64,000 nucleotides of DNA from a virus. Lineage: Duplodnaviria > Caudoviricetes. The translations under genes were made by a program, and so were the position numbers. Below the pieces are notes generated by a model. That model saw only the letters and a program-made list of their open reading frames with translations, searched no databases and was not told the origin of the DNA. The stretch is from the IMG/VR virus record IMGVR_UViG_3300000478_000013, positions 29,514 to 93,513 of that record; one strand, written 5' to 3'. Of the stretch, positions 1 to 64,000 are shown one piece after another; within the stretch, counting starts at the first letter, position 1; the number at the start of each line of letters is the position of its first letter.

Positions 1-1
1 T

Positions 2-451
2 AGATTCAAACTCGTGGTGATGGACGACCAGAGCGTTTCGCCTAAAGTGCAGGAGGATTGGTTTGAACGTCTTAGGTCAGGGGAACTTTTCTCTCTTCCA
101 TACCTAGTTCTGTTGTCTTCCGACTCCGACGACGATGCCTCCATTACGCAGGGATATGACCTGATGAAGAGGGCGCTGGGCCAAGGTCTTCGTGTCCAGA
201 TAACCGACTCTTCCTCCATACCGTCAGAGAACGTAAGGGACGAATCTGTGTTTATGCTGACTAATTTCTACGACGAGGCCCCCGCAGAGAGGGTCCAACT
301 TGTTAGAGATTGGTGCCACAAGCACAAGTCAAATTTTCGTATACTTTGTACGGCCGGGTCCCCGGACGTCATACTTCGAAGAACTAAGCTCAAGTTCAAC
401 GCTGTATTTTACGTGGACTCCAAGATTGTAATAGAGAGGAGCATGGCGTAA
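2..451 (+). CDS. Hypothetical protein (5'-truncated by window edge), possibly a degenerate helicase loader
   Basis: Frame is open from position 2; alpha/beta pattern; directly upstream of DnaB; no intact Walker A seen. Confidence 0.35.
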   Translation, partial: RFKLVVMDDQSVSPKVQEDWFERLRSGELFSLPYLVLLSSDSDDDASITQGYDLMKRALGQGLRVQITDSSSIPSENVRDESVFMLTNFYDEAPAERVQLVRDWCHKHKSNFRILCTAGSPDVILRRTKLKFNAVFYVDSKIVIERSMA

Positions 452-454
452 AGA

Positions 455-1783
455 ATGAAGGTTATCAGGACAAAGGCCGAGATACGTACTATTCTTTCTT
501 GCTTACAGAGCCCCAAAAAGGTCAAAACAGAACTTCTGAGCAAGCTTCACAGAGACCACTTCGGGTACCTTCCTATGACCAAGGCATTTATGGTCGTAGA
601 ACAGATGATGATTCGGTCAGCTACGGACCTGCCCTCGATGGAGACGTTCCTAGAGGCGCCAGAACTGGAGCAGGACACAGCGGATATCCTTAAGTCTCCT
701 ACAGTCAGTCCGGTACAGACTGTAGATGACGCAAAGAGACTCTTGGAGATACTTGAGTATTACCGGGTAATAAGAAGGTTTTACGCGTTCTCGTCCGACT
801 CGGTAGAAGCGATGGAAACGTCCAACAAACTGGACGTAGCCAAGATTATGAACGACATGGAGATCTGTCTCTCAGACATGCGCACAGAAGCGGATGAGGA
901 GAAGATGTACCATGTAGGAAAGGGAACAGAGGACGAGGATGTCGACGAATTCGTCAAGGAAGTATTCTCTGACGACCCTGTGAAGTTGCTTCCCTCTACG
1001 TTCGGTAACTTTGATAGATACACAGGAGGGTTCGGTACTACCGACCTATTCATACCAGCTTCTCACAAGAAAGGAGGGAAGTCGATACTCACACTCAACA
1101 TGACCTCCAACATGTATGAGCTGAATAATGTTAATGTGATTTACATCCCTCTAGAGATGAACAAGCAAGAGACGGCAGAGCGCCTTCTCTCCAAGTTGTC
1201 AGGCGTAGAGCACAACAAGATAAGAACAAAGACCACCAGCTCTCTTGAGCAGAATGCCCTTATAAAGTCATGGAGAAGGTTCAAGGCACACGGGATAAAA
1301 CACGCTTGCAGATTTACCGTATGGCCTATCTCACACGTAAGCGTCAGCCGATTACGCCTTCAACTCAAGCCGTTCAAATACAACGTAATCGTAATCGACT
1401 ACATCAATCTACTCGACCACCCCAACGCAGACAAGATGAAAGACTGGGAAAAGCTAAATGATTTGGCCAGAGAGCTTAAGTTACTTACCAAGGACTTGAA
1501 TGCCCTGATCGTGGCTCCTACTCAGATGAATGAGGATGGGTCCTTGCGATATGCACGAGGTCTAGCTGAACACGCCAACACAGTCTGGACATGGGTATAT
1601 GGGGAAGAAGAAAAAGGAACGCACATCATCACGGTAGACCAGCCCGCAGTTAGAGGGTGGGCACCGTTCAAGTTTCAGCTGTTAGAAGACTTCTCTAGGA
1701 TGATGATTTCAGACCACGCAGGAGAGTTTAACCCAGACATGGGTAGCAAGACAAGGGTAGACACAATGAAAGGACTCAGATAA
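455..1783 (+). CDS. dnaB: Replicative DnaB-like (SF4) helicase
   Basis: GGFGTTDLFIPASHKKGGKS (Walker A), YIPLEM, VIVIDYINLL (Walker B), LARELKLL...PTQMN. Confidence 0.92.
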   Translation: MKVIRTKAEIRTILSCLQSPKKVKTELLSKLHRDHFGYLPMTKAFMVVEQMMIRSATDLPSMETFLEAPELEQDTADILKSPTVSPVQTVDDAKRLLEILEYYRVIRRFYAFSSDSVEAMETSNKLDVAKIMNDMEICLSDMRTEADEEKMYHVGKGTEDEDVDEFVKEVFSDDPVKLLPSTFGNFDRYTGGFGTTDLFIPASHKKGGKSILTLNMTSNMYELNNVNVIYIPLEMNKQETAERLLSKLSGVEHNKIRTKTTSSLEQNALIKSWRRFKAHGIKHACRFTVWPISHVSVSRLRLQLKPFKYNVIVIDYINLLDHPNADKMKDWEKLNDLARELKLLTKDLNALIVAPTQMNEDGSLRYARGLAEHANTVWTWVYGEEEKGTHIITVDQPAVRGWAPFKFQLLEDFSRMMISDHAGEFNPDMGSKTRVDTMKGLR

Positions 1784-1786
1784 GAA

Positions 1787-2005
1787 ATGCCGAAGGATTC
1801 CCACGTTCAGCTGAACGGAAAGATTAGTGATGTACATCCGGGAGGACAGTTTACTGTCAGACTTGAGAATGGGTCAGACGTAAATGCTAGACTTTGTGGT
1901 AAGATGCGAAAGAATCGAATTCGAGTTATTTTAGGGGATGATGTTCAGGTATCTCTGTCTCCCTACGACCTGACTCATGGCATAATTACATTTAGACACA
2001 AGTAG
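1787..2005 (+). CDS. infA: Translation initiation factor IF-1
   Basis: 72 aa; FTVRLENG...GKMRKNRIRVILGDDVQVSLSPYDLTHGIITFR. Confidence 0.97.
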   Translation: MPKDSHVQLNGKISDVHPGGQFTVRLENGSDVNARLCGKMRKNRIRVILGDDVQVSLSPYDLTHGIITFRHK

Positions 2006-2025
2006 GGGGTCTCTGCAGGCACGAA

Positions 2026-2274
2026 ATGAAGATACAGTGTGGCTCTTGCGGTTTCTTAGGATCTTTCTCTGGTGATATTCCTCCTTCTTCTTGCCCTGTG
2101 TGTAAAAGAGGAAAGATAGAAGTTGTGGGTCGCACCACAGCCTGCTTTTCCTGCGGGACTCAGTTTCCATCAATAGACTCGGCTTGCCCAGCCTGTGGTG
2201 TGGAACGAATATCCAGATACAGGTCAAAAGAGAATTACCACCCAGTAATTCCTGACGAGAAAAAAGATGCCTAA
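2026..2274 (+). CDS. Double zinc-ribbon protein
   Basis: Four CxxC pairs in 82 aa. Confidence 0.7.
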   Translation: MKIQCGSCGFLGSFSGDIPPSSCPVCKRGKIEVVGRTTACFSCGTQFPSIDSACPACGVERISRYRSKENYHPVIPDEKKDA

Positions 2275-2653
2275 TTTTGTGTCTGCTTCTAGCCTTCTTA
2301 GGAAGAAATACGAAGAAAGAAAAGGCGAGTCTGTGAAGGCTTCGCCTTTTCCTGTAAGCGACGTGTGTAAGTCCTGCTGGTACCAGGAAACGTGCATCTT
2401 CCGTACTATCCTTCGGCAGCCGCCAAGATCCTGCTGTGTGTACGAATTATTCGGTGATCTAGGTACACAAGAAACTACGGTAGAAGACCTTGTAAAGTTC
2501 ACGTGTGACACGAGATGTGTAACTAGAAGAGAGTGGGTGGGAGACCCATGTCCCCACGACAGCGTGTATTGCGAGAACTTTTGTCCTGTGTCTAGACACA
2601 TCCTTGGACTTGGTCCTGCACAAAAAGAAGACGTACCATACGATGGATATTGA
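2267..2653 (+). CDS. Cys-rich hypothetical protein
   Basis: Overlaps both neighbours in operon fashion; many Cys. Confidence 0.55.
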   Translation: MPNFVSASSLLRKKYEERKGESVKASPFPVSDVCKSCWYQETCIFRTILRQPPRSCCVYELFGDLGTQETTVEDLVKFTCDTRCVTRREWVGDPCPHDSVYCENFCPVSRHILGLGPAQKEDVPYDGY

Positions 2654-3095
2654 ACACGGACCCAGCTATAGTCTGGTATACCCAAGAATCTACATGGGAG
2701 GTGCTGTAGTTGACGCAGACGGACTCTTTGAAGCCTTCGACGTCGTTGTGCTGAGTGCCAGCGAATGGCAACCAGAAGTTATTCCACCAGACAGAACGAA
2801 GGAAGTTCTACGGATAAGCCTGCATGATGTGGACTCTCACCTAGCACTTGGGCCGGAGGTAAGGTCTAAGTTAGGCTCTTTAATATCTACTCTGGAGAAG
2901 TTTTACCGAGAAGAAAAAAGAATCCTGATAACCTGCATGGCAGGTATGAATAGAAGCGGTCTGGTCACCGCTCTTCTCCTGATGCGTGCCCTTGGTCACA
3001 CTCCAAAGACGGCCATCAATCTTATCCGAGATGCGAGGGGACCCGCTGCCCTGTCTAACCCTACTTTCGTTAGGTACATAGAGAGCCTTAGATGA
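2643..3095 (+). CDS. Dual-specificity/tyrosine phosphatase family protein
   Basis: Catalytic CX5R loop ITCMAGMNRSG; IYMGG; LSNPTF; start moved to ATG 2643. Confidence 0.9.
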   Translation: MDIEHGPSYSLVYPRIYMGGAVVDADGLFEAFDVVVLSASEWQPEVIPPDRTKEVLRISLHDVDSHLALGPEVRSKLGSLISTLEKFYREEKRILITCMAGMNRSGLVTALLLMRALGHTPKTAINLIRDARGPAALSNPTFVRYIESLR

Positions 3096-4168
3096 AAATT
3101 ACACTTGAAGGAACCCACTTTAGGGATGCCATAAGGACCGTAGCTGCTCTGTTTGACGCAGAAGCCTACGCACTACTTACTGCCAGCGAAGAAGCCGGTT
3201 CTCTAATAATCGAGGCAGGCAAGAATGGCGTTTATTGCAGGCAAAACGTGGAGGCAAATATAGAGGAGGAAGGGCAGATAGTGATCTCTGTAGCACACTT
3301 CCTTCGTATGGACTTCTCTGACGTTCTTACGCTTTCTGTAAGCGGTAGCTCTGTTTCCTTCAAATCAGGTAGGACAAAGGGAACCATTGTAGCTTCAGGG
3401 GATGCAGACGGAATAGAGGCGCAGAGACCCAACAAGTCGTTCAAGGCGTCGGTGGCACTCCCTACAGACATACTAAGGGGGGCCCTGTCTCGTATTCAAC
3501 TAGGAAGTACTCTTCCCGGTACACAGATGGCCGTAAGGATACAGGCGGGGGAGAACCTTACGTTGTCCACCACAGACCAATACAGAGCCGCTATCTTTAA
3601 AGAAAAGCTTGCCTTGGCGCAAAGCGAATTTGACGTACTGATGCAACCTGCCTTCCTGTCCTCTGTACTGTCCAGAGTACAGGACGGAGAAACTTGCATC
3701 GGTGCACACAAGGGCACCTTTCGCCTGAAAACCGAATCCATGGATGTTTTCCACCCCGCTATACAGTCTTCGCCTGAGGACATAGAGGACTGGATCGCGA
3801 ACGGCATAGACTACGATTCCTTGGGATGTACGGTTACTACTACGGTGGAGGAGTTGGTGCAGACCCTTAGAGAGGTCAGTGCAATACACATGGGGGCCAT
3901 CGCCTACGACACCCACATAGACTGCCTTATCAAGGGAACAAAGGCCCACTTTAGATGTGTCGCTGACCACGGGTCAACACAAACGTCTCTTGGACTAGAG
4001 AGCAGCACAGCCGAAAAGTTTGCAACGAAACTATCCTCAAAGTACATGCTTGAGCTTTTGAACCTGGTTAAGGCTGGGGAGATAGAAATAAAATTCTGGG
4101 ACACCTTCTTGCTGGTCACTGGGATGTCCGGAAAGTTTAGGGGTCTCATCCCTACGGTGGCCTCATGA
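3092..4168 (+). CDS. dnaN: DNA polymerase III beta sliding clamp-like protein
   Basis: 358 aa, three-domain pattern, LSTTDQYRAA (cf. ATDGHRLA), C-terminal GLIPTV. Confidence 0.75.
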   Translation: MKITLEGTHFRDAIRTVAALFDAEAYALLTASEEAGSLIIEAGKNGVYCRQNVEANIEEEGQIVISVAHFLRMDFSDVLTLSVSGSSVSFKSGRTKGTIVASGDADGIEAQRPNKSFKASVALPTDILRGALSRIQLGSTLPGTQMAVRIQAGENLTLSTTDQYRAAIFKEKLALAQSEFDVLMQPAFLSSVLSRVQDGETCIGAHKGTFRLKTESMDVFHPAIQSSPEDIEDWIANGIDYDSLGCTVTTTVEELVQTLREVSAIHMGAIAYDTHIDCLIKGTKAHFRCVADHGSTQTSLGLESSTAEKFATKLSSKYMLELLNLVKAGEIEIKFWDTFLLVTGMSGKFRGLIPTVAS

Positions 4169-4542
4169 AGACCAAAGAATTCCTAGTGGAGTGGGGAAGC
4201 ATACCGGAGAACTCCATTCACAGGGTCAAGAATGATCTGTGGGCGGTGCGTCTTGGTATAGTGGTAAACAGACCACAAAAGAAGAAATGCGTAGAAGACT
4301 CGTTTCTTATTCTCTCAGAACACCATGGGGAGGGGAACTCCACCCTAGGGTATACCCTCTTACTGAAGAAGGAGTTCCCCCACTTTCTACAGCAGGATTA
4401 CTACTTATCCTTTTTTAGCGATCTGACTACTAGGCATGCGGATCCCAAGGTGGTGTACAAAGACCAAAAGCTATACCTGTACAAGTACGGGACAAAGAAA
4501 CCAAGCTATCAAATGCTTCTTCGTTCAAGGATAGGTAACTAA
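4165..4542 (+). CDS. Hypothetical protein
   Basis: ATGA-coupled ORF in operon. Confidence 0.6.
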   Translation: MKTKEFLVEWGSIPENSIHRVKNDLWAVRLGIVVNRPQKKKCVEDSFLILSEHHGEGNSTLGYTLLLKKEFPHFLQQDYYLSFFSDLTTRHADPKVVYKDQKLYLYKYGTKKPSYQMLLRSRIGN

Positions 4543-4545
4543 CCT

Positions 4546-5283
4546 ATGGCTACCAAAAAGTGTGTAGTGATGGATATAGAAACCATTCCGTCACATAAGG
4601 CCATATTAGACACTCGTGCTACAGACTTCGCACTTCCCGTTTTTCACGAGATCGTGTGTCTTTCCTATGCTGTTCTTGACGACACCTTCAACGTTATGGA
4701 GGTCCGGTCACTAGGCCTGAATAGAGAGTCGGAGAGGGACGTTCTATCCCAGTTCGGAAAGTTGATGAACGAGGAGACCTTGCTTGTCACCTGGGGCGGA
4801 AGACGATTTGACCTGCCTGTCATCTTGTATAGGAGCATGTACTACGGAATACCTTGTCCGTGGTACTTCAAAAGAGACTTCAGTCACAGGTATGATCTTA
4901 CGGGTCATATTGACTTGAAGGACCACATGTCGCTGTGGGGAAGCACAGAAATTATGAAGCTTGACCACATCGCAGCAGCCATAGGACTCCCAGGAAAAAT
5001 GGATGTTACGGGCGCAGACGTGGCCTCTCTATGGGCGAAGAATAGGTTTAAAGAGATAGGCGCATATTGTGTGTCTGATGTAGTACAGACCATGGTGGTT
5101 TTTCTTAGGTGGTCGCTCCTGCGTGGCCTGGCCAGCCCCGGAGAGTTTAACCAATTCCTACGTTCACTAAGCAAGTATGAAGAGAAACTTTATCTAAAGG
5201 AAGCATCTGAGGTATCAGGTGGACTTCAAATGGTAACAAGTAAGTGTAACTTACAATCTCTAATAGTTGATGATGAAGAATAG
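4546..5283 (+). CDS. Stand-alone DEDD 3'-5' exonuclease (PolB-proofreading-like)
   Basis: ExoI DIETIP, ExoII TWGGRRFDLP, ExoIII YCVSDV. Confidence 0.88.
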   Translation: MATKKCVVMDIETIPSHKAILDTRATDFALPVFHEIVCLSYAVLDDTFNVMEVRSLGLNRESERDVLSQFGKLMNEETLLVTWGGRRFDLPVILYRSMYYGIPCPWYFKRDFSHRYDLTGHIDLKDHMSLWGSTEIMKLDHIAAAIGLPGKMDVTGADVASLWAKNRFKEIGAYCVSDVVQTMVVFLRWSLLRGLASPGEFNQFLRSLSKYEEKLYLKEASEVSGGLQMVTSKCNLQSLIVDDEE

Positions 5284-5292
5284 GAAAAACTA

Positions 5293-5784
5293 ATGTCCAT
5301 TTCTTGGGATGAAAATCAAATCACATCGGTTGCTAGTTTTCTACAAGAGAAGCTTCCACTTACCCAAGGTAAGGTGGTAGTTTGTATGGGAGACGTACCT
5401 GAGCGATGCTTTGCAGGATCAGTGAACATAGACGAAAAACAGTTCATACTGCTGACTGGAATCGATATGACCCTCTACGAGATGGTCATTAACATCGTTC
5501 TTGCCTACTCCATAGCCCTTGCCTACGAAGAAAGCGAGTGGACTGCCCTCCCTCCTATGGAATCTCTGTTTGACTCCCACAGAAAAGTGTGCGAAATTAT
5601 GATGGAGCTGAACGAGGAACTGGCAGTAGCATTTGAAGACTACGTAGACATAGTTGAAACCTGGCACTCTGCGCAGGGGGAAGAGTACGGAGGGGAAGGG
5701 AACATAGAAGAAGTCCTGGATGAGTTGGGTGGTCTTCTGTTCTCGAACCCTGACAATAGTAACAAGGACTACGGCTCAAACTAA
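5293..5784 (+). CDS. Acidic hypothetical protein
   Basis: ORF with AGGA upstream; in operon. Confidence 0.6.
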   Translation: MSISWDENQITSVASFLQEKLPLTQGKVVVCMGDVPERCFAGSVNIDEKQFILLTGIDMTLYEMVINIVLAYSIALAYEESEWTALPPMESLFDSHRKVCEIMMELNEELAVAFEDYVDIVETWHSAQGEEYGGEGNIEEVLDELGGLLFSNPDNSNKDYGSN

Positions 5785-5789
5785 ATTAC

Positions 5790-5863
5790 TGGGGGTTCGT
5801 CTAACGGCAGGACTGTGGATTTTGGTTCCATTAATCTAGGTTCGAATCCTAGGCCCCCAGCCA
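5790..5863 (+). tRNA. tRNA-Gln (TTG)
   Basis: Acceptor TGGGGGT/GCCCCCA, anticodon arm GTGGA-TT TTG GT-TCCAT, TTCGAAT T-loop, encoded CCA. Confidence 0.95.
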
Positions 5864-5869
5864 AAACAT

Positions 5870-5943
5870 TCGGGGTTCGTCTAACGGTAGGACGCCAGGT
5901 TCTGGTCTTGGCTATCTGGGTTCGAATCCTAGGCCCCGAGCCA
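5870..5943 (+). tRNA. tRNA-Gln (CTG)
   Basis: Acceptor TCGGGGT/GCCCCGA, anticodon arm CCAGG-TT CTG GT-CTTGG, encoded CCA. Confidence 0.95.
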
Positions 5944-5968
5944 TTTTGAAAACTGAACGGAGTCTTAG

Positions 5969-6211
5969 ATGGGATACCACACTCGCGAGATCAAGAAGGG
6001 TACTCTTGGTGAGACCTCTAAGATACGAGAAGAGCTTGAAGAGCTAGAGGACGCAGAGCTTCAGGGTATACGGATACTGGCTATGTGTGAGCTGGCGGAC
6101 TTGTACGGTGCGCTAGAAGCAAAAGCTCTGAGTATGGGTATTTCCATGCAAGACTTAAGACAGATGTCAGAGGCCACCAAGTCTGCCTTTCTTGACGGGA
6201 GCAGACGGTGA
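5969..6211 (+). CDS. MazG-like all-alpha NTP pyrophosphohydrolase domain protein
   Basis: KIREELEELEDA...ELADLYGAL (EExxE...ExxD). Confidence 0.65.
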   Translation: MGYHTREIKKGTLGETSKIREELEELEDAELQGIRILAMCELADLYGALEAKALSMGISMQDLRQMSEATKSAFLDGSRR

Positions 6212-6813
6212 CCGAAGGGTTTACCTACCCTCTGCTTCCTATTGATTGGTCCCTCATAGGTAGTGCAGTGGATTTCTACGTAAGCAGTGGGTTTTCTTAC
6301 GTAGAAGTTCCTTGGGCTGTTTCAGACCGTGCTATACGCTACACGCTTCCAGAGGGTGCGGTGGACATTAAACTGAGCACGGAATGGGATGCCACTCTTG
6401 TAGGCTCAGCAGAGCAATCTCTCATAGAGCTTAAACTAAGGGGTTCTCTTCCTCCGGGAAAGTTGGTGTCTGTGTCTCCCTGCTTCAGGGGAGAGGCGTA
6501 TACCTCAAAAAGAGAAGCCAGACAACTTACCTTCATGAAGGTAGAGTTATTCGTTCCTGACTCTACTGACTATCTTAGTCTGGCCTATACGGCAGAACAG
6601 TTCTTCTTATATGAGCAGAGGCTTCCTGTAGGAAGAGTTAACACTGACCTTGGAGTAGACCTTTTCTACTCGAATCTTGAGGTGGGGTCCTATGGATGTA
6701 GGACCATAACGCTTCCCAATGGTACTCCATTTACTTGGAGTTACGGAACGGGGTTGGCGGAACCCAGATTCAGTGTGGCAAGGGAACAATTTTTGGGGAG
6801 TTGCAAAAAATGA
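6208..6813 (+). CDS. Minimal class II aminoacyl-tRNA synthetase-like catalytic domain
   Basis: Motif 1-like GFSYVEVP; GSAEQ; motif 2 SPCFRGE...FMKVEL; EVGSYG; motif 3 YGTGLAEPR; no anticodon-binding domain. Confidence 0.8.
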   Translation: MTEGFTYPLLPIDWSLIGSAVDFYVSSGFSYVEVPWAVSDRAIRYTLPEGAVDIKLSTEWDATLVGSAEQSLIELKLRGSLPPGKLVSVSPCFRGEAYTSKREARQLTFMKVELFVPDSTDYLSLAYTAEQFFLYEQRLPVGRVNTDLGVDLFYSNLEVGSYGCRTITLPNGTPFTWSYGTGLAEPRFSVAREQFLGSCKK

Positions 6814-6877
6814 AAATCATTCATGAATTTGTGTCCTTCACCGTCGCGCGGGTTGCGCCCGCGGCGAGGAGGATACA

Positions 6878-7333
6878 ATGGCAAACTACAAGAACAAGAA
6901 ACCCAAGTCTTATAAGGGACACTGCACCCTCTGCAGCCTGAGGACAACCAACGGCAAGAGGAACGGAAGGCAGAGGTCCATCTCAGAACTTAGGGCGGAG
7001 CAGTCAGAGGCCTACTATTGGGATCAGGAGTACTCTTACGAGGAGGACCAATGGGATGACTACTGCTGGGACTCTATCTTTTGGGAAGAGTACAAGGAAA
7101 AAAAGATGAGCGAAATAGACGGACGAGAGAAGTTGATCTACGACCTACGACATGCTCTCGAAATTCTTTGTAACGTAGTAGAGATGGACGAAAGTCCCAA
7201 GCACACATGGGCCTACGAGCACAGCAGAGCACTTCTTTCTGACACTCCTGAGTGGGAGTCGTCGGAAGAATCTGTTTTCTCTAGGGAAAACCAGAAACGC
7301 AGAGAAGAGTACAGAAAGCTGAAGAAGGTGTGA
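6878..7333 (+). CDS. Hypothetical protein (basic CxxC N-terminus, acidic middle)
   Basis: GGAGGA upstream; GTGA overlap with the next gene. Confidence 0.55.
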   Translation: MANYKNKKPKSYKGHCTLCSLRTTNGKRNGRQRSISELRAEQSEAYYWDQEYSYEEDQWDDYCWDSIFWEEYKEKKMSEIDGREKLIYDLRHALEILCNVVEMDESPKHTWAYEHSRALLSDTPEWESSEESVFSRENQKRREEYRKLKKV

Positions 7334-8061
7334 GTATGGGGTTCTTCACTTCCCCAAAAAGGTGGCATCCTTCCCATCCTCCCGATGTTTCTATGGTCCG
7401 AATAGTTTGTATATCGGACACGCATACAGAGGCATCAAACGTAACCATACCTGCGTGTGACATTCTCATTCATGCAGGGGACATCACGTATAGGGGAGAA
7501 CAGGATAAACTAGAGGCGTTCAACAAGTGGGGAGGGAAACTTCCTATTCCTACAGAACGGAAGATCTGCATAGCAGGAAACCACGATGTAAGTTTCCGCA
7601 CCCACCCACAGGAAGCCAGAGGAACTCTTACCAATTGGACCTATCTGGAGGATTCGTCTACTACCCTTTTTGGGTTAAAAATCTACGGTACCCCATGGAG
7701 TCCGAACTTCTACCCAGAGGCGTGGGTATTCAACCAGTCACGGGGCAAAGAAGCGGCTACTAGGTGGGCACAGATTCCAGACGATACGGACATCCTTGTT
7801 GTACATGGTCCTCCATTTGGGTATGGAGATAGGGTAGACGGAGACCTTCATACTCCTGAGAGGACTCATGTGGGATGTGTAGACCTGCTGGATCGTCTGA
7901 GGGAAGTGAAGCCTATCCTCACCGTGTGTGGTCACATACACGAAGACAGAGGGATTTTTACGGCCCCCTGGGGTACAGTAGTTAATGCGTGCGTGATGAC
8001 AGCAGGGTACAAGCCCAAGGGTAAGCCAATTGTAATTGACGTACCAGTTTTTGCAGGCTAA
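7330..8061 (+). CDS. Calcineurin-like metallophosphoesterase
   Basis: SDTH, HAGD, GNHD, HGPP, GHIH motifs. Confidence 0.92.
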   Translation: MSMGFFTSPKRWHPSHPPDVSMVRIVCISDTHTEASNVTIPACDILIHAGDITYRGEQDKLEAFNKWGGKLPIPTERKICIAGNHDVSFRTHPQEARGTLTNWTYLEDSSTTLFGLKIYGTPWSPNFYPEAWVFNQSRGKEAATRWAQIPDDTDILVVHGPPFGYGDRVDGDLHTPERTHVGCVDLLDRLREVKPILTVCGHIHEDRGIFTAPWGTVVNACVMTAGYKPKGKPIVIDVPVFAG

Positions 8062-8070
8062 GGTACCCCC

Positions 8071-8316
8071 ATGTCCAACCACACTAACTACAGGAGAGGA
8101 GAAAAACACCGAACGGAAAACGGACCCAGGCATGAGTCACAAAATCCAGGGAAAGGGTGTAATTCTACCCATGTGGCCAAGGCGAGGTCAGACTGGAAAA
8201 AGAGATTCCACAGAGCGCAACGACGCACAAGCGGAAAGAGTACAGGTGGGTCGTTTAGGAAAGGCCAAGAACTAGAGGACCCTACCTTATCTATTGAGGA
8301 GGATTCAAATGAATGA
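8071..8316 (+). CDS. Small basic hypothetical protein
   Basis: ORF filling the operon gap. Confidence 0.5.
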   Translation: MSNHTNYRRGEKHRTENGPRHESQNPGKGCNSTHVAKARSDWKKRFHRAQRRTSGKSTGGSFRKGQELEDPTLSIEEDSNE

Positions 8317-8548
8317 GGTAGGAAAAGATCTACCGGCCCTGGTTGCACTGGTACGAACACAAGACAGACTGTATAGGCAAAAGCCAGGAATCAAACTAGA
8401 CGTAGATGTGTACGCAAGCAGGTTTAGTAGTGAAGACTCTAGAAGACTATGTCGTGCTATCCTCGGGGATGCGACTGACACTTCTCCTGAAGTCAAGGCT
8501 AAGGCTGATGCGATAAAGAGGTTGGCGTTAGGTAACAGCGCAATTTAA
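8309..8548 (+). CDS. Hypothetical protein
   Basis: GGAGG upstream of ATG 8309. Confidence 0.55.
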   Translation: MNEVGKDLPALVALVRTQDRLYRQKPGIKLDVDVYASRFSSEDSRRLCRAILGDATDTSPEVKAKADAIKRLALGNSAI

Positions 8549-8552
8549 CATT

Positions 8553-8640
8553 GGAGGGATGGCTGAGTGGTCGAAAGCACTCGACTTGAAATCGAGCGTA
8601 CCTGAAGGTACCGTGGGTTCGAATCCCACTCCCTCCTCCA
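8553..8640 (+). tRNA. tRNA-Ser (TGA)
   Basis: GGAGGGA/TCCCTCC acceptor, CTCGA-CT TGA AA-TCGAG, long variable arm GTACC/GGTAC, CCA. Confidence 0.95.
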
Positions 8641-8652
8641 GAAAGGTATCAC

Positions 8653-8883
8653 ATGTTTGGCAACAAAGCACTGGTTCTAGATGAGTTTAGAATTCTCCTG
8701 TCTGCTAAGATAGGATACGAGGAAAAGACGGGTCACGTTTCTTCGCCCCAGGCGCTGACTCATGTAGCTACTCATATGGGCGTGGCGGAGTCACTTGTTC
8801 TCCTTTGGGTACAGGGTCTCGCCAGACCAACCCCTTACGAAGAAAACATGGCTCTTTCCTTGATTAAGGCAGTTCACTCGTGA
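8653..8883 (+). CDS. Small possible HTH protein
   Basis: VATHMGVAESLVLLWVQGLARP resembles a Cro/XRE HTH. Confidence 0.45.
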   Translation: MFGNKALVLDEFRILLSAKIGYEEKTGHVSSPQALTHVATHMGVAESLVLLWVQGLARPTPYEENMALSLIKAVHS

Positions 8884-9047
8884 AACTCACGCTAGAAGCG
8901 GCCGAAAGAATAGCCAAGAAAGTAAACGAGAAGCTTTCTAGCTGGGACGTACCCGTATCTATTCGACCTGGAGTTGTCATTATGATATCTCTGGTGGTCC
9001 GTGAACTCAGAGCCGAGGCCAAGAGCCAGCAAAATACAGACGACTGA
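8880..9047 (+). CDS. Small hypothetical protein (55 aa, not in ORF track)
   Basis: GTGA-coupled start, MKLTLEAAERIAKK...TDD*, ends just before a hairpin. Confidence 0.5.
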   Translation: MKLTLEAAERIAKKVNEKLSSWDVPVSIRPGVVIMISLVVRELRAEAKSQQNTDD

Positions 9048-9049
9048 CC

Positions 9050-9081
9050 CAAAATGGGCACCTACGTAGGTGCCCATTTTG
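9050..9081. terminator. Perfect 32-bp palindrome, probable intrinsic terminator
   Basis: CAAAATGGGCACCTAC|GTAGGTGCCCATTTTG. Confidence 0.7.
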
Positions 9082-9102
9082 CTTTAACCCATAGGGAAAT
9101 AG

Positions 9103-9282
9103 ATGAAATATCTCACAAGTGAACTTGAGGACCATTTTGAAAATAGTATAGACCTCTACTGCCAGAGAATGGAAGAGGGGGACATGGACATGGCGGCTGC
9201 GGCTGCTGCACATGCCGAGCACTACTTAGAGGCGCTCTACTTAGCACAACAGCTACAGACTCTCCTCTCCCCCGAGGTCTAG
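9103..9282 (+). CDS. Small hypothetical protein (59 aa, not in ORF track)
   Basis: MKYLTSELEDHF...LLSPEV*; stop overlaps the stop of the convergent gene (CTAG). Confidence 0.5.
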   Translation: MKYLTSELEDHFENSIDLYCQRMEEGDMDMAAAAAAHAEHYLEALYLAQQLQTLLSPEV

Positions 9283-9842
9283 TTCTCCGAGTCGTCTTTT
9301 CCGAAAATTACGTATAACTTACGGTCAGCCAGAGACATGAGAGAGTCAGCGGAGCCTTCTTCTTCCCACTTTAAAAGTAGGTCTTCTACGGAGAAACTTT
9401 TACCAAGGCTAGTCTGGTTTCTCGTGGTCTCTAGTAGAGAAGCAAACGCGTCGAAGTCTTTCGACATAATCAAGTAAACCTTCCTAAGCCCATCATTGGA
9501 CAAGGATCCCGCTACCTTATAGGCGTTGCTGCCCATTTGATTTACGTAACCTCTGGTTACTCCTCGTTTTTTCACAAACTCAGGAAACAAACCAGACTGA
9601 ATAAGAGCGGATTCACCCATAGACTTCCAAAGATTGAAGCGGCTCGGGGCCGGTGCCTCAGCCGCTTCAATCATTTGGTCGACAAGTGGGGCCAGACTTA
9701 CGTTGTTACTCACAACCTGCCTAGCCAACAAATCTACAATGTAAAACTCTATCCAAGCCTCTAGGTGTAGTTTGACCCTAGCAGAAGCCTTTTTGATAGC
9801 TTCGTAGAAGAACAACTTAATGTCTGCTGCGTTAGAGTCCAC
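9279..9842 (-). CDS. Conserved bacterial-type hypothetical protein
   Basis: FYIVDLLAR...MGESALIQSGLFPE...RGVTRGYVNQMGSNAY resembles an uncharacterised proteobacterial/myxobacterial family (from memory). Confidence 0.55.
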   Translation of the reverse strand: MDSNAADIKLFFYEAIKKASARVKLHLEAWIEFYIVDLLARQVVSNNVSLAPLVDQMIEAAEAPAPSRFNLWKSMGESALIQSGLFPEFVKKRGVTRGYVNQMGSNAYKVAGSLSNDGLRKVYLIMSKDFDAFASLLETTRNQTSLGKSFSVEDLLLKWEEEGSADSLMSLADRKLYVIFGKDDSEN

Positions 9843-12800
9843 TGAGGTCGATGTCTAGGTTGTCTGCGTTGAGGGCGTCTAGGGCTTTCTGTATCTTTGG
9901 AACCAAGGCAGTGTAGGCGCTGACCAGATCAGGTCTACCCTTTCTCTCCAGAACCTGGGTGAAAGCGTTGGCATTTGGTACCTCGTTGGCAGTAAGCCAC
10001 TTAAGCGCCAGGTCATAGAGCTGCTTGCGCTTCTCCAGCGTGAGGGAGGCGGGACCTGTAGGGGCAGGTGCTTGTGGGGCAACAGGGGCAGGTTTCTCTT
10101 GAATCTGCTGAAGTTGTGCCTTCAGTGCGTTTATGGCGTCTGACGCTTCTCCCTTTGTTGGAGAGTCTCCAACACTCACTAGAGGAGTTTCTCCTGACGA
10201 AGAAATTTCCTCTGAGAGAGTCTTTATCTTCTCCACCTGCTTTGGAGTCGCCTCGTCATTTCTCCAGTCACCAGCAGGCCTCTTCTCTGTACTCTTGGGT
10301 GCAGGCTGGGACGTCAGAGGGTCCCTACCCTCTTGTACTAGACGAAGATAGGTTGTAAGACCTTGGACATACTTCTGGAAAACGTTCTTCGTGTCTTCAT
10401 CCAGGGAGTCCCTGTTGCTCTTCCAAAAAGAAGACAAATCTTCGTACGTCTTGCTTTGTATTTGTCCTACAGCCTGATCTAGCTGCTTAGACTCACTGGG
10501 AGACAGCCCCACCGCCCTCGATATAAAGGAATATCTCTCTACCCCAACAGGAAGGGTAGCTAGTGGTTTGGGCATCCTGCCTCTTGGGCGAGACTCTGGT
10601 TCAGGCATGACTGGAGTCTGTGGTGTAGCAGCCTCCCCGGCAGGTGCGGGTGCGGGAGCCGCAGCCTGTGGAAGCTGCAGTACTCTGACAGAAACCACGG
10701 GGGTTCCGTCTTCCGTCACAGGAAGGAACGTAGCGTCTTCCTCTGTGCCCGAGAATTCTGTTCCTTGTACAGCGACAAGTCCCTCCTCGATGCCTTGAAG
10801 TATGGCGTTCTTGGCCACGTCACGGTCGACGATCCCCTCAAGTCTTCTGATAAACTCTACTATTCCAAGATCTGCTCCCTTTTGCGCTCGCATGCCTGCA
10901 CGGAGCACGCTGTGAAGCATGTCGTCAGGGACCTCCGAACGGAAAGTGGGAGAGAAGGACATCTTCTCTGGTTCTGGCACTTCGACTTCCGCTTCATCTG
11001 ACTCAGAAGGAAGCACAACGTTATTAATTTCGGACGAAGGGATTCCATTTTCATTCAGGTAATCAACTATGTCCTGAGCAATGATTTCAAGCTGAGGGTT
11101 CTTTGCCTTACGCAACTTGGATAGAACTTGGTCCACGCCAAGTTCCTGCATCTTCTCCAAGATGAATACTGCGTTAGCCCTTTCCTGATCGTCAAAATCA
11201 AACTCGTTGGCCATCTGCTCAAAGATGACCTTGTACAGGTGGGTCCTGTCTGCTGATTCTGGCTCGTCTTGCTCTTCATCTTCCCCTGAAAGGAACTCTA
11301 CTGCGTCTGACGCCTCCTCTGGAAGGTCTATGCCAGTTTCCTTGATGTCTTCTATGAACTCGTCAACGTCCACGAAAGACGGACCAGGCTCCGGCATGGA
11401 ATCATCCATGTCATCAAACTCTTCCTGAAGATCCTCCTCAGAAATGCCTAGGTCCTTGGCCATGGCAGCGTCGTTGGGCACGCCATCCTTGCTTACGTAA
11501 GACTCTCTTCCCTTTAGAGGAGGTAGAGTTATACCCTTAGCGTCAGGGGAACCATCCTCAGACACGAGACCCTTACTGACCAAGAACTTGGCGACAGCAG
11601 AAGGTATGCCTTCTATATCTGTACCTTCGGAGCTGTTTACTACCTTCTCAAGTCCTTCCTTGCCTGGATTCTCCTTGATGGCCCTTATGATGTCGGCAAA
11701 TAGGTTCGAGTGGAATTCGTCAAGCTCCTTCTCTTCCACCATGTCCTGGAACACTGTCTTCTTGGCCTTATCCTTTTCTGCCTTAGAAAGGTCTTCTTCC
11801 GCAGAAGCGTACGGATTCTTGAAAGCCACCCCCGTAAGAGAACTAAGATCTGGTATTCCTGGAACCCCAGACTCATACTTACTCTTGTTCTTGCCAATGT
11901 GACGAAGTATCTTGACCACAATTTCATTGAGGTCAGGACGAGACTTGAGAAGCGCACCTATCAACTCTGCGGCGGTCTTTCCGCTTTCGGTCATCCGCAG
12001 CTGAACAGAACTCAGTATGTTGTTGGCCGTCTCTGCCTCGGCCTCTGACAGCCCCTGTTCCTCTATGAAGTACTCGAATCCCTTGCTCCATCTGGATATA
12101 GGGGTGCGTTCCACATTTACGCTGTCTACTTCGTCCTGTTCTGAAGGAGAACCTGCGTCTGGAGCGCCGGGACCAAACACGGACGACAGTCCGTAGTCGT
12201 TCCTCATCTTTGAAAGAGGCCGGGTCTTGTTTAGACGAGTAATGAAGTTCCTCATCTTCTGGAAGAGGTATAGGTAGCTGTACGGAGCAGATTTGCTCAT
12301 ATCCATAGACTCGAATTCAGACTCCATGTCGTCCAAACTCATGTCGTACATGGCAAATTCGCTCATCCTATGAAGCATGTCCAGTACACGCTCTCGCGTA
12401 TCCTTGGCAGATTCTACAGCTTCGTCGGGGCCCGCTTCATCCTTTAGTTCCTTTTGTATGGAATCGATAAGAGGATTCAGCTGAGCATCTAGAGGGAAGT
12501 GTCCCTTTACGTCCTCATAGGAAGGAAGCTTGTGTTCCCCAGTGTACAACGATTGGAAGTTCCACCCTTCATCACTCTTGATCTCGCTGTGCTGGTTGAT
12601 AAACAGACCCAGTCGTGTGGCAAGGGCCAGAACTCCCTTTCCTTCGATAGACTTGGACCGTCCTAGGCCTTTAACTATCTCCGAAAGTGGCTTGCCGTTG
12701 GATACCATTCTTATGATATCGTTAAGCTTTTCCGCCTCGTCCTTTGACAAACCTGGCTGTGCGTTGTGAAGCGCCTCTGCTGACTTAGCCCTGTCAGACA

Positions 12801-15800
12801 AGTCCACAGGGGCAAACCCACTACCTCCAGGAAGAGATTCCAACGGAACAACACGCAATGGTTTCTGAAGGTCGGACAGATCCCAGTTGCCCTTGTCCTT
12901 TCTAAGGTCCTCCGCGTTCTCCAGCAGGAACTTAACGACCGACTTTATGACGGCAGACTGATTGGATAGTGTGTTGGAGGCAGGTAAGCTAGGAGAGAAC
13001 TTCCTTACGTCTCCACCGTTCTTAAAGTGGTTACGAAGGGCCAACATCAGTATCTTAAAGTTTCGTATCCTAGCATCGTACGAAGCTTTACTCTCGTCAG
13101 GGTCGGGGGGCAGAGCTACAGCCTGTAGTTCTTCCAATAGGGACCTTCTGACCTCTGGTGCGGTCTTGCTGAGAGGAGCAAAGGTGGCTCCGTCTGTCTC
13201 CGCCTTCTCTTTGGCATATTGCTTTATGGCGTCCACTACAGCAGCAGCTGCACTATCGGACTCCATCATGTCCTTATAGTACCTATCTAGCGCAGCAACA
13301 GCTGCGTCAGGGAGATTTTTCTTGTGTGGAGCTATAGACCTTAAGAAGTCTTCGGGAGTAATAGTACCGTCAGTAAACTGGACTACTAGCCTCTCCGGAC
13401 TAACAGAGGTCTCCTTCTTAGGTCTCGCCTTAGGTGCTTCCTTCTTACCTTCTTGCTCCCTCGACGGATTTTTGATGCTCTTTACTGGCTTTATCTCTTC
13501 TTGGAGAGGACGATAGGTGTCCTCTTCTCCTTCTGGGAGCACGGGAGGAGCATACCCAGGAGTCTTGGACGGCTTGCTAATCTCGAACATGTTGTCCAGA
13601 TTGTAGGTTCCATCTCCTCTCTGGAATTCGTCACGGTCCGATAGGAAATCATTAACCTTGGTAAGGGTTTCTAACTCCTTCGAAACAGGGTGTTCTGATA
13701 TTTTGCTCTTTACCTTTTCCTGTATGTGCTCTATCAGGTTTTTAAGGTATTCCTTCTTTTCCTCTGCTTCAGCTTCCTGCGTCGCTAGGGTGTCCTTCAC
13801 CTTTGTGAAGTTTGACTCTAGCTCCTTTATCTTTTGGTTTACCTGACGAAGCTCTGTTCTAGTTTTCTTTCCGGAAAATGATACGGCTTCTCGTCTTAGC
13901 TCCTTCAGCGTTTCCTTTACTTCTTCGATGTCCTCTCGGATAAGTTCACGCGCTTGGATCATATCCTCCTGGTCTGCATCCGCCAGGTAGGCGTACTCCT
14001 TGTACACGGATAGAACAAAAGGGTCAAGCGGTGCTCTCGTGGCACCAGACTCGTCTGTCTCTCCCTTCTCCAAGGAAGAGATACCAGAGGGACCAAGCAG
14101 AGCGGATAGAGATTCTCCCCCTCCCTTGGTAGCAGCAAGTATTTCTGTGAGTGCCTTTAGTTTCTCCTTGGAAAGGGTGATCCTACTCTGGTACTCCTTT
14201 CCTGCCTCTTCCACGGCCCTTTCTCTTATTTTGTCCCGCTCCTTCTTAGCAGACACTATGTCTGCATCTATACCAGTTAGGGCAGATCTTGTTTTCTCTA
14301 CCGCGTCTTGTACTGATAGAAGATCTTCTCTTCTTTTCCTGGTCTTCTCCTCCATGAGAGAGGACCCCTTCTCTATAAGAGCGGATATCGCACGTTCCCT
14401 CTTATCCAAGAGAGCACTGAAGTCCTTTCCACTCACGTGGTTGTCTAGAGCTTCTTGCATAAGACTCTTGAGCAGGTCCTTGTCCACGCCGGGTATAGAA
14501 GTGGACATCTGGTCGAAGAGGGGCTTTTTGTTGAGAAGCTCTTGTTCTTCCTTCTTTTTATCCAGCTCCTTCTTTTTCTCCTCTACCTTAGTCTCATCTA
14601 CCTTGTACTCATCCCTTTCTATCTGAAGCATTTCATCAGCTAGTGTTTGAGACTCCTGCTTTTGAAGGAAGAACTGGGTAAAGCTGGGGTACTTGCTCTT
14701 GAAAAGAGCATCGTTCTTCTCCATGAGAGAGAAAAGTGCGTTGGAAAACTTGGATACGGCACGGTTGTAAGTCTTAGACACCAGGTCTATGATCTTCTCG
14801 TCGACCTCGTCATCACCTACGTCTGCACCAAATTCCTCTACAGCTATCTCCTGTAACCTCTCTCCAACACTATACGCTGGCTTTGTGCCCGCAGGGATGG
14901 AGTCCTTTAAGTTATCTACCTCGTCATCGTCTAGATGGTCTCTCCTAAGAAGACCTGGGACTCCCCATACCCAACGAAGAATGTTTTCCTCGTCAGGTTT
15001 CATAGATATCCGCATGAGAATAGAGTTTAGGAGGTTTTGTACCTTGTCAGTCTCTGGGTCCTCGGACCTAAGGAAAAGTAGGACCTTGTCCCTCTCGGTG
15101 TCTCCCTTGCTTACAAGCACCTTCTTCAGCGGAAGAAGAGAACGCTTCAGAGCGACGTCATCCTTTGCCTTCTCCCTAAGGATAGACATCAGGGACTCTA
15201 CTGCCCCTTTCTTCCTTCTCTTCATGTCACTTAGTGACTCTGATCCTGAGAAGGGCTCCATGGAGCCTATCTCCTGTAATGAAAGGACTGCGTTGTTAGC
15301 TTGCCCTATGCCAAGAATTCCTGATAAAAGTGCCCTGTCTTTCTCGTCCAGCCTAGGGTCATCCTGAGTCAGGAGTATGTCTGCAATGACCTCCAGTGTG
15401 TGAGATACATTCTCTTCTGACAAGGCAGCCATCTCTTGAGAAAGGGGGTCTGCGTCCTGGTCGGCTACCATGTCTACCACCGATACGTCTTCTTCGTCGT
15501 CTCCTGTGGTTATGGTAGGTGTAACAAATCTCTTGGCCTTTATTTTCTGAGTGTAAGATATTACTACCTTATCTCCGCCATTTTTAGGAGAAAATTCCAA
15601 AACACCAGACTCAGGGAAAGCAAGATATTCGTCTTTTCCTATCGAAACTCCCTGTGTGTCTGAGTTTCTGGTAAGAACCCTTAGCTTCTTGCCACGGTAG
15701 TATTCATCAAGCCAAATGATGCCTGAAGAAGGAGCAAAGAAGAATATGTCCTTGTTTCCCTTCAGCTTGTTTTTGCTCTCTGTTGTGTGTGACTGTCCCT

Positions 15801-17613
15801 CAGCCATTTCCAGCCTGACGTCACGCTCCGGGTCGATAACAGATATTTCACTAGTTCTTCCTGGTTGTGGCCCTACCACTATTTTTACGCGAGAAGACTT
15901 CTTTCTTCCTTCTTCCTCGGTTGGAAGAAGGTTTGCATTGGCTGGGGTAAATTCCTTGTTGTCAGGACCTACTACCTTTAGGTTATCTGTCCTAAATCCA
16001 GTTACTCCTATCTCCACTCTTCCACCGTTCTCTGGAATAGTGAGAGTCTTGGTCCCTGCACGTGATACGGTGTCCTTTACCTCGCTCACCGCTTGATTGT
16101 ACACCTGACGAAGAGCGGACCTTACGTTAGCAAGAAGGGGAGATCCGTGAAGACGGAAATCCACAGGATTGGGTATCTTTTCCTTGTTCCTCTTCTCTCT
16201 ATCAAAGTTGAGTACCGCTTTTCTGAACTCGTTGAGTGCAACAGAATGCAGCTCTGCCATACCTATGCTGGCTTTGTCGAAGACCTCTGCTATGGGGCGG
16301 AAAGACTTGAGTGACGTACCAGGAAAATAGGTCTGTGGGTCAAGTATCGCACCTATGAGCATGGCGGTGTAGTACTTGGAAAAGTCTACCATGTCCTCTT
16401 CCAGCGAGGATGCCTCCTGCCGTACGGACTTCATGTATTTGAGTGTGTCCAGGTCAAGAACTCTAGACCCTGACTCACCGAACTCAGGAAAGTCTTCATC
16501 ACCCTCCTGCGTCTGTAGGTCGTAAATTCTCTCAGAAATGAGAGAAGCCAGTGAATACATTCCAGATAGCTTTGGAGAAATTTCCGAGCTTACGAAATCG
16601 CGCAGAGTATCCCTGTTGTCCTGAGACGGGTTACTCTCCACCTTGTGCAGTAGATGCTCAAAGTCAATTAACTCTCCAGTTATGTCCGGAATTGAGGCTA
16701 ACGCTTCTTTCCTCTTTTCATCTGAGCTAATGCCGGAGGCCTTCTCGTGCATAGAGTCTATCTCAGACTCTATCAAAGGAATGAGTGTGTCTATGACAAA
16801 TTCTGGGTTGGGGTGAGACAGTATTTGTGTCCAAAGGTCTGATGCCTTGTCCTTGAACGATTCTATCCTGTCGAACTCCTCCTGGCTGTCCAGCTGGACT
16901 CTCTTCTTGTTCTCCTTGCCCGTAAGGAAGAATTCTATGCGAAACTTCTTTCCTTTTGCGCCTTCTGGCCAGTGGAGCATGCCCGTCTGGTAGTTGTACA
17001 CTACCTCCCCAGAAGAAGGGGTCTTGCTGGTCCCTGGCCGTACCTTGTACTCAGGGCCGCTATCATCGTCACCACCTACTTCAATAACACGAATTCCCTT
17101 CCGTAGGTCCACTCCCTTTTCGAGCTTGGTCTTCAGGCTGTTGTTGACTGTGGTCGTCTCGGCAAGAGGCTCAAAGTGGAACCAGTCAGACTCCAGGGAC
17201 CATTGACCCTCGTTCTTCTTCGTTTGTGATTTAGTGGAGGTCTCCTCTTCCTCTTCGTCGTCATCATCAAGAAGGTCGTCGTCTGACTCTTCCTCCGTTT
17301 CCTCCTCGGCATCCTCTGCCACCTCTCGCCAGTCGTAAGACACAACAACCTTGCGTCCAGAGTCCTTATCGGAGAAAAACAGAACCCCGTCCTCTGGAAG
17401 AAGGAAGAACGTTTCCTTTTTTAAGGAAGATGAATCTGTAGGAGTGAACTCTTTGTTCGTCTTGAGTTCCACAACAGAAACAGAAGAAGGGTTTATGTTT
17501 CCATTCTTCAGCTGCACTTCTCCATCGTCAGGGATAGTGAGTGTTTCTTTTTCGGCTTGTGGTTTAGACGGATCAGCGAGAACAAGTCTTGGAAACGTAA
17601 TAATTTGGGCCAT
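9832..17613 (-). CDS. Giant 2593-aa multidomain protein with sigma70-like regions, decoration-like beta domains, coiled coil and helical repeats; probably virion-associated
   Basis: Single uninterrupted ORF at the distal end of the head block; see findings. Confidence 0.8.
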   Translation of the reverse strand: MAQIITFPRLVLADPSKPQAEKETLTIPDDGEVQLKNGNINPSSVSVVELKTNKEFTPTDSSSLKKETFFLLPEDGVLFFSDKDSGRKVVVSYDWREVAEDAEEETEEESDDDLLDDDDEEEEETSTKSQTKKNEGQWSLESDWFHFEPLAETTTVNNSLKTKLEKGVDLRKGIRVIEVGGDDDSGPEYKVRPGTSKTPSSGEVVYNYQTGMLHWPEGAKGKKFRIEFFLTGKENKKRVQLDSQEEFDRIESFKDKASDLWTQILSHPNPEFVIDTLIPLIESEIDSMHEKASGISSDEKRKEALASIPDITGELIDFEHLLHKVESNPSQDNRDTLRDFVSSEISPKLSGMYSLASLISERIYDLQTQEGDEDFPEFGESGSRVLDLDTLKYMKSVRQEASSLEEDMVDFSKYYTAMLIGAILDPQTYFPGTSLKSFRPIAEVFDKASIGMAELHSVALNEFRKAVLNFDREKRNKEKIPNPVDFRLHGSPLLANVRSALRQVYNQAVSEVKDTVSRAGTKTLTIPENGGRVEIGVTGFRTDNLKVVGPDNKEFTPANANLLPTEEEGRKKSSRVKIVVGPQPGRTSEISVIDPERDVRLEMAEGQSHTTESKNKLKGNKDIFFFAPSSGIIWLDEYYRGKKLRVLTRNSDTQGVSIGKDEYLAFPESGVLEFSPKNGGDKVVISYTQKIKAKRFVTPTITTGDDEEDVSVVDMVADQDADPLSQEMAALSEENVSHTLEVIADILLTQDDPRLDEKDRALLSGILGIGQANNAVLSLQEIGSMEPFSGSESLSDMKRRKKGAVESLMSILREKAKDDVALKRSLLPLKKVLVSKGDTERDKVLLFLRSEDPETDKVQNLLNSILMRISMKPDEENILRWVWGVPGLLRRDHLDDDEVDNLKDSIPAGTKPAYSVGERLQEIAVEEFGADVGDDEVDEKIIDLVSKTYNRAVSKFSNALFSLMEKNDALFKSKYPSFTQFFLQKQESQTLADEMLQIERDEYKVDETKVEEKKKELDKKKEEQELLNKKPLFDQMSTSIPGVDKDLLKSLMQEALDNHVSGKDFSALLDKRERAISALIEKGSSLMEEKTRKRREDLLSVQDAVEKTRSALTGIDADIVSAKKERDKIRERAVEEAGKEYQSRITLSKEKLKALTEILAATKGGGESLSALLGPSGISSLEKGETDESGATRAPLDPFVLSVYKEYAYLADADQEDMIQARELIREDIEEVKETLKELRREAVSFSGKKTRTELRQVNQKIKELESNFTKVKDTLATQEAEAEEKKEYLKNLIEHIQEKVKSKISEHPVSKELETLTKVNDFLSDRDEFQRGDGTYNLDNMFEISKPSKTPGYAPPVLPEGEEDTYRPLQEEIKPVKSIKNPSREQEGKKEAPKARPKKETSVSPERLVVQFTDGTITPEDFLRSIAPHKKNLPDAAVAALDRYYKDMMESDSAAAAVVDAIKQYAKEKAETDGATFAPLSKTAPEVRRSLLEELQAVALPPDPDESKASYDARIRNFKILMLALRNHFKNGGDVRKFSPSLPASNTLSNQSAVIKSVVKFLLENAEDLRKDKGNWDLSDLQKPLRVVPLESLPGGSGFAPVDLSDRAKSAEALHNAQPGLSKDEAEKLNDIIRMVSNGKPLSEIVKGLGRSKSIEGKGVLALATRLGLFINQHSEIKSDEGWNFQSLYTGEHKLPSYEDVKGHFPLDAQLNPLIDSIQKELKDEAGPDEAVESAKDTRERVLDMLHRMSEFAMYDMSLDDMESEFESMDMSKSAPYSYLYLFQKMRNFITRLNKTRPLSKMRNDYGLSSVFGPGAPDAGSPSEQDEVDSVNVERTPISRWSKGFEYFIEEQGLSEAEAETANNILSSVQLRMTESGKTAAELIGALLKSRPDLNEIVVKILRHIGKNKSKYESGVPGIPDLSSLTGVAFKNPYASAEEDLSKAEKDKAKKTVFQDMVEEKELDEFHSNLFADIIRAIKENPGKEGLEKVVNSSEGTDIEGIPSAVAKFLVSKGLVSEDGSPDAKGITLPPLKGRESYVSKDGVPNDAAMAKDLGISEEDLQEEFDDMDDSMPEPGPSFVDVDEFIEDIKETGIDLPEEASDAVEFLSGEDEEQDEPESADRTHLYKVIFEQMANEFDFDDQERANAVFILEKMQELGVDQVLSKLRKAKNPQLEIIAQDIVDYLNENGIPSSEINNVVLPSESDEAEVEVPEPEKMSFSPTFRSEVPDDMLHSVLRAGMRAQKGADLGIVEFIRRLEGIVDRDVAKNAILQGIEEGLVAVQGTEFSGTEEDATFLPVTEDGTPVVSVRVLQLPQAAAPAPAPAGEAATPQTPVMPEPESRPRGRMPKPLATLPVGVERYSFISRAVGLSPSESKQLDQAVGQIQSKTYEDLSSFWKSNRDSLDEDTKNVFQKYVQGLTTYLRLVQEGRDPLTSQPAPKSTEKRPAGDWRNDEATPKQVEKIKTLSEEISSSGETPLVSVGDSPTKGEASDAINALKAQLQQIQEKPAPVAPQAPAPTGPASLTLEKRKQLYDLALKWLTANEVPNANAFTQVLERKGRPDLVSAYTALVPKIQKALDALNADNLDIDLSGL

Positions 17614-17629
17614 TTGCTAAGCCTCGAAG

Positions 17630-18262
17630 TTAAAATCCAGGGATAGGGGTGCCTGTACCTGGGGCACCAGAAGCTCCTGCTCCCGGAATCTCTGGTACCT
17701 CTTCTGAAATACCCTCTTCTTCAGACTTCTTTTTCTTGTCTTTGCCCCCTACTTCCTTAGAAGGAAGCTCGTGTTCCACTGGCTTTGCCTTTTCTTCTTT
17801 GTGGACTTTTCCAGATAGTGTGCTTAGCGTTTTGGTCAACTGCTTCAGGTCTGCTATCTTGGTTGCTTCTGCTTTTATCAGGTCGGCAAGCTCGCCTAAC
17901 GCAGACGCCTTGATGCCGGGTAGATCGTCTTCATCTGTCTGAAGTATCTTCGACAACTCTTGACCGGACTCCTCAAGCTTGGCAGCCAGCTTGTCCGTCA
18001 GACTGGACATTTCCTCCACGGCTTCCTTGAAGGGATGCTTTTTTGGCAGTGTTCGCATAAGCGCCAAAAAGCTATCCGCATTCTCTTCCAGCATGGATAG
18101 AGATGTATCCTGTACCTTTATTTTCTTCAGTAGGGGTGAATCTATCCCGTGAGGCTTAGAATTTGATATGGCCTCTATCACCCTTGCAATTCTTTTTTGA
18201 ATGGCAGGAGGGGAGTTAACGTATACAAACCGAAGTTTAGCTTGTGCGTTCTTAGTCATCAT
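17630..18262 (-). CDS. Probable internal head protein
   Basis: Helical, charged; in head block. Confidence 0.55.
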   Translation of the reverse strand: MMTKNAQAKLRFVYVNSPPAIQKRIARVIEAISNSKPHGIDSPLLKKIKVQDTSLSMLEENADSFLALMRTLPKKHPFKEAVEEMSSLTDKLAAKLEESGQELSKILQTDEDDLPGIKASALGELADLIKAEATKIADLKQLTKTLSTLSGKVHKEEKAKPVEHELPSKEVGGKDKKKKSEEEGISEEVPEIPGAGASGAPGTGTPIPGF

Positions 18263-21132
18263 CGACCCTTAGGTAAGTCCCTTACTTGTGTCACAAGCTG
18301 GTCGTTCATAGGAGGCGGACCTCCTACTTGGTCAGGGTACGGACCTGGGGGATACCCATTTCCTCGCTCCTTACCGTTTTCTGGTCTGTTGGGAAGTGGG
18401 TTCACAAGGCTGTCCGCCGTGATATCCTCTGCCACCTCTCCGTGTTCCGCGGCAGACTCTACGTCAGACTCTTCCATTTCTCTCAGAAGAGAGTCATGAA
18501 GTGGTGACACCACTACTTCGAACCCGTTGATCGATGAAGGAACTTCCTTCTTCATGGCCCTTGGCATGGTAGTGTGCAGATAAAGAATAGGTTTACCATG
18601 AGGGGATAAATCGCGCCTCACATCCTTCACCCGTGGGTCTCCCTTAAACATATTCCTTAGCTTAATAACGGCCTCGTCTACCTCTTCTTCTGCTGCCCCT
18701 GATGGTGCAGAGGGGTCCCTCGGCAAGTTCATGAACTTTAGCCCAGGACGCGCTTTTTGACGGATGTCGTCTACTATCTCCTTTTCTACAAAGTCCTCAG
18801 TAGACTCCTCTTCCTTGGGGGCATCTGGGTTCAACATAGGCCTGTCGTTGACCACAAAAACACTACCACTGTCCTGGGTGGCAGGACCAGATACAGGCGC
18901 CCCGCCCGGAGGAGGGCTACTCACGGGGGCGACTGGCGGGAGGAAAGGGAGGTGCCCACCTCCTGGGGGATTGACAGCAGGAGGAACCTTCAGTGTGACG
19001 TCTCCTGGAAAACGACCAAACGGTGGAGGTTCAAACGCTTCTGGAGGAGGCGGAGCAGATACGGACTTAGGTACCTGAACGATGTAGTAAACGTCATCCT
19101 CTCCGATGACATGTGCGAAGGGGGGAGGTCCTTCAGGCACAGGTGGCATCCCCATGAATTCTGGGGGTGGCGGCATGTGATCGTGTGGAACAGGTGGCAT
19201 CGAAGGACCCATTTCTGGAGGACATGCAGACCGTAACCATGCTTTCTTTATCTCTATTTCTTTTCCGTTGTCTATCCTACGAACCTTATACGCAGGACTC
19301 TTGTTGGCTTGTCTGACAACTTCCACAAGCTCCACCATAGTGGTCTCGCCTGTATCTGGATCCTTCTCCATCCATTGCTGCCCTACTTCAGGAACCACAC
19401 CAATAGCCCCATTTGCGTATCTGATGATGTCCTTCTTGGACGCTATAAAAATGTGAGCAGAAACTCTAAGCCTATCAGACAAGGCGGCTACTCTTGACCT
19501 AAGTGGGTCATCGGTGGCTAGGTTACTGACCACATCCGCCAGTTTTTGAGACCCCTCTAGTGACATTACGCTGGGAACTCTCTCTACCTTAGATGGAGAT
19601 GCAGGTATATAGGTAAGAGCCACACGAAAAGCAGAGTACTTGCTGATGGGGAAGTCTGTGTATCGGTATATACCGAAGTCTTTTTCAATGAACTGGTCAG
19701 CATCCTCCATAATTTGGAATACTTCTACCTTGTACCCAAACTCGCCCTTGACTTCCTCAAGGAAAAAAGACACGTCCTCTTCTCTATCAAATGGAATGTC
19801 GTAGGTAAGGTGCTTTGTCTTGACGGCGTTCTTCTTGCGAAGAAAGTCCCTAAACTCAGGATCCCGAAGAGCGTTGCCGGTAAAAGTTACACGCATTACC
19901 GGACCTGCGGTTTTTACTGTTGATGCATTCTTCGGCATTCTTTCACCTTCGCCAATAGTTTCTAACAACGCCTTGTCGGCCGCTATTACATAATTACCAC
20001 TAATTAATATGGGTTCGTTTGCCACTAGATATATTTTGTATTGGAATTTTCCTCTTCTCTTAGAGGAAGGGTACTGGTCCAACAAAGTTTCAATCGTGTC
20101 GTCGACCTTAACTCCATAGTAAAGGTCTCCTTTCCTACGATTGGATTCCACGAGTAACATACGAACAAACGGGTCGGACTCAGCAAGCTCCTCAATCTGA
20201 GCCAGGTGTTCCTTGCTAGACAGCTTCTGTATGTCTTTTATCTTTGCCGCCTCTTTCAACGTGACGTAACTAGCACACTTGACATAGCTGCCCTGACTCC
20301 ACCGGAACGAAGGGCAGTTTTTGTCTCCTACGCGGCAGAAGGCAAACCTATCTGTTACCTTAGTAACCTTTTCTGGCAGACGAAGGTCTGGGCAATCATC
20401 CTTTTCTACCTTCCAATTACCCTGAGCCCCCATGTAAGCGGGGATTAGCCCTATCTCTTCTACGTAGTAGTTCTTTATCTTGTCTGCTGCATCCGCTATT
20501 CTTTGAGCAGATAGAGGCATGTTTCTTTTGCGCAGAAGAGATTCTACTTTGATTAGGACATGGTGTGGGGACAACATTTCTGCTACCTTGAGGGAGGATG
20601 TGCCTTCGTTTAGAGCAGAAGTTTCTTCTTCCAAGTACTCAGACCACTTCGATAAGACGGACTCTCTGACAGAAGGCCAGAAGCTGTCTATGTAGTTCCA
20701 ATAAGGTCTCACCTTCTCCAAGAAACCTGCCTCTACAGGTATCTTGTTTGACTTCTCTCTCATTGTACGTACGGTGTCAGACTCAAGCTTTGCATACTTT
20801 GTGTACGCCTTTGTCACCACCTGAAGAACTTCATCTAGTATTTCATTTTTCTCTTTGTTATCAAGTACTTCATCAAACACCACGGCGGATAATCCGACAC
20901 GAATTTTGTCTATCGCTTCTAAGTGTGTGTCGATCTTGGGGAGTAGTGACATCTCTTTAAGATCAATGAAGAACTTTTTGGCCTCCTCTACATCATCCTG
21001 AAGTGCAACCACGGAAGGAATTAGATGAACCAGGTGCTGAGCCACACCCTCTTTTATGAGGGCGTCCCAGTCCGCCTCCGATATCTCCAGAAAGGCTATA
21101 GCCAGGTCTTTTCGCTTGTCCTTGTCAGTCAT
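18259..21132 (-). CDS. 957-aa multidomain probable internal head protein with Pro-rich segment
   Basis: Long ORF with ATGA coupling; small domains separated by K/R-x-A motifs. Confidence 0.6.
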   Translation of the reverse strand: MTDKDKRKDLAIAFLEISEADWDALIKEGVAQHLVHLIPSVVALQDDVEEAKKFFIDLKEMSLLPKIDTHLEAIDKIRVGLSAVVFDEVLDNKEKNEILDEVLQVVTKAYTKYAKLESDTVRTMREKSNKIPVEAGFLEKVRPYWNYIDSFWPSVRESVLSKWSEYLEEETSALNEGTSSLKVAEMLSPHHVLIKVESLLRKRNMPLSAQRIADAADKIKNYYVEEIGLIPAYMGAQGNWKVEKDDCPDLRLPEKVTKVTDRFAFCRVGDKNCPSFRWSQGSYVKCASYVTLKEAAKIKDIQKLSSKEHLAQIEELAESDPFVRMLLVESNRRKGDLYYGVKVDDTIETLLDQYPSSKRRGKFQYKIYLVANEPILISGNYVIAADKALLETIGEGERMPKNASTVKTAGPVMRVTFTGNALRDPEFRDFLRKKNAVKTKHLTYDIPFDREEDVSFFLEEVKGEFGYKVEVFQIMEDADQFIEKDFGIYRYTDFPISKYSAFRVALTYIPASPSKVERVPSVMSLEGSQKLADVVSNLATDDPLRSRVAALSDRLRVSAHIFIASKKDIIRYANGAIGVVPEVGQQWMEKDPDTGETTMVELVEVVRQANKSPAYKVRRIDNGKEIEIKKAWLRSACPPEMGPSMPPVPHDHMPPPPEFMGMPPVPEGPPPFAHVIGEDDVYYIVQVPKSVSAPPPPEAFEPPPFGRFPGDVTLKVPPAVNPPGGGHLPFLPPVAPVSSPPPGGAPVSGPATQDSGSVFVVNDRPMLNPDAPKEEESTEDFVEKEIVDDIRQKARPGLKFMNLPRDPSAPSGAAEEEVDEAVIKLRNMFKGDPRVKDVRRDLSPHGKPILYLHTTMPRAMKKEVPSSINGFEVVVSPLHDSLLREMEESDVESAAEHGEVAEDITADSLVNPLPNRPENGKERGNGYPPGPYPDQVGGPPPMNDQLVTQVRDLPKGR

Positions 21133-22102
21133 AGCTTACTTCGAGTAGGTACAGGTAGGCAGAATCCATATCCCTGTCATGTATCATCCTCATGAGATCT
21201 GGGGGTACATTCTCTTCTACAGATCCTGACTTTTTTGATGTAAGTCTAGCCTCTATAAAAGAGGCATACCTGTAGGCGGCAGTAGCAGCCTTCTTCTGTC
21301 CGCCTGCTTCCGCCTTCTTCCCAAGAGTAACAAGACCTCGTTTTGCTTCCTTGAGACCCAGAAGCTCCTGCCCGGAAGAGGCAACTCGTGTAAGAATGGA
21401 GTTGGCTATTCCTCGTGTATCCAGTACCAGGTCTATGTTGTCGTAGAAGCACTCGTTTATGCGGGTCTCTAGGTCTGAGCCACGGATGTCTTTCAAGAGA
21501 ACAGAGTCAGGACCTAATTCCTTTAGCAGCTCTCCGGCAATTACTTCCTTCAGTTGCCTTATTTCAGGCCTTTGGTGTAGCTTCAGCCTAACCAGAACTC
21601 GGGTAGCTATGCGCCTAAACTCGTCCCAGTCCGCTTCTCCTGCGATGCGCACTAGCTCTTCCGCTTCGTCCGTAAATCCGGACTCTCTTAGTTCTTTGGC
21701 AAGAGAAGAAATCATGATGGGTTGAGTTCCTGGTGAAGGTATACCTACATAAGAAAGGTTTTGGCTTGGAGTTCCTAGGGGTCCCTTGTTTTGTTTGGAC
21801 CTGGATTGCTGTCTGGCCTTTTCTCGTAGCTCCGTTGCCCTTCTTTTCTGTCCCTTGGGCCACAGCTCACAAATTATCTCTGTAGCGTCAGGGTCTTTGG
21901 ACAGCTTCTTGTACTGTACACCGTTTTCGTTTAGGTCGTCGAAAAATGCTTTAGGAGAGTGGTCTCTGTCTTTTCTAAACTTGAGAACTATGGTCTTCAG
22001 CCCGGTCTGAGGGTCTGATATGGAGCGCATGTCAATATACCTAAGGTGGTGAGCCTTAAGTAGTTTTGTAGCTATTGCTCTTATGTCCACAGCAGAGGGC
22101 AT
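21125..22102 (-). CDS. Probable internal head protein
   Basis: Contains SSLAKELRESGFTDEAEELVRIA helical motif. Confidence 0.55.
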   Translation of the reverse strand: MPSAVDIRAIATKLLKAHHLRYIDMRSISDPQTGLKTIVLKFRKDRDHSPKAFFDDLNENGVQYKKLSKDPDATEIICELWPKGQKRRATELREKARQQSRSKQNKGPLGTPSQNLSYVGIPSPGTQPIMISSLAKELRESGFTDEAEELVRIAGEADWDEFRRIATRVLVRLKLHQRPEIRQLKEVIAGELLKELGPDSVLLKDIRGSDLETRINECFYDNIDLVLDTRGIANSILTRVASSGQELLGLKEAKRGLVTLGKKAEAGGQKKAATAAYRYASFIEARLTSKKSGSVEENVPPDLMRMIHDRDMDSAYLYLLEVSYD

Positions 22103-22480
22103 TCATTCGCCTCTACGAGTTCTATTGAAAAGATCGGCAAGACGAGAAAGCCTGAGTTCTTCGTCGTCTATCTCTTGTATAGCCTCAAGCTCCTTCTTTA
22201 CTTCTTCTTCCTTCTCTGCCGCCTGCCTAATCTCTTCTTCAGCTTCTTCGTGGACCCTTTGTAGGTCCTCCCTGAGCTTCTCTTCTTTTCTTCTGATCTT
22301 GTCATCTGTTGGTGCCTCCTTCTTTCTTCGACCAAAGAGAAAGAACACACCAGAAACTGTGACAATGGCCGCAACAACGTACCCCCATACCTTCTTAGAA
22401 AGGTCTGGCTTAAACTTGTGCAGCAGCAGAAGCACCAAGGCCGCTACACAGAACATTATCAGTAGAGATAGAGTTTGCAT
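22103..22480 (-). CDS. Membrane-anchored coiled-coil protein
   Basis: Two N-terminal hydrophobic segments followed by a highly charged helix. Confidence 0.6.
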   Translation of the reverse strand: MQTLSLLIMFCVAALVLLLLHKFKPDLSKKVWGYVVAAIVTVSGVFFLFGRRKKEAPTDDKIRRKEEKLREDLQRVHEEAEEEIRQAAEKEEEVKKELEAIQEIDDEELRLSRLADLFNRTRRGE

Positions 22481-22481
22481 G

Positions 22482-22901
22482 TCACACTACTATGGGTTGG
22501 AAGGTAGGTAATACTCGCAGAGTTTCCTCGAACTGACCCTCAATCCACATCTGTACTATTACATCGTCGCTTGCTCCAATGGTCTCTATAGTAAGCTCAT
22601 GGTATACGATCCCCTCGCCAAGAAAGACGGCAGGAAATACATGCCATAGAAGCTCAGAAGGTCCTACTACCTGGTCAAACATGACTGTAGAGAAGTTTCC
22701 TGCTAGGAGAGGGTCGTCACTGACACCCAAAGCTAGCACGTGAGACAGACTTGCACGAAAAGGGTCTGCGGTAGAAGTGTTCCTGAAGAATATTTTGGGG
22801 TGCAGAATAGGAGACACTGGAAGGTTGGTTTCCAGAGTTATGGTCCTCGACTCTGTGGGGGCCAACCGAATCGGGTAAAGTTGTCTTACAGGTATGAGCA
22901 T
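22482..22901 (-). CDS. Beta-rich putative virion protein
   Basis: Composition and operon context. Confidence 0.5.
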   Translation of the reverse strand: MLIPVRQLYPIRLAPTESRTITLETNLPVSPILHPKIFFRNTSTADPFRASLSHVLALGVSDDPLLAGNFSTVMFDQVVGPSELLWHVFPAVFLGEGIVYHELTIETIGASDDVIVQMWIEGQFEETLRVLPTFQPIVV

Positions 22902-23137
22902 TATAGAATCCGGGTTACGTCCCTTAGCCTCTTGGCTATGGACACTAGAGAGTAAGGAGATATACCGTTTTTATTACAGGCTCGTTCAAAGTGAGATTTA
23001 GCCTTTTTCCATTGGTCAGTCAAAGACTTGGACTCGTATATATCATCTGCAAACTTTCTCAGCACACTCTTCCAGAGTTCTGTTGCTTCTGGATTTATGG
23101 AAGACGGAGGGTTCTTGTATGATGGTGCCTTTTTCAT
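22901..23137 (-). CDS. Small ChaB-like helical protein
   Basis: PEATELWKSVL...DQWKKAKSHF...C...PY shared with 25622-26464. Confidence 0.5.
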   Translation of the reverse strand: MKKAPSYKNPPSSINPEATELWKSVLRKFADDIYESKSLTDQWKKAKSHFERACNKNGISPYSLVSIAKRLRDVTRIL

Positions 23138-23574
23138 ACTTCTTCCTCCACTCTCAGACCGCTCCTAAGCTCTCCGTTTATGCCTGCGTCTAGCTGTGAC
23201 TCTAGGGGTATGTAGGGTACGTCTGCACGTGTAACAGGTATCCTTGCTTGAAGTACGTTGGCACTTGGAGCAGAGGATATTGGGAATGTTTCTATGGTAA
23301 CTTTTATAGCCATGTTCGTAGTTACAGGTGGTCTGCTGAACTGGAATATGAAGTCACCTTCTGCGTTGGCCCCGTTTCCAAATCTCTTATCAAACTCTAT
23401 ATACCTTATCTCAGAATTATTGTATAGAAGACTTATTCTTCCCTCTTTCGCATAGTTTGGGAATCCCAGTTCTTGGTCTGGGTCATTCAAGAATACCACA
23501 ACCAACACCGTATCGCCATCAGCGATGTACTCGGCTCTAGCGTCTAACACTAGTCTAGTAGGTGTGGCAGGCAT
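23134..23574 (-). CDS. Ig-like putative virion protein
   Basis: Beta-strand pattern; context. Confidence 0.5.
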   Translation of the reverse strand: MPATPTRLVLDARAEYIADGDTVLVVVFLNDPDQELGFPNYAKEGRISLLYNNSEIRYIEFDKRFGNGANAEGDFIFQFSRPPVTTNMAIKVTIETFPISSAPSANVLQARIPVTRADVPYIPLESQLDAGINGELRSGLRVEEEV

Positions 23575-23578
23575 TGGT

Positions 23579-23989
23579 TTATAGTATCGGAGTTGGGGCC
23601 TTGAACGTGGTTCCCTGAGAACCGACCGTAGTGTTTCTGTTTCTGAATACTATGGTGTCTGGATTGCTTACGATGAGGGTAATTCTTTCTACGTTTGTAC
23701 CAGCTGCAGCGTCGTAAGAGTAAGTGATAGTAAGCTCGTACATCTCGAAAAGAGCGTCAGACAAGTCTATGGGGGCAGAGTAAAGAAAGGAACTACCAGC
23801 CACCAGAGTAAGTGAAACTTCACCCAATGCTCCCATATTAAGATCTTTTACGTACACCCCAGTACTTGGGTCCATACGAAATATCTCGCAAAGAGGGTCA
23901 GCGTCAGGCGTTACTAAAGTTCCGTCTTCTCTCTTCGTAACTATGCTTACTGCGGTGAAGGCCTGATCTCTGTGCGCTATGATGGTCAT
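23579..23989 (-). CDS. Ig-like putative virion protein
   Basis: REDGTLVTPDADP resembles EEDGTPLVPLDP in the 55804 N-terminal domain. Confidence 0.5.
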   Translation of the reverse strand: MTIIAHRDQAFTAVSIVTKREDGTLVTPDADPLCEIFRMDPSTGVYVKDLNMGALGEVSLTLVAGSSFLYSAPIDLSDALFEMYELTITYSYDAAAGTNVERITLIVSNPDTIVFRNRNTTVGSQGTTFKAPTPIL

Positions 23990-25614
23990 TGTCCCTCCTC
24001 CAGAAGGTCTGGGAACTCATCCTCAGACAGAGAACGGTTGAACCCTCGTTCTATCTTTATGTGCTGCTCTATCGCCTCTAGCTCTTCATTTATCTCGTTG
24101 ATAGTATTCTCTATCCCCATCCTGTTCTTCACGACTCGTACAACGCTGGAGGGCTTTGGGAAGTAAAATGCGGCGCCCGTCTTGGTTTTAACAACCTCTG
24201 GGGTTTGTCCCAAAAGCTCCGCCATCTTATTCTTGTAATCCCCCAGCAAATCAACCAAGTGGTCTCTGAAGGACGACCCTTGCGTATCTTTTTGCTCGTC
24301 TCCAGGAGCATTCGCCCACAGGATGATCATCCTGTATTTATCATCAAACTCCACAAACCCAGAAAATCTGTTCTTCTTTATGAGTTCCAGCTGGAACTCG
24401 GACAGGTGCTTTCCTATGAACTTCTCTTCTTTTATGTTCACGCTTGGAAACGCATCGTCTATCTGATCCGGCCGGAAAGGGAGCTTTACCAACGTTACCA
24501 GTTGAGAATTTCCTGGTCCGGGCTCACTTATCGAGGTCAGCAGCTCGCTCTCTAATGACATCTCGTCTACTGCTCTGTTTCCTCTTAGCATCCCTCTCGC
24601 CACATCAAACTTGGATTCAAGAAGAGAAACCACCTTTTCTACATAGTTGTCATACGGAGAGGTGATCGTAGCCTTCCTACCTACAAGGGAAGCCTTTACG
24701 GCACCCTTTGACTTGTCTTCTATGTCATTTAGGACTTTGGCCCATTCCTCTGGGGTACCCTTGTCATGGAACATTACGGAAATCTGGTAGGAGGGCTTGG
24801 CTGTGAGTATGTTGGTTATCTTTTCTCTCTTTGTGTTCGAACCTTGGTCCCAGTCAGGTCTTACCGACAACACAGCCCTAGTAAGGTCCCTCAAGTCAGA
24901 AGGAGCAACAGCATACCATTTTGGTTTAGACCCTGTACCTTCCACGTAAGAGTTCAAAAAGTATAAGGTGAGGAGGGGACCCTCAGGAGATGTACCTGCG
25001 GTAGAGTTGATAGCAGCGGCCAGATCGTCGTACCTCTTGTCGAGAAACTCACTTCTTTCCTTGCTATTTCTTACAGCATCGTCTCCTACTGTGTAGGATT
25101 GCCCTTCCGTGGAAACCTTCTTAACAGAGGCTATCAGAGAGTCTACCAGAGAAACCAAGTCCCTTCCGGTGGTTCCTTCTAAATGAGGGTCGTTGTCGTC
25201 GTGAAACCTAAGCTCGTAAAGCTTGTCCCGTAGCCTACGAAGTGGCCTGTCCAACGCGTTGAACTCCCCGCCAGAAAAGTTAGGAGAAGGATTCTTGAAT
25301 GTTCCTTGGGTCGAAGAGTCTATCCATTCCATCCTTTTCTTTGTGGATGGGAGTTTGTACCCTCGGTTCTCAAGGTATCGCACCAAGGAAGATATGATGG
25401 ATATAGGCTGACTTACGGGAGGAAGGCTGTCGCTCTTTAGATTGTTATGAGCGTAAAGTACTGAAAGTAAGGAGCTTATGTCCTTATCGAAAAGTGTGGG
25501 GTCGCCAACCAAATTGGCAAGGGTAGCCAGCTTGATGTTAGAGGTGGACAACACCTCTCTGGCTACTCTCTGAAGGTACAGGGCCCTTTTCTCTAGTTTT
25601 ATTCTGGCATTCAT
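23986..25614 (-). CDS. Probable internal head protein (542 aa)
   Basis: Long ORF in head block. Confidence 0.55.
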   Translation of the reverse strand: MNARIKLEKRALYLQRVAREVLSTSNIKLATLANLVGDPTLFDKDISSLLSVLYAHNNLKSDSLPPVSQPISIISSLVRYLENRGYKLPSTKKRMEWIDSSTQGTFKNPSPNFSGGEFNALDRPLRRLRDKLYELRFHDDNDPHLEGTTGRDLVSLVDSLIASVKKVSTEGQSYTVGDDAVRNSKERSEFLDKRYDDLAAAINSTAGTSPEGPLLTLYFLNSYVEGTGSKPKWYAVAPSDLRDLTRAVLSVRPDWDQGSNTKREKITNILTAKPSYQISVMFHDKGTPEEWAKVLNDIEDKSKGAVKASLVGRKATITSPYDNYVEKVVSLLESKFDVARGMLRGNRAVDEMSLESELLTSISEPGPGNSQLVTLVKLPFRPDQIDDAFPSVNIKEEKFIGKHLSEFQLELIKKNRFSGFVEFDDKYRMIILWANAPGDEQKDTQGSSFRDHLVDLLGDYKNKMAELLGQTPEVVKTKTGAAFYFPKPSSVVRVVKNRMGIENTINEINEELEAIEQHIKIERGFNRSLSEDEFPDLLEEGQ

Positions 25615-25621
25615 ACTAAAA

Positions 25622-26464
25622 CTACCTAGTCTTTTTGGGCCTTATAGCCTGCCACGTGCCTAGATCGTACCCGTCTTTGGTTAGCTGGTCAAAAAGCTTC
25701 TTAAGAAGCCTGGACGCTGGTTTAGCCATAGAGTAACCGTCGTAACACAGCCCATTGTGCAGCTCACTTATGGACCTAGTCAGAGTGTTCTTTGCGTGCA
25801 TAGAGCAGGATCCAGATCCTGCAGGAGATACGTACATGGGTACGTTTCTCCTCGCACATTCCTTAGCCCAGAACTTGTGTGCAAGAGCCCACTGGTCCCC
25901 TTCGTTCTTAGGGGACACAATCATTCTACGACGCTTAGGATCTTTAAGGACCGCATTCCAACACTTCTCTGCCTCCGGAGATGCCCCTTGAGGTGGGTGC
26001 CCCACCTTAGGCGACCCCTTACCTGCTCTGGCCATTCTGAGTCTTGTGGCCTTGGGTATGGCCCTGGCCTCGGCTACGACCTCTCGAATCTCTTCTTCCG
26101 TGAAGGATGTGTTGGCATCCGCCTGTAGATTGAGAGGCATGAGAGGTCTGTTGAGGAAGCCGTTCGCCTTCAGCCAAGAAGTAGAATCCTCTAGGTCAGT
26201 CGGCTTCCACACTAGAGCTACTGCTTCTTGTAGGTGATCTAGCCTTACCTTGTTCTGAACATAGACTTTGGCCATGTTCCTCATTTGCTCTTCGTTCTTT
26301 ATCCCCAGGAGCCTTAGTCTTCCCAGGAACTGGGAATAGTACTGCTCAGGAAGCACCTTAAACATCTTGAGCCAAGCAGATTCCTCCTCCACGATCCTCC
26401 ATAGCAGTTCCTTAGGCGCGTAAAGAACTGCCTTCTTTTGTTGGTCTAGGGGGAGAACGTCCAT
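25622..26464 (-). CDS. Probable head protein with ChaB-like helical domain
   Basis: SPEAEKCWNAVL...DQWALAHKFW. Confidence 0.55.
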   Translation of the reverse strand: MDVLPLDQQKKAVLYAPKELLWRIVEEESAWLKMFKVLPEQYYSQFLGRLRLLGIKNEEQMRNMAKVYVQNKVRLDHLQEAVALVWKPTDLEDSTSWLKANGFLNRPLMPLNLQADANTSFTEEEIREVVAEARAIPKATRLRMARAGKGSPKVGHPPQGASPEAEKCWNAVLKDPKRRRMIVSPKNEGDQWALAHKFWAKECARRNVPMYVSPAGSGSCSMHAKNTLTRSISELHNGLCYDGYSMAKPASRLLKKLFDQLTKDGYDLGTWQAIRPKKTR

Positions 26465-27159
26465 CAGAAAAACTCTCTTATGATGTCAATTTCAGAACGG
26501 GCTTCGCTGATCATACGAAGGGCCATGTCCATTTCTTTGTTGTGATTCTTCTTGTGTGCTACAACAGCTTTCACTGAGGCAAGCACCATAGCCTTAGCAA
26601 GAGGCAGAGAATTAGGTACTCCCTGCGCCTCCAGCCTCTTTGCAGTCTTCGCTATAACAGAGGCTATCCTCTTTTTCTCGTCAGCGACAGAGGCAGACCT
26701 TTGGTTACCACCGCCCCCAGCGGACTGCTGGGCTACCTGCTGAGCACCCTGTCCTATCATTTGTGCCACGTTTCCTGCGATGTCGGCCCACATGTCTGGG
26801 GGTAAATTCTTAGCAAATTGCATTATCTTGGGGCCAAGTTTGGCTATCATGGGTCCAAGAGCGCGCACGAGGGCGAGAAGCGCAGGATGGGCTGTCTTTT
26901 CCACGTCTGCTTTTACCATTCGACGCATCTTTGCGGCTACTTCTAACATTCTCTTTTCTTGCGATGTGTTCATGGCCTTCCTTACCCACTTTCCGTTGTC
27001 TTTCTTCCAATTTTTCTTTACGGCTCCCCAGGAATATTGATACTTGTTTTCTACGTCACTCCCCGCGTTCTCGTAAGCATTCATCCAAACTTTTTGCGCG
27101 TCCTCTGGGAGTGACTTCACCTGTGTAGGCAGGTCTTTTATACTGGAGTAGGGCATCAA
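26464..27159 (-). CDS. ChaB-domain protein
   Basis: MPYSSIKDLPTQVKSLPEDAQKVWMNAYENA...WGAVKKNWKKDNGKWV is the ChaB signature. Confidence 0.88.
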   Translation of the reverse strand: MMPYSSIKDLPTQVKSLPEDAQKVWMNAYENAGSDVENKYQYSWGAVKKNWKKDNGKWVRKAMNTSQEKRMLEVAAKMRRMVKADVEKTAHPALLALVRALGPMIAKLGPKIMQFAKNLPPDMWADIAGNVAQMIGQGAQQVAQQSAGGGGNQRSASVADEKKRIASVIAKTAKRLEAQGVPNSLPLAKAMVLASVKAVVAHKKNHNKEMDMALRMISEARSEIDIIREFF

Positions 27160-28562
27160 ATCCTCTCATGAAGTGGAAGGCTTCGGGTAAACTTCGGCTC
27201 CTTCACTACAGTTTGTGTTTGAGGTGCCTTAACATACGTGACTATTCTTTCGTCTGTACCTTCAAATCCTGGTCCCAAGGCTTCTTTGTCCTGGTCTTCT
27301 TCCTGGTCAAAATCTAGAAACCTAGATAACTTGTCCGCTACATTGGTTTGTCCTCTTTTACGCGCCTCTTTGGCCACTGCTGCCAATTTGAGCTTTGCCT
27401 TCTTGGGCATGTACGTCACTAGGGCGCGGTAAAATACTTGAAACCCGTCTGGACCCATTTCTCGTACCTCGGTGACCTCTATCTCCTGCTCCGCCTTGTC
27501 CGTAACAATCTTTATTTGGTGCCCCTCCATGTCATCTACAGCCAAGGCCTGGGAAGAATCCAATAGACGAATTCTCATGTCACCGTCCTTCATGGACAGT
27601 ATTTCTACTGGTATGACTACATCTCCTGCTTGAAGGTAATTTTCGCTGTCAGAAGAGGCCTCTACCTTGTTACTGAGACTTACGTTCCATGACTTTTCTT
27701 TCCCGACATTAATGTCCACCGAATCTACCCTCCAGGTCAGGGATTTAACAGCAGCATAGTTCTTTGGACTCTTGCTGTATTCTAAGGTTACATGGGGGTT
27801 GTAGTTCTTTCCTGTGAAGGTCTTATCAATGAGACCGGGCTTCACGAACTCTATGGCGTCTAGACACATGTCGTGGAAATCAGTGAGGGCAGTAGACTTA
27901 ACCTTTGCAACATGAGGGTAAGTTCCATCTTTCTGAGGAGTAGGGAAAGTTGTGGTCCCATCGAGCTGCACTTCAAAGGTTCCTATCTCTTTTGCTATAT
28001 CCTCAATAAGGGGTATTATTTCCTTGGCGTCTTCCTCAGAAATAGAAGGGAAGTACATCACTGTAATGTGCGGGCCGTACTCCAAGTCTGAGGCAAAGGG
28101 CATATGATCTGCTATGTTCTTTGGGACGCTTATGCCTATGATTCCACTGTCCTTTTTGGACGCAGATATGAGTGGCCTCTGGTCATCTGAGGAAAAAGAG
28201 AAACTGATGACAAATGGCATGTGGGAGTATCTTTCAAAAGTGGACCCAGAAGGAAGGTCCGTAACTCCAGTAAGGAGTCCCATAAACTCATCCGTTCCTG
28301 CCCTGAACCTTACCGCCTTGCCTACTCTTGACTTGATGTACCTATAGATGTGCTCTATGTCTGATTGAGTGTCATCCTGATCTGTGGACCAAAGGAACTT
28401 TATCCTAAGCGTTCCTTCGCTCTCCTTGGACGAAAGAATCGTAGCTTCAAACGACTGGGAGTCCAACGTGATGGACACGTCCTTGTTTAGATACTTAGTC
28501 AGTACCCTAGAAGCAGACTCTGGGTCTGTTATCTTGTCAGCCGTAAGAAAACGTAGTTTCAT
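27156..28562 (-). CDS. 2H phosphoesterase (LigT/Acb1-like) domain protein in head block
   Basis: Two HxT motifs PHITVMY and PHVTLEY; start moved to ATGA-coupled ATG 28562. Confidence 0.85.
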   Translation of the reverse strand: MKLRFLTADKITDPESASRVLTKYLNKDVSITLDSQSFEATILSSKESEGTLRIKFLWSTDQDDTQSDIEHIYRYIKSRVGKAVRFRAGTDEFMGLLTGVTDLPSGSTFERYSHMPFVISFSFSSDDQRPLISASKKDSGIIGISVPKNIADHMPFASDLEYGPHITVMYFPSISEEDAKEIIPLIEDIAKEIGTFEVQLDGTTTFPTPQKDGTYPHVAKVKSTALTDFHDMCLDAIEFVKPGLIDKTFTGKNYNPHVTLEYSKSPKNYAAVKSLTWRVDSVDINVGKEKSWNVSLSNKVEASSDSENYLQAGDVVIPVEILSMKDGDMRIRLLDSSQALAVDDMEGHQIKIVTDKAEQEIEVTEVREMGPDGFQVFYRALVTYMPKKAKLKLAAVAKEARKRGQTNVADKLSRFLDFDQEEDQDKEALGPGFEGTDERIVTYVKAPQTQTVVKEPKFTRSLPLHERI

Positions 28563-29224
28563 TTGTTGAGTACCGAGTCTATGGCCCTGTCTAAACCTTC
28601 TACCCATCTGCGGCACATTCCTGCATTGGGAGAGTAGAAGGATACTCGATCAAAGGTGTACGCACGTACACCATCTATCAGAAATTCTTCCATTAGAATT
28701 CTGTGGTCTGCCGTTACTATTGGCTCCCTTACTACACCGTGATTTTCTAGCTTGGCCCAGGTCAAAGGCTTAGGTAGACTGTAATTTTGCCCAGTCTTTC
28801 TTAGAAGACTCTTTTCTCTTGGTGAAATTTCAAATCTGTAGCATTGTTTGCTTCCAAGGTACTCTACCAGCCTAACTATAGCATCCCGGTCCAAACCGTA
28901 ATCAGGTTTGGTTTTGAGCAGGGTACAGAGACCACCAGAACATATCAGGTGCTTCTTCTGCGTTGCCCTTCCTCCACTGGAGGGGGACACAACGCTCGGA
29001 ACAGGAGCGGCCTTTTCTTTAAAGTCGTAGCCCTCAGACGAAAGAGCCTTCTGTATACGCATGAGAAGACGTAAGGCCCTGTCATTCTTTGTATAGGAAG
29101 AAGATTCCACAAAGTAAACTAGGAGGTCATCAAACGCGTTCTCTACCTCCTTGTTATACTTTTTCTTCTTCTTGCTCTTCTTGCCAGAAGCAAGAACTAG
29201 CAGTCTGCTAACGATATCACTCAT
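28559..29224 (-). CDS. Probable internal head protein
   Basis: MSDIVSRLLVLAS leader; context. Confidence 0.55.
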   Translation of the reverse strand: MSDIVSRLLVLASGKKSKKKKKYNKEVENAFDDLLVYFVESSSYTKNDRALRLLMRIQKALSSEGYDFKEKAAPVPSVVSPSSGGRATQKKHLICSGGLCTLLKTKPDYGLDRDAIVRLVEYLGSKQCYRFEISPREKSLLRKTGQNYSLPKPLTWAKLENHGVVREPIVTADHRILMEEFLIDGVRAYTFDRVSFYSPNAGMCRRWVEGLDRAIDSVLNK

Positions 29225-29570
29225 CGGAATCTCCTACAGAAGCCAATAGCGCTCTAAACCTCATGAGATGAGTGGACGCTACTCGTGCAGACGCTTCTCT
29301 TATCGGTCTGTTTTTTCTGGTCAGCATTTCGTTAATAGCTGGACTGGCCTCCAGAGCGGCTACCACTTCTTCGTAGGCCCTGTAGATTAGACCCGTATCC
29401 TGGCTCTGACCGGTCACAGCAGCCAGGAACTCTGCTCCTGCAATAGCAGCGGAGGCTACCAGTGATCTCGGGTGTGTACCGTCAGCCTGTTGCAGTATGG
29501 ACGCTATGTGTTCCAGTCTATCCAGGTTGTCAGACACCTTTAGGAACCTTTTTTGGAGGTCTGGTCTCAT
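29217..29570 (-). CDS. Small helical hypothetical protein
   Basis: Coupled ORF. Confidence 0.55.
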   Translation of the reverse strand: MRPDLQKRFLKVSDNLDRLEHIASILQQADGTHPRSLVASAAIAGAEFLAAVTGQSQDTGLIYRAYEEVVAALEASPAINEMLTRKNRPIREASARVASTHLMRFRALLASVGDSDE

Positions 29571-29833
29571 TGTGCGTCCTCATTCATTTTCGCTACTATT
29601 CTCTCAAATCGCTGTAGAAGCACTTCCATACGAGAGGCTGTTTTCTTATTGGCTACTATGGCAGCGGACAGGGCGCTAATGTCCCTTGATTTCAGGGCGG
29701 AATCCATCTCTTGGGCGTGTGCGTTAACCCTGTTGGATATCTCTCCCATCTCCTCTATAAAGGAGGAAAGGTAATGCATGGTTTTCATGTTGTTGGCCAG
29801 TCTGAGTAGACGAATTTTGTGTCTTGCCTTCAT
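29567..29833 (-). CDS. Small helical hypothetical protein
   Basis: Start placed at MKARHK; coupled to downstream gene. Confidence 0.5.
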   Translation of the reverse strand: MKARHKIRLLRLANNMKTMHYLSSFIEEMGEISNRVNAHAQEMDSALKSRDISALSAAIVANKKTASRMEVLLQRFERIVAKMNEDAQ

Positions 29834-29917
29834 GATACAAGGATAAATACGAAAAAGCACCCAAGTGTTTTAGTGAACGAGCTAGTAGTACCTCTTTAGA
29901 TTACTATTTTACTGTAT

Positions 29918-30070
29918 ATGTCTAGGATATACCACTTGTCCCTGTACTCCGTAATTTGCGTATCTGCAATAACTACAGCGTGGGGAGTGGTGGCCAATGA
30001 TGTTAAGAGCTTTTTGATTGGGCCTGTCGTAGCACTCTCGGTTTGGATGGTTATGGACGAGGAAGAGTAA
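29918..30070 (+). CDS. Small two-TM membrane protein (50 aa, not in ORF track)
   Basis: MSRIYHLSLYSVICVSAITTAWGVVANDVKSFLIGPVVALSVWMVMDEEE* fills the gap. Confidence 0.4.
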   Translation: MSRIYHLSLYSVICVSAITTAWGVVANDVKSFLIGPVVALSVWMVMDEEE

Positions 30071-31703
30071 GTGTCCACTTAGCCTGCCCGCAGTCCCATA
30101 CTCTAACCATTCCTTTCTGTAGCCCTGTGCTTCCTGGGAATTTCATTCGATGGTAGGAGTTTCCCTTCATATCTGTCCATACGAAAGATACGTGCTGACT
30201 TGTCAATTCCCACCCAAGAGACTTTAGATACGACCCGTCACCATACCTAAGGTCTATAAAAGTCTGTACTGATTTAGGGTCTAGTGCACTAATCGCATGA
30301 GACAGCAACTTTGAGAACCCACCAACAACTGTCACGCCAGGCCGTGAGCAAAACCTAGACACATCCAACACGCCTTCCTTTTTCGATTTGAATCGAACTT
30401 GCATGGCCGCTAGCGTGTTACCTTCTCTATCTACAAGGGAATATATGGTGCCACTGCCCTTGCCCATAAGGTGAAAATCTGAAAAGAAACTAGTACTTCC
30501 AGGTACAACATTTGTACTCCTGGCATACACCTTCTTGTTACCTCCAAGAAAGTTCAGCACAATAGACTTGCATATGTTTGGCTTTGTTAGTATTTCGTCT
30601 TCTCTAAAGAAGAAGGGACGGAACCCTTTACCTATGTAGGCCTCTCTTTTCTTCTTATGGTACTTCTTATCTGACTTCTGGGCCTCTGAGTGCCAAAACA
30701 AACCGTCGCATTCTATGATTAGCTTCGCTCTTGGAAGAACTAGATCTGGAAAGTAAGAGGTGCCATCCAGCTTTTTGTTGCGTATCAATTCTTCCCCTAC
30801 GTCAAACCAAGATGCCGCTATGTTTTCTAGGGTGGACTCTGTCTTGGAGAATTTATCAAGGATAGTTCTGGCTTCTGCTCCAAATTTGTTGACGGCAACG
30901 TTGACCGTGGCGTAGGACGACCCTATCTTTTCCGCATACTGTCGCTGTGTCATCCCATCGATAAGCGTAGACGTTCCCCTTTGGTCTCTTCTCCTCATCG
31001 TTTCTTCATAAGAAGGAAAAAACGTGTACTCGGGGTCTTCTTTTAGGCACTTGAACACCCAAGAAGACGTGTGTTCTATTTCCTTTCCGGTTCTCTTGTC
31101 TTTGACGCGTAGAACCTTGTCCGAAGACTTCTGAGAATCCTGCAGAGACACCAACTCAAAGTTGTCGGACACAGCCTGGAGTCTTATGCGAAAGTACTCC
31201 TCACTGTAGGCTGCTGGAAGTCCTAATCGAAGAGTAAGTCTGCTTCGACTCTGTCCCATGTCTTTCGCGACCTTGGACATGGATTCTCCCTTTGCCCACC
31301 TTAGTATGGCTGCTTTTTCTTCTGCTGACTTATCAAGTAGAAGTGAGTCTAGTGAAGCACTGTGACTTTTCTTATCGCGGGAAAACAGAAACACTTCTGG
31401 GTCTGCCCGTAGTTTAGAAGTAAGCTCTTCACTAGTGATATCTCCTGACGCTCCGTCCCTAGTATCCTCCACAGTTAGATAAACGTAACTGGTTCCTGTA
31501 CCAGACTTTTTACGTTCTACCTTTAGACACTTCAGGTGGGGAGCAAGCAAGGATAGCCTAAAAGAGTATGACTCCTCAGACCCCTTGGGTGGAATTCCCA
31601 AGGCTGGTCTGACCATTGACGTCTTAACCCCCAGGTCCTTCGCAAGAGAAGACAGCTTTTCTCCCTTCGCCCAGCGAACCAACAGACTCTGTTTTTGCTC
31701 CAT
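30051..31703 (-). mobile_element. Free-standing homing-type endonuclease (Vsr/PD-(D/E)xK-like + conserved C-terminal domain), copy 1
   Basis: YFPDL...IIECDGLFWHS; FFFREDEI; HLMGKG; SRFCS...VVGGFSKL; FIDLRYG; VWDCGQAKW; HTH repeats at N-terminus. Confidence 0.8.
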
Positions 31704-31743
31704 GGATGGATGATAACACCCCTCCGTAGCGATAGCCACTTAA

Positions 31744-31776
31744 AAAGAAAAGCCCCGTATTACGGGGCTTTTCTTT
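31744..31776 (-). terminator. Intrinsic terminator after major capsid gene
   Basis: AAAGAAAAGCCCCGTA-T-TACGGGGCTTTTCTTT. Confidence 0.85.
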
Positions 31777-31791
31777 CACTAGGAATTAGAC

Positions 31792-32919
31792 TCAGACTCT
31801 GACGCCACGGTCGACGGCGCGGCCGTTTACGATCACCTGGCCCTGGATCTGCTCCATGAACCAACCGCGAGACGGACGTCCCTGGTTGTAGGTGTCGATT
31901 GCGCGGGAGTCCAGCTCCTTACGCTGAGTGATGGTGCCGAGGGTCACCGGAGAAGCCGTGACGTAAACCTCACCAGGCTGAAGAACCTGCAAGGTGTCGT
32001 AGCGGTATCCGTCGGTGATGATCTCCATGCCGAGCATGGAGCCAAGACGACCTTCGAGGATAAGCTCGTGCTTGTGGACCTGGTCCCACCAAGCAACGAA
32101 GTCTGCATCTGCGATGATGTCATCCCAGATATCCCATGCGATGACCATGGTCGCCGCTGGGGTACCCCAACGGTTGACCTGGGTACGCAGGGTGGTAAGA
32201 ACGGAGGGGTTGAACGTGGTGAAGAGAACCAGATCGTTGAAGGTCGTGGCAGCGCGGTTAAGCAGCGCACGGGTGATCAAGTCCTCACGACGAAGAATCG
32301 CCTCAAGACCGTCCTGGAACTTCTCGTCGAGAAGGTCAGTCGAAGCCTGCTCAATTTCCTTGTCCTCGATGAGGATGTTGGCGATGAGGTAGAACTCCGG
32401 TGGGTAGACGTAGGGCTGACGAATGCGCTGCTCTTGCACCTTCACGTCAGTGGTGACCTGGTAGGCCACAACGTCCTTACGACGAACCTTGACGCGACCG
32501 GTCTGACCCTTGGAAAGGGGCATCACGGAAAGGAGGCGACGGCTAAAGCCTTCGCGACCAAGGGTCTCCCAGATCTCTTCCGAGATAACCTCACCAAGAA
32601 CCTGGAACTTGGTTCCAGACTTGTCGAAGTAAGCCTCACGAAGGTGGGCGAGACGAGCATTGGCGTTCTCTGTAGAGGCCTGCTTTGTGATAACGTCCTC
32701 ACGAGACTGCGAGAGAACGTTGCTGATGACCTGCATCAGCTCGTGCTTAGAGCTAGCGTTAAGCTCGCCATTTGCACCAAAGGCAGGACCGGAAGACAGG
32801 CGGCTACGGCCTCCTGCAAGACGAACACCACCACGGACACCGTCCTGAGAAGCGGCGGGAACGTCAGGAGCAGAGCGCATCACCTTGACGCCGGGACCAG
32901 AAGCATACGGATTTGACAT
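31792..32919 (-). CDS. Major capsid protein (HK97-fold)
   Basis: 375 aa; strongly biased codons; follows protease/scaffold/decoration; followed by terminator; GRLGSMLGMEIITD. Confidence 0.85.
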   Translation of the reverse strand: MSNPYASGPGVKVMRSAPDVPAASQDGVRGGVRLAGGRSRLSSGPAFGANGELNASSKHELMQVISNVLSQSREDVITKQASTENANARLAHLREAYFDKSGTKFQVLGEVISEEIWETLGREGFSRRLLSVMPLSKGQTGRVKVRRKDVVAYQVTTDVKVQEQRIRQPYVYPPEFYLIANILIEDKEIEQASTDLLDEKFQDGLEAILRREDLITRALLNRAATTFNDLVLFTTFNPSVLTTLRTQVNRWGTPAATMVIAWDIWDDIIADADFVAWWDQVHKHELILEGRLGSMLGMEIITDGYRYDTLQVLQPGEVYVTASPVTLGTITQRKELDSRAIDTYNQGRPSRGWFMEQIQGQVIVNGRAVDRGVRV

Positions 32920-33113
32920 TGTTTGTTTTCTCTATTGGTTGTTGGATTGTGAACAATGAGACTATTTTTTGGATAGGAGTGGTCCATATTCTCCTAAAGT
33001 TTTTCTAATACTGGCTTCTTGGCGTCCCGGAGATGATTTGCCGGGAGTTTGAGACTACGATATGAACATAATAGTCCATAACAAAATTGTCTTTCTCCTG
33101 ATCGAAGAAAATT

Positions 33114-33416
33114 TCACCTGAATCTTTTAATTTGTGCTTTTTGTAGCGATGCAGCTACCACAGAAGCAAATGACGACCCAACCACGTGCAATGCAGCATT
33201 AGCAACTGGCCTAAGTGCAGGAGCCAATCTCACCCCTAATTCTTGCGCTCCCTCAGGGAGAGTAAGGTCGCCTGTGATTTCTAAATCGGTTGTTGCAGGA
33301 GATGACACCACAACTGATTCCGCAAGATATTGCTCTGCTACGCTTCTGTACTCCCTTTGGTTGAACCCGTTTTTGGGAGGAGTATGCTGCTTGCTACTTG
33401 GTATCTGTACGGTCAT
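33114..33416 (-). CDS. Hypothetical protein
   Basis: 100-aa ORF upstream of capsid gene. Confidence 0.4.
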   Translation of the reverse strand: MTVQIPSSKQHTPPKNGFNQREYRSVAEQYLAESVVVSSPATTDLEITGDLTLPEGAQELGVRLAPALRPVANAALHVVGSSFASVVAASLQKAQIKRFR

Positions 33417-33465
33417 ACCCTGTATATACTATGAGGACAGGAAATGTTAGACAAAAGGATTTGTT

Positions 33466-34845
33466 ATGCTGTCCAAGGTTGAAGAGTATAACTTGAAGAT
33501 GAAACGCATGAGCCTGTCAGACAGGTACAGAGTCTTAGAGGAAGTCACTAGTGACCCTCTTACTTTCGTATTCCTTGATGTAGAGAGTGAAGAAACTTTC
33601 GAAAAGAAATGGAAGACTTTCCTAAGGTCTGCTAGAAAAGAGGACCATTCTTTTAGGACAAGCAACAAGAAGAAAGTTTGGCAGGATAAGCTTCATGAGG
33701 TAGCTCCTGGAAGGTTTGTAGTTCGTGACACAGACCAACAGACCCCAACAAGAATAAGGGTTAAGGTGGAGGACCTCCTGGACCAAAACAAAGAATTTTG
33801 GTATGATGGGTACCTCTTGCTCAAGAAGCTGAGGGACGAACCTGACGTATCTTTTTTCCTGTCTTCGAATGAACGATCGGAAAAGATAACTCTATCGAAG
33901 ATAGAACTTGGGATCACCAGGTTGCTAGACGGGAAAACAGCAAGACAAGTATCCAAAGAAACAGGATACTCTTACACCCATGTGATTAAGCTTCTAAACA
34001 GGTCGGAGCTTTCAGACGACCAAGTCAAATCCCTACTCTACTCAGGTGAAAAGGGCTCTTCTCTGGATAAGGCTGTGTCAGATATTCTGCGCAGGATCAC
34101 AGATGAGATTCCTGTGGTGGACAAGAAGCTGGAGGGGTCGAAGTATCGTCCTGACTTCCTTCTCCCCTACTCCAAGGTCATTATTGAGGCCGATGGACTC
34201 TACTACCATAGAGAGGAGTTGGTGGGAAAGAACTACCACAGGGATAAGAGAACAGAATACGAAACTCTAGGGTATAGAAGCCTCTTTCTACGGGAAGATG
34301 AGATACTTACTCGGCCCTCTGCAGTTGAATCTGTCATAAGAAATGCTCTAGGTCTCTCAACAAGATTCTACGCCAGGAATACTAGGGTAGAGGAGATAGA
34401 CGCATCGTTCTTCTCTTCCAACCACCTCATGGGTAAGGGACGAGGAAGATGCATCGGCCTATTACACAACGGCACAGTAGTAGCTGGTATGCAACTCAAA
34501 TCCGTTAGTAAGCAGAATAACCTTCATGAAATATCTAGGTTCTGTTCCGCACCAGGTGTATCGGTAGTCGGTGGTTTCTCTAAGCTAGTTTCCCACTACC
34601 TAAGAGAAAATCCCTTGGTTAAGACCCTACGGACCTTTGTGGACTTGAGGTATGGTACAGGAACCTACCTGTCAAAACTTGGATGGTCTCTGAAGTCTTG
34701 CAACCTGAGCTTCTGCTGGGCTAAGGGTTCTGTTACTTTCCACAGAATGAAATTCCCAGGATATTCTGGTTTTGACGAAGGATATTGGAGAGTGTGGGAC
34801 TGTGGACAAGCTAAATGGGAGCTTAAAACGAAAAGAGCCACCTAA
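33466..34845 (+). mobile_element. Free-standing homing-type endonuclease, copy 2 (inverted relative to head operon)
   Basis: YRPDF...IIEADGLYYH; LFLREDEI; SRFCS...VVGGFSKL; VWDCGQAKW; likely start ATG 33499. Confidence 0.8.
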
Positions 34846-34860
34846 TAGGCGGCTCTTTTC
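34830..34860. terminator. Bidirectional terminator between convergent genes
   Basis: GAAAAGAGCC-ACCTAATAGGC-GGCTCTTTTC. Confidence 0.75.
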
Positions 34861-34877
34861 AAGCAAGCTAACTAAGG

Positions 34878-35585
34878 TCAGCTAAGGCCAGAGAACTTCA
34901 CGCCAAGACGGCCGTCAGCCACACCTGGAACCTGGGAGACGATACCTACGGCAACGCCACCAGCGGCTGTGGTTACACGACCGGCTGCACCGGAAAGTAC
35001 GACGTCACCAACAGCGTAAGCCTGGGTGGTATCATACATGGTGGTGAAGATTTCGCCTTCCATGCAACCGACACCAACAGAGCTGAAGTAGTCCTGGGCG
35101 CGGTTGTTGATGGAGCGCTCGTGCCAGGTGGCAAGAGCCTCTTCAAGGGTGGGGGTGTAGCGATAGGTCACGGTCACGGTCTGACCGGCTTCCGCCACGT
35201 TGAAGGTGATGGTTCCCTGAGCGTTATTCATCTGGAACTCACCAGCGGCCGGAGCACCAGCGTTCTCTGCAAGTACACCAGTACCAGAAGCGACAGCACG
35301 AGTGTTGAGCGCAACAAGGTTGGTGTTCCTAAGAGAAACGGTGCCACCGCCAGCAGGAACAGTAAGCTCCTCGACAACGGTCTGGGTGACATACTTGAGA
35401 GCGTCGGTGATAGCGAAACCTGCGACGCGATCAGTACCAGCACCTGCGCTGGGCTGAACGGCCAGGGTTCCGTCTCCGGCGTCAACGTACATCAGAAGCT
35501 GACCTTCTTCAGTGATGTTGGCACCGGCAGCGACAGCACGCTCACGGATGTCGTTAAAGTACGAACGGGTTAGATCAAAAGCCAT
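34878..35585 (-). CDS. Capsid decoration/cement protein
   Basis: Ala/Gly/Thr-rich beta protein, biased codons, between scaffold and capsid genes. Confidence 0.7.
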   Translation of the reverse strand: MAFDLTRSYFNDIRERAVAAGANITEEGQLLMYVDAGDGTLAVQPSAGAGTDRVAGFAITDALKYVTQTVVEELTVPAGGGTVSLRNTNLVALNTRAVASGTGVLAENAGAPAAGEFQMNNAQGTITFNVAEAGQTVTVTYRYTPTLEEALATWHERSINNRAQDYFSSVGVGCMEGEIFTTMYDTTQAYAVGDVVLSGAAGRVTTAAGGVAVGIVSQVPGVADGRLGVKFSGLS

Positions 35586-35607
35586 GGTATATTACTCCCT
35601 CAGAGAA

Positions 35608-36567
35608 TCAACGGTTGTGTAGCCGCCTACGGAAGCCCAACGCCTCACGGAGAGAAGACTTGTCGTCGTCCTGTTCACTTCCGTAAGAAGCGGTACGGGT
35701 CTCCAGAGGAATGTTGTGCATTGCAGATCTGGCGGAGGGGATGTCGTCAGCTTCCGCCACCACTGGCGTACGATGACTGAGTCCCTTGATCTGCTCTTCA
35801 AGCTCCGCAAGAGCCTCCGGCTGGAGGTCCATCCACTTGAAGGCCTGCTTGAAGCAGTTCTCAAAGTGTTCTGGCGCGCTTGACTGATAAGCTGCTTCAA
35901 TAATTGCGACAGCCTGACGATCGCTGATGCCGGACTCGGTCATCCTGTTGAACAACTCACCCTTGAGCGGGTTGTCCGTAAGGAAGTTCTTTGTCTGTGC
36001 AACAACAACCAGGTTAAGCATGTTGAGTGCGTCGTCACGGAGAGCAGCCTTGGCCTTACGCATTTCCGTTTCCGCCTTCTTGTTCGCAGACGCTTCCACC
36101 TTCTTAAAGGCTTCGGCGCTGTCTACTGAAGCGACGTAAGGACGGGCGCGAACGCCGTCCAGGACCTGCACGAGGTCAAATTGCTTAGCTGCCTCACGGA
36201 CACCTTCGGCATACTTTTCTGTGACGAAAATCTTTGCGATCCTCTCTGGCTCTTCCTGGTCAGCGAGACGAATCTCGGCGACAGGACGACCGGAAGCAAG
36301 AACCACCCAGTGGGGGTTCTCGGTCTTGTCCCCATAAAGGAGAAGATCGAGACTTGCGGTCTTAGAGATAAGAGAAGGGTCCACAACAGGCGCACTGAGC
36401 TTTTCCGGAGCAGCTACTGCAGGGGCAGCAGCCACGGGAGCGGCAGTACGGGTTTCGTCGCTAACATTGGACTGAGACTTTGGGCTCGACTTGGCGGTTG
36501 ATTCCTGACGGGCAGCCAGGCGCTTCTGACGAGCGGCTCTTAAGGCTTCTGCATTGTGCTTTGCCAT
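35608..36567 (-). CDS. Probable scaffold/prohead core protein
   Basis: Start moved to MAKHNAEAL; helical; biased codons; position. Confidence 0.6.
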   Translation of the reverse strand: MAKHNAEALRAARQKRLAARQESTAKSSPKSQSNVSDETRTAAPVAAAPAVAAPEKLSAPVVDPSLISKTASLDLLLYGDKTENPHWVVLASGRPVAEIRLADQEEPERIAKIFVTEKYAEGVREAAKQFDLVQVLDGVRARPYVASVDSAEAFKKVEASANKKAETEMRKAKAALRDDALNMLNLVVVAQTKNFLTDNPLKGELFNRMTESGISDRQAVAIIEAAYQSSAPEHFENCFKQAFKWMDLQPEALAELEEQIKGLSHRTPVVAEADDIPSARSAMHNIPLETRTASYGSEQDDDKSSLREALGFRRRLHNR

Positions 36568-36640
36568 TTTGTTTAGTACCTTTCGGTTGGGCCTAAGAGC
36601 TTGTGTTGAGGGAGACAAGGCACCATTACCCTGAATCCAG

Positions 36641-38440
36641 TCACAAGGACTTTCTACGTAGATATGCAAGTAGAAGGACTCTTTTAGACACTTTGTTCAA
36701 TCTTTTTTTAAGATTCTCGCTAGAGGCAGCTTTTTCTCCGCCTTTTCCTTCGCCTAAGTAAGACTTAAGCGAAGAGAATTCTTCCTTTAGTTTAGGTATG
36801 TTTTGCTCCATTAGGGATCCTGCCACACCATCCAAGCCAAACAGAAGTTCTTGATACACATCTGCTTTTATTTTCGCCAAGGTAAGTGTCCTTACCATTT
36901 GCTTCATGGACGGAGCTGCGTTTAGCTTCGCTGTGGCTTCTTCCTTTGAAAGACCTCTTGCCATCAACTGGTCTCTTCCTTCTGTGAACCGAGAGCTAAA
37001 GGTAGATGTTAGTCCCTTTATGATCCTATTGTGCTTGTCCAGAAGGGCCTGAAGGTCTCTAGCATAGTTGGAGCTGAACGCTTCTACGGAATCAGAAATG
37101 GTATCTATGGCAACTTCGACGTTGCCTAGCATTTTCTTGTAGTTTTCCTTGTTGAGGGAAAGCACCGTCTTCTCCGCTCCCCTAACCATAGCTTCTGCCT
37201 GATCCAATGGTTGGGTGACTGCTTCTATTATTCCTTCTATTTCCTTAGAAGCTTGTTGCTCCGCTTGAGTTCCACTGCGGGCCTTGTCCAAGAGCTTTTG
37301 CGCTATGTTTCTTACGAGCTTTATTCTCTGAGACAAAAGAACCAATTGCTTGGCTACCTTTTTGTTTGGAGACGAACTGGTTAGAACCAATTCTTCTTGT
37401 AGGTTGGCTACCTTCTTGCCGTAAGAGGACATTAGTTTTTCTAGTGCGGACTCCATCGACTTTAGCATCGGTCTAGAGTTGTCGTACACTGAAGCCATCT
37501 CATTCAAGACGAGATCGTATGCCTGCACTCTTGAATTTGCCCGCATAAGGGCTGCATTCATCTTCTGTATGGAAGGTATGGAGCCAGCCTGCTCTGCCGC
37601 CTGTTCTGGGGTCATGCCCTTGGCCCGAAGCTCCTTCAATGCAACTTTGAACCTTTCGCTAAGAACCTTTTTGAGGCCTTCGGCTGCTGTCATGGACTTC
37701 TGCCTATCCTCATGGAATACGGAGCCAAGGTCGCTACCCCATTCTCTGAAGAGGGATATGGCTTTCCTGACAGCTTTTTCTGCTAGTGGCAGCTTAGAAC
37801 CTGCAGTCTGAGGGGTAATTTCCCCCAAGGAGAACTCAATTCTCTTAAGCAGAAGGTCTAGAGAGTCGAGAGGTTCTAGCGCCTGCTGCACTAAGGGAGT
37901 AAGACTTTGAGAAAGGTCAGGGTCCTTAGAGAACTCTTGCAAGTGGTTCTGTGTCAACCTTCTCAGATTTTTCGTCTTCAGAGAGATGTTCTTTGCGTAA
38001 CGTCGTACCTCTGACAGGTGGTCTCCTTCTTCTACTACTTCCCCCTCGGCAAAGTCTGAGAGGCCAAGCTCTTTATGTCTCTCCTTCCCTGCTGTAGCGT
38101 TCTCATACGCCTTCTGAAAGTACTCCTCCATCAAAGGCTTCTTGTCTTCAGGTATGCTATCCCATTGTTCTTTTGATATGAAATGGGACCAGATGGGTTC
38201 CTCTTCTGGCGTAGCCTCAGAGGCGTCTGCGGGACCCTCTTTGAGCTTTTCGTCAAGTGCGTCTGCCTTTTCCAGCAGGCCTAACTCTCTCTTAGAAAGA
38301 TTTTCCCCTCTCTCCTTCTTTAGGCGTATCCTCCTAATGACAGTGGGGTCGAGTGTAGGGGAGTCAGCCCACACCAATAGACGAGCAACCTTGTCTGCAT
38401 AGACACCAAGGTTATTTGCTACTATTAATCTTCTTCTCAT
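36641..38440 (-). CDS. Helical head-associated protein with internal duplication
   Basis: SERFKVALKELRAKGMTPEQA / SSRFTEGRDQLMARGLSKEEA. Confidence 0.6.
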   Translation of the reverse strand: MRRRLIVANNLGVYADKVARLLVWADSPTLDPTVIRRIRLKKERGENLSKRELGLLEKADALDEKLKEGPADASEATPEEEPIWSHFISKEQWDSIPEDKKPLMEEYFQKAYENATAGKERHKELGLSDFAEGEVVEEGDHLSEVRRYAKNISLKTKNLRRLTQNHLQEFSKDPDLSQSLTPLVQQALEPLDSLDLLLKRIEFSLGEITPQTAGSKLPLAEKAVRKAISLFREWGSDLGSVFHEDRQKSMTAAEGLKKVLSERFKVALKELRAKGMTPEQAAEQAGSIPSIQKMNAALMRANSRVQAYDLVLNEMASVYDNSRPMLKSMESALEKLMSSYGKKVANLQEELVLTSSSPNKKVAKQLVLLSQRIKLVRNIAQKLLDKARSGTQAEQQASKEIEGIIEAVTQPLDQAEAMVRGAEKTVLSLNKENYKKMLGNVEVAIDTISDSVEAFSSNYARDLQALLDKHNRIIKGLTSTFSSRFTEGRDQLMARGLSKEEATAKLNAAPSMKQMVRTLTLAKIKADVYQELLFGLDGVAGSLMEQNIPKLKEEFSSLKSYLGEGKGGEKAASSENLKKRLNKVSKRVLLLAYLRRKSL

Positions 38441-38486
38441 AGTGTAATTGGCCTTACGTGGGCACTACATAACTAACCAACATACA

Positions 38487-40481
38487 CTAAAATTTAAGTA
38501 ACCATTTTGCTTGACCACAATCCCATATCTTGAACAGTCCTTTATCATATCCAGAGTTTCCTGGAAAGGACATGCGATGAAAAGAGGAGACCCCATCTGT
38601 CCACCTAAAACTTGGCTCTTCAGTCTCCTTTACCCACCCTTGCATAGGAAGATGTGACCCTGTTCCGTACCTTCTGTCAATAAATGTCTGAATACTGGTG
38701 GGTTGTTCGGTACACTGCACATGCTTTATGAGCCTAGACCACCCACCCAGAACTGAAGTAGTGTGCGCTGTGGCAAACCTACTGACATCTAGAAGTCTGG
38801 TCTTTTTGTTGACCCATCTTATCTGTATTCCAGCTACCACTTTGCTGTTGTACACAAGGCCGTAGCACCTGCCCGATCCTTTGCCCATAAGGTGAGTTTG
38901 GGTGAAAAACTCTGGGTCTATTTCTCGAACAAAGCACTTACGCGCAAAAACTCTATGTTCGTTTGCTCCAAGAGCGTTTAGTGTAATACTTCTGACAACA
39001 TCAGGATTTTCGTAGATCTCGTCGCTTCTGAAGAACAGAGCACGGTATCCCGCTTTCTCGTAGGCTCTAAGCTTATTTCTGTGATAATTCCTGCCGGGAC
39101 TCCACGTGTCAGTCGTAGATCCATCACTATGCCAATAGAGACCGTCAGCTTCTACTATGACTTTCTGATCTTTAAACCTAAGGTCTGGTCTGTAGGACGT
39201 TCCAGGAAGACCTCTGTCTACCAGGGGATGAAAGGAAGAGAACAGGTCTGAGGTAAACCGTGTAAGCGCAGAACCGCCCGGAGTGTAAGAATCAATAATA
39301 GGAGCAGCCTTATCCTCCCCTAAGCGTAGAACCAGACGCTGCGCAAAAGAGTAAGCAGACCCTATCTCCTGAGCCTTCTCCCTCATGGTCATTCCGTCTA
39401 TGACCTTGGTAAGCCCCTTTTTAACTCTTGTTACGCGTGTTTTGGCCCTTACTTTTTCATTTTTCTGGGGGTTGTCGGTTCCATATCTGTTACACAAGGT
39501 ACCTTTTATTCTATCACGCACATCCTCTGACCCAAGAGGACTGTCAGCTCCATACCTGTCCTGATTTGTGGCTATAATCTTCGCTACCACCTCAGGGTGC
39601 TGGGTGTGGTGCACTCCGTCGTACTTGGCTTTGGAGTTGTCTATTGCCTTCTGTCTAAGCTCGGGAGATTGCATAGGATGCTCCACCCCGTACCGCTCAA
39701 GGTGAGTCGCCTTGAATTTACCTGAAATTTCGTCAGACTGCAGAGGAGACTCAACTCCGTAGTTTTCCAGCAGAGTCTTACGTGCCTTGTCTCTGAATTT
39801 CTCAGACTGGAGGGGGAACTCAACCCCATGCGTCTCCCTGTTGGTAGATTTTCGGACCTCGGTAATCTCTGCTTTGGAGCGACCAAAAACTTGGTCTGGG
39901 TTTTTCTTCAGAAGATAAACGATATACTTTAGGTAGTGAGTGAAGGGACGGCCAATCACCTTGTCTTCAATCGTTACCTTCGTACCTCCCTCAGAGGGTT
40001 CTGCCGACAGAACAATGAATCTTCCTGGTGCTACGGATTCAATAGACGCCTGACTCTTGGCTTTAAGCGTCTCCCCCGGTCCGGAAACCGTACCTCTTTT
40101 TAGGTTCGCCAAGAAAGGCTTGAATTTATACTCCTTGGACACGCCAGATACAGAGTCTCTGATGACTGCTTTTTGGGACTTTGGGTTGTAAGACACTACC
40201 TCAAAAGTATCGGCACCTACGGCAGCCATGCGCTGCTCCGCCTCCAGACGGAATGGACATTCCCCCTCGGAGACAGAGGTAACGTTACCACGTGTCGCTG
40301 ACCAGAAGACTCCATCTGGTTTCTGACGCAATTTACTTAGCCAAGACGAGTGTTGATATGTGAACTCGACACCCCAACGCAAGTCCCGTAAGTGTACCCT
40401 CTTTGTATCTGCGTCTATTCGGACCACCTCATAGTGGTCTACGATAGCGTCAACCTTCTCTTGATACTTTTCTAGGTCCAT
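38487..40481 (-). mobile_element. Free-standing homing-type endonuclease, copy 3, with tandem YG-x-x-x-P-x-Q repeats
   Basis: YRPDL...IVEADGLYWHS; FFRSDEI; IWDCGQAKW; about six K-x3-T-x3-YGVE-x-P-x-QS repeats. Confidence 0.8.
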
Positions 40482-40487
40482 ATCTGC

Positions 40488-40516
40488 TGTGTAGCAGTAC
40501 GTATGGAAGGAGTCAA
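40488..40516 (-). promoter_or_regulatory. Sigma70-like promoter of endonuclease 3
   Basis: TTGACT-N17-TACACA with TG extension, 6 nt before ATG. Confidence 0.5.
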
Positions 40517-40583
40517 GATAAAAGTTGCTAGAGGGTGAGCCACATCGAAAGGCTCACATTTATGTGTAACTACCTGAAATTAT

Positions 40584-41315
40584 TCAGCCCCACGGTTTTA
40601 CCCAGCGATCGTGAGCGGTGTGGTCTGCAGGATCAGCAACAGAAGAAGTCTCTATGAAGTTTACGCGGTAGCAACGCTCGTACACCAAGTGACCCTCTAG
40701 GATTCTTCCCTTACCTCTTCCGTACTCCTGGTGACGGCAGGCTATTTTACCGTTAGGGCTGACAGCCCCACAGCCTGGGTAAGAGCACTGGGTATATGAA
40801 ACCAGGGCGCCCATAGAGAAGCCTGTGCGGTCCCTGCGAAGAATGGAGTTGGCCAGATCTCTGTCTTTGGTCCTGTCCCATCCAGCAAGAACGACGATCT
40901 TGTACCTTCCATCAGCCATCTTCTGAAGGGAGGAGTCAAAGTGCACTCCTTTGGCCTTCCTTGGATCTCGGTTGTCATGATCCATGTGAGTAGGCTTGCC
41001 TATGAAGGTCTGGTATACCAGCCTGCCTATCTCTGGGTTAAAAGACGTTACCTCGTCGTAGGGAAACTCATCTAGATTTCTGTTTGGGCAACCTACGGTT
41101 ACGATAGGAATCTCGTTTATGATGTAGTCACGTATATCAGCTGATATCTGATACTGCTCAGCAGCCATAGGCAACCAGGACACGTCCAACGAGTGAGTCT
41201 TGTTGAGGAAATTTTCTGAAGCTACCTTGAGATTCCCCGTGGAACTCTTTTCCATGGTGCAGGAGATTCCCTCAAAAACGCGAGTATCGAATGCTGCTTC
41301 TCCGAGCTTTATCAT
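40584..41315 (-). CDS. Prohead (head maturation) protease
   Basis: NRNLDEF; FIGKPTHMDH; FSMG...CSYPGCG...CRH; FIETSSVADPAD; follows portal. Confidence 0.85.
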   Translation of the reverse strand: MIKLGEAAFDTRVFEGISCTMEKSSTGNLKVASENFLNKTHSLDVSWLPMAAEQYQISADIRDYIINEIPIVTVGCPNRNLDEFPYDEVTSFNPEIGRLVYQTFIGKPTHMDHDNRDPRKAKGVHFDSSLQKMADGRYKIVVLAGWDRTKDRDLANSILRRDRTGFSMGALVSYTQCSYPGCGAVSPNGKIACRHQEYGRGKGRILEGHLVYERCYRVNFIETSSVADPADHTAHDRWVKPWG

Positions 41316-41317
41316 TG

Positions 41318-43666
41318 TTATTCCTCTTCCAGAATCTTGGGGTCCGACACAAACCCAGTAAGAAGCTGATTACTTTTGACGTGCCTCTTCTCTCCAGAGA
41401 TAACACTTTTTAGAGAAGAAGAAATTTCAGAGTTGTCTGCGCTACGGAAAAACTTGGCTCTTTCCGTGTCCTTGTCTATTTCGGACTCTCTGATCTTCTC
41501 GTTTCCAGAGTTTACACAAGCCACTACTGCACTCAGTTCTGCCCTAAGCGCACGTGGGTTTTGAACTAGAGATTCCAGTTCCTTCTGAATGTCGGCTGCC
41601 ACACTTCTGGTAATATCGGCATTCCTTATGATGCCAATTCTTGTCATGAGGTACCGAAGAACCTGGTCTCTCTTGTTGTTACCCGTGCTTAGTATTCTAC
41701 GAAGTTCTCCTTGCGTCATATTCTTGGATAAGGAATTACCCAACGAGTCGAGAAGGCGACGGGCAGCCAGTTCGGCGGTGTCGTAGGACACACCCATGAA
41801 CGCAGTTTTCTTTCCCCATACAGGGAGAGACCTCAATGTTTCTATGGTTTTCCTATCCTCTCTGGGAGATCTTGCGGCAGCAGTTTTCACTGAGGCGCCT
41901 ATCTGAGGAAGCTCAAGTCCTCCGCCCGCGCCTCCTGCCCCTCCAGCTTCGGGGCCACCAAGACCGCCGAGGTCTCCGCCACCTCCTCCACCAAGGTCCA
42001 TACCTCCACCCATGCCACCGAGGTCTCCTCCTAGCCCACCGAGATCACCCCCCAGGCCACCGAGATCTCCTCCAAGACCTCCCATGTCACCCATACCACC
42101 ACCCATACCACCACCTGCGGCTTCGGGGGCAATCTGTACTATCTTCTTTTTCTGGTTAGCAAGCTGACGTGTGGTTTCGATGTCGTCGTCAAACTGCTCC
42201 ATCTCTGACTCTAGGTCAAAGCCAGCAGCACTGGTCCATGTCCTCTTCGTGATCGGTATTCCCTTTTCCTCCATCATTTGAAGGATCTCAAGGTAATCTC
42301 GGTCGGCTACCGGACGAAGAGACTTCTCCCACGCCAACGTAGGAAGTATGTACCTCGTCTCTTCTTCCGATCTGGCTATTCGGATTCTGTGGTCTAGCTC
42401 TGCCTTCTTACGGTGCACAAAACCGTGTCTCTTCGCAAGAGGCTTAAGTAGCTTCTCATAGATTAGCTCGTGCTCAAAGAACTTTCTGTGTGCCTTGATT
42501 TTCTCAAGGAAGACAGACATCAGCTGCTCAAGTGTGTTGAATGTTGCCTCTCCAGTAAGGAAAGCCTCTGACACACCCAAAGCGTTCAGTTTACCTTGAA
42601 GAAGGAACTGCCACTCGTCGCTAATTTTCACTATGTCTTGAGGGGATGACCCTCCGACTTCATTAGCCGTTACGCCTGTTCGTGTAACAACAATTGCCCC
42701 CACAGGGTCTTCGTCTGCCTGCATGAAAAGGCTGGACAGGTCGTCAAGCTCTTCCTTGGATGGCTCCCATACATCGTCGATACCTGCAGTGATGTGTCGG
42801 ATACGAGATGCACGACGTCTGCTTGCTGCGATGGTGGCATTAACTAGGGCTTTTTCGTAAGCCACAAACATGATGATTCTGGTGTAGGCAGATGCACCGA
42901 TCACATCGTAGGGGGCAGTCCTACGAGGTATGTAGAATGTGTTGTCGGTAGGAAGAGGTATCTCTTGGCCATTTCTTATCATGGCCGCAAGTTCTCTCAC
43001 TTCCCTCTGGGCTTCTATGTCCCTGTCGTCCTGGGAGTGGGCCCAAACTCTCATATCAGGTGTGGGGATGATGTCCAACTTGGGTTGGAATCCTGGGACG
43101 GGTATAGGCGTTACACGAATCCAGTCTGGATCGTGGATGATCATCCTATCCCATATCCCCTTAGACTCGTTCATCAAAAGGTGTCCTATGATCTTACCCA
43201 TGGATAAGAATTCACTAGACAACTCTGGAAGATGCGCGGTGATGCTGATGGCGTTTAGCGCATCCTGGTAGAGCCTCAGAACGCTTCTGTCTTCGATGCC
43301 TATCAGCTGAAAATCACTCCAGGGAAGCTCCGAGTAAAGGTCCACCGCTGGACCTGCTACAGGGTCTTGTAACTTTATTCTTCTCCAGATCCTGTGCAGT
43401 CGCCGGGGGTCAACCGGCATAAACTGCTCAATAATAGATCCTTCAGAAAGGTCGTCGTATACAGGGTTAAACCTGTTGAACGTGTTTCTGCCTCCAGGGC
43501 CTCCTCCACCAAAGCCAGACCCTCCCCCGAATCCACCACCGCCAAATCCACCGCCAAATCCGCCACCACCAAAACCTCCCCCTCCAAATCCGGAACCTCC
43601 GGATATCTTTCGTAGGGCGGCGGTACGCATCCGCTGATAACTAAATTTGACTGAAGTCATTACCAA
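41318..43666 (-). CDS. Portal protein
   Basis: DPVAGPAVDLYSELPWS...LNALGVSEAFLTGEATF; Gly-rich termini; between terminase and protease. Confidence 0.8.
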   Translation of the reverse strand: MVMTSVKFSYQRMRTAALRKISGGSGFGGGGFGGGGFGGGFGGGGFGGGSGFGGGGPGGRNTFNRFNPVYDDLSEGSIIEQFMPVDPRRLHRIWRRIKLQDPVAGPAVDLYSELPWSDFQLIGIEDRSVLRLYQDALNAISITAHLPELSSEFLSMGKIIGHLLMNESKGIWDRMIIHDPDWIRVTPIPVPGFQPKLDIIPTPDMRVWAHSQDDRDIEAQREVRELAAMIRNGQEIPLPTDNTFYIPRRTAPYDVIGASAYTRIIMFVAYEKALVNATIAASRRRASRIRHITAGIDDVWEPSKEELDDLSSLFMQADEDPVGAIVVTRTGVTANEVGGSSPQDIVKISDEWQFLLQGKLNALGVSEAFLTGEATFNTLEQLMSVFLEKIKAHRKFFEHELIYEKLLKPLAKRHGFVHRKKAELDHRIRIARSEEETRYILPTLAWEKSLRPVADRDYLEILQMMEEKGIPITKRTWTSAAGFDLESEMEQFDDDIETTRQLANQKKKIVQIAPEAAGGGMGGGMGDMGGLGGDLGGLGGDLGGLGGDLGGMGGGMDLGGGGGGDLGGLGGPEAGGAGGAGGGLELPQIGASVKTAAARSPREDRKTIETLRSLPVWGKKTAFMGVSYDTAELAARRLLDSLGNSLSKNMTQGELRRILSTGNNKRDQVLRYLMTRIGIIRNADITRSVAADIQKELESLVQNPRALRAELSAVVACVNSGNEKIRESEIDKDTERAKFFRSADNSEISSSLKSVISGEKRHVKSNQLLTGFVSDPKILEEE

Positions 43667-44145
43667 AGAAGCTTTCTTAGGTTGTCACGTTGTTCCGTGA
43701 CCTCCTCTAAACTAGGTCCAGAGGAGTCCATACCCCTCATTTTACGGATGAAATACTCAGACTGTGCCCTTTCTGGAAAGAAAAACACGTTAGGCTCTGA
43801 ATCTGTGACGTAAGCAGTAAATTCTGGTGTGTTAACCTTCCACAAAAGGGACCCATCTTTTCTTTTCCACTCATTTGGAACGGAGTCCAATGAAAAGGGG
43901 GTCCTGAACTGAAGTACGTAGACAACCGGCCCCAGTCTCTTTTTCAGCTCATAGGCGTAGGGAGCTTGGATTCTCAGACCGTCTACCTCTGTCTCGTACT
44001 CGATGTAGGACCCCGGTTCTACTTTCGTGTCTCGAACATTCTTGGGCTCATCTATAGACTGCGTTCCGTCATGAGGAATACCCTTTTCATCGGAATCGAT
44101 GAAAACAGGCCTATACTGTGTATTGTTTCCTCTATTGCCTTCCAT
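43660..44145 (-). CDS. Hypothetical protein
   Basis: Coupled ORF. Confidence 0.55.
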   Translation of the reverse strand: MEGNRGNNTQYRPVFIDSDEKGIPHDGTQSIDEPKNVRDTKVEPGSYIEYETEVDGLRIQAPYAYELKKRLGPVVYVLQFRTPFSLDSVPNEWKRKDGSLLWKVNTPEFTAYVTDSEPNVFFFPERAQSEYFIRKMRGMDSSGPSLEEVTEQRDNLRKLLW

Positions 44146-44154
44146 GAGCGCAAC

Positions 44155-44499
44155 TCACATCTTGATGTAAACCCTCATAGGGTCTGACCTGTCTATATGA
44201 TCTAACTCGTAGTCCTTGGTGCCTTCGTTGTTCAGCCTAAGAAGAAACTTTTCCAAGAATTTAGGAAAACCAGTGAGAGTAGCGTCCTCGTAAACAAAGG
44301 AAACCAAGCCCTTAGCCTTGTCTACAAAAAGCCTTGGGTTGTTCACCCCCAAAGAAGCTAGGACGTTTAGAAATATTCTTTCCTGAAGATCTCTTTCCTC
44401 TTCCGTCATGGACTTGGCGATACGGTACAGCTCTTTGGCTTCTGACCTTAGACCAGACTCCCAAAGACTTCGTATAGATTCTTTGATTTCCTTATTCAT
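44155..44499 (-). CDS. Probable internal head protein
   Basis: SIRSLWESGLRSEAKELYRIA helical motif. Confidence 0.55.
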   Translation of the reverse strand: MNKEIKESIRSLWESGLRSEAKELYRIAKSMTEEERDLQERIFLNVLASLGVNNPRLFVDKAKGLVSFVYEDATLTGFPKFLEKFLLRLNNEGTKDYELDHIDRSDPMRVYIKM

Positions 44500-44518
44500 A
44501 GGTGCTGCTTAGTTCTCT

Positions 44519-44881
44519 TCAAACCAACACGCAAACGTGGCAATTTGGGCAGTATCTTGCGTCTTCAGCTTCTGCCAGTTTAGCGAATTGCATGGAATGG
44601 CTGCATCTTGGGCACATACCTGCACTACGAATTCCTGGGTGTGCTTCTTTAGAAACCTGAGGAGAGGTGGCACTCGCAGTTTTCATGTTAGAAGAAGTAA
44701 GTTTGTAGTCTGCCAACACGATATCAGTAGCCAGTGACACGTCAGACTCTTCTACTTCCCCAACAATCTCTGCTAGCCGAAGCTTAGTCCTTAGTCTTCT
44801 GATATTCTCGTTGGTTAGTGCGTACTTAACCTTGTATTGCTTGTGGACGTCCTTTATGAACTTTTCTACAGGAGTTCCCAT
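44519..44881 (-). CDS. C-terminal zinc-ribbon protein
   Basis: CPRC...CPNC. Confidence 0.6.
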   Translation of the reverse strand: MGTPVEKFIKDVHKQYKVKYALTNENIRRLRTKLRLAEIVGEVEESDVSLATDIVLADYKLTSSNMKTASATSPQVSKEAHPGIRSAGMCPRCSHSMQFAKLAEAEDARYCPNCHVCVLV

Positions 44882-44885
44882 TTTC

Positions 44886-46922
44886 CTATCGCCTTCCGTA
44901 GTAAGAGGTTTTAGATCTGACAGATCCTATAGTAGCTCTCGACCTTGACCCTCGGTACGTATTAGATACGGAAGATTTAAGAGCTAATGAACCCACAGAT
45001 CCTGTACTGCTTACTTGTGTCGCCACAGATTTAGACAAAAAGTCCTTAATGTTCTCGGTCATGTAAGAAGAAGCAAGGACTATCGTACGAAATAAGTCGT
45101 CATCACCAACCTCAGGCTTGATAACTTTCATACCCACTTCACGAACAGTAGCAAACTGTACGGCCATGTGGGTGTATGGTGCTTGCCTAATCTGGTGTAT
45201 GTCTGTGATATCCAGGTCTGTTAGTTCTTTGTGCTCCCACTTTGGACTCTTCACGTTTCCGCTGTACACTAAACTTCGGAGTAGCTTGAAATCGGCATCC
45301 TTAGGGGTGCACTTTTCCGCCTTTATCTTCATTTCTCTTAGTTCTTGTATCTGGCCAGTGGACTGCCACCTGTCGTAAAGAACTGCCTTTACGTGCAATC
45401 CCTTGTTCCTGTCGCACAGTGTCTTCACGATTTGGAACATAGAAGGGAAGTGTACGGGTATAATTTCACCGGTCTCTGCAATCTTCTCCGGTTTAGCTTC
45501 GATGACTGCGTCTATGACCACGTTGAACTTGTTCCCCTCCTCCCCTGCGGTAGGCTCAAGATGACATATGCTTATAGCAAAGCTGTTCTGTGTCTCTCCA
45601 CAGTCCACAGTGATGACTCGGGGAACCATCCTAACTCTGTTATCGCTAAATCCGCCTAGCAAGTCCGCAGTAATGTACCTATTTTTGTTGGGGTCTACCT
45701 TATCCTTGACAAATTTTGGTCTCCACGAAACCAGGGGCTTGTTGTTGGTCCTCATATCTTGTATGGCAGCAGTACTCTCAATAAAAGGAGAATCAGCCAA
45801 AGGAGGAACAGCACCAAAGTCTCTCCAAAACACCACAGGATTGTTCTGCTCCTCCGTCTCAAGCGACTCCCTGGTAATGAGGGGGCTAGCTTCCCAAGAA
45901 GCTAGGTGAAAACATACCTTTCTTTTGTCTCTTGACCCCTCCTTTAGTAATGACATCATTTTGTCGTACTGGGAAGAAGGGGAGGATATGTTTCCCATGA
46001 TACCAGGAAGAGTTTGATACTCTCCCTGCTTCCACAGTCTGTCACTGGCAGACCTTACAGTGCGCAAGGAGTTGGACAAGGCCGCATAGGTTTCGTCCGC
46101 ATTTGCACGGACTGCTTCCTTGGTAGCATTGAACCAGCCGAGTTCGTCGATACAGCTCATGATACGGGTAGATCCACGCAACGACTTCATGTCTGCTGCC
46201 GCATAGCTGCACCCTATGTGCTTATTTCCGAACCAGATGTAGCTGTCCATGGACTTGAAAAGAGTGCCCCTTTCGAAGCCCTTCTCTTTCTCCACTTGTC
46301 TCAATTTGGCTGTGTAGTCGGTAAACCACGGACTCTGAGCTATGGCTTCCTTAAACGCCGTCCAGAGAGTTTTCTTTACCTGTCCTGCGGTCACGGCCAC
46401 AAAGGTTACCTCAAAAAAGGCATTGGCCATGAGTCCATAAAACCTAGCAGGATTCCTATACTCTAGAAATCGATGGACATAGTAAGGAGTGAGTACGCCT
46501 CCTGTAAGAGCGGTCTTTCCAGAACGCTGCCCCAGGCAGGACACCAGCTCCCATGGAAGTTTTTCGAAAAGCTCTGCCCTGTTCTTCTTGCACTCCGGAC
46601 AAATGCCATGGTTAAGAAGTACTACCTTAGACCTAAATGTTCCTATGCTGGCGTCCACAGGAACGTCCTCTAGGAAGTCTGGGTCACTGCACTCGGGGCA
46701 ATAGTCACAGAACAGACGAATTGCCTGCTCTGCCTGCTTAGCCCACAGAGAAGTCATGTTCATGTACTCGGGACCTACAGCAAAATCTATGACGTTGTTT
46801 GCGAACGTCACGTCTAGGTCCACGTCAAATACGGATGGGTCTAGTCCAGTAGCAATGACCTGGTCTACTAGTCCTTTTAGATCAAAGAGATGAGAATTAT
46901 CGTCTTCGCTATTATTCCGCAT
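44886..46922 (-). CDS. terL: Terminase large subunit
   Basis: Walker A GQRSGKT, Walker B CIDELGWF, ISSP, nuclease VDCG...YDRWQS...DDLF. Confidence 0.92.
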   Translation of the reverse strand: MRNNSEDDNSHLFDLKGLVDQVIATGLDPSVFDVDLDVTFANNVIDFAVGPEYMNMTSLWAKQAEQAIRLFCDYCPECSDPDFLEDVPVDASIGTFRSKVVLLNHGICPECKKNRAELFEKLPWELVSCLGQRSGKTALTGGVLTPYYVHRFLEYRNPARFYGLMANAFFEVTFVAVTAGQVKKTLWTAFKEAIAQSPWFTDYTAKLRQVEKEKGFERGTLFKSMDSYIWFGNKHIGCSYAAADMKSLRGSTRIMSCIDELGWFNATKEAVRANADETYAALSNSLRTVRSASDRLWKQGEYQTLPGIMGNISSPSSQYDKMMSLLKEGSRDKRKVCFHLASWEASPLITRESLETEEQNNPVVFWRDFGAVPPLADSPFIESTAAIQDMRTNNKPLVSWRPKFVKDKVDPNKNRYITADLLGGFSDNRVRMVPRVITVDCGETQNSFAISICHLEPTAGEEGNKFNVVIDAVIEAKPEKIAETGEIIPVHFPSMFQIVKTLCDRNKGLHVKAVLYDRWQSTGQIQELREMKIKAEKCTPKDADFKLLRSLVYSGNVKSPKWEHKELTDLDITDIHQIRQAPYTHMAVQFATVREVGMKVIKPEVGDDDLFRTIVLASSYMTENIKDFLSKSVATQVSSTGSVGSLALKSSVSNTYRGSRSRATIGSVRSKTSYYGRR

Positions 46923-47247
46923 CTTCGTTTTTCAGGACGTCTTTTATCCCGTCAATCGCTCTTGTAGCTGCGGTGCTGCGAAGAAGAGAGGAAAGGTCCT
47001 GTCCATGACCAGGTTCTAGCTTGTACCTGGACTTGTTGTGATCGTTTCTAGGCCCTGCTGGATATGAACCGTCGTCCATGGAGGATTTCTTGTCTTCGTC
47101 CTCTCCTTCCTCAGGGTGTCTTAGGTCGTACTCCAAAAGAAGACGCTCTGCTTCTTGTTCATCCATAAAAGCTAGTTTGGACCATCGCTTGGATCTGTCG
47201 ATAATCCTAGCCACTCGAATTAGACGTTGCTGCAGCTTTGGGCTCAT
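46912..47247 (-). CDS. Hypothetical protein
   Basis: Coupled ORF; RLIRVARIID leader. Confidence 0.55.
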   Translation of the reverse strand: MSPKLQQRLIRVARIIDRSKRWSKLAFMDEQEAERLLLEYDLRHPEEGEDEDKKSSMDDGSYPAGPRNDHNKSRYKLEPGHGQDLSSLLRSTAATRAIDGIKDVLKNEDAE

Positions 47248-47255
47248 GGTTTTTA

Positions 47256-47876
47256 CTATTGAAGTGTTTTTTCACTTGGTTTTGGAGAACCTGGCTCTTT
47301 TTCCTTCTTTACACCAAAGTAATTGTTGAGATTATCTCTGGCACCTGGAATGAGACGCTGTATTCTGTCCGTAAGACGTCTGAATATTTCTGTGGATATG
47401 CCTTGGGCATCCCTCATGGGTATGTCCAACTTCAGCATCTCTTCCTTCAGGTTGTTAGCTTCTTCGGTACACGCCCTTACCAAATCGATAAGGAATGGAT
47501 TGAAGGTTTTGTCGATAAGATCTGTGACTACATCCTGTGGCTTCTGAAGGGACATTAGATCAGCAAGGGCGACCCTATACTCAGACATAAGCCGTTGGTA
47601 TGATTGAAGCATCATAGCCGAGTCGTTCCCATCTTCGATAGATTGCTTCGTTTTTTCGCATTGGTCTTCTAGGTCGTCAACAATCTCTTGAAGTCTCTCA
47701 AAGTGAGATCTGGGAGGGACTATGAAGTTTTCAACGTAATACCTGACATCGTCATAATCCAATCCAAAATCGATACCTATCTTTTCAGGTGAGTGGCCTG
47801 CACGATGGGCGTCCTCGATCATATCCCTCTGTTGTTGGGATAGATTTTTGAATGGATTATTCAGCTTTGTCGTCAT
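47256..47876 (-). CDS. HTH + coiled-coil protein, candidate terminase small subunit
   Basis: GHSPEKIGIDFGLDYDDVRYY HTH-like; two genes upstream of terL. Confidence 0.45.
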   Translation of the reverse strand: MTTKLNNPFKNLSQQQRDMIEDAHRAGHSPEKIGIDFGLDYDDVRYYVENFIVPPRSHFERLQEIVDDLEDQCEKTKQSIEDGNDSAMMLQSYQRLMSEYRVALADLMSLQKPQDVVTDLIDKTFNPFLIDLVRACTEEANNLKEEMLKLDIPMRDAQGISTEIFRRLTDRIQRLIPGARDNLNNYFGVKKEKEPGSPKPSEKTLQ

Positions 47877-48084
47877 CAGAATCCTCAGATGAGGCAATTC
47901 CTCTGGGTCCCTCTTGTTGGTGAACCTGATGCTTCCTTTTCTTTCGAGAAGGTCCGCCTAGGGTCTCGGTAAGAATCCCAGGATGGTTGTTGGGGTCGAC
48001 ACTTATGTTTTCCGTAAGGAGATTTTGAACCTCCTTAAGGCGTATGGCTAGTTTTTCTAGGCTATACGCCTTCCGGAATTTCAC
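47857..48084 (-). CDS. Hypothetical protein
   Basis: Coupled ORF. Confidence 0.5.
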   Translation of the reverse strand: MKFRKAYSLEKLAIRLKEVQNLLTENISVDPNNHPGILTETLGGPSRKKRKHQVHQQEGPRGIASSEDSDDDKAE

Positions 48085-48905
48085 TTGTCGCCGCCAACCG
48101 TTCCACTCCAGCCCGTGTCACTGGACATGGACTCTTCTTCGCGGTTCATCTTACGAGTGAACTTTCTTGCCCAGTCTGGGTTACCCACGGCCCTGGACCA
48201 GTAGTCCTCAAGCAAGCTCTTGTCGTCGCCCACAGCGCTGGGAGAACGCTCAACCACGTTAAACACAGACTCCTTAGGAACAGTGTAGCTCCTGGAGTTG
48301 GCTGAGATGGTGACCTCAGTATCACGGATAGAGGTGACCTTGCCCACCATTGGCATGGTGCCGTCGTAGAACCTGACGGTATCCCCATCAGAGAGCATTG
48401 GAGCCGCCTGACGTACGCGAGCAAAGGAAGCAGACTTGCGGCTGCCCCTTTCCATGCGAGAGGATACGATGTCTGCAATGTTTTCATCCGTGCGACGGAT
48501 GAGGTGCTTCTGAACTCCATTGTCTACCACCTGCCAAATGTGGCCTGTGGTGTCGTCGAAGTAGGAGGATGCCGTCATTCTCCTCATCACCGTTGCGTCA
48601 GTGACAGGGCGAGTGTCTACGTTCATCGTAAGGCACACACTGATGGCGGAGTCTGCTTCGTGTAGTTGTGCGGTCTGGGTCTGTGCGACTACCTTCCTAT
48701 GGAAGGTAGTCGCCACAAATCTCTCAAGCTGAGAGAGTGTAGGAGGCTCACCCATGTGTCGCTCGAAGGCGACAAGCACATTGCACTTGAGGGGGTCGAT
48801 TTCCCTCATGTCTACGATTTGCATATCAGAACGTGGGGGAAGGTTTTGGTCTGCTACCTTTTCACCCAAACGATCAAGAATTTTGTCGTTTACTCTATTA
48901 CGCAT
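48081..48905 (-). CDS. Probable abundant structural protein with C-terminal SH3/KOW-like domain
   Basis: Capsid-like codon bias; GDTVRFY...GKVTSI; AGGAG upstream. Confidence 0.55.
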   Translation of the reverse strand: MRNRVNDKILDRLGEKVADQNLPPRSDMQIVDMREIDPLKCNVLVAFERHMGEPPTLSQLERFVATTFHRKVVAQTQTAQLHEADSAISVCLTMNVDTRPVTDATVMRRMTASSYFDDTTGHIWQVVDNGVQKHLIRRTDENIADIVSSRMERGSRKSASFARVRQAAPMLSDGDTVRFYDGTMPMVGKVTSIRDTEVTISANSRSYTVPKESVFNVVERSPSAVGDDKSLLEDYWSRAVGNPDWARKFTRKMNREEESMSSDTGWSGTVGGDK

Positions 48906-49011
48906 TTTTATACGATCTCCTAGTCTCAGGTTTTGGCACTGAGCTGCCTACGGAGGTACTCCGCCGATACCAATGCAGATTTAGATAAGGTCTTTTCTTC
49001 GTAGTCTAAAT

Positions 49012-49833
49012 TCACAATGTGTCTATGACACGTTGAACCTCTGTTGATACCATGTCCAGGTTCAATTTGGATTTTCCGTACCTTTTCTCCATGGCGTCCA
49101 CCAACGGAGTCATCTTTTCATAAAAGGACCCCAACCATTCTGGTCTGGACCCCGTTCTACGGACCAAGGATTTGCTCCTGGTTTTCACTCGTTGGGTCGT
49201 AGAGTACAGTTCGTCAGCGTCAATATCAAGCAAGGATTTTAGGGTGTACCCCAAAAGACTCCTGTTCATATTGAGTGCCTGCTCCAGGCCCCCTAGGGTG
49301 CTGTATTTCTTGGTCGCCCATTCTACGATGGTCTTGATGTCTGTCCTGCAGTTTCTTTCCGCTGCAACATACTGAGGGGGATGGGCTTCTGCACACTCCT
49401 GGGAGCAGTATAACACCTTTTCATCATCTCCCTTGCTTACTTTGACTTCCACTGACCTCTTTCTGTTCTTTGGGGTAATTGGAGTCTCACAACAGTAGCA
49501 GGCTGACACCCCCATAATTGTGTCGAACTTGGGTTCGACCTCTGCCTGGTTCGATACCCTTAAAGTTCCATTCCTCATGAGAGTGGTTGCTTTCGACAAG
49601 CTTCTGGACACCTTGTTGGCTGGTATTCCCTTTAGCATTCCGATATCAATTGGCTTCAGGGATTCTAGCTCCTGTTTGGCCATATACATGAGTATGCAGT
49701 TATGAACATTTGGGTAGGATGTATGAAATATGCATTCCTTCAGCCTGCAATCTTTGCTTATTTTTTCTCTGTGAACGTGACATCTGACTTCTTTTGTTGC
49801 TGTTTGAGCTAGCTTGAGCTGTTTCTTGACCAT
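49012..49833 (-). CDS. Zn-binding/HTH-like putative regulator
   Basis: Cys clusters (CHVH..C..C; CYCC...YCSQEC); IDIGMLKGIPANKVSRSLSKA HTH-like. Confidence 0.5.
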   Translation of the reverse strand: MVKKQLKLAQTATKEVRCHVHREKISKDCRLKECIFHTSYPNVHNCILMYMAKQELESLKPIDIGMLKGIPANKVSRSLSKATTLMRNGTLRVSNQAEVEPKFDTIMGVSACYCCETPITPKNRKRSVEVKVSKGDDEKVLYCSQECAEAHPPQYVAAERNCRTDIKTIVEWATKKYSTLGGLEQALNMNRSLLGYTLKSLLDIDADELYSTTQRVKTRSKSLVRRTGSRPEWLGSFYEKMTPLVDAMEKRYGKSKLNLDMVSTEVQRVIDTL

Positions 49834-49968
49834 TATGGTGATCCTTTCATGAAACAATTGGGTCCTTCAGAGGACTAAAAAACGAGTGGTTTCAACCACA
49901 TGTAAGATTTTACAATCCGAATCAGTTTTTACACTGTAAACCATTAACACTTCGTTAGTTCCTGGTTG

Positions 49969-49992
49969 GGACCCCGGCCCAGGCCGGGGTCC
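49969..49992. other. GC-rich inverted repeat
   Basis: GGACCCCGGCC-CA-GGCCGGGGTCC. Confidence 0.8.
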
Positions 49993-50091
49993 TCCTAAGT
50001 TAAAGTATTATTAACACTTTAACCACTAGTAACTCCCCACTCCGGCCACTAGCGGGGTAGCGGGGCAACTTAGCACTAGCCCACTCCCCGC

Positions 50092-50121
50092 CCCACTCCC
50101 ACTCCCACTCCCACTCCCACT
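50092..50121. repeat. (CCCACT)5 tandem repeat, G-quadruplex-prone on the minus strand
   Basis: Five exact units plus flanking CCCACT/CCCCG tracts. Confidence 0.9.
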
Positions 50122-50268
50122 GCTACCTCCCCGCCTTTTAAAATTTCTCTTACTTACTACCCATTACCCGTATCACTAAGAAAAAGTTAGATTAGTTACC
50201 TATCTCTTCCTAGAAATCACTATTCCTTGTACACTAATAGTGAGACACTTTCAATAGAAGGTAAAGCA

Positions 50269-50550
50269 ATGGGAAAGAGAAGCAAAGAGTTTATTCACTT
50301 GGAAGACCAAACTCCTGACCAGTTGAAGAAGCTAATTCGTAGTCTAGTTTCTTACGAGGAGAACATCTTGTCTGATATTGAATATTCGAGTGATGAGGAT
50401 AGAGAAGACCTACCATTGCTTAGAGGACTCCTTCATTTCTTGAAGGAGGAGTACCTTGGAGGTGACCTAGAGGAGGAAGAGGAAGAACTTGACTCCTCCT
50501 GGGACTCCTACCATGAGGAAGAGGAGGAAGAGGAAGATGAGTTCTACTGA
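50269..50550 (+). CDS. Highly acidic small protein
   Basis: Poly-Glu C-terminus; start MGKRSKE. Confidence 0.6.
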   Translation: MGKRSKEFIHLEDQTPDQLKKLIRSLVSYEENILSDIEYSSDEDREDLPLLRGLLHFLKEEYLGGDLEEEEEELDSSWDSYHEEEEEEEDEFY

Positions 50551-50803
50551 TGACAGCAGGAGCCCCTGGGAGGGCGTTCTGGAGGCAGTGACCTATACGG
50601 AGGTACCCAAGGAGGAACTGGAGGCTCAGAGAGGCGCTGTGTTGGTTCCTAGCTGCTGGGCACCAGAGTTCGATTCGGTTCCTCAGATCAATGAACCTGC
50701 TATTTTTTCTAAGGTCACCGTGAAGAAGGACGGCACTTGGGAAGTCCAATCCGTGGTGTGGGGTAAAGCCCCCGTGGATAGCACGACCAACGGTATCGAG
50801 TGA
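50537..50803 (+). CDS. Hypothetical protein
   Basis: Start at MSSTDD after GAGGA; ends before terminator. Confidence 0.5.
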   Translation: MSSTDDSRSPWEGVLEAVTYTEVPKEELEAQRGAVLVPSCWAPEFDSVPQINEPAIFSKVTVKKDGTWEVQSVVWGKAPVDSTTNGIE

Positions 50804-50834
50804 TTGTTGTTATTCTGGAACAGTGAGCTGGACC

Positions 50835-50870
50835 AATAAACCCCGGTAGGAAGTACTACCGGGGTTTATT
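50835..50870. terminator. Bidirectional terminator
   Basis: AATAAACCCCGGTAG-GAAGTA-CTACCGGGGTTTATT between convergent genes. Confidence 0.85.
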
Positions 50871-51218
50871 TCAGGCGTTTACTTTGATTTGGATGGGGGA
50901 GGCTCTACTCCGAAATGGCAATTTGATGACGAGCACTCCCTCAGACATACTTGCTTCGACTGCTTCTGTGTCGACAGAGCTTGGCAGACGTATTCTCCTG
51001 TCGGAAAAAGAGTACTCTGGTCTCTCTCGATGCAAGTATTTTCTATTTTCCTTGTTGGGTGGTTTCGTTTGGACGATGAGCAGCGACCCTTCGACGTTAA
51101 CTTGGACGTCCTCTGGCTTCATGCCTGCCAATTCCATTTCGACAACTCTTCCCTCTTCCGTATCGTAGACATCTACTGGAGGGGATTCCCTAAAGAACGA
51201 AGACAGTGTAGAGTACAT
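50871..51218 (-). CDS. Small heat shock protein (Hsp20/alpha-crystallin)
   Basis: PPVDVYD...ELAGMKPEDVQV...RRIRLPSSVDTEAVEASMSEGVLVIKLP; AGGAGG upstream. Confidence 0.92.
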   Translation of the reverse strand: MYSTLSSFFRESPPVDVYDTEEGRVVEMELAGMKPEDVQVNVEGSLLIVQTKPPNKENRKYLHRERPEYSFSDRRIRLPSSVDTEAVEASMSEGVLVIKLPFRSRASPIQIKVNA

Positions 51219-51339
51219 CTGTTTTTCTACCTCCTACACAGGAGGATTATCACTCGTTGGTGTCTGTCAACAAAAAAAGTTAGTCTGTGGACGATAAAAG
51301 TTATCTAATAGGCATAAGTCCTAACCCGACGGAGTCATT

Positions 51340-51678
51340 ATGCCTTACGATTTTGTTAGATCCACCAAAGATGGAGTAGAAGCTTCCCTTGCAGGAGTGT
51401 ACGATTTCATGTCCAACTACATCATTGTACGTGTGGACATCATTCAGAAGGGGTCCAAGGCATCTGACGCCTTGTCTGACCTTGCTTCTCTTGCCTACAA
51501 GGACCACTCTCACTACCCAAAGAATCCTTCGAACCTGTTTCACGAAATTAGAAGGAGTAGGGATAAGGTTAGGGAGAGGACCAAGAAGATCCTCCACAGC
51601 TATGATAGGCCTGCGTGGGTCACCGAGGTGTACGATCTTGCTGAAAGACTAAAGAAAAAGCCATCCAATGGTGGATGA
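51340..51678 (+). CDS. Hypothetical protein
   Basis: GGAG upstream. Confidence 0.55.
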   Translation: MPYDFVRSTKDGVEASLAGVYDFMSNYIIVRVDIIQKGSKASDALSDLASLAYKDHSHYPKNPSNLFHEIRRSRDKVRERTKKILHSYDRPAWVTEVYDLAERLKKKPSNGG

Positions 51679-51784
51679 CATTTTCTGTTTGCTCTCTTGC
51701 CATTAGATTCTGGAAGTGCTGGAACATCTTCTAGAATTGCAATCTGAAATAGTCTTATTCTTCTTGTTTTTTATGTGACTCATT

Positions 51785-52123
51785 ATGCAAGAAGAGCCCG
51801 AGTACGACTTCATTTGCCTTTGCTGTGGTGGAAGAAATGGCGAAAGAAACCCTTTCTGCTCCTTCCATAAATACGTGAAGGACCTAGAAGGCCCAATAGA
51901 CGACGAGGAATATCTCAAGCAATTGGGTGAATGGCTTGGCAGTGAGGAGTACAAGGGCTCTGTGATGGTACCTCCTGGGTTCATTATGTCCAAGGAGTAT
52001 CGATTTCATCTCGTGAAGATGACAGATCCTCACCGAAAATCCAGAAGTCCTGGTGTCTTGCTGTTTACCTTGCCGGGGATAGATGTTCCTGGTACGATCA
52101 ACTTGCTTAGGTTCATGAATTGA
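51785..52123 (+). CDS. Hypothetical protein
   Basis: ORF in operon. Confidence 0.5.
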   Translation: MQEEPEYDFICLCCGGRNGERNPFCSFHKYVKDLEGPIDDEEYLKQLGEWLGSEEYKGSVMVPPGFIMSKEYRFHLVKMTDPHRKSRSPGVLLFTLPGIDVPGTINLLRFMN

Positions 52124-52132
52124 GAGGAAACT

Positions 52133-52814
52133 ATGGAAAGTGTCATCGTAGAAATTCGTGCAGGTGAAGGCGGAAAAGACGCCAAACTTCTTGTTAAGGA
52201 CCAGTTTCAGATCTATGTAAACCTCATGAGTCGGAGGGGTCTTTGAGTACACTGTCATAGAGGAATCTGACGGATTCCTGGCGTTCCAGGCCCAGGGCAA
52301 AGGATCCAAGAAGGCCTTTTCCCATGAAGCTGGAGGCCACAGGTTTCAGCGGATACCTCCCACAGAAAAGAGGGGTCGTGTACAGACCTCCACCGTCACC
52401 GTAGCCGTTCTGGAGGAAGATTCCTCGGAACCTGTTCACATATCGGAAAACGATGTGGAATGGACTACGTGCAGGGGTTCAGGGGCGGGTGGTCAGCACC
52501 GAAACAGGACGGAGTCTGCTGTGCAGATGACTCACATTCCTACTGGGATTAGGGTCAGGGTGGAAAACGAAAGGTCACAGCACCAGAACAAGGAGTTGGC
52601 CTTCAGGATATTGTCCGCCCGTATCAAAGAGGCTGCGAGGCAGAAGGCTTCCTCAGATCGTGACCAGCACCGTAAAAGTCAAGTAGGAAGCGGTATGCGT
52701 GGAGACAAGGTACGTACCATACGACAACAGGACGGAGTCGTCACCGACCATGCCTCTGGTAACAAAATCCGTTACAAAGACTACGTTCGTGGTTTGTGGG
52801 AAGGGCTTTTCTGA
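52133..52814 (+). CDS. Class-1 peptide chain release factor, RF1-type, lacking domain 1; made via +1 frameshift (join 52133..52243,52245..52814; about 226 aa)
   Basis: Frame 0: MESVIVEIRAGEGGKDA...RRGL*; frame +1: EAGGHRFQRIPPTEKRGRVQTSTVTVAVL...GSGAGGQHRNRTESAV...ERSQHQNK...KVRT. Confidence 0.9.
52233..52247 (+). promoter_or_regulatory. prfB-type programmed +1 frameshift cassette
   Basis: GGAGG-GGT-CTT-TGA-G: internal SD, 3-nt spacer, slippery CTT-T, in-frame UGA. Confidence 0.85.
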
Positions 52815-53038
52815 TGCTTTTGAGTGACCTTATACGAAGGTTGGAGTCCATGAAGGAGGAGCACGGGGATATTCACGTCCTCGTGCCCTCCGACTACCCA
52901 GGAATGTACGTCAGGTTGTCTTACGTTGGAGAAGGAAATCATTCTCTTGCGGATGATGACACCGTAGTGGTTTCTGGTACTCGATATGTAGAGTGGAATG
53001 AGGAAGACGACCACGAGTTTTTCGTGGTTCTAGGTTGA
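52814..53038 (+). CDS. Hypothetical phage protein
   Basis: TGATG-coupled MLLSDLIRRLESMKEEHGDIHV. Confidence 0.6.
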   Translation: MLLSDLIRRLESMKEEHGDIHVLVPSDYPGMYVRLSYVGEGNHSLADDDTVVVSGTRYVEWNEEDDHEFFVVLG

Positions 53039-53118
53039 CACATGGATAGAGAAAGATGTCGTAGAGTTCTCCCTCTACGACACACGCGTTAGCCATGATG
53101 CTGCTTGGCTAACTGGGT

Positions 53119-53562
53119 CTATCGAAGGCAATTCTTAGGGATCCAAGCTTCCTCCGTATACTGCGCTATGCCAGCAGCATCCCTTTGGTGAACAGAATCT
53201 AGGGAGGAGAACGTCTCCTCCCAGTTCTGTTCTTTCTGCTTGTTCCACCAGTTTTTCCACTGGGCTGCAGTGAGTTGGATTAGGTCCCTTCCTCCATGTG
53301 TCTTGGATAAGACCGACACTCTCCCTATCATTTGATTTATGATTTCAGCGTGGATGGACTGTCCTCTGTTCCTCACCATGAATCTCTCTAATACCACGTA
53401 ATCTGGGTTGATTCTTCTGACTAACTCTATGAAATCATTATTGAATTCTGCGTCGTTGTTTACGTCAGGCATGGTCTTCAGCCACCCAGCCTCTTTAACA
53501 CCTTCACACCAATGGACCCAGGCGAAGTTAACCTTCCCTGGGTCCATTGCTAGAATGGTCAT
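53119..53562 (-). CDS. RuvC-like Holliday junction resolvase
   Basis: ILAMDPG, VVLERF, WKN, HQRDAAGIA; start moved to ATG 53562. Confidence 0.85.
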   Translation of the reverse strand: MTILAMDPGKVNFAWVHWCEGVKEAGWLKTMPDVNNDAEFNNDFIELVRRINPDYVVLERFMVRNRGQSIHAEIINQMIGRVSVLSKTHGGRDLIQLTAAQWKNWWNKQKEQNWEETFSSLDSVHQRDAAGIAQYTEEAWIPKNCLR

Positions 53563-53981
53563 TCCCCTCTTACCGACCTCTCTAGTTCCTCTAGAGTGGT
53601 GTCGTTCATTAGGAAATGATCGTTTTGTTTCATCATCACTTCTAGATCCATCATCGGACGAGTGATAGACTTGCTTGTTTTCCATGCTTCTACTAATTCT
53701 ATCAATAATGTATTTGTTTGTTGAAGTCTTCCAACTATTCCCTTGTACCTTGCGTATACAGACGTTAGTATTGAACTTGTTCCCTTCGCCTTTTCCACCA
53801 CGAAATCGCTGTATTTTTCCTCCGCACGGACGCGGTTTTGCAGCTCCCTGAGTTTTCCCAGGAAAATCTCGTGTATGACAGAAGTGACTTCTACTTCTGT
53901 TCTACTTGAACCTACCCTTACGTCCAAGAAGAACCTTCCGTCTTGGTGCTGTCGAAGTTCTATATCCACCACTACATCCAA
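53559..53981 (-). CDS. Hypothetical protein
   Basis: Coupled ORF. Confidence 0.55.
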   Translation of the reverse strand: MDVVVDIELRQHQDGRFFLDVRVGSSRTEVEVTSVIHEIFLGKLRELQNRVRAEEKYSDFVVEKAKGTSSILTSVYARYKGIVGRLQQTNTLLIELVEAWKTSKSITRPMMDLEVMMKQNDHFLMNDTTLEELERSVRGE

Positions 53982-54380
53982 TCAAGTGTAGTTCCTCATG
54001 CCATCGGGAGACAGCCTTGGACCACCTGTTTCGTTGACTATGATTAGCTTTCGAAATATAAGGTCTGCTAAGGCATCCTTCACGAATTGATCTATCTTTT
54101 TAATGGTCTCTTGCTCAAGAATTACAGGGTCAAAGCCTATGACTAGGCTGTTACCATGTGAGGGTTGTGTTCTTGCGGTACTTCCATATCTTCCGTTGGA
54201 TCTGTACCCAATTCTTCTTAGCTGTTCGCTTCTGCTTATAAAGCCCACATCAGAGGACCCGAACATTTTGGTACCAAGGACGATGACCGCACGATCTGGA
54301 ACCGTAAGAGGTACAGCTGTTAGTGGGTTGTCGTCAGGTGGTATGCCTGTGGGATCTGCTCTTCTTATTTCTATCGTCAT
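53982..54380 (-). CDS. Hypothetical, possibly virion protein
   Basis: Coupled ORF. Confidence 0.5.
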   Translation of the reverse strand: MTIEIRRADPTGIPPDDNPLTAVPLTVPDRAVIVLGTKMFGSSDVGFISRSEQLRRIGYRSNGRYGSTARTQPSHGNSLVIGFDPVILEQETIKKIDQFVKDALADLIFRKLIIVNETGGPRLSPDGMRNYT

Positions 54381-54580
54381 TTGTCTTCCTCATTTTCTGT
54401 GGACTTGGTTCCTGGAGCTGGGGGAGGCCAACTGAGGTGAAGATTTCCCACCTCTTCTCTTTCCTCTAGTGTCATGGCCTGCCATAGAAGACCCATCTTA
54501 TCTAAGATCTCGGCCTCTTCTCTCCTGTTTTTCTTCAATTCTTCCAGGAGACGAAGATACCTTTTCTTGTTTTCTGACAC
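54377..54580 (-). CDS. Hypothetical protein
   Basis: Coupled ORF. Confidence 0.45.
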   Translation of the reverse strand: MSENKKRYLRLLEELKKNRREEAEILDKMGLLWQAMTLEEREEVGNLHLSWPPPAPGTKSTENEEDK

Positions 54581-54582
54581 GG

Positions 54583-55716
54583 CTATACCTCTCTCTTTGG
54601 ATTACTAACATCTGTTTGACCAGGTGGGGTCACATGTGGACCATCTGGAGTTGGGGTTTCAGCCCTGTTGCCAGGTCTTCTAAGGTGGTTTGCGCTACTC
54701 TTCAGTACGAAGTCCTCCTTTTCCTTGTCTGTTTGAATTGACTTGACGAATTCCGGAAGCTTTTGTTCCACTGTCTTTCCAATAGGAACAATTGCGTACC
54801 CTTCATACTTTTGTACCAATCTTGCTGTTACGTCCCACGAGGTAAGGATTCCCATCGGTTTGTTATCAGAAACCGTGGTTACCTTCCATCTGGTACCGTC
54901 TAAGGTGTTGTACAACCAGTCTTCCGTTGACATGTTTTTTAGTGTATTGTCGAACCAGAACGATTGGCTGCTGAAGCTTTGGTATATACCCAGGTCCTCC
55001 AATGCTAGGGACTCTTCCACCCTGGGTATGTTAACTCTTATTTCTGTGTTGCAGAGAAGCCTGTAGCTGATTCTCATGCTTATTAACTTGGGGAGAGCTG
55101 CTACCGGAGACACTCTCTTCATTACTACTCTGAACAGTATCTTTTGCTGGCCGAGTCTAACCCTTAGAGAGTCTTCTGTTAGCATTTGGTAGTCTGGCTC
55201 AGACGGTGACCTTAGATAATATTGAATTGAGGTGCCTTCTGGTTGAAAATCCTTTACCTCAAGGAGGTCCAAGACACCTATGTTATTCTTTATCCATACT
55301 TCGAAGTCTAGCGTTCCGTAGACAGCAGACTTAACCAAAGACCAAAATATGGGTCTGGTTGGATTAGTATAATCAGGAGACGTATTTGCACAAGCTACAT
55401 TTGGATACGTTACGTCGAATACTTCTGTCTTAGTTCCTCGCTTGCTAAATCCACCAACAATACCAGTACCATAGCATACAGGACATATTCCTGCTGGTTC
55501 GCTCTCTATCTCAAAGCAGGAGCACCTTCTTCCTGTTTTTACCTTTTGGAAGTACTCGAAGTAAACAGGGTTTACGTTAGATGCGTTCTGGCTTTTTCTA
55601 GCGATGATAGGTATGAGGTCTTCCCTTGCGTGTCTCTGAGGCAAGTCTCCTAGGATATCGGTGTCTGCCGATACCCTGTCATCGTCCTTTGGTCTGTAGC
55701 CTCTTGCGCTCACCAA
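54583..55716 (-). CDS. Putative neck/head-closure protein with Zn finger
   Basis: GRRCSC...CPVCYGTGIVGGF plus C-terminal beta domain (GTRWKV), a pattern recalled from large-phage neck proteins. Confidence 0.55.
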   Translation of the reverse strand: MVSARGYRPKDDDRVSADTDILGDLPQRHAREDLIPIIARKSQNASNVNPVYFEYFQKVKTGRRCSCFEIESEPAGICPVCYGTGIVGGFSKRGTKTEVFDVTYPNVACANTSPDYTNPTRPIFWSLVKSAVYGTLDFEVWIKNNIGVLDLLEVKDFQPEGTSIQYYLRSPSEPDYQMLTEDSLRVRLGQQKILFRVVMKRVSPVAALPKLISMRISYRLLCNTEIRVNIPRVEESLALEDLGIYQSFSSQSFWFDNTLKNMSTEDWLYNTLDGTRWKVTTVSDNKPMGILTSWDVTARLVQKYEGYAIVPIGKTVEQKLPEFVKSIQTDKEKEDFVLKSSANHLRRPGNRAETPTPDGPHVTPPGQTDVSNPKREV

Positions 55717-55803
55717 TTTCCTCGCTGGAGATAGGTCTATTTTCTTTGCGAGTTATTTGGCTCTCGCAGCACTTTTCAAATAATGATGGAGAGCTTCTAG
55801 ACT

Positions 55804-56940
55804 ATGGCTATTTCCCCACAAAAGGTTGTTAGAGGAACTCCTGTAGTTTTTGAGCAGCTTTTCCTTGAGGAAGATGGTACCCCTCTCGTTCCTTTGGACC
55901 CTATTGCGTATCCCTCTGTATCTATAGTATCACCTTCTGAGGAGGTAATACAGTCAGGTGTAGGGTTGTCGGTGGGGGACGGTCGATGGAGATTTACTTG
56001 GTTCGTACCGGCAGACCTTGAATTGTCTGGGTTGGACAACCCATGGAGAATCGACTGGCTTCTTGTAACACCTGGAGGAAGGCAGGTAGAGCGACAAGCA
56101 AACTTCGTCGTAATAGACAACATAGAGGCATCCCCGGACGAGAGGGCATACACAAACCTTACCTACCTGAACAACTCAGAGCGGGCCATCATAAAGTTCA
56201 AGCACCCTCAAGATCAGGTACAGGTAGTTCTCATCTCCCAGTCTGGGGAGGAGATGAACCTTTCTCCCGCAGTCAACGTCATTCAGTCTGACGGGCTCTA
56301 CTCCTACTACGTAGACACTCCTGTTCTCACTTCTTCTGGGTGCTATCTTGTGGTATGGACCACCAGACAGACACCTATATCTCCTGCTACTACAATGGTT
56401 CAGCAGATTCGTGTCCCTGAGATGATGTATTGGTGGCTTCAGCCCAGCCTTCGTATGCTAATTGACAAGGTACAGAAGAAGATAGGTCATGTTCAATCCT
56501 ATTCAGACTCTGACCTCTACGAGTACATGATGAGAGGTGCAGACTTCGTCAATGCAGTGAACCCAATCACAGGTTGGAGTTTGATTAATTGGCCGTCTAC
56601 CTTTGGTATGACAAACTTTCTTCTAATGGCTGCTGCCTGGTGGGGTCTCCAGGCTCAGTACCTCAGCGAGGGAGAGCTGAAGTTCAATTTCAGCGGACAG
56701 ACTGTGACCTTAGACGTGGATAGGACCTCCGTATACGCAGACGCCATGGCTAGACTTAAGGATTACCTCGACAATCAATTGCAGCAAACCAAGAGAAACA
56801 TGCTGAGAAGGCAGAGTGTCGGAGCTATCGCAACCCGTCCTTACGATTTTGGTCTTCAGTCACTAGTCGCAAGGGTACAAACGGTAAACGGTGGCCAAAA
56901 TCAAGTTTTACCGTTATTTAGCAGGTTAGGTCTACTCTGA
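55804..56940 (+). CDS. Putative head-tail adaptor (neck) protein with N-terminal Ig-like domains
   Basis: LRMLID...YSDSDL...FNFSGQTVTLDVDR helical adaptor-like C-terminus. Confidence 0.6.
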   Translation: MAISPQKVVRGTPVVFEQLFLEEDGTPLVPLDPIAYPSVSIVSPSEEVIQSGVGLSVGDGRWRFTWFVPADLELSGLDNPWRIDWLLVTPGGRQVERQANFVVIDNIEASPDERAYTNLTYLNNSERAIIKFKHPQDQVQVVLISQSGEEMNLSPAVNVIQSDGLYSYYVDTPVLTSSGCYLVVWTTRQTPISPATTMVQQIRVPEMMYWWLQPSLRMLIDKVQKKIGHVQSYSDSDLYEYMMRGADFVNAVNPITGWSLINWPSTFGMTNFLLMAAAWWGLQAQYLSEGELKFNFSGQTVTLDVDRTSVYADAMARLKDYLDNQLQQTKRNMLRRQSVGAIATRPYDFGLQSLVARVQTVNGGQNQVLPLFSRLGLL

Positions 56941-58931
56941 TGCCTGTTCTTTCTATACGAAATCTTACTAAGCAAAAGCTTGCCACCAGGGGATCCTTTG
57001 GGGACATCGGACCTGATCAGCTAAAGGCTAAGAATCTCACAGTAGCTCAGATCGAGCAGCTTCGTCCCTTCCTTATACGAATGGAACAGGCAGGAGTTAT
57101 CGCGTGGGATGTGGGTCAGTACGACCTAACGGACGCAGATGCTGAGTTCGTGACTGCGCAGGACGCAGGTGTTAGTGGTGGAGGCGCTCTTGAGATACTC
57201 GACGAAGGACTATCTCTTGGTAACTTCTCCATACTAAACTTCGTTGGTGCGGACATTCAAGCCGCTGGAGATTTGGCCCCAGGTCAGGTAAACATATTCG
57301 TTCCGCCCCCATCCTTCAGGTCTCACTGGAATACGTCAGACGGTTCTAACGGAAACCAGAGTGTTTCAGAATCCATATCCAGGACCACAGCTCGCATATC
57401 CACTCCATCCGGAGGTGAGGGTACCCCCTTTAGAACGGGTGGGTGGGCAGGAACAAACCAACCTGCCACTCTAAATACGAATGCTACCTTCACCACCCCA
57501 GGAACCACCACAGGATGGGGAGGAGACTCCACTCTTACCGTTCAGGTTTTTGACGCTGATGGTACAACTGTGTTGGACAGTTACACCACCCCACCCATTG
57601 TTGGAAACGTGGCCCTACCATCTCCTAGCGGAAACATCACCGTAAACATCACTAGTTATGGACCTGACGGCACCAGGTTTCAGGCAAGGGCTTCCGTTAC
57701 CGTGGTTGCCGCTAACATTCTGACGTTGGCCGGTTACAGCGGTGGAAGGTATAGTGTGAGAATCACTCACACCACTGATTCAGGTACCGACGGAACAGGT
57801 CCCTTCATTTACAACCAGCCTTCTGTCTTTATAGATACCAACCCCACGTCTCCTTCCATAAACGGAATCATGACTCTTACGGAGACTGTTGGATTTGTCA
57901 CTACGAAGCACATCTCTGGTATTGAGTACTACACCCTGGGGTCCAGGTTCACAGTGGGTATTACTGACATAGATGGTTTAAATGGGAACACACAGAGGAT
58001 ACCATCCAACGTTCAGCTTATAGGCACTGAATTTGGTCTTCCAACTTTGGACCACGCTCCTTACCCCGCTGCATCCGGAGCAGCCAACTTCTCAGGGTGG
58101 ACCAACGACGACGACCAGGATGACGTGGACTACACAAACACTGCCTGGGCTATCACTGCTACTAATTTTCGCTACATAGGACCTTCTGCTAACTCCAGCT
58201 CTTTCCCAAGGGAGCCGTGGGGCGACGGCGTAACAGTAAACAGTGCAGACCAGTCTATCCTGGTGGACACGTTTTCAGACACTGCTACTAACTTGTTTGA
58301 GCCTTTTAACGGTGAAGCAAGAAGAGAGGACCCTGCCTCTTTTCCTGGTCCTGGTACGTGGAACTCCACCGCTACCCTAATTGCTGGGCAGGCTTTGGTC
58401 TTCGGTGGGAGTCTGTTGGCTCCTGGGTCCTCCACGTACATCAGATCGGATGGACCTAACTCCCCTAACGCAAACTGGCTAGGTTTCTTACCTAACCTTG
58501 GTGGGCCTAATCCAAACTACACAGGTTTGACGGTTCCCGTTTCTTACGGGAGGAGGTTCACACAAGCCAGCGCAGCCAACATACCCAGTTTCAGTATGGT
58601 TTTCACTGGAACTTTTGCTGCAGGTTCTGCCATCGCAGACCTCACCGGAGGCAATCTAGAGATAGAGGTTTACCGAATCGCAGGTCTGGGCACGATTGGA
58701 CCTCCTCCTGGAAACACTAGACCCCTAAGAGTACACCTTCCCTTCAATTTTGCTCTCTACAACGATGGACTCACCGTTCCAGGGTCAGGTATCAGGGAGG
58801 GTTCGTCTGCGGGTAACACTATAAATTGTACCTTTGGTACAGGAACCCCTGCTCAACAGGGGTTCTACATGGTTCTTAGAATCCTCAATGCTGGCACTAG
58901 TATAGACAGCATTTCTGTAACACTATTCTGA
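56940..58931 (+). CDS. Virion structural/fibre-like protein
   Basis: Gly/Thr/Ser/Asn-rich; C-terminal about 570 aa paralogous to 58939-62025. Confidence 0.7.
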   Translation: MPVLSIRNLTKQKLATRGSFGDIGPDQLKAKNLTVAQIEQLRPFLIRMEQAGVIAWDVGQYDLTDADAEFVTAQDAGVSGGGALEILDEGLSLGNFSILNFVGADIQAAGDLAPGQVNIFVPPPSFRSHWNTSDGSNGNQSVSESISRTTARISTPSGGEGTPFRTGGWAGTNQPATLNTNATFTTPGTTTGWGGDSTLTVQVFDADGTTVLDSYTTPPIVGNVALPSPSGNITVNITSYGPDGTRFQARASVTVVAANILTLAGYSGGRYSVRITHTTDSGTDGTGPFIYNQPSVFIDTNPTSPSINGIMTLTETVGFVTTKHISGIEYYTLGSRFTVGITDIDGLNGNTQRIPSNVQLIGTEFGLPTLDHAPYPAASGAANFSGWTNDDDQDDVDYTNTAWAITATNFRYIGPSANSSSFPREPWGDGVTVNSADQSILVDTFSDTATNLFEPFNGEARREDPASFPGPGTWNSTATLIAGQALVFGGSLLAPGSSTYIRSDGPNSPNANWLGFLPNLGGPNPNYTGLTVPVSYGRRFTQASAANIPSFSMVFTGTFAAGSAIADLTGGNLEIEVYRIAGLGTIGPPPGNTRPLRVHLPFNFALYNDGLTVPGSGIREGSSAGNTINCTFGTGTPAQQGFYMVLRILNAGTSIDSISVTLF

Positions 58932-58938
58932 GGTAGTA

Positions 58939-61900
58939 ATGGCGTTTACCGATCTAGAACGTCTCAAGATTTCGTTCAAAGCACTAGCAGGAAGCGTAAA
59001 GGACGCTGACCCTGCTGCTGCATGGTATGAGTCCGTTCTTCCTAACTCTTTTGTATTGGCGGAGGACAAGGTATGGACTCAAGCCGACATTGTACGAGCC
59101 AACGCTCCACTCAACTTTGTAGACCTCCAGAACAAGATAGCTGTAGGTCCTCTTTTGGGCGTGGTTGAGGATAGAGGCACTCCAGTAGACGCCATACGAC
59201 TTTCTCCAGTTCCTGGTGTAGGTAACACGTTTGCTGCCTGGTCCATATACGCAGACTACACCTCTCCTCGACTTGAAAACTGGGTCCCTCCTACGTTTGT
59301 TCCTAAGTCTACTGGTTTACCTTCCGTGGAATACGCTGTTCGTCTCTACAACGGAGACCCCAACTTTGGCGGCGTAGAGGTGTTCACCACGGACGGTACA
59401 GTCGGAACAGGCTCAGCCAAGTCCGTTGGTTGGATATTCGACTACGCTAACGGAATACTTCTTCTAGCAAGTGACTTTGCTGCCTCTGTTCCTGACCCGT
59501 GGATCACAGGGTTTCGTTACATAGGCCTTACAGCAGGAGCAGGTGTTACTGCCGCTTCTAGTAACGTTTTTGTGTTTCGTCCTGGCGGTGTGGCGGACGA
59601 CCCAGTTTTCACTGATTGGAATTTGCTTTGGGCACGTAGAAGTCTCTTGGATGGGCCCGCTGTCATTCAAATTGATGACAGCATACTTCCTGCCACGATT
59701 CCTACTGGTGTGTATGACCTGTCTAACACATTAGTTCGGGGAGTTCCGGGTTCTATTACTCCTACTCTCCTGACTGTAGGGGCAGGTGCCGATATTACTG
59801 GGATTTCCACTGTAGGTGACAACCTTAGCCTTCTATTTTCTACTGGTGCTTCTACTATTACACCTGCTGCCGGGTCTCTATTTTCTCTTGGAAAGAATTC
59901 GTCCATAGAGGCACAAGGTCCCGCCACACCTATGTTTTCTGTGTCTTCTGGTGATTTCACTATGTTGCTGGAAGACGGGGCTTCTCTGACTGGTATAAAC
60001 CCCGTTGTTTCCGTCGCAGCAGGTGCGTTTCAGCTATCTGTCATACTTGATGACGGATCTTCTGTTGCTGCTGACACCATATCAGGGGCTGTGGGTTCTA
60101 ACGGAACCAGCCTTATAAGAAGCGCCTCAAGCGATATTTCTGTTCCTATACCTCCTGCCTTTGACGGAACTTGGACCAACACCTACCTTACGAGCGCGTT
60201 CAACGTAGGTTATAACCCAACAAATCCTCTAGATTGGGCTATAGTACCTGCTACTGTCGGTGAGGCACTTGATCAGCTTGTACTCGGGTCTTCTTCTATC
60301 GCTATTTACGATGAAGGAGTTCTAGTCGGGTCCTTTGGTCAGATTAACTTCATAGGTGCTGATGTACTGGCTTTGGATAACTCTCCACAGATCAATGTTT
60401 TCATACCTCCTCCTCCATTTCTCTCTCATTGGAACACAGATGACGGGGCAAATGGTGCGGATGGGTTCGCCTCAGAAAGCATAGCAAGGGCCACTGCCCA
60501 TATCTCAACTCCCGCAGGAGGTGAAGGTTCCCCCTTTAGCACCGGAGGATGGGCTGGTACTGACCAATCTGCCTCCTTGAATACGTCTGTAGTCATCACT
60601 TCGGTAGGAGATACTACTGGTTTTGGGGGTGACTCTACAGTTACGGTGACTGTTTACGATGCTGACGGTGTAACTCCCTTACCTGTAGGTGGAACAGTGA
60701 CCACAGCCCCTATTACTGCTGATGGTCCCTACGGGGCGGGAAGCATAGCCATAGCCATCACTAACTTTGCTCCGGACAACACGAGGTTCAGTGCTCGCCT
60801 TACGGTCACGGTGGATGTGGGAGCCATACTCACAGCCAATGGTCGAGCGGGTGGTAGGTACCATATCGAAGTAGTCCATACCCCAGACTCTGTCACGGAC
60901 GGTTCTGGTCCGTACTCTTTTGTACAGCCTGACGTATTCCTTGATACCAACCCCACTACGCCACTAATTGGAGGAGGTCCTCCTACAATTGTAGAGAACG
61001 TGGTTGTTTCCAAGCACCTTTCTGGTCTTGAGTACTACACCCTCACCAGCGTGTTTACTGTAGACGTCAACACCATAAACCAGCTTAATAGAAACACGTC
61101 AAGAATAAACTCAAATCTAGTTGTTGTGGGGGCGGAGTATGGGTTGCCTGCTCTAAACCACTCTCCTTTTGGTGCTGGCTTCGGAAACTTTTCTGGATGG
61201 ACCAACAACCATAACCAGGACAACGTCGACTACACAAATACTGGATGGAGCATAAACGCAGTAAACTACAGGTACCTTGGCCCATCCGGAAACATCAGTG
61301 CTACTCCACAGGACACATGGGGTGCAGGTCTTACTCTAGACTCTGCTACTTCTTCCATTCTAGTTGACACTTACGGTGTAACTTCCACTAACTTGTTTGA
61401 AGACTTTGATGATGAGAGTCGTAGACAAGATGCCACATTTAATGGTGGTACTTCTCCTGGTAACTGGGTAAGCACTGCTTCCCTCGTTATAGGGGAGGCT
61501 CAGGTATGGAACAGTAGGCTTGTGGTTCCTAATACTACCACGTTTGTTAGGTCGGATGGACCCAATTCCCCTAACGCCAACTGGACAGGGTATGTCCCAG
61601 ACAGTGGAGGACCCAACCCAGATTACTCAGCTCTTGGTGCCCCTGTAGACTACTACAGGACTTTTGTAGACGCTACCGCTCTCAGCCGGTCCAGTTTTCA
61701 AATTGTCTTTACCGGAAGCTTTGTGGCTTCGGCCACCGTAGACCTTGCTAATGAAGACTTCAGGATATTTATTAGGCGTAGAGCTTCTTCCGGTGGTGGT
61801 GATTTTGGTACCGCCGCCAATCCTCTTCTGCTTCATGGTCCCACCTACAACTTCGCTTCTTTTGATGACGGCGTGACCGACGGTTATATCCGAGAGTCTT

Positions 61901-62025
61901 CCTCTTCTGGTAACACTGTGAACGGAACTTTCGGTGGTTTCTCCTGTGAGACAGGATTCTTCTTTCACCTTGAGATAGTAAACCCTCTGGTTCAGATAGA
62001 CAGTATATCTGTAACATTCTTTTGA
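58939..62025 (+). CDS. Mosaic virion structural/fibre-like protein
   Basis: N-terminus shared with 62348 protein, C-terminus shared with 56940 protein. Confidence 0.7.
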   Translation: MAFTDLERLKISFKALAGSVKDADPAAAWYESVLPNSFVLAEDKVWTQADIVRANAPLNFVDLQNKIAVGPLLGVVEDRGTPVDAIRLSPVPGVGNTFAAWSIYADYTSPRLENWVPPTFVPKSTGLPSVEYAVRLYNGDPNFGGVEVFTTDGTVGTGSAKSVGWIFDYANGILLLASDFAASVPDPWITGFRYIGLTAGAGVTAASSNVFVFRPGGVADDPVFTDWNLLWARRSLLDGPAVIQIDDSILPATIPTGVYDLSNTLVRGVPGSITPTLLTVGAGADITGISTVGDNLSLLFSTGASTITPAAGSLFSLGKNSSIEAQGPATPMFSVSSGDFTMLLEDGASLTGINPVVSVAAGAFQLSVILDDGSSVAADTISGAVGSNGTSLIRSASSDISVPIPPAFDGTWTNTYLTSAFNVGYNPTNPLDWAIVPATVGEALDQLVLGSSSIAIYDEGVLVGSFGQINFIGADVLALDNSPQINVFIPPPPFLSHWNTDDGANGADGFASESIARATAHISTPAGGEGSPFSTGGWAGTDQSASLNTSVVITSVGDTTGFGGDSTVTVTVYDADGVTPLPVGGTVTTAPITADGPYGAGSIAIAITNFAPDNTRFSARLTVTVDVGAILTANGRAGGRYHIEVVHTPDSVTDGSGPYSFVQPDVFLDTNPTTPLIGGGPPTIVENVVVSKHLSGLEYYTLTSVFTVDVNTINQLNRNTSRINSNLVVVGAEYGLPALNHSPFGAGFGNFSGWTNNHNQDNVDYTNTGWSINAVNYRYLGPSGNISATPQDTWGAGLTLDSATSSILVDTYGVTSTNLFEDFDDESRRQDATFNGGTSPGNWVSTASLVIGEAQVWNSRLVVPNTTTFVRSDGPNSPNANWTGYVPDSGGPNPDYSALGAPVDYYRTFVDATALSRSSFQIVFTGSFVASATVDLANEDFRIFIRRRASSGGGDFGTAANPLLLHGPTYNFASFDDGVTDGYIRESSSSGNTVNGTFGGFSCETGFFFHLEIVNPLVQIDSISVTFF

Positions 62026-62034
62026 GAGAATAAC

Positions 62035-62346
62035 ATGAGTCACTTCTTCAGTCCGCTTCAGGTATCTAAGTCTAGCGAGTCAGGTTTTGTTCGCTTGTCC
62101 ATTCGAACCAGTGATGATCGCGTGGATGAGCATACCATTCCAGAAGCCTCTCTTTGGGAGATGGTAGATAAGCAGGAGGATTCTCCTTCTGAGTGGGAAG
62201 GCACAGAAGCCCTAAAAGTTAAGTTTTCTCACCCACTTGTTAGCCTGTCTCTAAGAGTAAGTGACACCCATCGTGTTATTTATAGGTTCGACTACAGGCA
62301 CTTTTCCGTTTTTGTGTCTCACTGTAAGGCGCTGAAGAAGATCTGA
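62035..62346 (+). CDS. Small hypothetical protein
   Basis: Exactly fills the gap between two structural genes. Confidence 0.55.
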   Translation: MSHFFSPLQVSKSSESGFVRLSIRTSDDRVDEHTIPEASLWEMVDKQEDSPSEWEGTEALKVKFSHPLVSLSLRVSDTHRVIYRFDYRHFSVFVSHCKALKKI

Positions 62347-62347
62347 T

Positions 62348-64000
62348 ATGGGTCAGACCAACCAGGAGAGAATCAACCTAGCTACGAAGACACTGGCAGC
62401 AGGCGTTATCGACGCCAATTCTGTTGGTGTATGGTACGAGTCTAGGTTCCCCTTCCAATTCATCCTGGAAGCCGATGCTGTTTGGACTGACATAGGAACT
62501 CTTAGGACTCTACCCGCTGCTAACCTTGCTGCTGCACAGGCAAATGCTGCGTTATTCCCCGCTCTTATCGAAGACAGAAGTGCTTTTGCTGCTGCGATAA
62601 GACTTACTCCTGTTCCGGGAACCAACTCCAGCACTTTTGTTTCTTACGAGACCTACAACGACCCTTCTACTTGGCTTAGAAACTGGCTTCTTCCTCAGTT
62701 GGTTCCACAAGCTAGCGGTGCACCTTCTAACGGTTACTCCATTCGTCTCTACAACGGGGACCCTGATCTTGGTGGGACTATAGTATCAACTACTGATGGT
62801 ACAACAGGTACCGGCACTGCTAAATCAGTAGGATGGATATTCAACTACGCTTCTGGTCTTCTACTCCTTTCTGACGACTTCTACGCCCTAACAAGCTTAA
62901 CACCCGCTACGTTCGACCCTTACATCGTAGGGTTTCGCTACGTTGGTAACAGCGTAGCTGCCTCCACTAACTTCATAAACCTATCCGATACGCCCCTGAC
63001 CTACGTAGGACAGGCTCGACGTCTTGTTTCTGTGAATGCACTTGAGTCTGCGGTTGAATTTGTAGACGGACTCTACCGCTTGGCTGATCTAGCCGCAGCC
63101 AATGCAGAGACTGGCTCTCTAGGAAACTTGATTTACGTAGAGAGTCTTCAGACATTCTATGAATACGTAGACAACGGTGCCTTGATTGTAGACAGCACCA
63201 CCATACTTGATACAGGCGATGGTGGAACTACTCGTTGGCTTGGTGTGGCCGGTCAGTATAGTGTATTTTCTACACCTTCAGACAGAATCTTAGACGCAGA
63301 CTCTGATACATCCATTACGGTAGAGCTAGCTGCGGACGAGGATGTTATTCGATTTAACCTGGGAGATACTCCCGGTTTTGGGCCTTTTACCGACGTAATT
63401 ACTTTAGATTCTGCGAATGGTTTTAGGTGGAACCAGAACGCTGATGACCTTGATTTTTCTATCGCCACTACAGGTGTTCCTTCTGCTGTTTACGTAGATT
63501 CTGCAAATGACGTAATAGGATTTGGTGCTGTTCCTGTAGCAGGATCTTTTATTCAGGTCACCTCCCCTACAGCAGGTGCTATTTCTATAAATCCCTTTGG
63601 AGCCGCAGCAGGAAATACTGGTGAGATTCGTTTTCTTGAGCTTACGGCTAACGGCACTGACTACGTAGGGGTTAAGGCTCCTGACCTAATTGCTGCCCCT
63701 GTCATATGGACTCTACCTTCTGCTGACACATCCGGTGCCTTGGTTAGTAATGGACTAGGGACACTTTCATTCCAGGCCCTTTCTTCCATCGCAGATGCGG
63801 ACGGGGACACCTCTGTCGTTCTTGAACTGGCTGCAGACGACGATGTCATTAGATTTAACCTTGGTGATACTCCTGGATTCGGACCATTCACTAACGTTCT
63901 AACGATAGACTCTGCATCCGGATTTCTTTTCAACCAAAACCAGGATGACCTTGACTTGGTGGTTTCCACTACGGGTCTTGCTTCCGCTATTTCTGTAGAT
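62348..64000 (+). CDS. Tail/collar fibre-like protein, 3'-truncated (not in ORF track)
   Basis: MGQTNQERINLATKTLAAG... open to window end; internal repeat DAD-x-DTS...ELAAD-x-DVIRFNLGDTPGFGPFT. Confidence 0.8.
   Translation, partial: MGQTNQERINLATKTLAAGVIDANSVGVWYESRFPFQFILEADAVWTDIGTLRTLPAANLAAAQANAALFPALIEDRSAFAAAIRLTPVPGTNSSTFVSYETYNDPSTWLRNWLLPQLVPQASGAPSNGYSIRLYNGDPDLGGTIVSTTDGTTGTGTAKSVGWIFNYASGLLLLSDDFYALTSLTPATFDPYIVGFRYVGNSVAASTNFINLSDTPLTYVGQARRLVSVNALESAVEFVDGLYRLADLAAANAETGSLGNLIYVESLQTFYEYVDNGALIVDSTTILDTGDGGTTRWLGVAGQYSVFSTPSDRILDADSDTSITVELAADEDVIRFNLGDTPGFGPFTDVITLDSANGFRWNQNADDLDFSIATTGVPSAVYVDSANDVIGFGAVPVAGSFIQVTSPTAGAISINPFGAAAGNTGEIRFLELTANGTDYVGVKAPDLIAAPVIWTLPSADTSGALVSNGLGTLSFQALSSIADADGDTSVVLELAADDDVIRFNLGDTPGFGPFTNVLTIDSASGFLFNQNQDDLDLVVSTTGLASAISVD

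What the first reader, a model, noticed from the sequence alone, without database searches (positions are those of the whole stretch)
14720..16320. Sigma70-like regions 2, 3.2 and two region-4 units embedded in a 2593-aa head-block protein
Seen in sequence, in sigma order: FRPIAEVFDKASIGMAELHSVALNEFRKAVLNFDREK...DF...VRSALRQVYNQ (about aa 435-515; cf. region 2 VxxIAxxYxxxGxxxxDLxQEGxxGLxKAVxKFDxxR...F...IRxAI); TPTITTGDDEEDVSVVDMVADQDADP (cf. region 3.2 xPIGxDEDSxLxDFIxD); LDEKDRALLSGILGIGQANNAVLSLQEIG...KKGAVESL (cf. region 4 LxxRExxVLxxRFGL...TLxEIG...KALxKL); and a second unit MKPDEENILRWVWGV...LQEIA...YNRAVSKF. The aromatic promoter-melting residues of region 2.3 look degenerate. Inference: a possibly virion-delivered sigma or sigma-mimic that engages host RNA polymerase. 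I do not recognise this architecture from described phage proteins.
Basis: partly seen in the sequence, partly recalled or inferred. Interest (0 to 1): 0.85.

Follow-up and report, generated by a model that had tools for sequence, protein, structure and literature searches.

The report
Sigma-factor module inside giant phage protein
A 2,593-residue protein encoded with the head genes of an uncultured phage of about 390 kb contains a very divergent copy of the sigma-factor parts that grip bacterial RNA polymerase, so it may be a polymerase-hijacking factor carried in the virus particle, but neither binding nor packaging has been shown.

Summary
All the quoted motifs sit in one real, conserved 2593-aa gene (9832-17613, minus strand). 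Pfam, NCBIfam, PHROGs, PDB sequence searches and Foldseek see no sigma factor. Profile-profile comparison with real sigma alignments does. Out of the whole protein it picks the two main claimed stretches, in sigma order. Aa ~440-503 match regions 2.1-2.4 (E 2e-4). Aa ~695-809 match regions 3.2-4.2 (E 6e-5 to 2e-4). Windows elsewhere score 0.017 or worse and reversed controls 0.008 or worse.

AlphaFold models agree. For the domain-2-like part, the 15 best of 48,161 PDB representatives are all sigma domain 2 or AR9 gp226 (Z 5.3-7.2). For the domain-4-like part, 16 of 17 helical matches are named sigma region-4 chains (Z 5.6-7.8). Nested Ig-like beta domains stand where domain 3 would be. The second region-4 unit has only weak support.

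The family has about 16 clusters. Its members are always giant and, in every locus read, lie in the same gene block. Two complete relatives (392 and 424 kb) show no polymerase gene and encode an ordinary sigma factor. Polymerase binding and virion packaging are untested.

This scan has noted similar giant sigma-like proteins in other jumbo phages. I found no published description.

The parts
9832..17613 (-). Giant gene, 2593 aa (P0001). It is conserved over its full length in 10 close homologues (2191-2813 aa) and about 16 clusters at 50% identity.
17335..17553 (-). Beta domain 1 (aa 21-93), the same unit as beta domains 2 and 3. It is weakly similar to part of the 235-aa virion structural protein at 34878-35585.
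   Evidence: hhalign self-comparison E 5e-6, 5e-5 and 8e-4; BLASTP E 0.007; phrog_16710
16930..17166 (-). Beta domain 2 (aa 150-228), after an acidic linker.
16075..16419 (-). Sigma-domain-2-like helical domain (aa ~399-513). The conserved core motif reads DL-x-x-VAL-x-x-FR-x-A-x-L-x-FD, then F-R-x-x-x-N-P.
   Evidence: AF2 models; VIA-align: top 15 chains are all sigma domain 2 or AR9 nvRNAP chain A, Z 5.3-7.2; ESM Atlas shape search: Sigma70_r2 clusters, TM 0.45-0.54; hhalign against diverse sigmas, regions 2.1-2.4, E 1.8e-4, probability 48%
15538..16068 (-). Nested pair of Ig-like beta domains (aa 516-692) in the place of sigma domain 3. The outer domain is split (523-558 and 653-687) by an inner one.
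   Evidence: AF2 strands at model residues 105-280; matches to phage neck, portal and tail Ig-like domains, Z up to 8.2; internal repeats
15448..15537 (-). Acidic, predicted-disordered linker (aa 693-722) that aligns with the sigma region 3.2 'finger' segment.
   Evidence: pLDDT below 50 at model residues 282-310; hhalign alignment begins at aa 695
15142..15447 (-). Sigma-domain-4-like helix-turn-helix domain, unit 1 (aa 723-824).
   Evidence: VIA-align: 17 matches, 16 of them named sigma region-4 chains, Z 5.6-7.8; hhalign against 77 SigA sequences E 5.6e-5, probability 66%, 86 columns; against diverse sigmas E 1.8e-4; language-model neighbours are all Sigma70_r4 clusters, score 0.87
14719..15036 (-). 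Possible second region-4-like unit (aa 860-965) with long loop insertions. It holds the most conserved motif of the whole protein, DEENILRW-x-W-x-x-PG.
   Evidence: hhalign against sigma region 4: E 9e-4 and 0.021; against unit 1: E 0.0075; invariant columns 874-887. No structure search covered it.
13624..14646 (-). Lys/Glu-rich, proline-poor segment (aa ~990-1330). It is probably long helices or coiled coil (inference).
   Evidence: composition; only weak coiled-coil-type Pfam noise
9835..13623 (-). C-terminal 1260 aa. It is conserved and mostly helical by sequence appearance, with no recognisable family.
17630..21132 (-). Upstream genes for 957-aa and 210-aa proteins. Their stop and start overlap by 4 bases, and 16 bases separate the 210-aa gene from the giant gene.
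   Evidence: same order in all 9 related loci read
9279..9842 (-). Downstream 187-aa gene that overlaps the giant gene's end by 11 bases. It is the last gene of the minus-strand block.
   Evidence: present in 5 of the 9 related loci

Best explanation
The giant protein carries a very divergent module of the sigma70 family. Its order is: a domain-2-like helical domain, two nested Ig-like beta domains where domain 3 would be, an acidic 3.2-like linker, a domain-4-like helix-turn-helix, and perhaps a second, insertion-rich copy of domain 4.

Inferred, not shown: the module docks on the core of the host's RNA polymerase at the sites that sigma uses, the beta-prime clamp helices and the beta flap. 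It therefore either competes with host sigma or positions the rest of the giant protein on the polymerase. The usual aromatic residues that melt the -10 element are missing, so canonical promoter opening is unlikely.

Also inferred: the gene is co-transcribed with the head genes and shares a beta domain with a virion structural protein. The product is therefore probably packed in the capsid and ejected with the DNA, where it could capture host polymerase at the start of infection. The ordinary sigma factor found in the phage's complete relatives would then serve later transcription.
For: SHOWN.
(1) The gene is real and conserved, and always giant. The exhaustive profile search found 16 clusters, none a free-standing form.
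(2) hhalign picks aa ~440-503 for sigma regions 2.1-2.4 (E 1.8e-4) and aa ~695-809 for regions 3.2-4.2 (E 5.6e-5 and 1.8e-4). The two matches are collinear with sigma. They are the best windows of the whole protein, and reversed controls score no better than 0.0078.
(3) For the AF2 model of aa 372-520 (pLDDT 75, pTM 0.61), the 15 best of 48,161 PDB representatives are all sigma domain 2, a scaffold derived from it, or chain A of the AR9 nvRNAP entry. Z is 5.3-7.2 with 78-102 residues aligned. ESM Atlas shape-search rows 1-4 and 7 are Sigma70_r2 clusters.
(4) In the 573-aa model, 16 of the 17 matches to residues 307-417 are named sigma region-4 chains, Z 5.6-7.8. Sigma28 aligns over both domains.
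(5) The nearest named language-model clusters for aa 690-985 are all Sigma70_r4, at score 0.87, which counts as a lead only.
(6) Two complete relatives (392 and 424 kb) show no Pfam-detectable RNA polymerase and encode an ordinary sigma70-family protein. So sigma-type hijack of host polymerase is this lineage's strategy.
(7) The gene lies in the terminase-portal-protease-head protein block with overlapping or near-abutting neighbours. Synteny is conserved in 9 loci. Its beta domain resembles that of a virion structural protein.
Against: Pfam Sigma70_r2/r4 give no hit in any of 11 family members at E up to 10, nor in a six-frame search of the record. A family profile finds no sigma among PDB sequences. 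Foldseek finds nothing with either model.

All VIA-align Z scores are below 8, under the level at which the tool itself warns that helical models can match by common arrangement. hhalign probabilities are only 48-66%, and its E-values are for single comparisons. The models rest on 11 sequences, with pLDDT about 75.

The polar residues of sigma region 2.2 and the Trp-Trp pair of region 2.3 are not conserved. No evidence of any kind was obtained for polymerase binding, for packaging or for proteolytic release. Ig-like domains are more typical of exposed virion parts than of internal cargo.
Confidence: 0.45

Rival explanations
1. The sigma-derived module is real, but the protein is not packaged. 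It is made late with the virion genes and acts in the infected cell. It could be a giant late transcription factor, a sigma competitor that shuts off host or early transcription, or a tether between polymerase and the assembly or packaging machinery.
For: The sigma evidence is the same as for the best explanation. Position in a late operon shows timing, not packaging. T4 late factors gp55 and gp33 are a precedent for minimal, divergent sigma-like factors (established knowledge).
Against: A 2593-aa protein is an odd form for a late factor. The relatives already encode an ordinary sigma. The shared beta domain with a virion structural protein and the strict head-block synteny point to the particle.
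Confidence: 0.2
2. The fold descends from sigma but has been put to another use and no longer binds polymerase. The helix-turn-helix units could bind phage DNA inside the capsid or at the genome end. The domain-2-like bundle could be a structural or protein-binding spacer in a large internal or ejection protein.
For: The residues of regions 2.2 and 2.3 that contact beta-prime and the -10 element are not conserved (alignments). The helix aligned with the region 4.2 recognition helix is basic. The rest of the protein is long helical and beta modules with no enzyme signature.
Against: Both polymerase-binding domains are kept together with the 3.2-like acidic linker, in the right order. That is hard to explain if only a DNA-binding helix-turn-helix were needed. 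The best-conserved motif of the whole protein lies in a helix resembling region 4.1, which in sigma forms part of the flap-binding domain.
Confidence: 0.2
3. The resemblance is chance or convergent. A generic helical bundle and a generic helix-turn-helix happen to resemble sigma, and AlphaFold was nudged toward sigma-like folds by a few motif-level similarities.
For: Curated profiles and Foldseek find nothing. Z scores are below 8 and TM scores about 0.5. hhalign probabilities are below 70%.
Against: Two separate domains each return almost only sigma chains out of 48,161 representatives, in the right order along the chain. An independent library agrees. Profile-profile signals pick the same two stretches against two different sigma alignments and exceed every other window and every reversed control by more than tenfold.
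Confidence: 0.12

Closest known systems
Sigma70-family factors: two-domain and group 3 types (FliA/sigma28 6PMJ, SigB 8X6G, SigE, SigL, SigW) and the 3.2-4 part of group 1 (HrdB 7VPD, Taq SigA 4XLN)
   Same: It has a domain-2-like and a domain-4-like fold joined by an acidic 3.2-like linker, in the same order. The motifs resemble regions 2.1-2.2 and 4.1-4.2.
   Different: The module is buried at aa ~400-965 of a 2593-aa protein. Nested Ig-like domains stand where domain 3 would be. There is no Pfam-level match. The region 2.3 aromatics are replaced, with an invariant Pro. There may be a duplicated region 4. The gene lies in the head block.
AR9 gp226 and phiKZ gp68, the sigma-like fifth subunits of jumbo-phage non-virion RNA polymerases (PMC9209446)
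   Same: They are jumbo-phage proteins with sigma-like structure but vanishing sequence similarity. Chain A of the AR9 entry 7S01 is the second-best structural match of the domain-2-like part (Z 6.7, 89 residues). I take that chain to be gp226 from its length of 463 residues.
   Different: Those proteins serve phage-encoded multisubunit polymerases. None is detectable in the two complete relatives of this phage. They are about 460-520 aa and are not encoded among head genes.
T4 gp55 plus gp33, a minimal split sigma for late genes (established knowledge; discussed in PMC7824862)
   Same: They are very divergent phage proteins that occupy the beta-prime clamp-helix and beta-flap sites of host polymerase.
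   Different: They are small, separate proteins made to read late promoters, and they are not virion components. No comparison with them was run here.
Virion-packaged host-takeover proteins: T4 Alt, N4 virion RNA polymerase, the 'polyvalent proteins' of Iyer et al. 2017 (PMC5512222)
   Same: They are large proteins encoded in the morphogenesis block, proposed or known to be ejected with the DNA to jump-start transcription.
   Different: None is described with a sigma-like module; the word 'sigma' does not occur in PMC5512222. No hallmark polyvalent-protein domain (MuF, zincin peptidase, ART) was found here. Packaging is not shown.

Membership tests
Sigma70 family | Significant match to the curated region 2 profile (Pfam PF04542) | tested here: not met
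   There was no hit at E up to 10 in the protein, in the excised segment, in any of 11 family members, or in a six-frame search of the record. The same profile finds the ordinary sigma of the relatives at 1.4e-7.
Sigma70 family | Significant match to the curated region 4 profiles (PF04545 / PF08281) | tested here: not met
   There was no hit at E up to 10.
Sigma70 family | Profile-profile similarity to regions 2.1-2.4 | tested here: inconclusive
   hhalign against 20 diverse sigmas gives E 1.8e-4, probability 48%, 57 columns. It is the best of 63 windows, and the best reversed control scores 0.0078. Against 77 SigA sequences alone the match is not significant, E 0.085.
Sigma70 family | Profile-profile similarity to regions 3.2-4.2 | tested here: met
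   E is 5.6e-5 (probability 66%, 86 columns) against SigA and 1.8e-4 against diverse sigmas. These are the best windows of the protein, with controls at 0.011 or worse. The level is modest.
Sigma70 family | Domain 2 fold | tested here: met
   The top 15 of 48,161 PDB representatives are all sigma domain 2 or derived from it, with Z 5.3-7.2, rmsd 2.4-4.7 A and 78-102 residues aligned. About 22 of the 29 rows with Z of 5 or more are sigma chains. Atlas Sigma70_r2 clusters give TM 0.45-0.54. Caveats: this is a predicted model, Z is below 8, and Foldseek is silent.
Sigma70 family | Domain 4 fold (region 4.1 helix plus helix-turn-helix) | tested here: met
   There are 17 matches to model residues 307-417, 16 of them named sigma region-4 chains. 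Z is 5.6-7.8, 59-92 residues are aligned, and identity reaches 27%. It was tested only inside the 573-residue model.
Sigma70 family | Order domain 2, then 3.2 linker, then domain 4 on one chain | tested here: met
   The hhalign hits are collinear ('ALL' comparison). Sigma28 chain 6pmj_F aligns over both domains.
Sigma70 family | Conserved aromatic residues of region 2.3 that melt and read the -10 element | tested here: not met
   In the hhalign alignment the F-S-T-Y-A-x-W-W-I-R stretch faces F-R-x-x-x-N-P-x-x. An invariant Pro (P492) stands where the Trp pair would be, and no conserved aromatic pair is present.
Sigma70 family | Binds RNA polymerase core (beta-prime clamp helices, beta flap) | not testable with these tools
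Sigma70 family | Free-standing factor of roughly 170-650 aa | tested here: not met
   The exhaustive profile search found only proteins of 2071-2814 aa, plus fragments of 443 and 1490 aa and one unrelated 1797-aa protein that matches only the beta unit.
Virion-packaged takeover / polyvalent proteins | Encoded within the head-morphogenesis block | tested here: met
   synteny
Virion-packaged takeover / polyvalent proteins | Hallmark domains (MuF, zincin-like peptidase, ART, N4-type polymerase and others) | tested here: not met
   Pfam, PHROGs and NCBIfam found no such domain.
Virion-packaged takeover / polyvalent proteins | Physically present in virions and ejected | not testable with these tools
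   The phage is uncultured and known only from metagenomic contigs.
AR9 gp226 / phiKZ gp68 type sigma-like subunits | Partner phage-encoded multisubunit RNA polymerase | tested here: not met
   PF00623 and PF00562 give no match in the two complete relatives, while all 14 control genomes ring. Very divergent phage polymerases could still escape these profiles.

The most novel reading that the evidence does not exclude
A jumbo phage with no detectable RNA polymerase of its own packs a giant protein with a built-in sigma mimic into its head and ejects it with the DNA. The mimic seizes host core polymerase at the point of DNA entry. It then either starts early transcription from non-canonical sites or uses transcription to help draw in a genome of about 390 kb. 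This would be a third strategy beside injected polymerases (N4, phiKZ) and injected polymerase-modifying enzymes (T4 Alt). Similar giant sigma-like proteins noted by this scan in other jumbo-phage lineages would make it a widespread strategy.
Probability: 0.3. Interest if true: 0.9.

Novelty: new variant of a known kind. Interest (0 to 1): 0.7.

Why it matters
Most jumbo phages lack their own RNA polymerase and are thought to rely on host sigma for early genes and on their own free sigma factors later (PMC7824862, PMC13282480). A sigma-derived module fused into a 2,600-residue head-block protein is an architecture that neither the sigma literature nor the work on virion-delivered takeover proteins describes. 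If it binds polymerase, it shows a new way of capturing the host enzyme and would extend the known limits of sigma-family divergence, alongside AR9 gp226 and phiKZ gp68. The claim can be tested directly with a recombinant fragment of about 600 residues and core polymerase.

Tried and rejected
Searches that found nothing useful:
- tblastn of the giant protein against 50,697 phage records gave no match.
- Pfam, PHROGs and NCBIfam on the protein, its excised segments and its neighbours found no informative family.
- A family profile against PDB sequences gave only noise.
- Foldseek against PDB with both models had no match below E 0.009 and 0.48. SigE N-terminal domain appeared only at rank 21, E 1.7.
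- Foldseek against BFVD returned only generic beta-domain and structural-protein rows.
- The language-model search on aa 372-520 gave no usable hit.
- The promoter and terminator consensus scan of 8000-23000 was at chance level.
- No C-terminal tail motif is shared among the head-block proteins.

Weak or failed alignments:
- hhalign of the domain-2-like part against the phage's own sigma family, or against SigA alone, was not significant (E 0.08-0.15). Forced global alignment failed.
- An alternative local match of D-F-S-K-Y-Y-T (aa 410-416) to the sigma F-S-T-Y-A motif has E 0.19. I rejected it in favour of the collinear alignment.

Readings considered and rejected:
- Tape measure protein: rejected because of the beta domains, the acidic linkers and the position in the head block.
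- Giant polymerase of the N4 or crAss type: rejected because no polymerase profile or motif match was found.
Full report
THE GENE AND ITS SETTING

The finding lies inside one ORF, 9832..17613 on the minus strand, of 2593 aa. The window belongs to a 93.5-kb IMG/VR virus record that CheckV rates 24% complete, which implies a genome of about 390 kb.

On the minus strand the gene order is as follows:
- terminase (44886-46922), portal (41318-43666), prohead protease (40584-41315) and an HNH endonuclease;
- a 235-aa virion structural protein (34878-35585) and the major head protein (31792-32919);
- a second endonuclease, a 2H-phosphoesterase protein, a ChaB-domain protein and several unknowns;
- a 957-aa and a 210-aa protein, then the giant gene, then a 187-aa gene, after which the strand changes.

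Neighbouring genes overlap or lie 16 bases apart, so co-transcription with the head genes is likely. That is an inference. The terminase is about 30% identical to those of PaBG-like jumbo phages. The giant protein itself has no match among 50,697 phage records.

THE FAMILY

A word-indexed search found 10 homologues of 2191-2813 aa with 30-74% identity, alignable end to end. An exhaustive profile search of 1.84 billion representatives with the region aa 405-985 found 16 clusters. All are giant (2071-2814 aa) apart from two fragments. There is no free-standing form and no sigma factor among the hits.

In all nine loci that could be read, the order '~950-aa protein, ~210-aa protein, giant gene' is the same. 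The ~190-aa gene follows in five of them.

Two relatives are complete genomes of 392 kb and 424 kb, the latter with terminal repeats. Both encode an ordinary sigma70-family protein elsewhere. It matches Pfam region 2 at 1.4e-7 and PDB SigA/RpoS over regions 2-4 at about 1e-11. Neither shows a Pfam-detectable multisubunit polymerase. The T7-type profile also found nothing, but its control rang nowhere, so that search is uninformative. This lineage therefore appears to work through host polymerase.

CHECK OF THE OBSERVATION

Every quoted string is present at the stated place.

Standard tools do not see a sigma factor:
- Pfam gives nothing at E up to 10 for the protein, its excised segments or any of 11 members.
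- Six-frame searches of the record with Sigma70_r2 and r4 are empty, while the controls ring.
- A family profile finds no sigma among PDB sequences.

PROFILE-PROFILE TESTS

I built two independent alignments of real sigma factors. One holds 77 primary sigmas, fetched from bacterial genomes with a canonical sigma as bait. The other holds 20 diverse group 1 and group 3 sigmas, taken from five bacterial genomes with the Pfam region 2 profile. I compared both with a 22-member alignment of the giant family, using hhalign.

Results by segment:
- Aa 690-830 match regions 3.2-4.2. Against the primary sigmas, E is 5.6e-5, probability 66%, 86 columns. The alignment starts at R-F-V-T-P-T-I opposite the sigma P-V-S-L-E-T-P-I segment and runs through the helix-turn-helix. 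Against the diverse set, E is 1.8e-4.
- Aa 400-520 match regions 2.1-2.4 of the diverse set with E 1.8e-4, probability 48%, 57 columns. Against the primary sigmas alone the match is not significant, E 0.085.
- The second unit (aa 860-965) scores 9e-4 and 0.021 against sigma region 4, and 0.0075 against unit 1.

These E-values are for single comparisons, so I calibrated them with sliding windows over the whole protein. With the primary sigmas, the best of 72 windows are aa 666-806 and 701-841 (1.4e-4 and 2e-4). The best window that does not overlap the region scores 0.017, and the best reversed-sequence control 0.011. With the diverse set, the five best of 63 windows are those covering aa 361-561 (down to 2.3e-4, aligned to region 2) and aa 681-841 (1.5e-3 and 2.7e-3, aligned to regions 3.2-4). 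All other windows score 0.025 or worse, and the best reversed control 0.0078. After correction for the number of windows, the two signals remain at about 0.01 each. They are also collinear with sigma.

STRUCTURE

An AlphaFold2 model of aa 412-984 (11 sequences, pLDDT 76) shows five parts in order: a helical domain, a beta region of about 175 residues, a disordered acidic stretch, a helical domain, and more helices. Foldseek against PDB found nothing.

The exhaustive VIA-align search of 48,161 PDB representatives returned three groups of matches:
- The beta region matched Ig-like domains of phage neck, portal and tail proteins, with Z up to 8.2.
- Residues 307-417 of the model (aa ~718-828) gave 17 matches. 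Sixteen are named sigma region-4 chains: HrdB, Taq SigA, sigma-H, SigL, RpoS, SigB, sigma32, SigR, SigW, sigmaE, SigD, CnrH, BldN and others. Z is 5.6-7.8, and 59-92 residues are aligned.
- Residues 1-103 matched sigma domain 2 chains. Sigma28 aligned over both helical domains.

I then folded aa 372-520 alone (pLDDT 75, pTM 0.61). In the same exhaustive search the first 15 rows are all sigma domain 2, a scaffold derived from it, or chain A of the AR9 non-virion polymerase entry. Z is 5.3-7.2, rmsd 2.4-4.7 A, and 78-102 residues are aligned. The first unrelated chain appears at rank 16, and about 22 of the 29 rows with Z of 5 or more are sigma chains. From its length I take the AR9 chain to be gp226, which its authors call a likely sigma homologue despite vanishing sequence similarity (PMC9209446).

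Two further searches agree. An independent shape search of the ESM Atlas puts Sigma70_r2 clusters in rows 1-4 and 7, with TM by query 0.45-0.54. A language-model search with aa 690-985 returns only Sigma70_r4 clusters as nearest named neighbours, at score 0.87, which the tool rates as a lead only.

CAVEATS ON THE STRUCTURE EVIDENCE

All Z values lie under the level at which the tool warns that helical models can match by a common arrangement. Foldseek is silent for the single domain too. The models are predictions from a shallow alignment.

I give weight to three things rather than to any single score. Two separate domains each return almost nothing but sigma chains. They do so in sigma order. 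And the same two stretches are picked independently by sequence profiles.

WHAT DIFFERS FROM A SIGMA FACTOR

- The module is buried at aa ~400-965 of a 2593-aa protein.
- Where domain 3 would be there is a nested pair of beta domains. The outer one (aa 523-558 plus 653-687) is the same unit as two N-terminal beta domains at aa 21-93 and 150-228 (hhalign E 5e-6 to 8e-4). It also weakly resembles part of the 235-aa virion structural protein beside the head protein gene (BLASTP E 0.007, phrog_16710).
- The Trp-Trp pair and the other aromatics of region 2.3 are absent, with an invariant proline at that place. The polar residues of region 2.2 are not kept either.
- The most conserved motif of the entire protein, DEENILRW-x-W-x-x-PG, lies in the region-4.1-like helix of the second unit.
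- Downstream come a Lys/Glu-rich, probably coiled-coil stretch and 1260 conserved residues with no recognisable family.

HOW IT MOST LIKELY WORKS

Shown: a sigma-like module is present, the gene sits in the head block, and the two complete relatives show no polymerase gene and encode an ordinary sigma.

Inferred: the module docks on host core polymerase at the sigma sites. Without the melting residues it acts as a competitor or tether rather than a canonical initiation factor. The protein is packed in the head and ejected, so that host polymerase is captured at the start of infection.

My estimates:
- The module is sigma-derived: about 0.85.
- It binds polymerase: about 0.65.
- The whole chain including virion delivery: about 0.3.

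No test of binding could be run here.

COMPARISON AND NOVELTY

The closest known things are these:
- two-domain and group 3 sigma factors;
- the sigma-like subunits gp226 and gp68 of jumbo-phage polymerases;
- the split T4 late factors gp55 and gp33;
- as a functional analogy only, virion-delivered takeover proteins such as T4 Alt, the N4 virion polymerase and the 'polyvalent proteins'.

The polyvalent-protein survey never mentions sigma. Neither a comparative survey of 224 jumbo phages nor a 2026 review describes such a fusion. Two full-text searches found no report of a virion-associated or giant sigma-like phage protein.

This scan's own earlier notes describe analogous giant sigma-like proteins (785 to 3276 aa) in other jumbo phages. 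They are not in this family's hit list, so the theme may recur in several lineages. I did not test those notes.

Noticed in passing
27156-28616 (-) and 26464-27159 (-): A 486-aa head-block protein carries a 2H phosphoesterase domain (Pfam 2_5_RNA_ligase2 5e-14, LigT_PEase 1e-8, weak Acb1). The next gene encodes a ChaB-domain protein. Both lie between the head protein gene and the giant gene, and the phosphoesterase gene is also present in the 392-kb relative. They are candidates for packaged enzymes.
   Followed up: partly
30051-31739 (-), 38487-40481 (-), 33466-34845 (+): Two large HNH/homing-endonuclease genes (phrog_559 and phrog_3339, E 1e-28 to 1e-52) and a DUF559-containing gene are interleaved with the protease, head protein and structural genes.
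   Followed up: no
L009:1069-2421 (-) and L010:1048-2301 (-), in the 392-kb and 424-kb relatives: The complete relatives encode an ordinary sigma70-family protein of 410-450 aa with a long N-terminal extension of about 200 residues of unknown nature. It forms a family of more than 30 clusters in metagenomes, including Tara Oceans. No counterpart lies in the 93.5-kb record that holds the window, which is only about a quarter of the genome.
   Followed up: partly
34878-35585 (-) and the giant gene at aa 21-93: The 235-aa virion structural protein (phrog_16710) shares a beta unit of about 78 residues with the giant protein's N-terminus (BLASTP E 0.007). A separate 1797-aa metagenomic protein (P0060) carries eight copies of a related beta unit.
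   Followed up: partly
giant gene, aa ~2348-2402 (window ~10408-10572): A further weak resemblance to sigma region 4 appears near the C-terminus (hhalign E 0.017-0.029). It is no better than the reversed controls, so it is probably noise.
   Followed up: partly
whole window: None of the terminase, portal, protease, head protein or connector proteins reaches any Pfam family, although PHROGs recognises them. The head module is therefore very divergent from curated families.
   Followed up: no

Follow-up and report, generated by a model that had tools for sequence, protein, structure and literature searches.

The window, a stretch of 64,000 nucleotides that forms the 3' part of a 93.5 kb viral record, contains a putative release factor gene that is divided between two reading frames (Table 1). 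The frame opened by the ATG at position 52133 comprises 37 codons, ends with AGT CGG AGG GGT CTT, and is closed by a TGA at 52244–52246, which is followed by G. The +1 frame is open from 52245 to the TGA at 52812–52814; upstream of the junction, it is closed by two to four stops across the 37-codon part in the clade to which the window gene belongs. One +1 step at CTT-T joins the two parts into a product of 226 residues. An earlier note, made from the sequence alone, had described the start at ATG 52133, the stop within GGAGG-GGT-CTT-TGA-G and the continuation of the release factor in the +1 frame, and all of these statements hold. A plain listing of open reading frames (ORFs) shows a 37-residue ORF and a 119-residue ORF starting from the GTG at 52455, and nothing longer; the note had stated that gene callers see only the C-terminal 119 residues.

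Table 1 Features of the split release factor gene and of the ORF that follows it. Positions are those of the window.
Feature	Position	Strand	Remarks
SD-like GAGGA 5' of the start codon	52124..52128	+	Read from the sequence
Frame-0 part, 37 codons and gate stop TGA	52133..52246	+	Predicted start of release factor domain 2, EIRAGEGG...RRGL
Internal SD-like putative stimulator GGAGG	52233..52237	+	Within codons CGG AGG
Spacer codon GGT, three bases	52238..52240	+	E-site codon at the shift; read from the sequence
Putative shift site CTT-TGA-G	52241..52247	+	Proposed slip from CUU to UUU by peptidyl-tRNA(Leu), with GAG read next
+1 frame part, 189 codons and terminal TGA	52245..52814	+	Predicted rest of domain 2, GGQ domain 3 and domain 4
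Tripeptide 'anticodon' PPT	52356..52364	+	Aligns with PxT of RF1
Catalytic GGQ	52488..52496	+	Residues 119–121; invariant in the family alignment
74-codon ORF	52814..53038	+	ATG overlaps the release factor stop (TGATG); weak PHROG match without assigned function

The junction has the organization of a prfB-type cassette: an SD-like run, a three-nucleotide spacer, CUU, a stop codon in the A site, and a +1 step that restores the protein. The prfB-like geometry SD-N3-CUU-UGA that the note had proposed is present at 52233–52246, and the +1 step restores a continuous match to RF1. The combination GGAGG-N3-CTTTGA has one exact occurrence in the 64 kb, compared with 0.07 expected by chance. The cassette of the window gene deviates from the canonical one in the base after UGA, which is G here and C in 51 of 65 gated relatives and in prfB. 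No downstream stimulatory RNA structure stands out at the shift site (z = -0.61). An alternative genetic code was rejected as the source of the joined product: the standard code gives a window that is 92% coding, with ORFs of up to 2,593 residues, and read-through of the frame-0 TGA gives no release-factor sequence. Transcriptional slippage was rejected because the T run is just three bases long.

The source phage is probably of jumbo size, because the 93.5 kb record is estimated by CheckV to be only about 24% complete. One relative is carried by a contig of 392 kb. No DNA match to positions 51000–54000 was found among deposited phages by blastn. TGA is the commonest stop of the window phage and terminates 35 of 64 ORFs, and a tRNA scan of the 64-kb window found no suppressor tRNA. 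SD cores precede 33% of the longest-ORF starts in the window, compared with a background of 13%; the start sites of the phage are of the SD type. Given such start sites in the phage, the internal SD should be recognized in its host. The neighbours of the release factor gene, as judged from Pfam and PHROG matches, are an Hsp20 gene, a gene for a RuvC-like resolvase, and unknowns, and no Pfam or PHROG match to RtcB was found among the upstream ORFs. A search for a conserved partner gene, which might substitute for domain 1, identified only neighbours common to the nearest relatives. The 74-codon ORF downstream, whose translation may be coupled to that of the +1 frame, is present in the nearest relative only, and the family has no partner gene in common.

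The joined product matches the NCBIfam model of RF1 at positions 105–317 of 347 in a single stretch with 219 bits, compared with 187 bits for the downstream part alone. A second RF1 model is matched at positions 113–328 of 361 with 215 bits. These scores do not reach the curated cut-offs of RF1 (prfA, TIGR00019 and NF001859), which are 400 and 423 bits. The models of RF2 and PrfH score 137 and 96 bits, respectively. Both Pfam domains of class-I release factors, PF03462 (PCRF, 74 bits) and PF00472 (RF-1, 105 bits), are found above their cut-offs, with the PCRF match covering the second half of that domain. The 37-residue piece alone matches PCRF with an E value of 6.8e-6. A 35-residue stretch around GGQ also matches the model of ArfB (NF006718), with 42 bits compared with a cut-off of 100, and domains 2 and 4 are present in the joined product. 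In the phylogenetic tree, RF2 is split off with 100% support and the short family groups with RF1; the window gene belongs to a well-supported clade of seven, all of which are UGA-gated. The PrfH branch has a length of 10, which is far too long for PrfH to be placed. The note had set the protein apart from PrfH, and this is borne out by the PrfH score, which lies below the cut-off of 167 bits, and by the absence of RtcB nearby.

The AlphaFold model of the joined product has a mean pLDDT of 87, which rises to 94–97 around the junction, and the predicted chain is continuous across the break. The junction falls between a helix formed by residues 15–34 and a strand formed by residues 38–45. The model superimposes on ribosome-bound RF1 with a TM-score of 0.90 and an rmsd of about 2.1 Å; the TM-scores are 0.81–0.85 for RF2 and 0.67 for the PrfH structure 9mor. 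About 105 residues corresponding to domain 1 of RF1 are missing from the joined protein, and no separate domain 1 piece was found elsewhere in the 93.5 kb record. Codon reading and peptide release do not require domain 1, but the interplay with RF3 does (PMC1586002). Therefore, contact of the short factor with RF3 is not expected. Taken together, the profile matches and the structure prediction indicate that the joined product is a class-I release factor of the RF1 lineage, which consists of domains 2–4 only.

The recognition loop of the joined product reads QR-I-PPT-EKRGR-V-QTS, compared with QRVP-x-TE-x-x-GR-x-HTS in RF1. Its PPT aligns with the PVT of the RF1 proteins of Thermotoga and Thermus, and the loop QR-I/V-PP-T/N-EKRGR is nearly invariant across the short family. 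Further features in common with RF1 are the switch-loop region, GGQ, the Gln of HRxQR, and the Thr that follows the His/Gln position. The RF1 determinants listed in the note (PPT and the Gln of HRxQR) are present, and the profile scores are 219 bits for RF1 and 137 bits for RF2. By its PPT loop, the factor would be expected to recognize UAA and UAG. The tip of helix α5 carries Asp in place of Glu throughout the family, and the His of GR-x-HTS is replaced by Gln in the window gene and varies between His and Gln in the family. Because of the Asp at the α5 tip and the Gln in place of His, the decoding pocket is not canonical. The catalytic motif reads GGQHRN, compared with GGQHVN in RF1. In a few relatives, the PxT loop has been lost whereas GGQ and the gate persist; strict reading of stop codons is hard to reconcile with such members.

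A scan of IMG/VR with the family alignment identified 304 relatives, the best 80 of which, mostly from contigs of 100–600 kb, were examined. A second scan covered one genome per prokaryote species. The closest cellular copies of the short gene are from Myxococcota, followed at lower identity by canonical RF1 genes; genomes of Archangium and Labilithrix contain the short gene beside normal RF1 and RF2. A +1 shift at the identical codon is needed in 68 of the 90 family loci for which the frame could be placed, corresponding to 65 distinct proteins, and the identical break is seen in independent metagenome assemblies and in finished bacterial chromosomes. Of the 120 best matches in the protein database, 67 are fragments produced by gene callers, each beginning at the shift site with read-in from the +1 frame, and the remaining 53 are contiguous and about 225 residues long.

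The earlier note had suggested checking whether the cassette is conserved at the same position, and this is what the diverged relatives show. The slip codon is CTT and the next codon is a stop in all 65 gated genes, and GGAGG is matched at four or more of its five bases in 56 of them. CTT makes up 15% of the Leu codons elsewhere in the same genes. In 35 of the 65 genes, CGGAGG is present at −12 to −7. The Arg codons that form the SD are AGG in 41 of 44 and CGG in 48 of 54 cases, compared with 10% and 18% elsewhere in the same genes; the p-values of these codon biases treat the genes as independent and ignore shared ancestry. The spacer is three bases long in all relatives, and its codon varies (GGT, TCT, TGT, CGT and others). 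The base after the gate stop is C in 51 genes, G in 10, including the window gene, A in four, and T in none. The first 37 codons are under purifying selection, with a median dN/dS of 0.12 and synonymous sites near saturation in the clade of the window gene. Neither the SD nor the CTT is found in the nine relatives that are truly contiguous. Since the cassette occupies the same codon in dozens of diverged relatives, it is in all likelihood a regulatory device and not an error, and we are highly confident that the gene is read through a programmed +1 frameshift.

The gate stop of the 65 gated genes is TGA in 50, TAG in 13, and TAA in two. TAG gates have at least four origins on well-supported branches alone, and eleven by parsimony. 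The gate stop differs between relatives as close as 84% identity, with the recognition loop unchanged. It has no link to the tripeptide, as PPT, PPN, and SPT each occur with TGA and TAG gates, to the GC content, with means of 0.56 and 0.57, or to the stops of neighbouring genes, 52% of which are TGA in both classes (p = 0.90). TAA, which makes up about 23% of gene stops, is strongly under-used as a gate. The presence of 13 TAG and two TAA gates, and the flips of the stop among close relatives with the same loop, indicate a general stop-codon gate rather than one specific for UGA. Of the interpretation given in the earlier note, the anatomy of the cassette therefore stands, whereas its ties to UGA and RF2 are too narrow.

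Some members of the family carry other types of gate. Three relatives have an in-frame stop at the identical codon (TAG in L012, TGA in L013 and L043). In one clade, the gate is located about ten codons downstream and is an in-frame TGA or TAG (L046, L057, L083 and L058); at this downstream position, L106 has a full cassette, CGGGGG-CAC-CTT-TGA-C. Another clade has two in-frame stops. An amber-suppressor-type tRNA is present in the phage with the in-frame TAG, and the phage with the in-frame TGA at the second position looks standard-coded; a crude test for recoding based on ORF coverage in the relatives was at most suggestive on samples of 40 kb. Selection seems to act on the presence of an early stop-codon gate in the gene rather than on UGA as such.

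Contiguous relatives have GGT TTT GAG (R-R-G-F-E) at the position where gated genes have GGT CTT TGA G. Adding one base to the conserved motif R-R-G-F/L-D/E would suffice for a complete cassette, given that GGAGG can be written with Arg-Arg-Gly codons and TTTGA is written by Phe-Asp/Glu codons. The insertion of a single base would explain how the same device could have arisen at a site that is not homologous to that of prfB. The shift site corresponds to about position 140 of the RF1 model, and positional homology with the prfB site was not found. That the site lies in domain 2 and away from the prfB position, and that domain 1 is absent, had been recognized in the note, and both statements hold. 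An origin of the gate independent of prfB is suggested by the location of the site at codon 37/38, in domain 2, compared with about codon 25, in domain 1, of prfB.

Translation of the gene would start at ATG 52133 and proceed for 37 codons. The ribosome would then pause, its P site occupied by CUU and its A site by UGA, and GGAGG, located three bases upstream, would pair with the anti-SD of 16S rRNA. Fast release at UGA would yield a useless peptide of 37 residues. If termination is slow, the peptidyl-tRNA would slip by +1 to UUU, GAG would be read next, and the factor of 226 residues would be made. The steps up to the shift are modelled on the established mechanism of prfB; we infer the occurrence of the shift, the dependence of its rate on termination, and the stop specificity of the factor. 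The gene would yield more product in infected cells with too little termination capacity and less in those with ample capacity, and it is likely that the gate works as such a termination sensor.

The product could feed back on a UGA gate by two routes. RF1 and RF2 share the load of UAA codons, as described by the 'communicating vessels' model (PMC7530605). Following this logic, a phage factor that reads UAA and UAG would relieve the shared UAA load and free the RF2 of the host for UGA, and the freed RF2 would then close the UGA gate. A UAG gate, as in some relatives, would be subject to direct feedback. Alternatively, feedback at UGA would also be direct if the factor itself reads UGA. The indirect route at UGA is plausible, with a probability just short of even, and we lean towards it because it needs no unproven change of specificity; the direct route is somewhat unlikely. 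Both routes are compatible with the avoidance of TAA, since there is little time for slipping at a stop that is read by both host factors. Since the gate stop is not linked to the tripeptide, the GC content, or the stops of neighbouring genes, the family data do not discriminate between direct and indirect feedback. The complete chain, in which an RF1-type factor without domain 1 is placed behind a termination-sensing frameshift gate and acts through the indirect route, is a reading that we put forward tentatively.

The split gene could also be a pseudogene or the result of an assembly or sequencing indel, with only the 119-residue C-terminal ORF, or nothing, being expressed, as would be expected from the fragments that gene callers find. 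However, the same break is present in 65 distinct genes from independent metagenomes and finished bacterial chromosomes, both parts of the gene are under purifying selection and the cassette is under selection at the codon level, and the product of 119 residues would be without the conserved recognition loop. The independent assemblies, the codon bias, the purifying selection, and the contiguous relatives without the cassette exclude a pseudogene or an assembly error for practical purposes, and we give this explanation a negligible probability. It is quite improbable that the shift is constitutive and senses nothing, serving either to set a fixed low yield or as the fixed 'saviour' of an old one-base insertion. 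The difference between the gated and contiguous forms does look like one base inserted into a motif, R-R-G-F-D/E, that was already cassette-like, and the type of gate stop is not linked to any measured property of the phages. However, a weak start site would be a simpler way to a low yield, in 65 of 65 genes the stop comes directly after the slip codon, in the A site, and TAA, which is read by both host factors, is strongly avoided. Furthermore, the gates rebuilt in related clades, at a second position and in the form of in-frame stops, suggest that the stop itself is under selection. The absence of domain 1, as in PrfH, and the relatives with shortened or deleted PxT loops that keep GGQ and the gate would suit a ribosome-rescue factor similar to PrfH or ArfB, which would act on ribosomes stalled by host defence or damage and for which the gate would be a stress sensor. 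It has been argued by Burroughs and Aravind that paralogues of release factors are recruited in ribosome-jamming conflicts (PMC6514570). Against such a function, which we regard as very improbable, stand the PrfH score of 96 bits compared with the cut-off of 167, the TM-score of 0.67 to PrfH compared with 0.90 to RF1, the absence of RtcB or another conserved partner next to the gene, the lack of an ArfB-like C-terminal tail, and the retention of the stop-codon recognition loop and the switch-loop region in nearly all members.

The explanation that competes most directly with indirect feedback holds that the factor has a relaxed specificity and reads UGA, UAA, and UAG, so that the gate would be a direct self-limiting loop as in prfB, needed against the toxicity of over-production. 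TGA, TAG, and TAA gates interchange among close relatives with the same recognition loop; by contrast, prfB never has a TAG gate (PMC12421855). A factor that reads UGA would serve the phage best, because TGA is its commonest stop, and the decoding elements are non-canonical, with Asp in place of Glu, Gln in place of His, and an extra Lys-Arg after PPT. Release factors of relaxed specificity, including variants of RF2, are toxic unless the frameshift gate is kept (PMC7530605), which would explain the tight gating. However, no residue pattern known to confer omnipotence was identified in the factor, and its loop, in which the Pro of PxT is preserved, shows the same strong conservation as that of ordinary RF1. 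This Pro is said to restrict the second base of the stop codon to A, as Ito et al. reportedly found in 2000 (Nature). We consider relaxed specificity somewhat unlikely. The more extensive proposal that the protein is an omnipotent three-stop factor, independent of RF3 because domain 1 is missing, that its gate evolved independently of prfB for that reason, and that it enables the phage to take over or boost termination is unlikely. The reading that we prefer is that of an RF1-type factor whose gate senses termination and is closed at UGA through the relief of host RF2.

Textbooks describe +1 frameshifting at CUU-UGA as the switch by which RF2 regulates itself. The family described here appears to use the same device at a new position in a gene of the RF1 lineage, where it accepts UGA, UAG, and occasionally UAA, and dozens of diverged phages, together with some bacterial chromosomes, have retained the gate. 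It was known that large phages carry RF1 and RF2 genes (PMC7162821; bioRxiv 2021.08.26.457843), and no mention of a frameshift gate in these genes was found. In a 2016 review of recoding, an RF1/UAG counterpart of the RF2 device was considered unknown, and the eRF1-type gene of Mimivirus was the one viral precedent (PMC5009743). The survey that covered prfB in 8,164 genomes also found no evidence for programmed shifts in prfA (PMC12421855). No description of the short gated family was found in the literature searched, with many subscription papers lying outside its coverage. A widespread phage translation factor is at present under-reported, because gene callers split or truncate these genes. 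The family offers a natural test bed for determining what makes a shifty stop work, whether the feedback between RF1 and RF2 runs through the shared pool of UAA codons, and whether a factor of the bacterial type can read all three stops. If it does read all three, it would be a natural omnipotent class-I factor of the bacterial type that phages use in infection. The gene also provides a concrete, testable case for why large phages carry their own termination machinery, and it is relevant to the fields of recoding, termination, and phage takeover of translation.

Several known systems share individual features with the split gene. Stop-recoded phages (Jade, Lak and crAss-like) are described as encoding RF1 and RF2 together with a suppressor tRNA as a module for changing the code (Borges et al., bioRxiv 2021.08.26.457843). 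These are also release factor genes of large phages that are thought to reshape termination in infection; however, no frameshift gate has been reported there, and the window phage uses the standard code without a suppressor tRNA in its 64 kb. The release factor gene of Mimivirus and Megavirus requires one frameshift and one readthrough at internal stops, which Jeudy et al. (2012, PMC3521657) interpreted as bacterial-type autoregulation. It resembles the window gene as a virus-encoded termination factor that needs recoding at internal stops. However, it is of the eukaryotic/archaeal eRF1 type and belongs to an amoeba virus, and its signals and their positions are unrelated.

PrfH (RFH), which is linked to RtcB and to damaged ribosomes, is likewise a short class-I factor without domain 1 that is spread on mobile DNA. 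It differs from the window gene in its profile, as the score against TIGR03072 is 96 bits (90 on DNA) compared with a cut-off of 166.65, in the absence of RtcB here, and in the recognition loop, which is RF1-like in the window gene. We know of no report of PrfH genes that are gated by a frameshift. Canonical RF1 provides the best match by HMM, tree, and fold, and it has in common with the short factor the PCRF and RF-1 domains, the PxT-type loop, GGQ, and the switch-loop region. RF1 genes are reported to lack a programmed frameshift (PMC12421855, PMC5009743). The short factor is, in addition, without domain 1, and its scores lie far below the equivalog cut-off of RF1.

The closest counterpart of the cassette is that of prfB, for which Craigen and Caskey are said to have described in 1986 an autoregulatory +1 frameshift with an SD, a three-nucleotide spacer, and CUU UGA C. 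Both devices consist of an SD-like run, a spacer of three bases, CUU, and a stop in the A site that is mostly followed by C, and in both the +1 step leads into a class-I release factor gene that has in-frame relatives without the SD and the slip codon. In 8,164 genomes, the gate stop of prfB is TGA in 98.6%, TAA in 1.4%, and TAG in none (PMC12421855); by contrast, TAG accounts for 13 of the gates of the short family, next to 50 TGA and two TAA. The window gene differs further from prfB in that it belongs to the RF1 rather than the RF2 lineage, and its site lies between helix α5 and the first strand of domain 2 rather than in domain 1. Whereas prfB is part of the core genome, the short family is carried by phages and mobile DNA.

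Three relatives of the window's short release factor (loci L012, L013, and L043) carry an in-frame stop instead of a frameshift at the codon aligned with the stop of the window's gate. As judged from their sequences, expression of these three release factor genes would require readthrough or suppression of the stop codon, not a shift of the reading frame. The phage bearing L012 (record G005) contains a tRNA with the anticodon CTA, which is of the amber-suppressor type and belongs to an array of 24 tRNA genes. The in-frame TAG of L012 could be decoded by this tRNA of the same phage.

The gate is located approximately 10 codons further downstream, after about residue 46, in one clade of relatives (L106, L046, L057, L083, and L058). 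The gates of this clade include in-frame TGA or TAG codons, and L106 has a complete cassette, CGGGGG-CAC-CTT-TGA-C. Members of the sister clade (L075, L084, L096, and L097) contain two in-frame stops, exemplified by L084, in which TGA and TAG are both present within a single gene. The PxT recognition loop is three or four residues shorter in L049 and L054, and also in L003 and L043, for example HRWQE-KSGGRMQTS; however, the GGQ motif and the gate are retained. The sequence of L049 is 84% identical to that of L019, which has the full loop.

The stop codon of the window's release factor gene overlaps with the start codon of a 74-codon ORF in the sequence TGATG. Because of this overlap, the ORF may be translated by ribosomes that have passed the +1 shift, and its translation may depend on them. 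Among the relatives, the ORF is present only in the nearest one, L006. The cysteine-rich ORF directly upstream ends nine bases ahead of the release factor start, and a search for a family match to it found none. It adjoins the release factor gene in L006 and L008, an arrangement that is absent from relatives further removed. Near the window's release factor gene, the phage also encodes a small heat-shock protein of the Hsp20 family, which is present in L006 as well.

The window contains three tRNA genes, and no suppressor tRNA was found within it. The 2,593-codon ORF has no match in Pfam, and most of the remaining large ORFs of the window are likewise not assignable, which is usual in diverged jumbo phages.

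Positions of features in the window and in relatives of its release factor
Feature	DNA	Position	Strand	Detail
In-frame stop	L012	about 2609–2614		TAT TAG A
In-frame stop	L013	aligned with window 52244–52246		CTA TGA C
In-frame stop	L043	aligned with window 52244–52246		CTC TGA C
CTA-anticodon tRNA	L179 (DNA of G005)	15862–15938
tRNA genes	window	5790–5943 and 8553–8640		Gln-TTG, Gln-CTG, Ser-TGA
2,593-codon ORF	window	9832–17613	minus
Hsp20-family gene	window	50871–51218	minus	E 8e-20
Cysteine-rich ORF	window	51785–52123		C-x-CC ... C-x-x-H
TGATG overlap	window	52812–52816
74-codon ORF	window	52814–53038

Gated short factors are also encoded in genomes of Myxococcota, including the chromosome of Archangium gephyra (L086), a Labilithrix MAG (L094), and the loci L087–L091, where they occur alongside canonical RF1 and RF2.
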